From: Blastocystis sp. Blastoise
Taxonomy: Eukaryota > Protista > Bigyra: Opalinata
Reading direction: 5' to 3'
DNA length: 64,000 nt
Assembly: GCA_039096225.1 (NCBI GenBank)
Contig: JBBPEB010000009.1
Span: 434,001 to 498,000, forward strand
Part shown: positions 1-64,000 of the stretch, in pieces
Position numbering within the stretch: the first letter of the stretch is position 1
Layout: every line of letters begins with the position of its first letter
Position numbers and translations under genes: made by a program
The notes under the pieces: model-generated
Seen by the model: only the letters and a program-made list of their open reading frames with translations
What the model was told of the DNA's origin: nothing
Database searches by the model: none

Positions 1-26
1 CAATTTGAAGCTAATTTCTGTCTATA
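1..26 (-). CDS. Probable continuation of the RepHel helicase beyond the insertion
   Basis: Joining 6911 to 26 gives ...DSNTDI|YRQKLASN with no stop. Only 8 codons are visible. Confidence 0.6.
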
Positions 27-639
27 TCATTACTATATATATGAGAATAGGCAAAAAAATTCCCATTGGTCAGTTTTTGGAAAATGCATTTGATTGGCTA
101 AGGTATACTATAGTTTGTCGCCGCAACTCCTCTAAACTTACGGGGAGTTAACTTTTGAGTGAAACACAGTTCAATAGGATATAACGTGTAGTTGTGCACC
201 GTATATTTGGTTAAGCGATATTGTTTATAATTAAAAAGATATTAATAAAAGAACAGAAAACATGATTTTTGAGTCGTTTTTGATTGGCTCTTTGGGATGA
301 CCCCGATAAAAATTGTTGACCAGACAATTGGAAAATAAACATGGGGTAAACTTGATTTTTTCTCAATCCCACAATATACGTTATCCGTGTTTATTCTTTA
401 TATTTATCTATTTTTTAATACTTTTTCATATTGAACACGTGAGGCCTTAACGGTCAAATTTAGATTGTCAATTTGACATGATATTCTGATTCAGGAGGTC
501 CAAAAACCTAGGTGTAGCGATTTTCAGCTCCTGAGGACGATTTTTGAGTGATCGATATTTTCTTCGATCTTCTTATAATCGACTAATATTACAGCATAGT
601 AATCAATAGGTCCTCAAACTACTATAGTAGCAACGTGAT

Positions 640-2110
640 CTTAAAATAATGAGTTTTAGTGTCACAATTTTGAAAAATGTGAATTAAGTGGTCTTAGAGT
701 GAGAGATTCAATATAATGACTTTTGTTTAGTAAACTAGAGATAATACTCTATTCTATGTTAAAAGGAGAGTCAAAATTATGAAGGTCAAAGTGTATGACC
801 AAATGACAAAATGTGTCTTAAAAAGTAAAATGGTTTCTATATGTGTTCAAAATGTTGAATCACGTCTATTCTTTGAATAAGAGCTTTAAATAAATAGTTT
901 AAGGCTGTCAAATTCAAAAGAATGTGTAAAACATAGTCTTAAACTATGAATAAAAAATTTAGAGATATTAATTAGTGTACAGCTGTAGTAGCTCTACAAC
1001 ATATCAAAAGTTCAAAGAAAATAATTTTTAGAGAGTGGATGTGTGAAGGGTTGTGACTATTATTTAAAATTTATTTTCACTTCAGTTTGTTTAAAATCGT
1101 GAATTTCGTGCACTGTAGAAAAATTGAGTCAAAAAAACAACTCTAAGGATCTTAAATTTAAATAAATGTAAAAATGAGTGACTTAGAGGACGAGATTCAA
1201 TATTTGAGTGGTTATTCATTAAACTAGAGTGTATGAGCTATATTATGTTAAAAGGAGGGACGAAAATATGTTGATCAAAGTGTATGACCAAATGGTAAAG
1301 TCTTCTTAAAAAGCCTAAAGTGTTGACTAATGTGCTTATAGAGTCATCTAAAGTCTACTATGTAAATATTAGCTTTTAAAAATATGTTTAAGCCTTTCAA
1401 TTAGTAAAAATATGTTCAAAGAGAGTCATAAAATGAGAGTTTTAAGAAACGAGATATTGTTCAGTATACACTAAGAGACACTCTACAACATATCAAAAAT
1501 ATAGCAAAAACTATTTTTAGAGACTGCATGTGTAAAGGGTTGTGAGAGTTATTGAAAAAATATTTTTACTTCAGTTTGTGCAAAATCGTGTTTTTGGAGC
1601 ACTGTAGAAAAATTAACTTTAAAAATCAACTCTAAGGGTCTTAATTTTTAAAAATGTGAAAATGATTGACTTAGAGGACGAGATTCAAAATTCCCCCTCA
1701 CTTTCATATAACTAGACCACACAGTCTATATTATGTCAAAAGAAGGGACGAAAATATTTTGATCAAAGTGTATGACCAAATGGTAAAGTGTCTTTAAAAG
1801 TGTTATGATGATGACAGTTGTGTTTACATGTCTGAATCAAGTTTATTCTTAAAATATTAGCTTTAAATAGCAAGTTAAAGGTTGTCAATTTGTCAAAATG
1901 TTTTAAAGACTATCTTAAACAAAGAGATTCAAGAAGTTGACTTTCATTTTATACATTATATGTCTATATAAACACTTTACTAAAAGAACTTTGGAAAATA
2001 TTGTGGATGAGTGTTTTGTCAAATGGTAAAGTTGTATCAAGAGTGAATTGTTTCCATTCCTTTTTGTTTAAATCAATGTTTTATGTCCACTCTATAAAAA
2101 CTATCTTTTA
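640..2110. repeat. Three diverged tandem ~489-bp units within Helitron A (mirror ~23975-25445)
   Basis: CAAAGTGTATGACCAAATG at 787, 1276 and 1764. CTCTACAACATAT at 992 and 1481. GAGATTCAA recurs with the same period. Confidence 0.85.
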
Positions 2111-2452
2111 ATACTGAGTTTAACGTTTTAAAGTCAACATGTGTGTTTGGTTTGCTTACTTTTGAGAGTTGAAAATCAGTTTAAATTGATAAATTATGTT
2201 ATAGACGTCTATATTAATTGATTCAAACAGTTTTGAGATGACTTAGTTGTTTGAGTTAAAATGGATTTGTTCTCATTGTGACTGTTGTTGAGAAGAGGAA
2301 GTCTAAAAAAACTATAAACAGTTAGATATATGTATATAATGTCAAAATTTAAAAGGTATAATCTAAAAGAGATAAAAATAAGTTTAAAAAAAAGAGAAAA
2401 TATATATATATATATAATATGTAAAAAATATTAAAGAAAAAGAAAAATAAGA

Positions 2453-2519
2453 CTTCATGTCAGGAATTGAACCTGAAAACAATCTATAATGATTGTTTCT
2501 CTCCTTCTAGAGCATAAAG
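2453..2519 (-). ncRNA. tRNA-like cloverleaf, type 1 (copy A)
   Basis: CTTTATG-[CTCT AGAAGG AGAG]-[AAACAATC ATTATA GATTGTTT]-[TCAGG TTCAATT CCTGA]-CATGAAG. Contains a B-box-like GGTTCAATTCC. Confidence 0.6.
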
Positions 2520-2538
2520 GGAGTTTATAAATAATAAT

Positions 2539-2544
<6 letters not shown>

Positions 2545-2598
<54 letters not shown>

Positions 2599-3146
2599 AG
2601 ATATATATATATATATATATAGATATATATATATATATAGATATATAATAAGGAGAAAGTAGGAAGTAGGAAGTAGGAAGGAAGAAGGAAGAAGGAAGAA
2701 GGAAGGATGAAGAAGTAAGAAGGAAGGATGAAGAAGAAGGAAGAAAGAAGGATGAGGAAGAAGGAAATAGGAAGAATCAAGGATGGGGAAGAAGAAAGAA
2801 GGAAGAAGGAAGGAGGAAGAAGAATGAAGAACCAAGGTGAAGAAGAAGGGAGAAGTAAGAAGTAAGTACGAAGAATGAAGGAAGAATGATGAAGAAGGAA
2901 GAAGGAGGAAGAAGTAAAGAATGAAAAGAAAGAAGGCAGAAAGAAGAAGGAAGAAGGAAGAAGGAAGAAGGAAGAAGAAGGAAGGAAGAAGAAGTAAGTA
3001 GGAAAGATGAGGAAGAAGGAAGAAGTAAGAAGGAAGAAGAACGAAGATAGAAAGAAGAAAAAAAAAAACTAAGAAGAATATTAAACCTATATACAATAAA
3101 TAAACATAATAAATAAATAAATAAATAAATAAATAATAAACAATAA

Positions 3147-3179
<33 letters not shown>

Positions 3180-3290
3180 ATTAATAAATAAATAAACATA
3201 TAAAAAAAAATGAATAAATAAATAATAAATAAATAAATAAATAATAAAAAAAATGTAAACAATAAATAATAAAAATAATAAATAAAATAT
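2545..3290. repeat. (TA)n, ~410-bp GAA/GGAA polypurine tract (2651-3068) and (TAAA)n; mirror 22790-23540
   Basis: Visible directly. It accounts for the spurious F/L/S-rich ORFs. Confidence 0.9.
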
Positions 3291-3299
3291 AAATATATA

Positions 3300-3712
3300 C
3301 CTTTAAAATAACCTTGAACGACAGATTAAAGAAGGAAAATATTTAGCAACGAAGACCACAACACATCCATTGAAGTTTCTTTCCTATAGAATAAAAATTA
3401 TTAATAATATATAGAATAAATTATATGTAAAGACTAAATAAATAATATTGATAATAAAAATAATAAATAATAAAAACGAATTAACAAAAAGAAAAACAGA
3501 TCTTAAGAAATAAATAATATATTTATATACCTGATCATAAATAAACCATTTTACACAGCCAAGACCACTTCAAGAACACTTCACCACTATAACGAAGACA
3601 AATACAAAACAATCCTATAGAAAATGAAATATTTTAAATAAATAAATATATACATACAAATATATATAAAAATAATAACTAAACAATATCAAATAAATAA
3701 ATAAAACATACT
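3300..3712 (-). pseudogene. Spliced cargo unit with interrupted frames (mirror 22372-22996 +)
   Basis: In copy B, GTAT donors at 22372, 22553 and 22783 and TATAG acceptors at 22468, 22699 and 22996. No continuous frame found. Confidence 0.45.
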
Positions 3713-3985
3713 CAGTCAATCAATATAATTAAATATTTAAAAAATGTAAAAAACTATGTTTTTTGGGTACCCTAAATGTTTTTAATAGAAAATGACCCAA
3801 TTATTACTTTTAGAAATAAATCAATAAAAACTCAAGGGTTTTTATGATTTCTATTAAGTTTTAAGAAGCATATTTTTTATAAAAGACCCTTTTCTTTAAA
3901 AGTAGAAATATAAACACAATTTTTATATTAAGAGAAAACACTTATTTTTTATAATTAAAATATTATCTAAGATGCCTCAGAAGGC

Positions 3986-5237
3986 ATGATGCTATCAAGA
4001 TCGAAGTGTCTTAATGGAAAAATATGCTTTTTTTTCAAAAACCTTCAGGTATATTGTATCTATTTTTTATTATTATTTGTATATAGGTTCTTTTACTCAA
4101 TAAAATCCAGTTGCGTATGTTCTTGGTCTTGGTGGTACTTGCTCTGATGGTCTTAAAGGTATATATTTTCCATTTCTTTTTTTTTTAAATTATTTATTAT
4201 ATTATTTTAGGTTCTTCTATGTTATTTGTATCATACGGAGGCTGTGGTGTTGCCTGTTATGCTAACTGTGAAGGTATGTTGTCAATGATTTGTTTTTATT
4301 TTTTTAATTTTATTTATTTATAGGTTCTTCTGTTGTTTTAAATGATGCTAATGGTTCTAATGATGTGATTGTAGGTTCTTCTTATTGTATTGAAGGTATG
4401 TTGCCAATCATTTAATTTATTTTTATATTTTATTATTATTTTATTATTATTTCTATATATATATATAGGTTCTTCAGTTGCTGTGCATGTTGACAGTGGT
4501 GTTGATGATAGATGTCTGTGTGGTGTTGAAGGTTCTTCTGATGCTTTCAATACTGCTGTTGATGTTGTTGGTGATCAGATAGACTGTTCCTATGGTATTA
4601 AAGGTATATATATATATTGTCATTCATTTATTATTATTTTTTTTTATTTATTATTTGTCTATTACTGTTTCTTTATAGGTTCTTTTATTGTTGTGTGTGT
4701 GGTTGCTGAAGGTGTTAATAATTAAGGTATGTCTATTTTTTTAATTTAATTTAGTTTATTTTTATTTATTATTTATATATAGGTCCTTCTATTCTGATCG
4801 AGTCTTCTATTATAGGTAATGAAAGGTATATACTTATTTCTTCCTTTCTTTTTTTTTTAATTTATTAATTATCTTATCATTATATATAGGTTCTTCAAGT
4901 CAGTTATGATATGATACTTATTTTTCTGTTCCTTCTTTAGAAGGTATATATATATTTTTATTGTTTATATATTTTTTATTATTTATTATATATAGGTGTC
5001 TTTTCTAATAGGGGATCTTATCACCCTAATGTTGGCTTTTATTTTAATAATAAAAATATATCTAAAGGTATATATATATATATATATATAACAAATATTT
5101 ATATTTCTTTTAATATATATATCTATATATTTTATCTATATAGTGATGGTGTAAATAGTTCTTTAATGCTGAAGGTATATATATATATATTTATCTTTTA
5201 TTTCTATAGGTTCTTCTAATTTGGTTGGCATACTTAA
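3986..5237 (+). pseudogene. Array of ~12 short exons (G|GTTCTT...AAG|GTAT) encoding GSS..EG/KG peptides, partly decayed
   Basis: Exons 4087-4158, 4211-4273, 4324-4395, 4469-4531, 4532-4603, 4679-4726, 4783-4825, 4890-4943, 4996-5067 and 5144-5174. Three exons contain in-frame stops and two have non-3n lengths. Confidence 0.6.
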
Positions 5238-5579
5238 CATATTATTTCATTTTTGTTTTGTTTTGTTTTGCTTTGTTTATTATTATTATTTTTTTTTTCA
5301 CAGATAATATCTTTCTATTATCTGCTTTCTTAGTATTATTTATTTATTTTTGTTTTGTTCGTTTTTTATAATTTTTATTGTGCTTACTATTAAGATAATT
5401 TTGAAATTAGTTAATGTTATTAGTATGTGGTCCTTAATATTGTTTTAATTTATAATAACATTCATTTATCACCTAATCTGATATAGACTAGCGATATAAT
5501 TACATCAATGATTGAGTTATTATTAAGTTTTGTATTCTCCACTTTCATTTATATATTTAATTATGTGTAAAATTGTAAG

Positions 5580-6780
5580 CAATAAGAAATGTGAAAAAAT
5601 AGGTTATTAAATTAAGAGATTTAAAATTATAGAAATTGTTTAATATAGAACAACATGTACTCTACAACATATTAAAAAATAAGAGAATTTCATTTTTGAC
5701 AAGTGAATTAACAATGCGTTTGAGTTGTTCAGAAATTTTAAAGAGTTAGTCTATTCTTTTAAAATTGTGTTTTTGTTATACTATGAAAATTTTGACTTTT
5801 AAAAACAAGTTTAAAGGGATTATTTTTTTAAAATGTAGAAATGAATTATCCAAAGGACGAGATTCAATATAAAACATTTTATTTATCAAACTATTATTTA
5901 TAGTCTGAATTATATTAAAAGGAGGGACAAAAATACTCTTGACAAAGTGTATGACCAAATGAAAAATGTTTATAAAGAGTGTCAAAATGGTAGTTAATGT
6001 ATTGGCAGAGTTATGTCGAGCATAGCGTTAAAATATAAGCTTTTTAAATTAACTATAAGTGTGTTAACTTTTCAAAATGTATAAAAAAGGGTCTTTAGGT
6101 CAGAGATTCAAGACATTCAACTATAAGTAATATATGACATAATGAGATCTATATTGTGTGAAAGTTATGTCTAAAACTATTTTGATACACTGGATATCAA
6201 AATGGTGAAGTCTCTTTACAAGCGATATTGCTGACACTTTTATGTATAGAAATGCTTTTTAGAGTGACATTATTAATATTAATTCTAAAATTATGTGTTT
6301 AAGTCGTTAAAGTGAAAATGAATGTTGACTTTGTTGTGTTAGATTCGTTTTAGTTTTATGAAATGGTTAAAGAAAGTGTAAACTACCTTATTATAATCTA
6401 TTTAAAATGATTTTACATAATAATGACTTTCAATACTTAACATTGTGACCCATTTCTAAATTTATTAGCTTTAGAAACTCCATAATAATTAAAGCAGTAA
6501 CTCAACTATTTATAAATACAAAATATATTTTTAAAATAATAAATAACAAATATAATGATTCAAAAACGATTTCTTATTTTTTTTAAGTATTATTTTTAGT
6601 GTTTCAGATACTATTCAAAAAATTCAATTTAATTCTTATATCAGGAATTGAACCTGATTATAATCAACAAATGATTATTACTCTCCATATAGAGTATAAG
6701 AAGTGTTAATAAAATAATATATATAATATATAATATATAATATATAATAAATAATAAGTAACATATTATAGATAATATTT
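5580..6780. repeat. Diverged internal duplicate of ~1400-2600 (offset ~4180)
   Basis: CTCTACAACATAT 1481/5660, CAAAGTGTATGACCAAATG 1764/5943, CAGGAATTGAACCTGA 2461/6642. Confidence 0.8.
6633..6702 (-). ncRNA. tRNA-like cloverleaf, type 2 (copy A)
   Basis: TTCTTATA-[CTCT ATATGG AGAG]-TA[ATAATC ATTTGTT GATTAT]AA-[TCAGG TTCAATT CCTGA]-TATAAGAA. Confidence 0.6.
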
Positions 6781-6863
6781 AATAAATAATATATATTATA
6801 TAATATATAGTAGATAATAAGGAAAGAAAGTGAATAAAAACAAAACACTTATTATTCATTGCA

Positions 6864-6900
6864 GCCGCGGTCCGGTGCCGTTAGGCCCCGGACCTGCGGC
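6864..6900 (+). terminator. Helitron 3' subterminal hairpin (rolling-circle termination signal), copy A
   Basis: GCCGC/GCGGC + GGTCCGG/CCGGACC + GCC/GGC with a GTTA loop, ending 6 nt before CTAG. Confidence 0.9.
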
Positions 6901-6910
6901 GTGACCCTAG

Positions 6911-9900
6911 TATATCTGTATTTGAATCATTAATAAATTCATGAAATATTTCTTCACCTATATTCTCATCACAAATGCATTCTCTTGGAATATGTACTTT
7001 ATCTTTTGATAATAATCTTAATTCATTATTACATCTCTCACCATTTCCTATCTTCAATAAGAATTCTTTAAATTCTATTTCATTTGCATTTGCTCTCATA
7101 TTTTCTGTTAATTGAAATTGATTAAATTCATTCCAAATATCTAAATATTTAATACATAAAGGAACAATATCAGCTTCTTTTCCATGAGCTACTACTGGTA
7201 AACATTGTCTAAAATCTCCACCTAATACTATTGTTTTACCTGCAAATGGAATATCTATCTCATCATTATATAAGAATCTTAATAATCGATCAACTACTTT
7301 TAAAGCATATTTAGAAGCCATAGGAGCTTCATCCCATATTATTATTTTACATTTCTTAATTTGTTCTGCTCTTGGAGATCCTCTTGAAATAGAAGAAGAA
7401 GAAGATTCATTTAATTCAAAAGGTAATCCAAATTGTGAATGAGATGTTTTTCCTCCACATAATAAAGTAGCTGCAATACCTGTCCATGCAACTGCTATCA
7501 CATCATCTATATTATTTCTTATTGATTTAATTATTGTATTATAAAGAAATGTTTTTCCAGTTCCTCCTGGTCCATCTATAAAAAACATATTATTTCTATG
7601 AGGTTCATTATTATTCACTGATTCCATTATTGATTCATATACTCTTCTTTGTCCTTCATTTAATAAACTTATATTTCTTTCTGCTATTCTATGATCTTCT
7701 TCAAAATTAATTCCTTCAGATTCATAATCTATCATATTAGTATTATTATCAAATTGTGGTAAATTAGTACTTTGATATCCTCCATTATGTTTATTTGTAT
7801 CTATGACACTTCTTATATGATTTAATGCTCTAGGTATACAATATTCTTCTATTATTCTATTCACTTCATTATCTTCTGAATCTAATACATATGCATCTTG
7901 TCTATCTATACTTATATATTCATTTATATATTGATGAAAGAAATCATCTATCATATCATTCCTATAAGTATTCCAAATAGATAATGGATCAGTAATAGGA
8001 TAATAAGAACAAAGTAAACCAAATAATTGTCTTAATTGCCAAGGAGTAGCATCTATTACTTCATTTGCAAGAATATCATAATATTCTGTATCATCTACTA
8101 ATAATCCTCTTGCTATACAGGATTCTCTATATGTATTATATATTTGGCCTTCATAACATTTTAAATCATCAAAACTTAATGGACGACTTACATGTAATAA
8201 AAGTATTCTTAAACAAAATAAATTATCATTTGTAGGATCTATATAAGGAAGTCTTCCTATTACTTTATTATTTCTTCTTCTATGATTCCATTTCTTTAAT
8301 TTTGAATCATATGTATAATATTTAGGAAATTCTATATAAGTTAAAATAGAGGGTTCATCCATTGTTCCTCTTGATTCTTCATTTATATATAAATCATTCA
8401 TTTTAAAATATGCTGTTAACATTGTATCTTGATTCATTATTCTATCTAAAGCTCTTTCTTCATCTCCTTCTACATAATATACAGTTCTATCATTCTCATC
8501 ATGAATATCTAAAGTAATTACACTCACATTACAATACTTTATTGGAAATCCATATATTCTCCACATTGCTTCAGGAGCTGATAAATATCTTCCTTTTAAA
8601 TAAGATTTCATTTCATTTGGTATTTCTATTTCATTTCTATTTGAATTATTTGGATTATTATTATTAGTATTATTATTAGTATTATCTTCTCTTTCTATTT
8701 CTGCATTAATAGAATCATGTCCTTTAAAAGCATATTTAAATATATATTTAGGACTTCTTACAGAAGAACATACTTCTACATTAATATGGCAACCTATTCT
8801 TAATGATAAATATGGATTATATGGAACTACCCATCTATTATCTAAAGTATTATTTACATTTGATTGCCTACCTATTACATATACTCTACCATTATCTCTT
8901 CTTCTATAATTTGGATATCCATCTTCATTTATTGTAGTTTCATTTCTATATTCTTTTGGAAATTTCTTTGAACAATATTGTTGACCATTTATTTCTTTCA
9001 TACATTGAGATGTTCTTGTATGAGGACCATGCATATTCATTGAAGTAATAATTTCATATAATCTTGGATTCTTTATAGGATCAGGAATTTCTGCACATAT
9101 ATAGGAATCTATATCTTCAGGAGTTCTTAATTTATATTCATTCTCTAAAGTAATTAAAATATGTGCATGAGGCATTCCTCTCTTTTGATATTCTATTGAA
9201 TAACATAAACATTTTACTTCTCCAAATACTTTAAAGTTTGTTATCAAATGAGTTAAGATTTTCAATTTTATATAAAATACTCTATCTACTATATCAGGTC
9301 TCATCCAAGGTTGTTGACCTTCTTCTAATGATTCTAAGATTTCTGGCCAATTTGGATTGCAAGTCATGGTTATAAATAAATCTGGTTTACCATAAGCTCT
9401 TACAATAGCCATTGTTTCTAAGTAAGAATTCTTCATATATCGAGGACCACCTACAAAACTTGATGGAATAATAACTGCTTTTCCCATTCTACTTCTTATA
9501 TATTCATCACTAAATCCATTTCGTATCATCTCATTCACTGTATCTCTAAATACAGAATATTTCTCTGATCTTAATTTTGTTTGATTATTTGCTATAAATA
9601 ATAATCTTGAATATTCTATTTTTGTAGCTGCATCAACCATAAATTGTAATAATAATTTTTCAAATAATAATAAATAATTCTTATGATTAGGATGTCTTGT
9701 ATATAATAAATAGGAATAGAATTCTCTTAATGAAATAGTAGGTATAGTATAAAATTCATTTCCTAAAATATCTAATGGAAATCCTCTTTCTGATCTATTT
9801 CTAAAAATTGGAATAATTCTCATAGATTTTGAATCATCTCCATTACTATCATTATTCTCTGTATGATTATTATTTATTCTATAATTATTTCTATTATTTA

Positions 9901-12267
9901 ATTCATTTTCTACTTCTTCTATTATTTCATTCTCATTATTATTATTATTAGTTGAATTTGAAATATTTCTATTATTATTATTATTATTTTGACGATTTAA
10001 ATGTAATTCAGAATTACGTATAATATTAGAAGTAGATTCTAAACTCCATAATGGTAATCCATAAGGAAACATTAATGGATATATTAAAGGATCACAAAAA
10101 GGATTATTATAACTAAGATTTGTTATTTGTTGTTCTGATATATTTTCATTATTATTTTCATTTTCATTTTCAATTTCATTATTACTATTATTTCTTCTTC
10201 TTCTTCTTGGATAACATGAAAGATTAATATTTGGTAAACCTTCATCATTTTGTTTTGGTATAATCATAGCTATTTCATTTGTTGTAGTAGGAGCATTAAA
10301 TCTTCTTCTATCATCATAATTACTTATTTTAAATTGTAATTTTAAATTTACTTGTGAATAAGTAGTATTATTTATTCTTCTTGATTCTGTTACTTGTTCA
10401 TGTAATGTTTTAAAAGATTCATATATTTTATTATTATTTCTTATCATAGAATCAATACTTAATAATAAATCAGAAGATAATTCTGAAAACATACTATTTC
10501 CATTTCGAATATGAAGAGCTTCTTCTTCATCATAAATATATATTTGATTAAAAGAAGGAGGAGAATTATCAGAAGGATATAAATCACTCATAGAATGATA
10601 TACATTACCATGAACTCTATAAAAATATGGTCCTGGACCATTCATTCTTGTTACTACATTAGAACATGACATAGAAGCAAAAGCAAAAGCATTATTATAT
10701 CTTCTTATCTCATTTCTAAATAATTTATTATTTGGTGTTTGACTCTTTAATTGATTTAATAATTCATTTGGAAGATTTATAGGTGATTCTACTTTCACTT
10801 TCCCATTATTACAACACATTGTATAATTTGAATTTCTTGTAATGATATAATCATGATCTCCTTCATAGTATTCAAATTGTATTCTTGAATCATTAATTAA
10901 ATTAATGTATTTTTTATATGTAGAATTTTTTGTGATATAAAAGTTTGTTTTTTCTGCTTCAAAATGAAGAGCTTCACAATGAATACAAACGTGATTCATT
11001 TTACCTATATTATAATATTCATATTTATTATTTCCTTGAATATCTCTTTCATTCTCTTCTATTATTTGTTCTCCATTTCCTATACATAATATAATAATAG
11101 TTTTATTATCATAAAGAAAGAATTATAAAAATGATATAATATTAAGCATACTTAATTTAATACATGCTTCACAATTTTCAAATCTTATCACAATAGGAAT
11201 ATTGCTATTATTTTCTTCATTATTATTTTCATTTTGATTATCTATATCTATATCGTTATTATTTGTAGAGTTTATTGGTTCTATTTGCAAAATAGGATTA
11301 TTAGTAGTATTAGAAGGAATAATAGGTGTGAAATCACTATCTGTACTTGAATCATTATCTGAAGTAGAAGAATCAAAACTAATTCTTCTTCTATGATTAT
11401 TTATATTTGTTGATAATAAATTATTATTATTAGGATTTTGAATGGGAGATATTTGATAATAATTTAATATATCTAATATTGATGATCTTGGTAAAGGAGG
11501 AATAATAGAATGATTATTATTACTATTATGAGAAGAAGAAGAAGAATTAATAATTCTTGAATCAAGAGGAGATAATCTAGGAGGTGTTATAATGAGAGAA
11601 GTAGAAGGAGATACTATTTGATTATTTGTATTAGAATTTGGTGTATTATATATAGTTGGAGTATTAATATTATTGATCATATTATTATCTGAAAGTATAT
11701 CATTATTGTGTTGATTATGTAAAGGAGTTACAGGATTATTTAATATTATAGGTTGTGTATTATCATTTGTTTCATTATTTTCAAAAATAAAAGTAGAATT
11801 AAAACTATCATCAATTATTGATTGAGATATACTTTCATTATTATTATTTATTTCAGATTCTATAAAATTTGTTTCATTAATTAAAGTTTCAGATATATTT
11901 TCGTTATTTAAACTTGTATTATTATTAGAATCTGGCTCTATTAAATTGATTTCATTAATTAATGTTTCGATTGTGTTATTATTATATGAATTTGTATTAT
12001 TACTTTGAGTTGAAGTATTATCTGAAATAGGAGAAGAAGAAGAAGAAGATATAGTTGCTATATTGTTTAGTTGTATTGGGTGTTGTTCAGTTACTATTTC
12101 TTCATTATTTAAAGAATTATTTGTATTGAATAATGAATTGTCTTGATTAAAAGCATTTTGATTTTCGTTTAATATTTGGTCATTAATCCTTTTAGATTTG
12201 TGGGTATTCAAAAAATTCCCAAATATATCTCTTCTCTTAAGAGAATTAAATCGCTTTCTTTTGTTTC
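6911..12267 (-). CDS. Helitron Rep-helicase (HUH Y2 endonuclease + Pif1-family SF1B helicase), interrupted by copy A
   Basis: Rep motifs PDLFITMTCNPNWPEI, EYQKRGMPHAHIL and KYIFKYAFKGHD. Helicase motifs DGPGGTGKT, AWTGIAA, IIWDEAPM, LGGDFRQCLPV and LTENMRA. Zn-finger-like GKMNHVCIHC. Intron 11080-11151 joins the N/S-rich ORF 11152-12267 in frame. The ORF tail LGSRRRSGA* (6881-6910) is read from copy A's end. Confidence 0.95.
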
Positions 12268-12497
12268 CTATAGTATTATATATTATTAGTTTTATATATA
12301 AGATTTTATTAATTAAATAATATTAATATTTGTAAACATATATATATAAAATATTTTATTTTTTTAATAATTTAAAAATAAAATATTTAACTAAACAAAA
12401 TATAATATAAAAGAATAAATAATTAAAGAAAGAAATAAAATAATACAAAACAACAAAATATTTATAAGCAAAAACAAAAAAAAATTTAAAAAACTCC

Positions 12498-12997
12498 TTA
12501 ATAATATTCAGGAGAAGAAACAGGATAAACAGGAGAAGTAGGAGGTGAAACCCTTTCATCATAATAAGGAGGACTTGAGAGATCCTCGTCACTTTCATTC
12601 TCCTGATTATTATTTAAAGTAACTATCAAGTCATAATAGAATTTAAATAATAAAAATATTTACCTTGATTTGTTGGACATGTTGAAAATCTGTTTTTATT
12701 TGCAAAAAGAGTTGTGTTGTCTTTAAATATAAATTTATTTGTTATTTCTGAGTCTGTAGTTCCTATATATATTTTAGGTTGTTTTCACATCAAAACATAC
12801 CTTCACAATTAATAGTAAACAGATTACTATTAAAAAATATTTTTTCAAGGGTGTTTTTGTAGTTATTATTATCTAAAGACGAAACAATAAAAATATTTTT
12901 ATTATTTTATTAGACAATAATATACCTTTGTCTCCCTTGTTGTTAAGACAAAAGCAAGATGTATGAAACTCAAAAGTATTTTCAACTCTTTTACAAT
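12498..12997 (-). CDS. Small spliced Helitron cargo gene of unknown function (5' exon not identified)
   Basis: Phase-1 exons 12926-12997, 12801-12872, 12664-12762 and 12498-12622 splice to an open frame ending ...DEDLSSPPYYDERVSPPTSPVYPVSSPEYY*. Confidence 0.65.
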
Positions 12998-13452
12998 CTA
13001 TATATATGATAATATATTTTGTAAGTTAATGAAAATATTTTCGAGATCAAACATATCAAAAACAAAAGTGTGTAACATTAATTTGCCATAACAAATAAGT
13101 TACAACACAGAACCAAAACAAACACATCAAAAAATATAAAACAGCAATATGATATTTGATATCTTCTATTCAAATTAATTAATATATTAAATACTATTTA
13201 AGTTTATAAACTTTAAACTATATAAAGAGACATCATGAACTTTAATAAAGCAGAGTCGGGCATTTTATATAGGTTAAACTTAAATAATAAATAATTTAAA
13301 TTAATTAAAATAAAAGAATAACAAAAATAATAAAAGCTGTTAAATATTTAATGATATAAGAAATAAAAATAGAAAAAGAAGAAAAATTAAAAAGTTAAAA
13401 AAAAAATATAAACTAATATAAAAAAGAATAAACAACAAAGCAACAAACAAAA

Positions 13453-14155
13453 CTAAAAACAAAAAACAATAAAGAAAGATTTACTTTTTATATTTATATT
13501 AAAAAGGCCAGATACACTACTTGTTTTGCTTTTTTTTGGCTTTACTCCATTATTATTTAAATCTAAAAAAATAATATATATAGTTATAATATAAAATACC
13601 TTTCAATTTAATTTCATTATTATGTTTTTTAGAGCCACTCTTTGAGAGAGTGCGGCGATTTTCTATAAATATAAATATAAATATAAATATAAATATATAC
13701 TCTTCATTAGGGAATGTTTTGATCGTTTGCATTCAGCTATATATATAGTATAGTATATATATATATATTAGTATATAATATATATGCATATACCATTATT
13801 TGAAGTATGATTCAATTCATTATCTATATATATAGTGTTGATATATAATGTTATATATATATACCTTCGGTCAATGGTTTTGATCCTGAATCTATATATA
13901 TATTATAATATGATATAACATAATATAATATTATATATACATTGAATCAATGGTTTTAATCCTGAATCTATATATATAATAAGTATAATATAATATAATA
14001 TAATATAATATAATATATACCTTGAGTCAACGACTTTGATCCTGAATCTATATATATAATATAATGTAATATAATACATATATATAATATTATATATATA
14101 TATACCTTGAGTCAATAGCTTTGATCGTGAATCTATATATATAATAAGTATAATA

Positions 14156-14211
<56 letters not shown>

Positions 14212-14377
14212 GAGTCAATAGTTTTGATCGTGAATCTATATTTATAATAAGTATAATATTATATTATATATATATATATACCTTGAGTCAATAGTTTTGA
14301 TCCTGAATCTATATATATAATAAGTATAATATAATATAATCTAATATATACCTTGAATCGACGGTTTTAATCTTGAA

Positions 14378-14412
<35 letters not shown>

Positions 14413-14621
14413 ACCTTCACTCGATTGTTTTAATCCTGAATCTAGATATATAATATAATATAATATAATATAATATTATATATATATACCTTGAGTCAAT
14501 AGCTTTGATCCTGAATCTATATATATAATATAATATAATATAATATAATATAATATTATATATATATATACCTTGAGTCAATAGCTTTGATCGTGAATCT
14601 ATATATATAATAAGTATAATA

Positions 14622-14669
<48 letters not shown>

Positions 14670-14762
14670 GAGTCAATAGCTTTGATCCTGAATCTATATA
14701 TATAATAAGTATAATATAATATAATCTAATATATACCTTGAATCGACGGTTTTAATCTTGAA

Positions 14763-14799
<37 letters not shown>

Positions 14800-15008
14800 A
14801 CCTTCACTCGATTGTTTTAATCCTGAATCTAGATATATAATATAATATAATATAATATAATATTATATATATATACCTTGAGTCAATAGCTTTGATCCTG
14901 AATCTATATATATAATATAATATAATATAATATAATATAATATTATATATATATATATATTGTGTCAATATCTTTTATTGTGAATATATATATATAATAA
15001 ATATAATA

Positions 15009-15040
<32 letters not shown>

Positions 15041-15097
15041 CCTTGAGTCAATAGTTTTGATCCTGAATCTATATATATAATATAATATAATATAATA

Positions 15098-15135
<38 letters not shown>

Positions 15136-15191
15136 GAGTCAATAGTTTTGATCCTGAATCTATATATATAATATAATATAATATAATATAA

Positions 15192-15228
<37 letters not shown>

Positions 15229-15369
15229 GAGTCAATAGTTTTGATCTTGAATCTATATATATATATATATATAATATAATAGATTATAATAGAATATAAT
15301 AGATTATAATAGAATATAATATAATATTATATATATATATACCTTGAGTCAATAGCTTTGATCGTGAAT

Positions 15370-15415
<46 letters not shown>

Positions 15416-15844
15416 ATAATAGAATATAATAGAATATAATAGAATATAATAGAATATAGCATATATATACCTTGAGTTAATAGCTTTGATCCTGAATCTA
15501 TATATATATATATATATAATAGAATAGAATATAATAGAATATAATAGAATATAATAGAATATAGCATATAAATACCTTGAGTCAATAGCTTTGATCCTGA
15601 ATCTATATATATATATATATATATATAATATAGTATAATAGTTTAAATGATTGTATACTTAATAATAATTAATAATATATATATACATACTTTTCGTATT
15701 TATTTTTAGTGGATTTATAAATACGCATAAAAATATTTTATAAGACAAAAATGAAAAGCTAAATAAATATATACCATTATTATTTGAAGATTCAGCATCC
15801 TCATATTGTGATAATAACGATAAGACTGGACAATCAGATTCCAT
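13453..15844 (-). CDS. Micro-exon repeat gene, ~280 aa: MESDCPVL...(DSGSKLLTQ-like)x20...basic tail
   Basis: Exon 15775-15844, then twenty 27-nt exons between 13865 and 15602, then 30-, 36- and 63-nt exons and a terminal exon 13453-13562. All introns are GT-AG phase 1 and the frame is open throughout. Confidence 0.65.
13860..15610. repeat. Tandem array of 21 conserved 27-bp units separated by microsatellite introns
   Basis: TACCTTGAGTCAATAGCTTTGATCCTGAATCTATA recurs every ~63-130 bp. Confidence 0.95.
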
Positions 15845-15979
15845 AGTACTTAAACAATACTGAAAGATTTAGCAAAAAGCACCTTCTATATATATAAAAG
15901 GTATATTAAAACAAATGGTTTAATAAATCAAAAAGATATACATAATAAAAGAAATAATATATTATAATATAAATATATA

Positions 15980-16300
15980 CATGACATCAAAGATATTTTG
16001 TGGTGAATTTACATATCAAAAAATGAATGGTGAACTTTTAAAAACGGAATCTTCATATCATTTTTTTCATAATAACCAACCATTTATTTATAACTTCCAG
16101 CTACATTTCTTTTCTTTCTTTTCTTTCTTTGGATAGCATAGTTGTAACAGTCAATTCTTAAGATGAGTAATAGCATACCTAATAAAAAAGTTATACATTA
16201 TCCCCTGTATCATTAGTTTACCCATTTACATTGTATCATTACCAAATATAATTTATTATATTTATCATCTACTCTCTATACATATATAAATTAATTAATA
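15980..16300 (-). pseudogene. Decayed exons upstream of the micro-exon gene
   Basis: Splice signals are present but the frames examined contain multiple stops. Confidence 0.35.
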
Positions 16301-19134
16301 AAAACACGATAAAGACAAAAATGAAAATAAACTTACAGAAGGAATTATTAAAATAAAGAATGATTTGGTTGTTACCAATATATTAATATGTTGAACGTAG
16401 AAATAGCATAGTAGTTTTAAGTAACCCTTTCTTATATCACTCTAAAATCAGCTAAAGTTTCTTTGTTCACAATTAGGCAATCATTCTTTCAATCAGTTAA
16501 AAATTCATTAATTAGACATTCTACCATTGGCGCTTTTAATTCTGTTCATGAAATGACTTGCTAAATGTATTTAAATCTATTTCTAAATACAGTACAATAA
16601 AAAAAAGAAAAGAAAAGAAAAATACTGAAAGTTTTAAAATATTCTTTTTCATTTTTATTGTTAGCTCATCTTCTTATGTGTTTCAAACAGAGATTAATAA
16701 GATTATTGATCACTATAAAAAAATTTGAACCTTTTTAATTAAGATTGTAAAACAATTACATCTATATCAGTTTGCAAAAAGTATTATTTTATAAAAATTA
16801 GCATAATAATAAAACATTTATAATATTATTATGTAGAAATATAATATTAATTATGAATTAAGTCCATAATCTTCATGTGTTTGACTTAAAAAATAATGTA
16901 GATAATTCTGTCAAGACCTCTTTTTTTTTATCTTATTTTAACTTTTAATATAATATAATATTATAAAGTTTTCATATATTTTATAAGATAGACACATATA
17001 GTATTAAATATGACAAAAATAAATAATAAAAACATAATAATAATGGTCGAAATTGACCTTAGTTGAAACATCAAAAATAAAATTTTTGAGAAAACGCAAA
17101 ATTTCTTTTTCATTTTTGACACCGAGACCCAACGATATTTTATATTTTGACTTTATATATTTATGTAATAGTATAATAACTATTAATATGACTTTTAAAA
17201 AGTGTGTTAGAACGACTTTTTTTGGTACAAAGTCGCAATTAACTTTTTTTGACCTTTTTTAAAAAGCCTTTAAAGACATAAAATATCATAATGTATCCTA
17301 TGGGGCATCCTTACACCAAATATAAAGTCATAAGTCGAAATTAATGGGGTCGAAATCTGCCGATACACCAACTTTGTTGTCATAAACATGCAATAATGAT
17401 ATATTTGTGTATGGTAGAGGTCACTGTATTCATATATAAAATCAGAATTTGATTTTATGAGGGTCAACCAAACAGATATCCACTCATTCTTGTCTTAAAA
17501 GAAACCTGATGGGTTCAATGAGTGGCGAATTTTATCTAAACTACAAATATTAAGTCCAAATTTCTTTATTAAGAGTAAAATGATTTCGATATCTCTTCGA
17601 CCTTTTTATTTTAAAAATGTGTTCAAATAATTTATGAATATAAACTCATAAGATAAATCCTGTAACGTTTAAAAATTAATAAAATAAAAAATGTTGACAG
17701 AACGCGCGATTGAAGTTTTTTGTCAATTTTTCAACATGTCAAAAACAGGTTTTAATGACTTTTAGGATGGTTTCATGAGTTATCATGATGATCCAGATAG
17801 TTTTCATTAAAATTCAAAGGAGTCAAAAGAGAATGTGTCCGATATCTCAATACTTTGTGGATCAATTTTTTTAAAAGCTTTATATATTATCATTACTCAG
17901 GTTATTTTATGTATATAAGTTAATTTCAATCAATTAAAGTCTCTTAAAAAAAGGATTCTTGTCTAATTGTCTTTTTAAAGTTTAAAAATCGTTTATACAT
18001 GTGGCGAGAAATGTTATGCATTTAAAATAAATTATATTAATATTTAATGACAAATATTAAGTACATCATAAAGAAAAATATAACTTAAAAATGAAATTTA
18101 TAAAAAATAAATTTTACAAAATATAAAAAGAAATTTTTAAGTAGAAAAATGTAAAAAATGAAAAAATTTCTGAGAAAATGAAAAATAAATAGGAATTTTA
18201 TGTACGAAATATGTTTATTGGATAAAAACTCAAATTTTGAATTTTAGCCAATTATTTGGGGCATTTCCGTTAAATTTTTTTTTGTCTTACCGTTTTAGGC
18301 CCTTAGACGTGGAATTTTTGAAAATTTTAAAAGCGCGTCATAATACGTTTTTCATGTAGTATCTTACTCTGTTATCAGTGTAACATAGATATGTAACACA
18401 AAAAAGTAATCGGTCCATTTATATCAGTACAATTTTGTGCTTACTTATCCCTTTTATATATAAGATACATATGAATATAAAACAAACTGCGTCATAATAA
18501 ACGATCTGACGAGTTGCTATGACAGAGTTAAACACAATATGTGTCAATAGGATTCCCAATTTCTATTTGATAATTTCTAGCCACAAAAAATAAATCTTTT
18601 TATTATTAAAGTTGCTTTGTGTTTATTATTTATTGTTTTGTTTTCATATTTTATTTTAGTAAATGCTATATTATCAAACAAAGCTGTATATTCTTAATAA
18701 CTAAGTTTATTAAATCATATTATAGTTATTATTGCTAGAAAAAAATGAATTGAGTTTCCAGTAATCTATTATTCTTTTAAATTAATAGCATACATTGTAT
18801 AGGATTTCTGATAACTATTAGAATTGTTAACAGTAGAAGCAAAACTAATGTTAATCGGGTATATATATATATATATATATATATATTCTTTTAATTTCTA
18901 ATTATTACTATAATCTATTTTATTTCTTATATAGGCAAGACCACTTTAACTGGAAGAAGGTTCAAATCGATATATATTTTTTCGTTGTTAGTATATAAAT
19001 ATTTCATTACAATTTATTATTAATTATATTTTATAGTATTCAGTTGGTATAATTTTATTCAATCAAAAGAAAAAGGTAAAATATATATTATCTTTATTGT
19101 TAATTTATTTATATATAGTAATTACTAGGGTCAC

Positions 19135-19171
19135 GCCGCAGGTCCGGGGCCTAACGGCACCGGACCGCGGC
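19135..19171 (-). terminator. Helitron 3' subterminal hairpin, copy B
   Basis: Exact reverse complement of 6864-6900. Confidence 0.9.
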
Positions 19172-19332
19172 TGCAATGAATAATAAGTGTTTTGTTTTTA
19201 TTCACTTTCTTTCCTTATTATCTACTATATATTATATAATATATATTATTTATTAAATATTATCTATAATATGTTACTTATTATTTATTATATATTATAT
19301 ATTATATATTATATATATTATTTTATTAACAC

Positions 19333-19402
19333 TTCTTATACTCTATATGGAGAGTAATAATCATTTGTTGATTATAATCAGGTTCAATTCCTGATATAAG
19401 AA
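19333..19402 (+). ncRNA. tRNA-like cloverleaf, type 2 (copy B)
   Basis: Identical to 6633-6702. Confidence 0.6.
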
Positions 19403-20799
19403 TTAAATTGAATTTTTTGAATAGTATCTGAAACACTAAAAATAATACTTAAAAAAAATAAGAAATCGTTTTTGAATCATTATATTTGTTATTTATTATT
19501 TTAAAAATATATTTTGTATTTATAAATAGTTGAGTTACTGCTTTAATTATTATGGAGTTTCTAAAGCTAATAAATTTAGAAATGGGTCACAATGTTAAGT
19601 ATTGAAAGTCATTATTATGTAAAATCATTTTAAATAGATTATAATAAGGTAGTTTACACTTTCTTTAACCATTTCATAAAACTAAAACGAATCTAACACA
19701 ACAAAGTCAACATTCATTTTCACTTTAACGACTTAAACACATAATTTTAGAATTAATATTAATAATGTCACTCTAAAAAGCATTTCTATACATAAAAGTG
19801 TCAGCAATATCGCTTGTAAAGAGACTTCACCATTTTGATATCCAGTGTATCAAAATAGTTTTAGACATAACTTTCACACAATATAGATCTCATTATGTCA
19901 TATATTACTTATAGTTGAATGTCTTGAATCTCTGACCTAAAGACCCTTTTTTATACATTTTGAAAAGTTAACACACTTATAGTTAATTTAAAAAGCTTAT
20001 ATTTTAACGCTATGCTCGACATAACTCTGCCAATACATTAACTACCATTTTGACACTCTTTATAAACATTTTTCATTTGGTCATACACTTTGTCAAGAGT
20101 ATTTTTGTCCCTCCTTTTAATATAATTCAGACTATAAATAATAGTTTGATAAATAAAATGTTTTATATTGAATCTCGTCCTTTGGATAATTCATTTCTAC
20201 ATTTTAAAAAAATAATCCCTTTAAACTTGTTTTTAAAAGTCAAAATTTTCATAGTATAACAAAAACACAATTTTAAAAGAATAGACTAACTCTTTAAAAT
20301 TTCTGAACAACTCAAACGCATTGTTAATTCACTTGTCAAAAATGAAATTCTCTTATTTTTTAATATGTTGTAGAGTACATGTTGTTCTATATTAAACAAT
20401 TTCTATAATTTTAAATCTCTTAATTTAATAACCTATTTTTTCACATTTCTTATTGCTTACAATTTTACACATAATTAAATATATAAATGAAAGTGGAGAA
20501 TACAAAACTTAATAATAACTCAATCATTGATGTAATTATATCGCTAGTCTATATCAGATTAGGTGATAAATGAATGTTATTATAAATTAAAACAATATTA
20601 AGGACCACATACTAATAACATTAACTAATTTCAAAATTATCTTAATAGTAAGCACAATAAAAATTATAAAAAACGAACAAAACAAAAATAAATAAATAAT
20701 ACTAAGAAAGCAGATAATAGAAAGATATTATCTGTGAAAAAAAAAAATAATAATAATAAACAAAGCAAAACAAAACAAAACAAAAATGAAATAATATGT

Positions 20800-22098
20800 T
20801 AAGTATGCCAACCAAATTAGAAGAACCTATAGAAATAAAAGATAAATATATATATATATACCTTCAGCATTAAAGAACTATTTACACCATCACTATATAG
20901 ATAAAATATATAGATATATATATTAAAAGAAATATAAATATTTGTTATATATATATATATATATATACCTTTAGATATATTTTTATTATTAAAATAAAAG
21001 CCAACATTAGGGTGATAAGATCCCCTATTAGAAAAGACACCTATATATAATAAATAATAAAAAATATATAAACAATAAAAATATATATACCTTCTAAAGA
21101 AGGAACAGAAAAATAAGTATCATATCATAACTGACTTGAAGAACCTATATATAATGATAAGATAATTAATAAATTAAAAAAAAAAGAAAGGAAGAAATAA
21201 GTATATACCTTTCATTACCTATAATAGAAGACTCGATCAGAATAGAAGGACCTATATATAAATAATAAATAAAAATAAACTAAATTAAATTAAAAAAATA
21301 GACATACCTTAATTATTAACACCTTCAGCAACCACACACACAACAATAAAAGAACCTATAAAGAAACAGTAATAGACAAATAATAAATAAAAAAAAATAA
21401 TAATAAATGAATGACAATATATATATATACCTTTAATACCATAGGAACAGTCTATCTGATCACCAACAACATCAACAGCAGTATTGAAAGCATCAGAAGA
21501 ACCTAAATATATATAAAAGTAAAAAAAGAAAAATAAATGAATGACAACATACCTTCAACACCACACAGACATCTATCATCAACACCACTGTCAACATGCA
21601 CAGCAACTGAAGAACCTATATATATATATAGAAATAATAATAAAATAATAATAAAATATAAAAATAAATTAAATGATTGGCAACATACCTTCAATACAAT
21701 AAGAAGAACCTACAATCACATCATTAGAACCATTAGCATCATTTAAAACAACAGAAGAACCTATAAATAAATAAAATTAAAAAAATAAAAACAAATCATT
21801 GACAACATACCTTCACAGTTAGCATAACAGGCAACACCACAGCCTCCGTATGATACAAATAACATAGAAGAACCTAAAATAATATAATAAATAATTTAAA
21901 AAAAAAAGAAATGGAAAATATATACCTTTAAGACCATCAGAGCAAGTACCACCAAGACCAAGAACATACGCAACTGGATTTTATTGAGTAAAAGAACCTA
22001 TATACAAATAATAATAAAAAATAGATACAATATACCTGAAGGTTTTTGAAAAAAAGCATATTTTTCCATTAAGACACTTCGATCTTGATAGCATCATG
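20800..22098 (-). pseudogene. Same exon array in copy B, retaining intron 21503-21552
   Basis: Reverse complement of 3986-5237 plus a 50-nt GT-AG intron. Confidence 0.6.
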
Positions 22099-22903
22099 CC
22101 TTCTGAGGCATCTTAGATAATATTTTAATTATAAAAAATAAGTGTTTTCTCTTAATATAAAAATTGTGTTTATATTTCTACTTTTAAAGAAAAGGGTCTT
22201 TTATAAAAAATATGCTTCTTAAAACTTAATAGAAATCATAAAAACCCTTGAGTTTTTATTGATTTATTTCTAAAAGTAATAATTGGGTCATTTTCTATTA
22301 AAAACATTTAGGGTACCCAAAAAACATAGTTTTTTACATTTTTTAAATATTTAATTATATTGATTGACTGAGTATGTTTTATTTATTTATTTGATATTGT
22401 TTAGTTATTATTTTTATATATATTTGTATGTATATATTTATTTATTTAAAATATTTCATTTTCTATAGGATTGTTTTGTATTTGTCTTCGTTATAGTGGT
22501 GAAGTGTTCTTGAAGTGGTCTTGGCTGTGTAAAATGGTTTATTTATGATCAGGTATATAAATATATTATTTATTTCTTAAGATCTGTTTTTCTTTTTGTT
22601 AATTCGTTTTTATTATTTATTATTTTTATTATCAATATTATTTATTTAGTCTTTACATATAATTTATTCTATATATTATTAATAATTTTTATTCTATAGG
22701 AAAGAAACTTCAATGGATGTGTTGTGGTCTTCGTTGCTAAATATTTTCCTTCTTTAATCTGTCGTTCAAGGTTATTTTAAAGGTATATATTTATATTTTA
22801 TTTATTATTTTTATTATTTATTGTTTACATTTTTTTTATTATTTATTTATTTATTTATTATTTATTTATTCATTTTTTTTTATATGTTTATTTATTTATT
22901 AAT

Positions 22904-22936
<33 letters not shown>

Positions 22937-23495
22937 TTATTGTTTATTATTTATTTATTTATTTATTTATTTATTATGTTTATTTATTGTATATAGGTTT
23001 AATATTCTTCTTAGTTTTTTTTTCTTCTTTCTATCTTCGTTCTTCTTCCTTCTTACTTCTTCCTTCTTCCTCATCTTTCCTACTTACTTCTTCTTCCTTC
23101 CTTCTTCTTCCTTCTTCCTTCTTCCTTCTTCCTTCTTCTTTCTGCCTTCTTTCTTTTCATTCTTTACTTCTTCCTCCTTCTTCCTTCTTCATCATTCTTC
23201 CTTCATTCTTCGTACTTACTTCTTACTTCTCCCTTCTTCTTCACCTTGGTTCTTCATTCTTCTTCCTCCTTCCTTCTTCCTTCTTTCTTCTTCCCCATCC
23301 TTGATTCTTCCTATTTCCTTCTTCCTCATCCTTCTTTCTTCCTTCTTCTTCATCCTTCCTTCTTACTTCTTCATCCTTCCTTCTTCCTTCTTCCTTCTTC
23401 CTTCCTACTTCCTACTTCCTACTTCCTCCTTATTATATATCTATATATATATCTATATCTATATATATATATATATATATCTATATCTATATCTA

Positions 23496-23540
<45 letters not shown>

Positions 23541-23562
23541 ATTATTATTATTTATAAACTCC

Positions 23563-23629
23563 CTTTATGCTCTAGAAGGAGAGAAACAATCATTATAGAT
23601 TGTTTTCAGGTTCAATTCCTGACATGAAG
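23563..23629 (+). ncRNA. tRNA-like cloverleaf, type 1 (copy B)
   Basis: Identical to 2453-2519. Confidence 0.6.
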
Positions 23630-26329
23630 TCTTATTTTTCTTTTTCTTTAATATTTTTTACATATTATATATATATATATATTTTCTCTTTTTTTAAACT
23701 TATTTTTATCTCTTTTAGATTATACCTTTTAAATTTTGACATTATATACATATATCTAACTGTTTATAGTTTTTTTAGACTTCCTCTTCTCAACAACAGT
23801 CACAATGAGAACAAATCCATTTTAACTCAAACAACTAAGTCATCTCAAAACTGTTTGAATCAATTAATATAGACGTCTATAACATAATTTATCAATTTAA
23901 ACTGATTTTCAACTCTCAAAAGTAAGCAAACCAAACACACATGTTGACTTTAAAACGTTAAACTCAGTATTAAAAGATAGTTTTTATAGAGTGGACATAA
24001 AACATTGATTTAAACAAAAAGGAATGGAAACAATTCACTCTTGATACAACTTTACCATTTGACAAAACACTCATCCACAATATTTTCCAAAGTTCTTTTA
24101 GTAAAGTGTTTATATAGACATATAATATATAAAATGAAAGTCAACTTCTTGAATCTCTTTGTTTAAGATAGTCTTTAAAACATTTTGACAAATTGACAAC
24201 CTTTAACTTGCTATTTAAAGCTAATATTTTAAGAATAAACTTGATTCAGACATGTAAACACAACTGTCATCATCATAACACTTTTAAAGACACTTTACCA
24301 TTTGGTCATACACTTTGATCAAAATATTTTCGTCCCTTCTTTTGACATAATATAGACTGTGTGGTCTAGTTATATGAAAGTGAGGGGGAATTTTGAATCT
24401 CGTCCTCTAAGTCAATCATTTTCACATTTTTAAAAATTAAGACCCTTAGAGTTGATTTTTTAAGTTAATTTTTCTACAGTGCTCCAAAAACACGATTTTG
24501 CACAAACTGAAGTAAAAATATTTTTTCAATAACTCTCACAACCCTTTACACATGCAGTCTCTAAAAATAGTTTTTGCTATATTTTTGATATGTTGTAGAG
24601 TGTCTCTTAGTGTATACTGAACAATATCTCGTTTCTTAAAACTCTCATTTTATGACTCTCTTTGAACATATTTTTACTAATTGAAAGGCTTAAACATATT
24701 TTTAAAAGCTAATATTTACATAGTAGACTTTAGATGACTCTATAAGCACATTAGTCAACACTTTAGGCTTTTTAAGAAGACTTTACCATTTGGTCATACA
24801 CTTTGATCAACATATTTTCGTCCCTCCTTTTAACATAATATAGCTCATACACTCTAGTTTAATGAATAACCACTCAAATATTGAATCTCGTCCTCTAAGT
24901 CACTCATTTTTACATTTATTTAAATTTAAGATCCTTAGAGTTGTTTTTTTGACTCAATTTTTCTACAGTGCACGAAATTCACGATTTTAAACAAACTGAA
25001 GTGAAAATAAATTTTAAATAATAGTCACAACCCTTCACACATCCACTCTCTAAAAATTATTTTCTTTGAACTTTTGATATGTTGTAGAGCTACTACAGCT
25101 GTACACTAATTAATATCTCTAAATTTTTTATTCATAGTTTAAGACTATGTTTTACACATTCTTTTGAATTTGACAGCCTTAAACTATTTATTTAAAGCTC
25201 TTATTCAAAGAATAGACGTGATTCAACATTTTGAACACATATAGAAACCATTTTACTTTTTAAGACACATTTTGTCATTTGGTCATACACTTTGACCTTC
25301 ATAATTTTGACTCTCCTTTTAACATAGAATAGAGTATTATCTCTAGTTTACTAAACAAAAGTCATTATATTGAATCTCTCACTCTAAGACCACTTAATTC
25401 ACATTTTTTCAAAATTGTGACACTAAAACTCATTATTTTAAGATCACGTTGCTACTATAGTAGTTTGAGGACCTATTGATTACTATGCTGTAATATTAGT
25501 CGATTATAAGAAGATCGAAGAAAATATCGATCACTCAAAAATCGTCCTCAGGAGCTGAAAATCGCTACACCTAGGTTTTTGGACCTCCTGAATCAGAATA
25601 TCATGTCAAATTGACAATCTAAATTTGACCGTTAAGGCCTCACGTGTTCAATATGAAAAAGTATTAAAAAATAGATAAATATAAAGAATAAACACGGATA
25701 ACGTATATTGTGGGATTGAGAAAAAATCAAGTTTACCCCATGTTTATTTTCCAATTGTCTGGTCAACAATTTTTATCGGGGTCATCCCAAAGAGCCAATC
25801 AAAAACGACTCAAAAATCATGTTTTCTGTTCTTTTATTAATATCTTTTTAATTATAAACAATATCGCTTAACCAAATATACGGTGCACAACTACACGTTA
25901 TATCCTATTGAACTGTGTTTCACTCAAAAGTTAACTCCCCGTAAGTTTAGAGGAGTTGCGGCGACAAACTATAGTATACCTTAGCCAATCAAATGCATTT
26001 TCCAAAAACTGACCAATGGGAATTTTTTTGCCTATTCTCATATATATAGTAATGATTTCAAATAGAGTTTGCCATTAAATAAAAAAGGAAAATCTTATGA
26101 TAATTCATTTTATTATAGGTGTTTTATTATTATTTTATAAATTGTTTTTGTTAATTATTTTATTATATTGCTTTGTGATGTTTTTTTGTTATTAATTGCT
26201 TCATACATATAATACAAAATTTAAAAAAAACTAAAACTTCTAGGATATGATAATATATCTATTAGAATAAAAACTTTTTTAGATGATTATTTGTTAAAAA
26301 CTGAAAATGTTATTGTTTCCATTTTGTAG

Positions 26330-26550
26330 TTTCTTAATACTATCATTGGTTAAAGTCAAATAAAAGCAGTCAGTTCATTTGTCATTATAACTATTTAATC
26401 CAATAGAAACATTTTAATTTGATTACTGTTTAGAAAAAGAAAATTCTATAATTTTCTCTGTAGTTTTATTAATACTTTCATTGGTTAAAGTTAAATAAAA
26501 ACCTTCAGTTTATTTGCCACTAAAATTATTTAATCCAATAAAATCAATTT
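26330..26550. repeat. Two ~135-bp direct repeats containing ATTGG/CCAAT boxes
   Basis: TCATTGGTTAAAGTyAAATAAAA...TATTTAATCCAATA occurs at ~26343 and ~26478. Confidence 0.75.
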
Positions 26551-27252
26551 TTATTTATTCGATTTCCCGTGTAACTCTTATACTTACTGTCTTAAAAAAT
26601 CTGATAATAAACAAGTCAGGAATTCTCATTTGTCGCTTTTTTCCTCCCGTGAAAACAGAATAACAGTGAAATATTATGAAAAAAACATTTTGTTTGATTA
26701 AAACATTGTTTATTATATATTTATTACATTCATAAAGTGTTCTATAGATGTTTTAAATGAAAATAATCTAAAGAATAATATACTGAATTTTTGATCGAAT
26801 TCTCATTACATATATTTAATGATTATAAAGATTTCTTAGCCACATAAATAGATATAATAATTATTATTCTATATTAATTTCAATGAAATATTTGAATTTA
26901 TGTTAAAAAACCAAATTTAATTGTTTCAAATAACATGAATTACTCATATATGAATATCACATTCACATATACATTCATAATACATTGATTCTTTCATATA
27001 TAAGAATACCAATTTCAAAAACACACTCATTTCTTTCTTTAATTAAATCATATTCAATTCAATATTCTTCTTTATAAATCATTCTATCCAATAATACTCA
27101 CATTTTAATCAAAATAACATTTATAAACCATTTTAATCAAAATATCAAAAATACCAAGAAAAATCTCTTCTTCATACTTGATTTTTCATTATTTCGATAG
27201 TTATCGATTGAGTTACTGAAAGTTACTTTGTTTTTTAGAATTAATAAAGGAA

Positions 27253-29506
27253 ATGGTGAAAGAAGGAGTTCTACTTGATCTTGATTCTTTCAATCAACTA
27301 AAGGATATTGCTTCTGGATTTGATGAATTGATGAAGAAAGTTGTTGATGGATTCACATCTATAGTATCTGAAACTCTATACACTGGAAAAACATTCCATG
27401 ATGTTCTAAAGAATTTAAATAATAATGTTAATGAAAATGAAGAAGATGGGAACTTAGATTATAAACAATTTCAAAATGAAAAGAAAAATAATGTGAATGA
27501 AACTATGAATATGAGTAAAAGATATTATAATAATGCTGTAGATACTGATTTGATTCGTTTCTCTAGTGATGGTCCTGTATTTTCCATATCTAAAAGCATT
27601 CTTAGTTCAATTCAATATTCTTATATATATGAACAATCTGAAGAAGAAATGAGAACTAAAGATGGAACTATATTTCTTGATTATCGAGGAAACGATATTT
27701 ATGTATATTATTTATTAGATTATTTGAATGGAAAAGAAGTTGATTATAGTGTATTTGATATAAAAGACAAATTGGAATTACTTCATTTATATGAATTTTG
27801 TAATATAATAATTCCTGTAGAATTAGTTGGTTGTCGTGAACAAAGAGATGATAATAAAAGGAAGTATAAAGAAGGTGATGAAGTTTCTCTTTTTATTAAT
27901 GGAAAGAAAGAAGATGTTATAAAACAATATTTAATTAAGAATGAGATTTGGAATGCTTTTATAATGAAGTATAATGATGGATTCGTTGATTATAATTTTA
28001 TTGATAATTCTTTCTCTATGAGTTTGAAATGTGATACTATAAAATATATTACTCAATATGCTGAACATGAATTTTGTTATATAGTAGAAACAGTTAATAA
28101 TTATTTGAATATTAATTTATTGAAAACAGAAATGTATACTCTATTTGGTGATAAAGGAAGGCAATGTATTATAGATATGATGAAAAGACCTATTGTATTT
28201 CTAGAATCAAAGATTATTAATAAGAAATGTTTTGAAACTCCATTAGTAAATTGGCTTGGTAAAGAAAAGAAATGGAAATTATTATTTAGGTATGTTATTA
28301 TTATTTATTATTATCTATGTTTATAGAGCAAGTGAACATGATTTTAAAGCAAGTGAATTCCATAAATATTGTGATACTTAATGTCCTACTGTAACTATTA
28401 TTAAACATATAGGTCATGATGATAAGATTAATATATTTGGAGGATATACTACTCAATATTGGGAATCTAGAGAAGAAAATTGTATATATATTTATTATTA
28501 TTATTTATTAGTATAATACAATATAGGTTGGAAATATGATAGTGGGTCTTTCTTATTTACATTAAGTAATGAGCATGATATTCCTCCTACTAAATATGAT
28601 ATACTTGATCCTTTTAATGCATTATATTGTGATATGAATAGTGGCCCTCATTTTATGGATATGCGTATTAGTGATGATTGTCATAATAACAACGATAGTT
28701 ATGTTAATGGTAGAACTGATGTATATTCTCATAGTCTTACTCCTCAATTCCGATCTTTATTTGTGAATACAGCTGGTCCACAAGAGCAAAATTGTTTTAC
28801 AGTTGATGAATATGAAGTCTATGAATTAATACCAAATCCTGATTTATATTTACCAAATTCAATTCTTATTAATGAAGAAATGGGTTTTGAGTTAAGTAAA
28901 TGGTTTGGTAAAGATAAAGAATGGGAGTTATTATATAGGTAATATTATATATTATTTATATATTGTTTATAATTATATATTATTATATATAGATGTTCTG
29001 ATGAGAATAGAAGTGTAAAGAAATGGCATGAGAAATGTGATGATAAAGAATCATTAGTAATTATACAAGGAAAAGGACAAGATGGTCAATCGTATATATT
29101 TGGAGGATATACTAGTATTGGTTGGGGAAAGAATCATAATGATATGGAAAATCCACTTCGAGAAGGTACAGGATGGAGAACAGATTCAAAAGCCTTTTTA
29201 TTTTCATTAACAAATCCTCATGGACATAATTATACTAAATTAGCTATTAATCCTGAATATGCAAATAGCGCCTTAATTAGTAATGATTCATCATTTGAAC
29301 TTACATTTTGTTGTGGTATATATTTATGTACTCAAATTGATAAAGATCGATTTACAAATGGTAGTAATGAATTTTTATTTAATGAAGATCCCGTATATAT
29401 ATCTCCTTATCCTGAATTAGGAAATAGTTTCTTTGTTAATACTAATAAGCCTGATAAGGATAATATCTTTGATTTAATTGATTTTGAAGTATTTACGAGT
29501 TATTAA
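27253..29506 (+). pseudogene. BTB-like + tandem TLDc-domain gene with one in-frame TAA
   Basis: WKLLFR|ASEH..F...FHKYCD, IFGGYT, FLFTL and EYEVY motifs, with a second TLDc copy after intron 28939-28993. TAA at 28379-28381 lies where paralogues have Q/K. Confidence 0.7.
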
Positions 29507-30095
29507 AATGAAAATAATTATCAAAATAATTTATCTTCTTTTTTAAATCTTTTTTATTATTTGTTCTTTTAAATCTTTTTTATTCAAATTAACGTATATG
29601 TCATTAATAGAATTTATATGTATACATATACAGTACATATATATTTTTTCTTTATTATACACTATATATATTTATATCTACTCTTTTATTAATTATTTAG
29701 CATTTTTTTAATTAAAATATATATTTTTTAGAATTATTAACCTCACAATGTAATGATATTTTTGTTCTATGATAATTATTTATTCTATAATATACTATTC
29801 ATTCAAATTAAAAAATACATGAATTATAAATAATATCCAACAGTAAGGACATGAATATATTAAAATATAATATTATATAAATTAACAAAAACGTTTAGAT
29901 ATTATTTCTATGATGTCAATGATATGTAGATTCTATGATATATTTCACAATTACTAAACATATAAGAAATAGCAACAAATAAAAATGATGATAAAAATAG
30001 TAATAACTTATAATACAAATATTTAAAAAAGAAATATATATTTTCAGAGTATTTCAGATAGATTCATTCATATAATAGAATATATATAATATATA

Positions 30096-31637
30096 TTAAG
30101 CTCTTCCCCAGACTTCATAATCTTCAACTTGAAAGTAATTCTTTTCATCTGGACCAGCAGTATTTACAAATAAGGATGACTTTTGAGGAGTATCTATCCA
30201 TGTAAAAGAAGAAGCTTTTGTATATGTATATACATTGTCAGTATTACATTCATCACTTAATGCAATATCTAAACCACTTCCAAATACAAGACCCCAAGAA
30301 GAAGAACAACATATACCTCTACCATTACCATTATGTAGATAGTGAGTAGGAGGAATACCATGCTCATTACTTAATGTAAATAGAAACTCTTTAGAAGCAG
30401 GTTTACCTTCATATAAACCAGATTCCCAACTTTGATCTGTATATCCTCCAAATATATTAATATGATTATTATGACCTATATGTTTAATAAGTATAACTGT
30501 TTCTCCTTGATTATCACAATACTTATGGAATGCTTTTCTTGAATAATTATGTTCACTTGCTCTATATATATAATGATATAATATAATATAATAATAACAT
30601 ATATACCTAAATAATAATTTCCATTTCTTTCCTTTGCCAAACCAATTTACTAAGGGAATTTCAAAACATTTCTTTTCTATTATAGTGGAATTCATAAATA
30701 CATTTAATTTTCCTATCATTGCTTCTTTCACAGCTTCTCTTCCTTCTTCACCAAAAAATTCATATATTTCGTTCTCTAGTAATTCTTTATCAATATGACT
30801 AATCATATCTTCTTCTATATATATATATCTATTATTCACATATTCAGTAATATAATCAATATATTCATATTTCTTATTCACATAAAAACTTTCATCAATA
30901 TGATTAAAATCAATAAATCCATTATCATAATTCTTAACATATTCATTCCATAATCCATTCTTAACTAAATATTCTTTAATAGTATCATTCTTATTTCCAT
31001 TAATAATCAATTCTATTTCATCTCCTTCTTCATATTTCTTTTTCTTTGTATCTCTTCTTGCTCTACAATCTATTAATTCTAAAGGAATTACTAACCCACA
31101 AAATTCAAATAAATCTAATATTTTTAATTGTTCTTCATAAGAAAGAGAATCAAAATCTACTTTCTTTCCATTCAAATAATTAACTAAATAATAAACAGAA
31201 CCATCATTACCTCTATAATCTAGATATATAGATCCATCATTTGTCCTAAGTTCTTCACTACATTGTTCTTCAATAAAAGAACCTTTCAAAGTATCTAAAA
31301 CAGATTTGGATATTTGAAATATAGGACCATTATTGGTAAATCTAATGGAATTCATATCATTATCATCATTATTCTTCATATTGACATTCATATTCTCATT
31401 TTTATCACTTTCATAAGCAGATTTCATTTCAAATCCATTTTTTCCGCTTTTATTATTAATATAGCCATCTCCAATATGTTTTATAAGTCTATTAATCGAT
31501 ATTCTAGAATGTATTCCAAGATTCATTACTGATCCAAATACATTAACTACGTCTTTCATCAATTCTTCAAATACATTAATATCCTCCTTCAATCTATTGA
31601 ATTTATCAATATCAAATAACACCTTTTCTTTCACCAT
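30096..31637 (-). CDS. BTB-like + TLDc-domain protein
   Basis: TLDc motifs WKLLFR/ASEH, FHKYCDNQG, IFGGYT, FLFTL and EDYEVW. In-frame 45-nt intron at ~30563-30607. Confidence 0.85.
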   Translation of the reverse strand: MVKEKVLFDIDKFNRLKEDINVFEELMKDVVNVFGSVMNLGIHSRISINRLIKHIGDGYINNKSGKNGFEMKSAYESDKNENMNVNMKNNDDNDMNSIRFTNNGPIFQISKSVLDTLKGSFIEEQCSEELRTNDGSIYLDYRGNDGSVYYLVNYLNGKKVDFDSLSYEEQLKILDLFEFCGLVIPLELIDCRARRDTKKKKYEEGDEIELIINGNKNDTIKEYLVKNGLWNEYVKNYDNGFIDFNHIDESFYVNKKYEYIDYITEYVNNRYIYIEEDMISHIDKELLENEIYEFFGEEGREAVKEAMIGKLNVFMNSTIIEKKCFEIPLVNWFGKGKKWKLLFRYICYYYIILYHYIYRASEHNYSRKAFHKYCDNQGETVILIKHIGHNNHINIFGGYTDQSWESGLYEGKPASKEFLFTLSNEHGIPPTHYLHNGNGRGICCSSSWGLVFGSGLDIALSDECNTDNVYTYTKASSFTWIDTPQKSSLFVNTAGPDEKNYFQVEDYEVWGRA

Positions 31638-33211
31638 TAATGAAATAATGCTAATTAAATAAACATAGTTTTTTCCCTGTTTATTTTTTTTTCAATAAAT
31701 TTCTTATTTTTCTTCATTATTCTCTTACTATTCACATATAAAAATTAGAATTATATTAAATGATTAATATTGAATGCGATCTACAAAAATATCTCAATAA
31801 TTTTCCAAAATAGGTAACTCATTGTGGATCTTCGCTTATTCTTTTACTTAAAATGATGTATTGAATACTAATTAAAAATATAGAGGATACTAAAAGCAGA
31901 GCTGTATGTCTAATCAATTTATATTTCTTACATCATTTACATTTTGATTGATAACTAACTTATTTTTAATATATACGTTTCTATTATTATTTACAATATA
32001 TCCATACATTTATATCTGATAACTATTACTTATCTAGAAATGAATAACTCTATTCTTTTGGTAATCATTCCTGATTTCTGACTATATTTAATACATTATT
32101 ATTTATTTTTATATTATATTTGTATAATATGTTTCTATTACTCAGATTGAATTACTTCTATTACTCTTGATAAAATTATCACTCCTGTTCTTTCTAACTC
32201 CTTCTTCTTACTCTTCCATGTCTATTGTATATTACTTTACTCCCCTATATATTTTTACAATAATTTATGAAGACATCAAAATTAGCATATTCATATAGAT
32301 AATATATTATCATATATTTATGATGAATAACAACTATCTTTGATATTTTATTCAATAATATATTATTGGTAATAGAAATATATATTGTTTATGTGTATCG
32401 CTTATGTATCAATAGATACATATGTGAATTAAATATAATTTTATTTTACCTATAAGTAGTACATAATTCTCAAATAATATCGTGTTTAAAATTATTTAAT
32501 ATTTAAATCTAATAAGAATTAAATCATAAAATATTTTATTACTCTCAATGCATTTTGATAAAAATATATTTCTAACCAAAATGTATAATAATACAATTAT
32601 AATTAGATTCGTTAGTATTTTTATTTAATTATGTATATACTCATATCGTTATAAACTGTTATATATTAATATGAAAAATAGGTTTCATTAAAATATGTGT
32701 TTTAATTATTTTAGAACATTTGTTGAAGAACTGTTTTACTAAGTATAAAAAATGTTTTATAAAAATAGTAAATAAAACAAAAAAAAAACAAGTATTATTT
32801 ATAATCTTAAAATATATATTAAATTGTTTATCAAGAAGTCATTCACTTTTTTATATTATATAAAAAAAATGTTAAAAACAGCTTTAATTAAACATGACGA
32901 TATTATTCAACTAATTATATTTATGTAGAATTATTTATAAAATTTAAACTTCATGAAAACTATAAAGTTAAATTCATAATAAACATTATATGGTATTCTA
33001 TAATATATATTATTTATATATATTATAAAAATATATATTTTATTTAATCACTGTAGTTTCTCATCAAATAAACAAGAAAAAATATTAATAAAATTATATA
33101 TATACTTTATAGAAACGTTAATACATGAAAAACAATAATGACAAGACATTTATAAGACAATATAAGTATATAAGATATAAATTATCACATATACAAAAGA
33201 ATTAAATATAA

Positions 33212-36200
33212 TTAGAAAAATTCATAATCCACGTGATTGTTTTGAATAAACGAAGAATCATTTAGTAGTTGTTTACATATATTCCTTTGTTCATAAATAG
33301 TATAATCTATATAATACTATTAATTTAAATAACTATATGTATACATAACCAAAAATAGAATTCTTTCAATTTAGGAAATTTTCCATTAATAATAAAACTG
33401 ATAAGTTTTGATAATTGTTCCTCATCATAAATATATAATGCTAAACTTTTTATATTTTGAGTTTTATTTTCATTAATACACTCTAATAATGTTTCTATCT
33501 CATATTTACTCATTGTTGCATCTATATATATAATATGTTATTATAAAAAAATATATACTTTGGATACCAATAATTGTATTTATAAATGAATTAGTATCAT
33601 ATTTACATCGAAGAATTGAATTATTTGGGTCATAGATATAATCATCATCATTATTATTTTCCCATTCTATAGAAATATAATAATAATGAATATAAATGGA
33701 ATGATTTAATTGATGGCATACCACCTAATCGGACAATACATGAGGATGGAAAGTTGGTATTATTTATATAATTACAAATTGTTTTAATAAAATCTAGCCA
33801 CCATTCTCTATCGTAATAGTTATCTATATATATATGTATTATTTAATAAAAATAATTATTATATAAAGAAATACGTGTACATAAATATATATGATTCATA
33901 ATAAAAAAAAACATTATTATTAAAATATATACAAAACTTGATAGACTTTAGTTGAGGGAAATTATCTGTAGTATATAGTTTACAAAAATTATCATCTGGT
34001 ATATCCTTAATAACTAAATAAATATTCATAAAAAGATTAGGATGAAATGTAATATATTATAGGTAAAACATTATATCATTTAATATATATACTTAAAAAT
34101 AATTCAGTTGTATTATGGAAACAGCCTTTAGGTATTAATCGATTTATAAAAGATATAGTACAATCTAGCAATAATAATAAAAATTAATAAAATAAACAAT
34201 TTTTACAAAAAATAAATATATAAATAATTACCTTCGATTTTAACAATAGAAGCCTTAGAAATTAATTTCTCTACTATATTTTCATAAGCAGTTAAATATT
34301 CAGATAATGAGTCTTCTTCCATAGAATATACTATATATATATTCATATATTTTATTATATAACATACAATCAATTTCTAATTTATGAATAGTATTAAACG
34401 TATTATCATTAAAAATTGTTGATATCCATGTTATATATTCCATACTTATATTCTTATCAACTATAGATATTAAACATAAAAATAATAATCTAATTAAAGA
34501 AAGAAAATACATGAAACATATAAATAATTCAAATGTTTTAATATATAAGTATTTAAGAATCTTTCTAATGCATTTCTGACATCATCTTCATTATCTTTAT
34601 CATCTATAAATGAATAAATACTAGTAATATTATTATATATCAACAATATATATATATAATTTTTATTTAAAAAATACCTTCAAAACCTATTTCTAAACTA
34701 TTAATACTGTGTTTATAGTTGTCAATAGACTCAAACAAATTTATATTTGCAGAACGAGAAGAATAAACTTTAAAGAATTGGATATAAAATATAAAAAATA
34801 TTAAAAAATAAGTTAAAAGAATAAAGAATATTTCATACGTGAAAGATAATCAATTGAAATCAGATTCTTTTTAAACAATTCATTTAAATGCGGGAAATAA
34901 CAAATAAAATCATCTATATTATAAATAAACATATATAATAAATTATATATATAGTATTATATTCTTAAATGTAAAAATATATATAATATACATAATTATA
35001 CAATTTATATTAATATGAATTGAATGAGTATAAACTATTTCATCCAAACGAAGAACTATTTCCTCTTTTTCATAACTATCAATTTTATTTATATGAATAG
35101 TATCAATCATAGACATTAAATTAACAGGAAATAGAGACTTAAAATATTTTGTATCTATATTAAGAAAAATAGTCTATTTATTAGTATGTAAATATACTTA
35201 TTTCAATTTCATAGTTGATAATATGTAATTTTTGGAAGCATTCTTTCTTTATTAAAGACAATTTGAATAATTCTATATATATATGATGGTATATATATAT
35301 ATATATATATACCATCATCATCATCATCATTATCATTATCATTTTCATCATCATTATCATCATCATTGTATATGAGTTCAGTAACATTTGGAAATACATG
35401 AGTTGTCATTATTTTGTAAAATAGATTATAATCAATTTCATTAGTCAATTCTCTAACTATATAGAATTATAATAATAGAAACAATATTAATAATAACTAG
35501 AAAATAATACTCCAATTAACATTTAATGTAGTTAAAGAATCGAAAACACCTTCTTCTAATAATTTCATACAAATTACAGAATTATTTTGACAATCGAAAT
35601 CTAAAATAAATTATTTAGTTTATTAAATATATTTTTTTTACCTTCATTTAAAATGATTTCTGAAATAAACAAATGCGAAGGAAGAAGTAATAATTGAGAT
35701 ATACCAAGTTTAGAAGATATATTATTAATACTATTATATATATATATAAATTCATGACAATTCATTAAAAAAATAGAATTATATACCAAAATGTTTTATT
35801 TTTTGTTTTTTCTATATAATAATAATAAAATAAATGAATTTATTGTATATATTTACCATTATATTGAATACTGACTTCATCATTTAATGTATACTTATCT
35901 TCTGTTTCACTTATTTCAACATTTGAATAATCATTTGTATATATAGCTTCATTAACTATACTCTTGTTCAGTTTACATAATTGGTTACTTTGTCTTCTTC
36001 TATTATAAGAATCAATAAAATCCTCAGAATAATATATTTTATTAAAATCTAAAGAAGAAATCTTATTATATTCATTCATTTCGGATTCAGTATAGCACTC
36101 ATATTTTTTATGTTTATATACTCTACATGCATCATTATATAATAAGCAATTATATTCCATTATATAGTCATCACTATTTGGATTTAATAATAGTGCAGTC

Positions 36201-36484
36201 TCCTTATAATGCGTATTCACTATATAATAGATTTATTAGTATCAATTCTATATATATATATATACCATTTATTGTTATTTCTTTTAAAGATGGGAATATA
36301 TCTTTAATACACAATGGACATATATATTCTAATGGAATATTCGAAGAATAATCATCTATATATATATCATTATTATTCATTATATAAAATTGATTTACAT
36401 GTAATATTAATATTAGTAATATTCATCATTTTAAAAAGAAGAGAATAATATAAAAATTCGTCTTTACGTTTAGGTGTAAATAAT

Positions 36485-36550
<66 letters not shown>

Positions 36551-37047
36551 ATTAATAATTATTTTTTTCTCTTCTAAATTGAATAACTCCATAGGTATAG
36601 TTGAATCGATATAGTTATCATAAGATCCATTTATATTATAATTATTGTCTTTCAAATATTCATCGAATAATTCTTTAACATGAAATAATAAATCACTTTG
36701 AATTTCATTATGAATGGTAACTGAATATTCATAAAGTGTTTTATATATATCATAACTATCTTTCAAATCTAATGATTCAATATCAAAGTTTTCTTTCATC
36801 AAAAAATCAATCACTTTATTCATAGGAGAAGAAGGTATATCTATATAATAGCTACCATCCTCATATTTCTCAGAGTGTTCTATAATATCATAAAAGGGTA
36901 ATTGCTGATATTTCTCAATAAATTCTTTAGGAATCCATAATTTTGTCTCATCTTGGAATGTAAATAAATCTAGAACAACAAATAAATATTTCTCAATAAT
37001 ATTTAAATACATTTATCTTCAGTTAATTGAAAATCACTTGTTGACAT
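33212..37047 (-). CDS. Multi-exon protein of an expanded family, with BTB-like N-terminus and LRR-like FPxLxxL repeats
   Basis: FTFQDETKLWIPKEFIEKY...YYID; motifs THVFPNVTEL, FPQLKSI and FPKLKEF; many GT-AG introns. Confidence 0.65.
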
Positions 37048-37957
37048 CACTTGAATTCAACTATAATGACAATGTAATCCGATATTAATATACTTATAAA
37101 TATATTTTTTATATAATATATTAAATATATACTTTAGAAAATGTTATACTCTATTATAAACATAATAAATCATTAATAAAAGAACAAACAAAACTTGCAA
37201 ATTGTTTAGAAGAATCTTCATGAAAATAAATAAAAAATGATTAGAGAATTGCTAAAAGACCGCGAATATATTTTGTAAGATTTATTTTGTTGTATATGTT
37301 TTTTAAGCAATTTATAAGCATTTAAAATACTTTTATAGATCAATTTATGCAATATAGATTCGTGTAAAGAAAAAGAAATACTGATATCAATTGATTTTTG
37401 ATTTTTTTATTTGATTTTCTTATTATTATACTTGTTCAAACCTTGATTTTATGCTCTAAGAATTCTAAAATAATAGATAGATATGATGAAGTGATTCAAA
37501 TTCTGTTTCTATAATGTGAATGAAGTCTTTTTAAGATTAACTTACGAATTATTCAATAATTTTAATTAATATGATTATATATATATGAGTCTCTAGTTTA
37601 TTTCATAATTAAGAATAGAAATATACGTTAGTTTAACCACATAAAAACGTATTTTGTGTAATATTTGATATAAATTCATAATAAAATACTTTTTTGAGTA
37701 TAATAACAATCCTAATATATAAATATTCATTAAAATGAATCACATATTCAATATTGACTGATATAAATAGATAAAACCATCAATCCTGGATTTTCAAACT
37801 TGTGAATTCATTTGAGGGATTCAGTTTACAACTGAAATTGTTTTAATAGTTTTATCATTTTATTATTGTCTATTTTTCATTCATATTCAATATTTAACAC
37901 GTATTTCTTATTTTAAACACAAATATAAGATATCTCTGTTATTAAAATAATAATATA

Positions 37958-40900
37958 ATGTTTGAAGAAGAGATGCAAAAAACAAATTTTCAAGAAAAAC
38001 AAAGTATTCTTTCTATTCATACATACTAATCATAAATATATAATTTTTAAAGTATTATTTATATTATAGGATGAATCAACAATCACAATTTCAAATTCTC
38101 TTCTACAAAAATATCCTAATTCCATGTTTTCTTTGGTATCTATGAATGCTAATGATTTCATAGAAGAATATAAATCTTATTACATTGATCTTTTATGTTT
38201 ATCAATACATAGAACGATCCCATTTATGGAGAATGCAAAAATTCTTGATATTCTGCCTTTAAAAGATGTAATTTCCATTCATTCAGATATGCATTATTTT
38301 TATGGAGATGAATCCTATGAAGATAAGATAAAAATATATGCATTTCTTGGGATTCTTTGAGTATTTTTATTGTGAATAATAATTGTGGACTGTATTTTAA
38401 TTTATAAATATTTATAGAATAAATGAAATCAATGAAATGAAAATAATACGATTTCAACTCATTATTCATGGTATATTTATTTCATTTTATTATTATTATG
38501 TATATGAATGTATAGATATTATAACAGAAGAGAAAAATCAATTATTCTATCAATATTCTCCATTATTTGATTTCTTTAATATTACAATTGTTACTTTAAA
38601 ATGTATAGTATTAGATTTATAAAGCCATTAATTATATATATAGTTGATTTCTCTGAAGATATTCCTTATGAATATATATATCCCTCCAATTTACATGAAA
38701 TATTCCCAAAACTAGAAACATTTCTTATAGAACGTATATTATAATTATTTATTTTATTTATATATGAAGTCATGTTATATATAGCATCTTATTATTCTCA
38801 AAGAAAAGAGATATGTATACCTCCTTCTGATCCTCATTATACTGTATTATATAAAGAATATAAACGACAATATTATCAAACTTATTTTCCAAAAGAATAT
38901 TCTATTTATAGAAAATCAAGAACAGATAAAGAAAACAATTATATACATAACAATTTAATTCATATTTATCCAAAAGAAAAGAAAAAAAAATTTGAATAAG
39001 AAAGAAAATGATATTTCTGACAAAAATATAGATATAGATAAAGAAATAAATGAAGAAAACAATGAAATAAAACCAGATCTATTTGTTATTCTTTCATGCT
39101 ATTCCCGTGATTATGATGCACAACAAATGGAGTTCGAGAAGAAGAATTTATTATTATATAATAATAAATATATTTCTTATATGAAATTTATATTTATCCA
39201 AGATGGAGGTATATATATATATTATATATATTTATATATATAGAACGAGATATACAACATCCAATTGTAGAATATATAATTATAGTTTTTTTGTACTCTA
39301 TATAATTAAATACATTATTTTATTATTAGAATATATATATAATATATAAATATGAATAGTTTTTCGTTATCTTCGTGTTCAACAATACTCTTCTATTTAC
39401 TTCATCTTCCAATAATGAAGCATATTAAACAACTAGTTACTCTTCATATATATATAATAACTATTAAATATATATATATTAGAGAATCCTAGAGTGAAGA
39501 TTCAATTCGATATTCCTCCATTATTAATAACAATTAGAGATGGATTAGTAGATACTATTATTATATTCAATATATTCAATTGTAATATATATAATCTATA
39601 ATACTTATTATTATTATATATATAGTTATTCGACCAGGATCATATCCTGAATATATACAATTATTTAAAGATATTATTACTACTCATGTATTTCCTAATG
39701 CTACTACATTAAAAATAACATGTATATAATATATTTCAATATATTATATAAATAATATTTATAGATTATTCCTATGATTCATATATACCTCTTTTACAAG
39801 AAATATTGCAATTAATAACAAAAAATCATTTTCCAAAGTTGCATATATATGATATCAGTGATATTATTAAAAATGAAATTCATATATATAAAGAAAATCA
39901 TATATTTGTTTTATTTTATGAATCTATAATACAACTAATGGATACTATAATTTATGATAAAGATATATTTGCTAATATCTCAGAGAATATTATGTTGTAT
40001 CCAGAAATATCAGAAGCTATATTGAATACTAATAATTCTAATTATTTTACTATTCAAGGTATATATAAATGGTATTATGAATTATTATACTATATATATA
40101 GGTTCATTTAAATTAAATCTATATGATGTTGTGTGGAATAAGTTATGAATTCTAAAGTCATATACTTTAATAATCTAATTATTGATTGTACATATATTAT
40201 ATCACTATTATTATTATTTTTATATTTAATAATACTATTATTTCTATCTTGTTTTAGTATATGAGATGAAATATACTAGATTTGATATTTCTCAAATAAA
40301 TCTAAAAAAGTGTATAGTTAAATCACTTATTCTTAGTATATATATATTTGTATATATCTATTTGATATAATAGATGCGAATTCATCTCAGTATAAGATAT
40401 TAAATAAATTGAGGAATTGCATGAAAGATATAAATTATAATGAACTTCAAACACTTTTTATTAACTGTATTTGTTTTTTTTTTATTTTCTATTTATTCTA
40501 TTTATTATTCGAATTAATTATGTAATTTTTAGTAAATCCAGATGAAGATGAAGAGTATGAATATGATAGTAATTATGATGATTACAGTGATGATGAAGAT
40601 GAAAATATTTATGTGAATCAATATATTTATGAATATTTCTCATTTTTATCTGTTGGTAACTATAAAAACGTGACTACTTTGTCAATAGGTATGATTATGT
40701 ATATCTTTATATCTATATATATAGAGGATATAACGTTCTATTCTATTCATGGTTATATACAAAACAAAATAAAAGTTGAAACCAAACAAATATTATATCA
40801 TTTCTTCTTCTTGTTTTCTAATAATCTTACTAGAATAGAATTAACTTGAATATCAATCTATATATTATATATATATAAATAGATTGTTTCTTTGTATCCT

Positions 40901-41882
40901 ATGTATTCAATGATTGCTTATCTCTACCTTTACTTGAAAATATCAATTATGTTAAAATATAAATTTGTATAAATTATAATATATATATATTTTTAGTCAA
41001 TTATATATATAGTTCATAAAAATGAATTGAAGGATTTATTGACGAATATATACTCGTTATTTAAGAATAATAAACTGAAAAAACTTCAAACATTGGAAAT
41101 TAGTTATATTTTTAGTATGTTTAACATTTTTATTTACAATATATATAGAAGATAACGATACTTTTGATGAATTATTTACATATATTATGTTATTTAAAGA
41201 AGAATATAGTAGAACTCCTTCTTGTTTCAAACAGATAATACTTAATATTCAAGGTAATTTTTTCATTAATATATTTATATATCTTATATTTATTTCATTT
41301 AATTCTTTATTTGTAATTATTAGTTATATATATCTTTTTATTGTTAAAAATAGATTTATATTTTCATATATATTAATTATATTAGTATTAGAATCTCAGA
41401 ATGAATATACTATTCAAAATATATTCAAATCATTTCCTTCTTTTTCACTTTCTTTTCATAAATCAATTCAACGTGTATCCATGAATAAAATAATGAAAAA
41501 ATATAAAGATATATATATTATATATTGTAAATATATATATAATCAATTAGAGATGGAATATACTAAATTCATTATTCAATTAGATTTATGTATATATATA
41601 ATCTTATTCCACATTATTCAATATATATAGTTATAGAAGATAATCCTTATATGAAGAATATTATAAACTTAATTGCAAAGAATTCTTTTCCTTATTTAAG
41701 AATACTGTACTTATATAACTCATGTATATATTTATATATTATGTTTTATTATATTTATATATAGAGATATAGTGTCTGATTATAGATCTATTTTAGAAGA
41801 TTACAAAAGAAATATAATCCACAACTATCAATTATATATAAATGAGAAAAATAAAGAATATCTAGATTTTTTTAATTGTTAA
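37958..41882 (+). pseudogene. Divergently oriented relative of the 33212-37047 family, with frameshift and stops
   Basis: Shares THVFPNATTL, FPKLH and YYID motifs. Frameshift and stops near 38350-38440; TGA at ~40146. Confidence 0.6.
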
Positions 41883-42169
41883 TAAATAATGTTTTATATA
41901 TTGTTATAAAATTTTGTTTATATCTTAATATTTGTTATTCTTATAAATGAAATAATCTATTAAAAATGCGTTTTTTTAATTAAATTTTTAAACGAAAAAT
42001 CAAAAAAAATATATATAAACAATAATTAAAATAAATACTTCTAAATAATTTAAATAAAAAAATATACAATAAAAAATATAATAGTATATAAAATAAAATG
42101 TTAAAAAGTTAATATATATATAAATATATATTAAAGAAAATTGATATTTTTATATATAAATAATTGTTC

Positions 42170-43746
42170 TTAAGCTCTTCCCCAGACTTCATAATTTTCT
42201 ACTGTAAAAAAATTATAAGAATTAGCATTAGCAGTATTCACAAATAATGAATGTTTTTGAGGAGTATTCACTGTAGTAAATGATTCCGAATTAGTATACG
42301 AATTATTATTAGTAGTATGACAATTATCATTAATAAGTATATCACAGCCACCACCAAATACAGGGCCACAGGAAGAAGAACAATATATACCTCTACCATT
42401 ACCATTATGTATATAGTGAGTAGGAGGAATATTATGTTCATTACTTAATGTAAAGAGAAATTCTTTAGAAGCAGGTTTATCACCTATAGAGAAGAATACG
42501 AAATAATTATGTAAATAAAAAATATATATATACTATTTAAACTATCCCAACTTTGATCTGTATACCCTCCAAATATATTTATATGATTATTATGACCTAT
42601 ATGTTTAATTATAGTTACTGTTTCTCCTTTATCATCACAATATTTATGGAATTCGTTTTTTGAATAATTATGTTCACTTGCTCTATATACATATATATAT
42701 AATAAAATATAAAAAATAACATACCTAAATAATAATTTCCATACCTTTTCTTTACCAAGCCAATTCATAAATGGCTTTGTAAGTTCTTTATCAATAATAG
42801 TTGATTGTTTGTACCATCTTGACATAATTGCTTCTTCGGCTTCTTCTCTTCCTTTATCACCAAATAATTCAACCATTTCTTTCTCTAATAATTCTTTATT
42901 AATATCAATAATCTTTTCTTCTTCTATATCTATAGTTCCATTATTCACATATTCAGTAATATATTCTATATATTCATATTTCTTATTCATATATAAACTA
43001 TCATCTAGATGATTATAATTAATAAAACCATTATCATAATATATAACATATTCATTCCATAAACCATTCTTTATCAAATACTTTTTAATAGTATCATTCT
43101 TATTGCCATTAATAAATAAAGAAACTTCATCTTCTTCTTCATATTTCTTCATCTTTCGATCTCTTCGATCTCTACAATCTATTAATTCTAAAGGAATCAC
43201 TAATCCACAAAATTCAAATAAATTCAATATTTCTAATTGTTCTTCATAAGAAAAAGAATCAAAATCTACTTTCTTTCCATTCAAATAATTAACTAAATAA
43301 TAAACAGAACCATCATTACCTCTATAATCTAGATATATAGATCCATCATTTGTCCTAAGTTCTTTATTACTTTGTTCTTCAATAAAAGAACCTTTTAAGG
43401 CATCTAAAACAGATTTGGATATTTGAAATATAGGACCATTATTCGTAAACAGTATCAAATCCATATCATTATCATTATTATCATCCATATTGACATTCAT
43501 ATCTTCATTATTCTTATCTTCATAAACACATTTCTTTTCAAATTCATTTCTCTCGCCTTCTTTTTCAATATAGCCATCTCCAATATGTTTTATAAGTCTA
43601 TTAATCGACATTCCAGAATGTATACCAAGATTCATTACAGCTGAGAAAACATTAACAACATCTTTCATCAATTCTTCATATGCATTGATATCCTCCTTCA
43701 ATCTATTGAATTTATCAATATCAAATAACACCTTTTCTTTCACCAT
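42170..43746 (-). CDS. BTB-like + TLDc-domain protein (close paralogue of 30096-31637)
   Basis: Identical start MVKEKVLFDIDKFNRLKEDIN, the same TLDc motifs, two introns, and the ending ENYEVWGRA*. Confidence 0.85.
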
Positions 43747-43886
43747 TTTCAATAGCTAATGCAATATATCGCATTAAAAATTTCAAAAAATTTCCCTTTG
43801 AAAACTTTGTTTTGAGAGTTGTAGTTTTTTACAAAAGATTTAGATTTTCACTTAATAACCTACATTTTCACATTATTATATAACCT

Positions 43887-44560
43887 ATGAACTTGTTGCA
43901 ACATTGTGAATATGAATCTATGGTATTAGATTTCCTTTCTGTTGCAAATGAAAAATGGTTTAATCTAGAAATAGTAATTTCGTTATTAAACTATATGTAT
44001 CGAATCATAAACATAGTTTATGAACCAGGAAGCAAAGAAATATTACAATCTGAATACTTCTGGTATAAGATTTGAGAGAGAAATGAGTCAAACTAAAATA
44101 TGTGATTATTTTATCAATGAAGGAGATACTTACTACATTTGTAATACATGCAGCATGTCGCCAAACCTAATATTTTGCAAAAAATGTTGGAATGAAGCAA
44201 ATCATGTTGTATATTTTTTTATTCTTTATGAATAACAAATTAGGGTCATGATTATCATGAAGTATTATGTGAGAATAAAGAATCGTATTGCCATTGTGGT
44301 CTATTCAATATAAAATATGATGGATATTGCGAGAATCATAAAATAATTCATGACCATTTCTTTTCTTCAGAAATGATGGAACCTATGTATATATATAGAT
44401 TATTATAATTATCATTATACTACTTTTATTTATTATTAATGTTTAATTAAATATGATTAGCTCATTACAATGGTATGAAACCTATTGTCATTTCTGTATA
44501 TATGCATTATTTTATTATACAAAAATGTCAAATGATAAATACCGTTTTTTAGTATGATAA

Positions 44561-44604
<44 letters not shown>

Positions 44605-47600
44605 ATAGAAGGCAATATCAATAATGAATTCATTAATTTTATTATGTGAATCAGATTTATCTATATATACATATATATGTACCTTCTTTTCTTCCTCTAT
44701 AGAGGAACATAATTATCTATTTAATATGAAAATAGTCGACATCCATCGTTCATTCTTGACTCTTATTACTATAAAAGATCAAGCACCTTTCACTTTGTTA
44801 TTACTTATTAACTGTTTTATTTGTGAAAATAAAACATATCAAGTATAGTCTTCTAAATCAATAATAATCTAATTATATATTATTATATATAGGACATTTG
44901 TAGATATTTTTTATGTTTGCTTTTTAAAGATCCATCTTTTCTTAATCTGTTTTTTACATTATATCCTTTATTCTTATGGTATTCCAGTATAAACTATTTA
45001 AATTTTGATAGTATATATATATTTTATTATATTATTACTTTTATAAATTAAGTATATATGTTTCATTATTTATGTATTTATAGATCAAATGAATCTAACA
45101 GAATCGTTTTATTTGAATCAAAGTTATGGTTTTTCAATATTATCAAGTTATTTCGATTTTTATGATTTTGATCAATTTAAGAATTCTTCTTTATTTTCTA
45201 TTATTCATATTGCTGCTCTTCCTGATTTATATACATATATAAATGATACAACTAATTATACTCCTCAACAACAGTATTTTAGACTTATTCAGTATATAAT
45301 TAATAAAGTTGTGCATGTAGCAGTTAAGAATGCTTGTATATATATTGTATTTAATTATACTATATATTATATGCTATTACATAGTAATTCAAAATAGCTC
45401 AAGAATATTTATTATAAATATTTTGTTACAGTTGTATTACTGTAATCACAATGTGTTGATGCCCTATATGTATATTGATAAATACACATTAAATATAGAA
45501 AAATCAATTCTTGACACTTTTTTATGTATTCATGTATGTAAATATAATAAATATAATAAATATAGTAAATATAATAGATATTATTAATATATTAAAACAA
45601 TACATAATAAATATAATAAATATAGTCCATCCTATCAGGTGATACTGATAATAGAAATAAATTACTTTATACTACCCTCATAGAATGTGGAGAATATTAT
45701 TCTTTATGTGATACACTTAGAAATCTATTCTATTCTATATATAATGATATTAAGGCTTTTATCCATGTATACTATATTATATATATATTATATTATTATT
45801 GTATATAGAAATCAACAAAAGAAGAGTCAATTACATTATTAACAAATGTTATTACAATATATAATAAGATATTACTTGGTGATATTCGAAAATGTTATAA
45901 TTTAAATCAGAATAATGAATATAATATTGTTCAGATTTTTATTGTTATATTATCCATGATTTTGTATGTTTATATTTAATAATTTTTATTCTCATTTATA
46001 ATCTATATTATTATAATGAAAATAATTATTTTATAACATGAGATATATATATATATAGATCTGAGATTTATAGTTGTTTTGGTGTTTGTAAATTACCCTT
46101 AGAAATTCATTCTACATTATTCTTTATTTATCATATATCATTAAGTCAATTTCTATATATATTTTATTTGATCTCTCTTAATGATGATAATGATGATAAA
46201 AATAATTATTTAGATCTATTTGCTAGTTCAATTCAATATCATTTTTTAAGTATAGCTGAGTATTATGGTATCTTACTTCAAGTATATTATTTATGTACAT
46301 ATTATTTAAATTTAGTTACTTTATTATTATATTTTAATATAAAAATATCTATAGATTCTTCCTCTATATATAAATGAATATGATTCTATGACTTTATTCT
46401 TATGGTATATATACAAGGGATATATTTTTTTAGAAAAGAAAGAAATCTATAAGGATATCAATATGTTATATGATGATATACAAGACTCATATGAGTTATT
46501 CTCTGTAGTAGATATACATAATTATATAAATGAAATATGTCCATTTGTGACATTATATGATGTTATACGTTTATTATTATGTATTCAATATGATCCTTGT
46601 TATACTCTTGATAATTATGTATATAAATATATATCTATTTTTCTTTGCTATATTGAATATATATATAGTTCATTTCAAAGAACAAATTATCATCATTATT
46701 TTTAAACAAACATTCTCCAAATAAAGAAATATCATTAATTCTGAACAGAGATTCAAATGCTTCTATAGACATACCAAGTGTACCAGATGTAAACTATATA
46801 TATATTATATTATACTTATTATATTAATAATATTATAGTATTTGCAATACATAATATATGATTATGTTTTTCAATCTAAATATGATGATCAAACAAAAAT
46901 GTATCATTATTTATTTATTTATTATAAACATTGCTTTCTAGAAGTCGTCTGTTGTATGCTATAAAAACAACTGAGAATCAAAATATATATAATATATATC
47001 TATTTCAATTATTGTTCTTTAAACATGATTATTACCATGATGTATACATAATATATAATATATAATATATAATATATAGAATTACTTGAATAATAATCCT
47101 GATTTGATATATATTCCTTCTTCATGTTCAAAACTAAAGTATATATATATCAATAGTATTATTTACATATTTTATACTATATTTAGGACTTATATTGATT
47201 CTCCATTCTATTTAACTTATATAACATATTACATACAACATATAATGTCTAATGAAAATAAATAATCTATAAGAATAATGGAACTTTTATATCTTCTTTT
47301 CTTTTATATTAAAAGTATATATATATATATATATATATTCATAAAAATATATTATTATTATTAAATATATATATATATATAGATTCCACTATTGATCCAA
47401 TAGAATTATCTAAAAATACAATAATAAATGATGTATAGATATTTTTTATTAATTTAAATATATATAGTTTTTAAATCATAATATAAGTGAAGGAATCACT
47501 ATTTATATTCAGCATTTATCAGCTGTCATTCAGCTATTAATTCAAACTCATAAAAGTTTCAATAAGTATAAAATAATTAATTCTCTTCTATATATATAGA

Positions 47601-50600
47601 TTAATAGAAGAATATGATACAACTAATGCACAAGTAATATAAATATATTACTTATATATTATATATTTATAGAATGATTATATAAAATGTGATCTTATCA
47701 AACCAAGTTTCAATACAGGTATATATATAAATATATTTATATATATACAAATATAAATATATAGATAATATTATATGTGCTGCATGTATGAAAAAAGGAG
47801 GTTTGTTTGTGCTTCCAGTTTATATAAGTAATCAATGTCAACAATGTATATATATGTATTATTATAATATATAACAAGTATTTATGCATATATATATAGC
47901 CGATTCCTATTCATTTCAGTTTATATTAAATAAATTCATGAATAATTTATGTAAATATTTATTTTAATATATATCAAACATATATATATAGAAAATATAT
48001 ATATAAATTTCTCTAGTTAATGATAATCATTCTCAATATTCCACTTCATATTCTATTTATAAGAATTTTTATCGTTGTATTCATAAAAATCCTTTTCAGA
48101 AATGGTTTGATTTTAATATTCATGTAATTATTATTAAAAATATTATTATGGAATAAAATGTTATTCTATGTATATACATATATCTAGAGTTGTAATCATC
48201 CTATTCATTATACATGCTTTTCAAATATGAATTCTTCAGAACCATACTTTCTTGTATATAAATCTGCTTATATATATATATAAGAATTGAATAGGAGAAA
48301 GCAATTCCATGTTGTAAATGTGGTCAGTTATATACTTTCGTGATACCTATTCTTGATACTAGTAGTATATATGAAATATAATAATAGTACTATAATATTA
48401 TTTATAGTGTTTTATCATAATGTTACTAAAAAAGAAGAAGAAGCTATATATGACAAATACAAGTCTATATATAATGTATTATTATTATTTTATTAAATAT
48501 AATGTTATATGGATATAGAATATTATTAGTTCATCCTCATATTATGATTTAACATGTTCAGTAATTTTTATTATTATTATACTTAATATATACATGTATA
48601 TAATTACATATTATCTAGAATAACCCAAAAGATATAGACATAAGTTTTTATGTAGCTATTTTATCATTTTCTGGAATTTATCTTCCAAGAAATAGCAGAC
48701 TTTACGTATATAATTTATAAATAGTCAATATATATATATGTATAGAAATCGATGATATGTGACTTATTTCCAGAATCTATTCTTTCATCTGAATATTTCT
48801 CTCGATGTATATATATATAACTATATATATAATATTATAAATTAATAGTTTCATTATTAACAATGAATCAACAATATCAACTTTTATATACTCGAAACTT
48901 CATATTTATTCTTCTCAGAATTCTTCTACATGTATGATAACATATTCATAATTATTCATTTACTCTTATTTGAATTATAAGTCTTATCATTCTTTTTTAT
49001 TACATTATTATATAAATATATATAGTCTGGCTATATTCCATCACATTGTCTTTCTAATAGTACATTTCCTCATTTCCATGCTTATTCTACACAATTATAC
49101 ATTTCGATAAATGGCCTATGTCAAAATGGTACTGAATTGACAGATCCATATGTGTGTCAGCATCCTATTAAACATTTAAATAAAACTTTAGAATATACAT
49201 TTGATATACATTTACGATTAATTGAAGATCTATTAAAGTTTTATTATTTATGGAATGATAAAACATTATATAATAGAGAGAAAGAGAAAGAGAATATTCA
49301 GAGAGATCGAGAAATATTATATGTTGATGAAAATGAAGTTGCGTTTAAATATATTAATATACCTATAGATGATTATTATAAAGAAGAATATCAACAATAT
49401 ATCCAAGATATGAAGAATAGTAAAGATATATATTCTGAATATATAAAAAAATTGTCAACAACTCTTCCTTTTCCTATGTTTAATAAAGAACATAAACATT
49501 CTATTTTTGATTATGATCAATATGGATATATATTTGAAAGGTATAGATTTCGTTATATAAATATACTTCATTGTAGAAATACTATATTACAACCTTCAAT
49601 TAACAATAAAATTCGTACTCCTTATGATGATTTTAATAATATATTTATACATAATTTAGAAATTAATACTTGTGAAATTGATAAATATAAATTAGATCAT
49701 GATATAAAAGATATAGATATTCAATCAAAGCTAAAAGATACTGAATATGTTTTTATTGAAAACTCTAATAATAATGATTTCTATTTAGATATTTTACAAC
49801 AAATGATGGAAGATCTTTATTTATATTATGAAGATATAATGTGTAACAATAAACAAAGTAATATACGATATATATATTTACTTATAGCAAGTATATTCAA
49901 AAATTTACCTAATTATGATGATTCTATTTATCCACTTGAAATTTCAACTGCATACCCTCGGTTATTGTTATTGTATACAAAACCAATTGGATATCATGAA
50001 ATTATCAAGTATTGCTATGTGATGGAAGATCTATTATTATTTAAACCTTTATTAACTCAAATGACTCAAAATTATATGTCTATTTTTTCAGAAGAATCAT
50101 TATTATCGATTATTAATAATAATTCTTCAAGCTTATCTAAACAAGATTCAAATAATAACAATAATAAGTTATTACAATGTATTAATATATCAACTATAAT
50201 TAAGAAAGACTGTTCTACTTCTATTGATATTACTAGTGATGATTATTATTATTTTATTTATTTCTATTTAATTATTACAATTCATATAGAACTTTCAAAA
50301 TTTACTATTTTAAATGATCCTAAATATCAATATAATCCTGATTATCCAATTATTTGGGATCAAAATGAAACAATGAATATACAAAAAACAAATAATACAA
50401 CGAATAATATAGATGAAAACAAAAATGAAGAAGGAAAAGAATCAAGTGAAGTAATAAAAGAAAATGAGATGAACTTTGAATCATCGAACTCATATAATAA
50501 TTTCTTTAATCCTTTAAAAATATTATTCCTTCAGTTGACACCAAAAGTATTTTCAGATGCATATATAAATTATTATAATACTCGAAAATATCCTTTTTTT

Positions 50601-52852
50601 ATACAGAATGATTATTCTTCATTTTTAAATTTGGTAACTAATTATGTGGAAAATCAAACATTTAGGTTTAAATCATATCATAAGATTCCATTATATTATT
50701 CAACTATAGAAATATCTTCAAAAAGTATTCTTGAATATTTACAATTGTTCTTTGAAATCTATGATATTGATACTAATGTATTTAATAGTTATAATTTCAT
50801 AAATCAATTCTTAATTCAAAAATTATCATTTAAACAACTTTTATCATCATATACTATTGATCCATGTATATATATATCAATTATAATTACATATTTCTAT
50901 ATATATTTTTTATATGTTTAATAATATTCTTTATAGTATTTGTTGATTATCAGTGTATATTAATTGGTTTGCTTGCTTTATATTCAGAAACTGGTCCATC
51001 TTATATACATGAACTTAATTTATGTTCAATAGGATCACCTAATTCTGACGCTGTAACTAATAATACTCTTGCAAATGATATCAATTCATTTAAATCTATT
51101 AATGGAGAAATTAAAAATTATCTAAAAACTAAATTAGAATATAATCATCCATATTTATCAGATCATAATTTAAATCAATTAACATACAGATCAATCATTA
51201 TTAAACCTAGAAATATAGCTAAGGAATTTATTAGTTATTTATTTTGTCATTTTCCACTTGGAAATAATAATGGTAAGTGATTTTTATTTTTTCTTTCTTA
51301 CATATATATATATATAGAAATGACAATTTTATTATATAAACATTTCAAAGAATTATATCCAGTTATGTATAAGAATAATAAATTAATTATTTTACTTCAA
51401 TTATTGGTACTTATTCTTCATAAAGATTGTTGTAAATATAACTATAAATATATATTTTATCTATATTATTTTATATATAGTAAAATATTTATTTTATTAC
51501 TATCAAAAAGCTCTTGAATCTGATATATGTATAGTTTTAATTATAATTTTTATTATTAATATATAATATATATAGTTGATTTTCAACGTGAATTAGATGG
51601 AAATGGTAACATTGATGAAGATATTTTCACATTCTTTTTAATTGTTAAAGAATGGGAAAGACGTGATGTATATGTATATGAAGAGATTCCTTATGAAGAA
51701 GAAATAACGAATATGTTATTAGAAAAAGGAGTATTATAGATATTTTATATTAATACTAATAATTATATATATATAGATTACATATACTGTTCAACAATTA
51801 TCTGTTCCATTTATGAGATCGTTATGTATATATATATATATATAATACACATCATTCTGTAAAATATTCAAATCTATTTCTCTATATATATTTCTATATA
51901 TAGATCTATTAAACCTTATTCTTTCTCCTTCTTTTATTCCTTCTTCTGATATTTCCATTCCTACTTCCTTCTCTTCTTTGTATACATCCATCTCTCTATC
52001 TTCTTCTCCTTCTATTTTATCTCTATTAAAAAAGAAACCATGTGATTTTATTACTAAAGAAGTAATAGATGTACTCAATTTTGATGTATTAAAGTATATA
52101 GAATTGTTTAAAAATATATCAAATTTAAACATTCATATTTTTATAGATTATTTGAAATACCTTACTATTTTTTCATATTAGATTTTGATTTGAGTTTTAA
52201 ACAATGTGAATTCCCACTTTTAAATAAATTAGTATGTTTTCTTTATAATACTATACTCTATTTCATATTTATTAATTAGTTTTATTTATCTGAAAAAGAA
52301 ATAAAAGATCTTTCTTACAATTGTGTTTGCAATCAATGTAATAAAAAGAACAATCAAATGATATGTGTGTGTGTTGCTTGTGGACAAACTGTATACTCTA
52401 TATATAATAATTAATAATAATTGATTTTATATTATTTTTATCATTTTACTAGGTTTGCTATTCGTGTAAGCTAAATAGACAATGTATAAAACAATATTTA
52501 AATGATGACACTAATTTTTGTCATTGTTGTATTTTCATTCAACTATATAGTGGAACTATATATTATTTTGGAAGTGAAAAGTGGTATATAATACTTGGAA
52601 ATCTGTAAGTTGATATATATATTTTTTTAATTATAAACTAATTCTTTCTTTTTTATATATAATACATTATTTACTATTATTCTTTTTTATAGTTTTGATT
52701 TAACACATTCATTATTATTAGAAGATATAGATATAGAAAAAAAGAATGAAAAAGAAATGAAGGAATTAGCTATTCAAGAAATCACTTCACTTTTAAATAG
52801 AAATGATATTAGTCAACGAAATAAATATTTAAATAAGATGTATGATCTTTAA
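43887..52852 (+). CDS. UBR-box E3 ubiquitin ligase (N-recognin, UBR1/2/3-like), many exons
   Basis: UBR box YYICNTCSMSPNLIFCKKCWNEANHVGHDY...YCHCG. Split RING ICAAC...CNHPIHYTC...PCCKC. C-terminal CNQC...VCVACGQTVC. Confidence 0.85.
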
Positions 52853-53781
52853 TTTATATAATATATAATATATATATGTTTTTCTTCTAATTGTTATCTA
52901 TAATTTATTACGATCATTTTATATTAAATACATTCATTTTTATTGTTAATTATCTTACTAAGTATTTTTATCGTTCTTTTTAATAAGCTTTAAATAGAAA
53001 AGAATATATTTTCAAAGTCATATATAATATATATACAAATAATTTAATAATATATATATCTAATATTCAATGGTTAGAATAAAGTATATTCTTTTCACTA
53101 CCTTCCCAATATTTTGTGACTCTTGTGGTGACTTTTTGTGATAGTCACTTTAAGTCACTTTAAGTCTGTTTATTTATGATTCAGTATAACAATATATATT
53201 TTTTCATCAAAAACTATCAAAAGTAACACATCTCTTTGTGACAATTGCGTCGCTGCAAAATAAAATGGGTATTTTGGAAGGCACTGTTTCAAATAAAAAC
53301 ATAATTGACAATAATTAATATATGATTAACATAAGAAAAAATTTGAGATTAAATGAATATATTGATGAATTATATACAAGCACAGATAATAAGAAATAGA
53401 TATATACATATATAATAATTTAAATAAATGAAATATCACTAAAAGAACACATTCAAATGAATTTATTATAAAGACATAGAACAACTACATAGAAATATAC
53501 AATAAAAGAAAGAAAAAGGAAAAACTTATTAAAACAGATAATTACTTAAATTGAAAGAGAGTAGAATTAAATATAAGGATTCATTAATTCATTAAAAAAA
53601 AACTTATAAAGAAGGAAATAAGAAAAAGAGGAAAAAACACGATTTTTAATATATTTGTTATAAATATATATATAAGAAATATAGTACTTGATGAAGAAAT
53701 TTACTTGAATATAATAAAATATTTATATATATAAAGAAAAGAAATAACAGGAGAAGAATATATAATAAGAATTATTCAAAA

Positions 53782-54126
53782 TTAAAGAACATGGCCAATT
53801 AAGTCTTTTTCAGCTTTATACTGATGTTCTAATTGCTGTCTTAATCGTTCATTCTCTTCTTCTAACGCTTTTAGTTTATTTTCAGTCTCTAAAGTGTGTG
53901 TATCCAAACGAGGCTATATATATTATATATTATATTATATATTATATTATATATTATATTATATATTATATTATATATTATATTATATATTATATTATAT
54001 TATATTATATTATATTATATATACAGTATCAGTGACTTCTTTTCTAGTTATATATATAGTATTTCCTTCTACCTTCTTTTCTAATTGACGTATATATACA
54101 CCATAAGAGTCTTTCATATTCTTTTG

Positions 54127-54171
<45 letters not shown>

Positions 54172-54347
54172 TAAAAAATGAATAAGTATAATAAATAGAT
54201 AATCGAATAAATAGAATAATAATAAACTATATATATATATACAGCAAATCGCAGATCTTGTATTTCTTTATCTTTTGAATCTCTTAAATCATTTAATTGA
54301 CGTTGATATTCTCTTTCTATATATGTACATATAAATAAATATATTTA

Positions 54348-54410
<63 letters not shown>

Positions 54411-57192
54411 ATTAAATATATAAATAAAAAAATAAATAAATAAATAAACAACTCTATATATACCTTTCTTTTCCATTTCTTTTAATTCAAATTCTTTTTG
54501 ATTTAATTTGGTATTTAATTGATTAATATCTTCTTCTTTTTGTTTTTCCATACTTAATGGTTCTTCTCCCACGGTAATTCGACGAATTCGGCTTAAAAAA
54601 TCAAGTGTATCATTCGTTTCAATTTGACAAACACAAGAAGATTCAATATGTCCCATAATTATTAATTGTGTTCCAGATAAAAAAGCAGGTCTTAATATTT
54701 GCGTTAACATACTATCTCTAAAAGGTATATATTTACTACCCTGTTCTAATGCTTTTATAACACTTGTAAATACAGATAATGATTTATTTATAGATTTTGA
54801 TATTTGTTCACGAGATGTATTCGTACGAGATAATGAATTTAAACGTCCAGTTCCCGCCAAACGAACAAGAGTTATACGAACAGGATGAGGTGCCAAAGGA
54901 GGGAAAACATTGATCTATATATATATATATATGAAGTTTATTATATTAATAAATAATGATATATACTTGATTCATACTAATTAATAATAGAATAAACATA
55001 ATAATAATAAATATAGAATAAATAGAATAATAAATATATAATAATATCACCATACAATAAATAATTGATGTGCGTCATTTGTGTTTCCTTCAAATAAATC
55101 TACTTTTTCTCTTTGTTCCTTATATTGATTAAACAAGGACCAACCTTCTTCTGCTTCTCTACATTCCTTCTGAGTAACACGCTCTAAATATACATGATCA
55201 CCTATACTTCGTATCTTTATAGTTGTATAAATATCTTTCATTTTTTCATTTAATTTCTTTTGAATTATTTTATTCTTATTAAATACACTAGCAACTTTTT
55301 CAGGTATAAAAAATAAATCTTTTACTTTCTCATCATGTATTTCTACATAAGATAAAGTAACAAGGGTTGGATTCCCGTGAGAATCACTAGAATCAGAAGA
55401 ACTTGATTTGATTTGATTATATTTAGTAAATAATTCATTCAATATATAATAAAGAATTCCTTTTTCTTCCTTTGTTCCTAAAACAGTATATTCTTTTCCA
55501 CTTTCTTTCTGTCCATAGAATATATAACACATATCTTTACCTTCATAAAGACTGTCTAATCCTCCATACATTCCTCTATATATATCATTCTGACTACAAT
55601 CACTATCAAATACATGTAAAAAATGATAAGTACGTTTTTCATGTAAAGTTTCATTATAAGCATATAACTCTTGATTATTTAATACTTCTACAGTCATAGG
55701 GGTTTGAAGATATAAACTAGGTCGAATACGTACATATACACGTATCTTTCGAAATGTAATGACTTCTCCTTTCTCTTCTAATTTCTTTAATATCTTTATA
55801 CGCTCTTCTAAAACATCATTTAAAGTATTATTATATTTATTTATAATTTTAGGTAAAGTATCTATAATAGATCGTATTAATATAGGTAATGATTCTTTTA
55901 TTTGTTCTAATAATTGTTTTAAATATTTACATATATCTAATAAATTATTTACAATAGGATTAATATCTTTACTATTCTTTAAAGTATCTAATAATGTATT
56001 TAATGATGGTTCAGGAATAGATAAATCTCCAAGAGAATTATTTAATGTTTGTACTGTGTTCATTAAGCTATCAACATCAGGTTTCAGATCATGCTTAAGT
56101 GTACTGAAAACATGATCTTTATAAATATCTTTTTGAGATCCTAATAAAGAAGGATCTTGATCTGCAATAATACTAGCATCTATATCTACTGGTTTATAAT
56201 CAAATAATGATTTAGTATTATATATATTATTCAAATTTGCAGGGTCATAATTAAATATAGAATTTTGTGATTCTGAATTTATAGAAGAAGAATCAGATAA
56301 ATTATCTGTTGTAGAATTTCGAATAGAATCATCAAAACTAAATCGTCTTCCATATGAAAAAGAATTTTCTAAAGAACGTAAAATTGGAGATTCCATTTGT
56401 GTTCTTTGATTTACTGCAGATATCGTTCTCATATGATAAGGAGGAATATTGTTTTCAGGTGTATCACGTGATAGTGTTCGATTTGAATTCGAATGAGGTG
56501 AAGAAATAGAATCATTTGAATCAGGAGATAATAAAGATAAATCTTGTAGAGTAGATGAATTTGGGAATGGCATAATAGGTGGAGAAAAAAGAGAAGAAGA
56601 TAAATCTAATTTAGTTTCTGATTGAAGAGGATTGACAGGAGGTATATAGCTAAATATATCTTGATTATATATAGAAAGAGAAGATTTAGGAGGCATAGAA
56701 ATATTTTTAGGATGAAGAATTGGAGAATGAATTGGAGATAATAATGGGGATTGTAAGGGTGATTGTAGGGGAGATTGTAAGGGTGATTGTAGGGGAGATT
56801 GTAGGGGTGATTGTAGAGGTGATTGTAGGGGTGATTGTAAGGGTATGTTATTGTGAATTTTGTTATCCTTATTATCATTCTTATTTTCATTATTATAATT
56901 ATTTTCTTTATTCTCTTCTTCTTCTTGTTTCTTTTCTTTATCCTTTATAATAGTATTCACAGTATGAATAGGAGAAGAAGGTAAAGAAGTCTTCGAAAGA
57001 GGAGAAACAGAAGGATTTATTGATCGTATAGATTCCTATATATATATATAGAATTATGTTATATATAGAGTATATATAATATAAATATACATATATATTA
57101 TTTCTTTGATCTTGATGTTGAGCTAGTTGATTTAATAACTATATATATATATAAGATATAATCGTAATAATGATAAATATATTAGGTATATA

Positions 57193-57262
<70 letters not shown>

Positions 57263-59749
57263 TTTTAATAAGCAGATTTCATTCATATATTCATTAGCTA
57301 AAGCTTCGTCACTCATTGTGTTTCCTTCATCATTAACGGCTTTTAACTGATTCCGAAGTGCGTCATCCAGTTCTTGAAATGATGAATAAGGTACATATGA
57401 ACTCTGTAGAATCACGGGAATAATAAGTTTATATTATTAATATTTATTTTATTATTATATTATTATAAAAAGAGGAGTAGAAAAGTATAATATAAATATA
57501 TAATATATATATATACATTATTATCATTAGAAATAGCATTTGGATCAATATTCTTAGCATTACACTATAGTATAATAATAAGAATAATAAATAAATAGTA
57601 ATATACTTTATTCATAAGATCATTTTCAATGCCTTTTAAAATAGTTAAATATGTATATATATTCTTGCTTCGAAGATCGTCTGAAATCTGCTGACATTCT
57701 TTTTCAGTCGCCTGATTATGATCCTCTAACTGACGTCGTAATATGCCCATAGCTTGAGGCTTTATAGATATATATATAAGTAAAAATAAATGATAATAAT
57801 TAGTATTAATAAGAATAGTATATATATAAATATACAGTCATAAGTTTTCCTTCTTCTTCGGTGATCAGACGAGTATTAATAGAAAGTGATTGAGGAAATG
57901 ATGTTTCCCCCATGGGAATTGATTGCTCTGTTGAGATATATGAAGGATTATTTGAATAAATAGTATTTTGAGAAGTAGAAAGATAATTGGTTGAAGGTTC
58001 AGATAATGATAATTGATTGGATAAATTCTGATGTTTTGGGGATTGTAATGGGGATTGTAATGGGGATTGTAATGGGGATTGTAATGGGGATTGTAAGGTT
58101 GATTGTAGAGGAGATTGTAAGGTTGATTGTAAGGTTGATTGTAGAGGAGATTGTAGAGGAGATTGTAAGGTTGATTGTAGAGGAGATTGTAAGGGGGATT
58201 GTAAGGGAGATTGAATAGAAGAAGAAGAAGATTTGATTTGATTTGCAGTATTTAACGGTTGTAAACACTCAACTTCATCAGCTAATGCAGATACTGTATG
58301 TAATAACTATATATAAATAAATCATATATATATATATATATAGAATACTTGTTGTTGATAGTATTCTAATTGTGTTTTCAGTTCATCGGGGGATGTCATG
58401 TGCTTAACAAGAATAGGGATTGGCTGATCTTTCAGTTCTGCTAAGATTTGTTCTGAAGTGGATTGAAAAGTAGCAGGAGAAACTGAATACAGCTATATAT
58501 AATTTATAAATAGAATATATGTAATATATAGAATAAAGAGAATAAAGAGAATATATATATATATATATATACTTGATTATTCATATGTTCAATATGTTTA
58601 ATAGCTTGTTCTGCTTGGTCGTTAAGTTCTGTTGGGGATAAAGGGGGATCTTCAGAATTATGTTCTTCTGGAGATTCTATAAATATATATATATATATTT
58701 ATATACAACTAATAAAAATATATATGTATATATACGTATATCATTTTGATTTTGAAATAATTGTTTAATATTATCATTTCCTTCTTTTTCTTTAGTAGGA
58801 ATTTCTACATATTTTGTAATCGTTTGAATAGAATGAATAACAGATCTCTTAATATAATTGATATATAGTGAATTGATATATATAATTAATAGAATATATA
58901 TATATACACATAGTTCTGCTTGTTGCTCATAATTGAGATTCACTAATAGATACATATATAATAGAAAAATAATAATAATATATATATACTTAATTCTTCA
59001 GGTATAATTGTATGTCTAAAAGCCTATATAAATAAATAAATATATATATATATATAATTATATATATATATAATTATACGGTATCATTATCATAATTCAT
59101 AACAACTGCTTCACATTCCCTATATGTATATACACATATATATAAACATATATATATATATATACTCAATATCTGGATGTGTTAAAAGATTAATATAACG
59201 GTCTTGTGTTTCCTATTAATAATAAATATAATATAATATAATAAATAAATAATATAAATAAATATATACATAGCTAATAGGAGATAATTCAGATATTTTT
59301 CTTAATTGATCCTAAATAATATATTATCGATTATCATAATTCTTTTAAACATATATATATACGATAGTTTGACGGACAAAATCAAAATCTTTGAATTGAG
59401 GTCTTAATAATAATATAGACTTTAATAGTTTTTCATATTCATAATTTAATTGATTTAATTTCTTCTTATTCTAGATTGAATCAAGTAAAATATATTTTAT
59501 GAAAAGATATATGTTTTTTACATACTTCTTCAATTTGTTGAGCAAGTTCCTTTCGTTCATCTTCAGAAGATTGAATATATTGTTGAAATAGAGTCTATAA
59601 GCAGTAGTATTGTAATATTGATAATGTTACTGATAATTCTTCTAATTGATTTTGTGTTTTGATGGCTAGTGATTTCCATTGTATCGAACTAATTAGACCT
59701 GAATAATAATTTAAATTCATTAATGTATTACTCATATACTATTATCCAT
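53782..59749 (-). CDS. C-terminal-motor kinesin (kinesin-14-like) with degenerate ATPase motifs
   Basis: KIRVYVRIRP, YHFLHVFD, SYVEIHDEKVKDL, SINKSLS and YIPFRDSMLTQIL, with coiled-coil and Ser/Pro-rich N-terminal regions. Confidence 0.85.
56747..56845 (-). repeat. Coding 12-bp repeat, (SPLQ)x8
   Basis: Seen in ORF 55047-56960. Confidence 0.9.
58037..58213 (-). repeat. Coding 12-bp repeat (QSPL/QSTL), ~14 units
   Basis: GATTGT recurs every 12 bp within a kinesin exon. Confidence 0.85.
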
Positions 59750-60963
59750 TTAAATAATGTTTATTGAAAACAATTCTTTTTATATCGTCACAAAATGAAA
59801 ACAAAAATTGAAATGAAAAACTGTATACAAAATTATAAAAATTGTTTTCCCATGGTTTTCTGTTGCAATTACTGCGACAAGAGAAAAATAATCATAAATA
59901 AGCACTGTTACTAAGAATAATTTCAGAATATATCTGAATTTCTTTCAAGTTAAATCCAATTTTAGTCATTTATATCATGAAAAAAGAAAAGAGATCTGTT
60001 TTAAAGAATGTAATAAAGACATGTAAAGAGTATTATGTAAACGAAACAAAAGAAAAAAGCAAAACAGTAAAAATAAGCCAAAAAAAAAAACGATTCACAG
60101 TATTTTAAAAGTAAAAATAAAAAGTAGAAATTCATGGAATCAGAATATATAAATAATATAGTATACACACAATATAAAATGCTTAAATATAAGAAATTTG
60201 AAACAATATCAATGAAAAATTTAAAAATTAAAGTTAACAGCAAAAATACTCTTATATTAATAAAAAAAAATGGAAAAAGGAAAAATAAGGATATTAATAA
60301 TTACTGATTACATAAATAATAATCAGAAAATAGAAAATACGAATATATATAAGAGAAAGATAGATTATATAATAAAAATCTTGCATAGTAAATAAACTTG
60401 AATAATAACATGTTGAATAGAGAAGGAAGAGATTTGGAATATATATATAATGGTTTCAGGAAATATTCAGGTATATATAAAATATATAATAATAATATAT
60501 TTATTCATAGAAATGAGATATATAAAGATGTATATAACGGTAACAATAAATAAGAGAATTCACAACAAAAAGGAGGATAAATAAAATATATAAATAGAAA
60601 GATAAAAAGTATTTTTTAAAAATAGAAATAATTGTTAGAATATGAAAAATAAATTGAGAGTTATAGATAGTTATGGATAAATAAATATTATTCTATTTTA
60701 ATGAATAATATGGAATAAGTATGAAATAGTATAAATAAAAAGTATTATAAAAAATTAATAAATAGATATGAATATATTTAATATATTATAATACATATAT
60801 ATTAATATAATAAGCAATTCATAAAGATATAAAAAGTAGTATTACATGATAAACATATATCTATAAATATTCAAAAAATATATATATATTATATGTTTCA
60901 TAAATATAAATATTAATACTGATTTAAAATAGTATATAGATCAACATATATATATATATCAAA

Positions 60964-63195
60964 TTATAATTCTTGGATACGTTGTTTTACCGTGTTTATC
61001 GATGGCCTTTCCTTTTGTCCTCTCAAACAATCATATATAATCAATTTTACTTCTATATATTATTATTATTATATAGTAATTGACTCTTATAGATAATAAA
61101 TATAATAATAATAAAAATGTTATATATATAGATAAATATATATTTACTATCTTCAATTGAGTTAGGTAATTCTGGTTTTATTCCTTTTTCTGCATAAACG
61201 CGTAACTATAATCATATATAATAGAGTTATTTAAAAAGATATAAAATATATATAATAGATTTATTTAAAAAGATATAAAAACATATATAATAGATTTATT
61301 GAAAAAAATATATAATATATATAATAGATTTATTGAAAAAAATATATAATATCAATAATATATTTATTTAAAAAGATATAAAAAGATATATAATATATTT
61401 ATTTAAAATATACAAAGACATATAAATAAAATAGATTCAGTAGAGAATAAATATAAATATAAATATATACTGTATTACTATCAATACAAGGATAGTCTTC
61501 TTTAACCGCGGGGAAATACGATATACATAATAAATGACAATATATTTCAATCAACAGAATACCCAAACTGTATACATCACACTATATATAGAAAAAGAAT
61601 AATAACAGATATTATTATTATATGTATATATGTTGAAAAAGAATTATTATTATTATCATTACACATATGTTGAAAATGAATATAATTAATTGTCATTGCT
61701 AAAAATAATATATATACTTCGAAAGAATGTTCCATGAATGCTAATAACTCTGGTGCAACACTATATATATAAATATATATACATTATATATTATGAACTT
61801 AATATATATATACTGATTATTATGAACAGAGAGTAGAATATCTCCTTTTTCATTCATCGATTCATTTCTTGCGAGTCCCGCGATTTTTATTTGATATGTA
61901 TTATCATCATTTATAACAATAAATATAGATTCCGTCTATTGAAATTATATATAGCATAAAGTTATAAAATAATATATTATTATATATAGTATAGTTATAT
62001 AATAATATAATATAATATATATATATAACATATAATACATACAGATATATTTCCATGAATATAGTTTTGTCCGTGTAAATAGATAACACCATCACAAATC
62101 TCTATAAATAAAATAATAAATATTATTATATAGAAAATATATATATACGCAATAAAATTGATTTAATTATATCTTTTGTTAATCTAGACATAAAGATAAT
62201 AATATTTATTATAATAATTATTAATATGAATAGTATATATACACAATAGTTTTATTCAGTAATAACGTTTGAAGTGTACAAATGACGTTCTCTCTGCACA
62301 CATAAATTGAAATATGATTGGAGGATATCTCTTGTACGGAGTATCCATAGATCTTAAGTATATTTGGGTGATTAAATGAACTATAAGTATCAACACTGTC
62401 AATAACTGCCTTATTAATCTCTTTTTTATGTTTATACTTATATTCCTCTATTGTCAACGATATATCCCCTACTTGACTATATATTTAGAGATAGAATATT
62501 ATTAGTAGTAGTATATTGATTTATATATAATTTGTTTGATGTTATAATTTATATATTATTTAAGTTGTTATTTAAATAATAATAAAAAAATATAATTCGA
62601 AATATATATTATATACCCATAAAACAATCCATATTGATCTGTTTCTAGAATGGTTTCCTTTTTAATTAATTTATCAGGAGAAATGACTTCTATTTATGAA
62701 TAATATATAGAAATTATATATTATATAAATAGAATTAATAAAATAAATAAAATAAATAGAATAAAAAGAATAAAGAGAATAAAGAAATTAACTGGAATAA
62801 ATTGAATAAATAGAATAAAAAAAAACAACTCTAATAGCTCTTATAACTATAATAAATAATATACTAATATCATGTGTATTAAAATTAATAGCTTCTTCAA
62901 ATGGTTCTGAATAAGATTCGTTTTCGTACATATCCTCATCGTACGAAGGATATCCCTCCATTCCTTTTGAGAAACAGAATGAACCACTATTGCCGTTACG
63001 ATGAGGAGCACTAATACTGCGACGAATAGGCTTCGAGATCGTAGAGGGGGTTGTGGGGGTCTGAATGTTTTCATTGGATAAAAAAGAAGATTGTGACGAA
63101 CGACGCTCACGTGGTCTATATATACAATTATATAGATATAAGTGAATAACGTATATATAAAGAGAATACATATATATTTATTAAGCACAAAAAAA

Positions 63196-63232
<37 letters not shown>

Positions 63233-64000
63233 CAATTGTGGTGGTGAATTACAGAATAATTTATATATAGTTTCCACAACTTTTCTTAATGTTATTTCCT
63301 ATATATATGCAAAAAAAAATATTACAACTATAGATATTAAAACATAACTATTATATCATTATTCATTTAAAAAAAATAGTACACATATATATACAGGATT
63401 CCAATCTTTAACAATAGGATGTGTTAACATAAAAAATAAGTCTTTTGAAGAGAAATACTCATATTCCTCAATAATTTCCATATCTATAAATACATTTACA
63501 TTTTCAAAAAAAAAAAAGAATGAGATAAACGAAGAAATGATATATATAATAAAAATCTTGAGTTAAATGAATTAAACTCAAAGATAAGAGAAAGAAAAAG
63601 ACTTACCATTCAAAGGTTCATTATAAAAATAAAAAATAGGTCCTTTCTTTGGATAGTTCATACTGATCTGGATCAATACATATATCTGATGAGGTTCTTT
63701 GTGATGATAGTAATAAAAAACACCATAAAAATTATAAGAATGTTTACCTAAATGAGATTAAGAAGAGAAGATTATGCAATTACTTAATATTGTTTTGGAA
63801 GATACAAAAGCTCCATGCATCAACATCTCTGTAAATTGTGTCTCAATCAACGATTTCTAAAAACATAAGTGTAAATAAATCGATATCTTACATTGCTAAA
63901 TGCAGCTTCCCTTATAGTATTTAGGGCTTGCTGATTAGCATGGATTTTCAACCTCTCCATAGATATTCACAAAACAATCTAAAAGATATATAAACACAAA
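60964..64000 (-). CDS. Protein kinase-fold protein, probably a pseudokinase; 5' part outside the window
   Basis: FNHPNILKIYG, GVIYLHGQNYIHGNISTESIF, IKIAGLAR, VAPELL, DVYSLGILL and QKERPS. A hydrophobic segment is encoded upstream (~63690-63750). Confidence 0.8.
61220..61410. repeat. Intronic AT-rich minisatellite (~33-35 bp)
   Basis: AATAGATTTATT(T/G)AAAAA recurs. Confidence 0.7.

What the first reader, a model, noticed from the sequence alone, without database searches (positions are those of the whole stretch)
13865..15602. Gene built from 20 tandem 27-nt micro-exons with microsatellite introns
Seen: a CRISPR-looking array in which the conserved unit is, on the minus strand, tatatag|ATTCAGGATCAAAGCTATTGACTCAAG|gtatat, a 9-codon exon with both splice sites. 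The spacers are (TA)n/(TATAT)n introns. Only phase 1 is open in all units (DSGSKLLTQ, DSRLKPSIQ, DSGLKQSSE, DSGSKPLTE), and two variants are synonymous in it (AAG/AAA, TTG/TTA). Flanking 30-, 36- and 63-nt exons continue the frame. A ~385-bp higher-order block is duplicated (~14282-14600 vs ~14667-14985). Inference: an exon+intron minisatellite whose product length is tunable by exon skipping or unequal crossover, carried as Helitron cargo.
Basis: partly seen in the sequence, partly recalled or inferred. Interest (0 to 1): 0.75.

Follow-up and report, generated by a model that had tools for sequence, protein, structure and literature searches.

The report
Micro-exon array inside a Helitron gene
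A rolling-circle transposon in the gut protist Blastocystis holds 20 tandem copies of a 27-base unit flanked by splice signals, likely micro-exons of the transposon's own gene that multiplied neutrally and would lengthen a floppy protein segment, but no RNA was available to show that they are spliced.

Summary
The spacers look like ordinary introns of this organism (Blastocystis, by protein hits). The units sit in a 29-exon, all-phase-1 model (394 aa, no stop) between a likely Helitron 5' end (19124) and RepHel (11079-6911). Three annotated sister loci join the same units in the same frame (5, 6 and 6 units). A diverged, array-free subfamily keeps the downstream exons under protein-level constraint and is modelled as spliced into RepHel. 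So this is more likely the element's own fast-evolving 5' gene than captured cargo. Splicing is not shown: no usable RNA was found, and the sister models may be ab initio. RepHel in this copy is split by a 6.9-kb non-autonomous Helitron. Closest analogue: Schistosoma SmPoMuc (27-bp exon, up to 20 exon+intron repeats), but here there is no signal peptide and the host is a transposon. New variant of a known kind; interest 0.5.

The parts
13865..15602 (-). Array of 20 intact 27-nt phase-1 units with GT..AG microsatellite spacers (predicted micro-exons and introns)
14959..14985 (-). Degraded 21st unit: both splice dinucleotides lost, in-frame TAA; 7 changes from its twin (14598-14572), all to A or T; possibly a consensus artefact
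14282..15041 (-). Higher-order duplication of about 385 nt (15041-14667 and 14666-14282), breakpoints in (TA)n
15775..15844 (-). Predicted first coding exon: ATG at 15844, 70 nt, ends in phase 1 at GTATAT; not present in any annotated sister model
   Evidence: sequence
13794..13823 (-). 30-nt phase-1 exon, present in P0122, P0123, P0124
13701..13736 (-). 36-nt phase-1 exon, present in P0122, P0123, P0124; its KRSKH core recurs in P0125/P0126
13600..13662 (-). 63-nt phase-1 exon, basic; absent from the sister models P0122-P0124
13485..13562 (-). 78-nt phase-1 exon; read-through of its donor would stop after ten more codons; absent from P0122-P0124
12926..12997 (-). 72-nt phase-1 exon, present in P0122/P0123
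12801..12872 (-). 72-nt phase-1 exon, conserved in P0122/P0123 and in the array-free subfamily
12664..12762 (-). 99-nt phase-1 exon, conserved in both subfamilies
12498..12622 (-). Terminal exon with TAA (short form, 394 aa predicted)
11152..12267 (-). N/S/T-rich exon, phase-1 acceptor at 12267, first Met only at codon 196 and not shared with P0126; joins RepHel through a 72-nt intron in model P0126
6911..11079 (-). RepHel coding exon (Helitron_like_N, PIF1), interrupted in the helicase at 6911; the frame resumes at 26 and leaves the window
19111..19124 (-). Likely 5' end of the RepHel-bearing Helitron: 13 of 14 nt identical to the 5' end of the non-autonomous element, TA instead of TC
27..6910 (+). 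Non-autonomous Helitron copy (5' TC, 3' hairpin + CTAG, A|T site, no duplication) inserted antisense into RepHel
19125..26055 (-). Second copy of the non-autonomous Helitron, 99% identical, head-to-tail at the 5' end of the host element

Best explanation
The array is a tandem run of 20 splice-site-flanked 27-nt units lying inside a Helitron, and it is likely a set of true micro-exons of the element's own intron-rich 5' gene, expanded without selection on the peptide. Steps: (1) shown: each unit has AG and GT borders, is a multiple of three and is open in phase 1, as are all flanking exons. (2) Inferred: mispairing between the (TA)n tracts of neighbouring introns (slippage or unequal exchange) copies or deletes a whole exon+intron block, once a block of five units; since every exon is phase 1-1, each event keeps the frame and is tolerated. 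(3) Inferred: the transcript starts near 15.9-16.3 kb and is spliced either to the terminal exon (394 aa, basic, Ser/Thr-rich, predicted disordered and intracellular) or onward to the acceptor at 12267, which gives the N-rich exon its missing start and puts the repeats at the N-terminus of RepHel. (4) Shown for this copy: RepHel is split by an inserted non-autonomous Helitron, so any long form is broken here. The repeat would be a length-variable disordered spacer, a passenger rather than an adaptation.
For: 28 of 28 model introns are GT..AG, 27 of 27 internal exons are multiples of three, and the 394-codon model has no stop; GC is 0.31 in exons and 0.105 in introns. 4 of 4 host introns recovered elsewhere in the window are 42-54 nt, AT-rich, GTA..TAG. 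The 3' exons were picked from sequence signals before the annotated models were seen; P0122/P0123 then showed the same exons in the same frame. Sister models hold 5, 6 and 6 units in differing order, 16 of 17 identical to a window unit. Against P0125, three downstream exons align 48 of 84, ungapped across the 38-nt intron, with replacements more conservative than neutral drift (mean BLOSUM +0.28 against -0.67 +/- 0.29; 2 of 3000 simulations). The N-rich exon is 305 of 368 identical to P0126 yet has no early or shared Met and no usable local ATG. A long form spliced from the 99-nt exon runs 2114 codons without a stop. Unit variation is neutral. Precedent for a multi-exon RepHel with a disordered N-terminal stretch: wheat FENG8 (PMC13286980, passages).
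Against: No transcript evidence was obtained. The sister models may be ab initio: P0126 begins with a DDE_3-like fragment below Pfam's cut-off and P0124 begins in the antisense end of an inserted element. All informative relatives carry one organism label, so they are not independent genomes. An open frame in all units has probability 0.30 under neutrality, and only 12 of 27 unit sites vary, so invariant splice sites need no selection. No annotated model with this locus's own terminal exon was returned, and the first exon has no detectable match in P0125 (2517 of 5000 shuffles). The sister models lack the 63- and 78-nt exons. Only 2 of 19 array introns keep the frame if retained, so full-length product needs many correct splices. 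P(no stop) in the 3' exon test was 0.055, and that alignment was itself optimised on BLOSUM62.
Confidence: 0.55

Rival explanations
1. The array is a young non-coding minisatellite born from one exon+intron; it keeps splice sites only because it is recent, and it has disabled or is ignored by the gene it sits in.
For: No selection signal within units; 15 distinct derived alleles at 12 sites only; this copy's RepHel is broken; sister arrays appear interrupted by insertions; minisatellites inside Helitrons are well known (PMC12001565 and PMC4683698, passages).
Against: No frame-breaking unit among the 20 intact ones or the 17 in sister models; units match the host intron style, so a transcript crossing them would likely be spliced; the flanking exons are open and, downstream, constrained.
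Confidence: 0.25
2. A captured host gene (Helitron cargo) whose repeat number is tuned by exon skipping and selected for, like a variable surface mucin.
For: Architecture matches SmPoMuc closely; P0122 and P0123 differ by one internal unit, which skipping could explain; the 5' region diverges faster than RepHel (52 of 120, 305 of 368, 869 of 891 identical to P0126).
Against: No signal peptide or membrane segment (highest 19-residue hydropathy 0.15); no parent gene or family found; homologous exons are tied to RepHel in a diverged subfamily; unit changes are neutral.
Confidence: 0.1
3. The many introns act as a brake on the transposase: most transcripts retain an intron or stop at the terminal exon, so little RepHel is made, and longer arrays are favoured because they spare the host.
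For: 17 of 19 array introns break the frame or hold a stop if retained; a terminal exon competes with the acceptor at 12267. Otherwise inference.
Against: An array-free subfamily exists and has spread; no expression data.
Confidence: 0.05
4. Unit count and the higher-order block are partly assembly artefacts of a shorter array.
For: The degraded unit has 7 changes in 30 nt, all to A/T, near the border of the duplicated block, against 2 substitutions in the other ~345 nt, as a blend of reads with different array lengths would give.
Against: 11 distinct unit sequences and distinct spacers; sister loci also hold arrays. At most the count changes, not the feature.
Confidence: 0.05

Closest known systems
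Schistosoma mansoni SmPoMuc polymorphic mucins (PMC2576457; passages read)
   Same: A 27-bp exon coding 9 residues, repeated with its introns in tandem near the 5' end of the gene, up to about 20 times, with microsatellites in the repeat and copy number differing between genes.
   Different: SmPoMuc repeats are about 1 kb, in host genes with sequenced transcripts and a host-interaction role; here the block is 63-128 nt, lies inside a transposon, has no signal peptide and no transcript evidence. No sequence relationship was found.
Schistosome micro-exon genes, MEG (PMC4350168; passages)
   Same: Most of the coding region is made of very small symmetrical exons.
   Different: MEG products all have signal peptides and vary by alternative splicing; here no signal peptide, short introns, near-identical exons.
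Canonical Helitrons: Helraiser (PDB 7LCC) and wheat Feng8 (PMC13286980; passages)
   Same: RepHel with HUH/Y2 and PIF1 domains; Feng8 has a seven-exon coding sequence and a 264-residue disordered N-terminal region.
   Different: No tandem micro-exon array is described in the passages seen; here up to 29 exons would precede the Rep domain.
Helitron-internal minisatellites (Heli2Xen, DINE/HINE, Mothra; PMC12001565 and PMC4683698, passages)
   Same: Tandem arrays that grow and shrink inside Helitrons.
   Different: Those are described as plain repeats; this unit is an exon with its intron.

Membership tests
Canonical Helitron (host element) | RepHel with Rep (HUH/Y2) and PIF1 helicase | tested here: met
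   PF14214 E 6.8e-58, PF05970 E 3.3e-61; Helraiser 7LCC E 2e-206
Canonical Helitron (host element) | 5' TC terminus | tested here: inconclusive
   19124 reads TA but matches the non-autonomous 5' end 13 of 14; one other 1-mismatch site exists at 51323
Canonical Helitron (host element) | 3' hairpin and CTRR | not testable with these tools
   The 3' end lies beyond the left edge of the window; no genome is held
Canonical Helitron (6.9-kb non-autonomous copies) | 5' TC, 3' hairpin + CTAG, A|T target without duplication | tested here: met
   2 of 2 copies; hairpin -19.0 kcal/mol; RepHel frame is continuous across the empty site
Helitron cargo (captured host gene) | A parent gene outside the element | tested here: inconclusive
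   Searches returned only same-label models and two repeat look-alikes; the genomic context of the hits could not be read
SmPoMuc/MEG-type genes | Short symmetrical exons repeated with their introns | tested here: met
SmPoMuc/MEG-type genes | Signal peptide, secreted or surface product | tested here: not met
   No hydrophobic stretch by hydropathy windows in the 394-aa model; no dedicated predictor was run
SmPoMuc/MEG-type genes | Transcripts varying in exon number | not testable with these tools
   No usable RNA run
CRISPR array | Unique spacers of regular length, known repeat family, cas genes | tested here: not met
   Spacers are 36-101 nt microsatellites, some duplicated; 0 Rfam matches in 12300-19200; no Cas family among 9 long ORFs scanned; eukaryotic genome

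The most novel reading that the evidence does not exclude
A Helitron transposase gene whose first 29 exons are all phase 1 and include a run of about 20 nine-codon micro-exons: one spliced mRNA gives a RepHel of well over 2,100 residues with a repeat tail whose length changes between copies as microsatellite introns recombine, while an alternative last exon gives a short nuclear accessory protein.
Probability: 0.3. Interest if true: 0.7.

Novelty: new variant of a known kind. Interest (0 to 1): 0.5.

Why it matters
If spliced, it is a compact natural example of how repeat proteins can be born: microsatellite introns duplicate a symmetrical micro-exon with no selection on the peptide, and the array-free subfamily in the same organism gives the likely 'before' state. 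It would put the SmPoMuc architecture, known from a host-interaction gene, inside a transposon gene, and show a protist spliceosome resolving twenty 27-nt exons between 36-101-nt introns. The element family itself looks like a recent, strain-limited Helitron burst in Blastocystis.

Tried and rejected
RNA: no RNA holder listed. Of 3 runs laid on 6913-13440, one (X1, type only guessed) gave short, mostly depth-2 pieces on RepHel and the N-rich exon and low-complexity noise, no GT-AG joint and no cover at 12581-13016; two gave nothing. This says nothing for or against expression, and the array itself was never covered by reads. No whole genome held. Unit motif in metagenome contigs: 0. Rfam 0. 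Pfam on P0122: only a chance hit, E 0.2; none on P0124, P0125. AlphaFold2 on P0123 without alignment: pLDDT 35.7, uninformative, not fold-searched. ESM Atlas: no usable hit. Of 6 hits, two (P0127 abalone, P0128) were dropped as repeat-composition look-alikes. Origin of the unit from the 36-nt exon: 11-nt match, but 230 of 1000 shuffles reach the score; rejected. First exon homologous to the P0125 N-terminus: not significant. The degraded unit as proof of selection: rejected, its changes are clustered and artefact-like. Synonymous excess: none in any of 6 frames tested by count, and none against simulation in phase 1. Earlier scan notes: nothing. One search used wrong coordinates and was redone.

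Full report
Observation. On the minus strand, 21 unit-like 27-mers lie at 15602..13865; 20 of 21 are bordered by AG and GT, with spacers of 36-101 nt made of (TA)n and (ATTAT)n. There are 11 distinct sequences among the 20. A degenerate pattern built from the array finds 20 places in the window, all here, and none in 100 shuffles. Phase 1 is the only minus-strand phase open in all 20 (stops: 0, 20 and 2 of 20). A block of five units is duplicated with a period of about 385-387 nt. The degraded unit (14985-14959) differs from its twin at 7 places in 30 nt, all to A or T, while the other ~345 nt differ by 2 substitutions and (TA)n length; I treat it as a possible consensus artefact and not as evidence.

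Organism and intron style. A TLDc gene of the window hits only proteins labelled Blastocystis sp. Blastoise among the 120 of 138 hits listed. Mapping three such proteins to the window recovered 4 introns of 42-54 nt, all AT-rich, GTA..TAG. The array spacers are of that type. A genome paper on the genus reports 21-23% GC, longer and variable introns and abundant low-complexity DNA in tortoise-derived strains (PMC10690189; abstract, sections 7, 8, 18, passages and two supplement rows seen). CRISPR is excluded: microsatellite spacers, no Rfam match, no Cas family in the 9 long ORFs scanned.

Gene model. A scan for AG|exon|GT segments open in phase 1, completed, gives an ATG exon (15844-15775), 20 units, exons of 30, 36, 63, 78, 72, 72 and 99 nt and a terminal exon (12622-12498): 29 exons, 394 codons, no internal stop. 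All 28 introns are GT..AG; GC is 0.31 in exons and 0.105 in introns; the product has 68 Ser, 31 Thr, 55 Lys+Arg and no hydrophobic stretch.

Context. RepHel (PF14214, PF05970; Helraiser E 2e-206) lies downstream on the same strand. The apparent 6.9-kb inverted repeat around the locus (99% identical) is two copies of one non-autonomous Helitron, 27-6910 (+) and 26055-19125 (-), each TC...hairpin-CTAG at an A|T site. The left copy splits the helicase; the frame is continuous across the empty site. The right copy abuts a sequence 13 of 14 identical to its own 5' end at 19124, likely the start of the host element (one other 1-mismatch site, at 51323). The array gene therefore lies between the element's likely 5' end and RepHel. 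The 3' end is outside the window.

Relatives. A search with the terminal exon found P0122 (1 of 6 candidates); its cluster holds P0123; a search of cluster representatives added P0124, P0125, P0126 and two look-alikes that I dropped. P0122, P0123 and P0124 join 5, 6 and 6 units in the predicted frame, then the 30- and 36-nt exons; 16 of 17 of their units equal a window unit; order and number differ internally, while the last unit is the same in all. They lack the window's first, 63- and 78-nt exons. The start of P0124 is reproduced 26 of 26 by assuming the non-autonomous element inserted antisense at an A|T site 5 nt before a unit, and by no other of 31 offsets; so that array is interrupted and its unit count is a lower bound. 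P0122/P0123 may start likewise (6 of 11 match to the same element end; weak). P0125 and P0126 have no array, share the downstream exons, and run on into the N-rich exon; P0126 continues into RepHel. Identity to P0126 rises from 52 of 120 (flanking exons) to 305 of 368 (N-rich exon) to 869 of 891 (RepHel).

Selection. Downstream exons against P0125: 48 of 84 identical, ungapped across a 38-nt intron, replacements conservative (mean BLOSUM +0.28; neutral -0.67 +/- 0.29; 2 of 3000), P(no stop) 0.055. They behave as coding. The units do not: 7.5 synonymous and 16.5 non-synonymous changes on a spanning tree, against 7.9 +/- 2.2 synonymous expected; P(no stop) 0.30. The N-rich exon has its first Met at codon 196, P0126 at 146, and the one ATG upstream meets a stop after 8 codons, so it likely needs upstream exons; splicing the 99-nt exon to 12267 gives 2114 open codons. 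That junction is my inference: P0125/P0126 use a different donor, inside the terminal exon.

Limits. Splicing is not shown. No RNA holder was listed and the runs laid were uninformative; the array was not covered by reads. The paper's pipeline favours RNA-supported introns but merges Braker3 predictions; I did not verify that the NCBI models came from that pipeline, and P0126 (DDE_3-like start, below cut-off) and P0124 look like ab initio or chimeric models. All informative relatives share one organism label. AlphaFold2, Pfam and the ESM Atlas gave nothing on the product. Supplement tables on repeat classes were not found by my terms and may bear on Helitron content.

Mechanism. Most likely, mispairing between (TA)n tracts of adjacent introns duplicates exon+intron blocks; phase symmetry makes this frame-safe; the peptide drifts; the product is a disordered spacer on a short accessory protein or on the RepHel N-terminus (0.55). 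Rivals: non-coding minisatellite (0.25), selected variable cargo (0.10), brake on transposase (0.05), count artefact (0.05). Copy-number change in DNA is favoured over skipping because intron retention is held to prevail outside animals (PMC6142364; search listing only).

Comparison. It works like SmPoMuc exon 2 (27 bp, up to 20 genomic repeats; PMC2576457, passages) and MEG genes (PMC4350168, passages) but is not a member: no signal peptide, no homology. Multi-exon RepHel genes with disordered N-termini (PMC13286980, passages) and Helitron minisatellites (PMC12001565, PMC4683698, passages) are known. I saw no report of an exon+intron micro-array inside a Helitron gene, or of Blastocystis Helitrons, in the listings of 8 searches; the library lacks most subscription papers.

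Verdict. Real feature, new variant of a known kind, interest 0.5; 0.7 if the spliced RepHel fusion is confirmed.

Noticed in passing
window 27-6910 (+) and 26055-19125 (-): Two 99%-identical copies of a 6.9-kb non-autonomous Helitron, both inserted into or against one RepHel-bearing element, mimic a giant inverted repeat; each holds an internal ~489-nt repeat and long (AT)n/(AAGAAGG)n tracts.
   Followed up: partly
PMC10690189 supplement file 7: Helitron helicase-like domain (IPR025476) is counted 49 times in one tortoise-strain column and 0 in the seven other Blastocystis columns and both outgroups; Pif1-like 52 against 1-4. Suggests a recent strain-limited burst, perhaps after horizontal transfer. 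I did not check which label that column corresponds to.
   Followed up: no
P0124 (and possibly P0122, P0123): Annotated models start in the antisense 5' end of the non-autonomous Helitron inserted in an array intron; the array has 296 AT steps per kb against 160 in the rest of the element, so it may be a landing pad for such insertions.
   Followed up: partly
window 14959-14985: Degraded unit with 7 clustered changes to A/T near the border of the duplicated block; may mark array-length polymorphism blended in the consensus.
   Followed up: partly
window 15775-15790 and 13794-13805 (-): The first exon and the 30-nt exon end in the same 11 nt (34 of 2000 shuffles), a hint that they arose by an older duplication on either side of the array.
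   Followed up: partly
window 27220-29503 (+), 30099-31691 (-), 42173-43755 (-): Three members of a very large TLDc-domain gene family (138 hits, the 120 listed all with one organism label); the first appears to carry a stop near 28380 that its close relatives lack.
   Followed up: no
window 54348-57035 (-) and 56734-58213: Kinesin motor gene with (LQSP)n tandem repeats in its N-terminal part, in a genus reported to have lost many motor genes.
   Followed up: no
window 16400-19124: 2.7 kb between the likely 5' end and the array gene with no long ORF and no match elsewhere in the window; not analysed.
   Followed up: no
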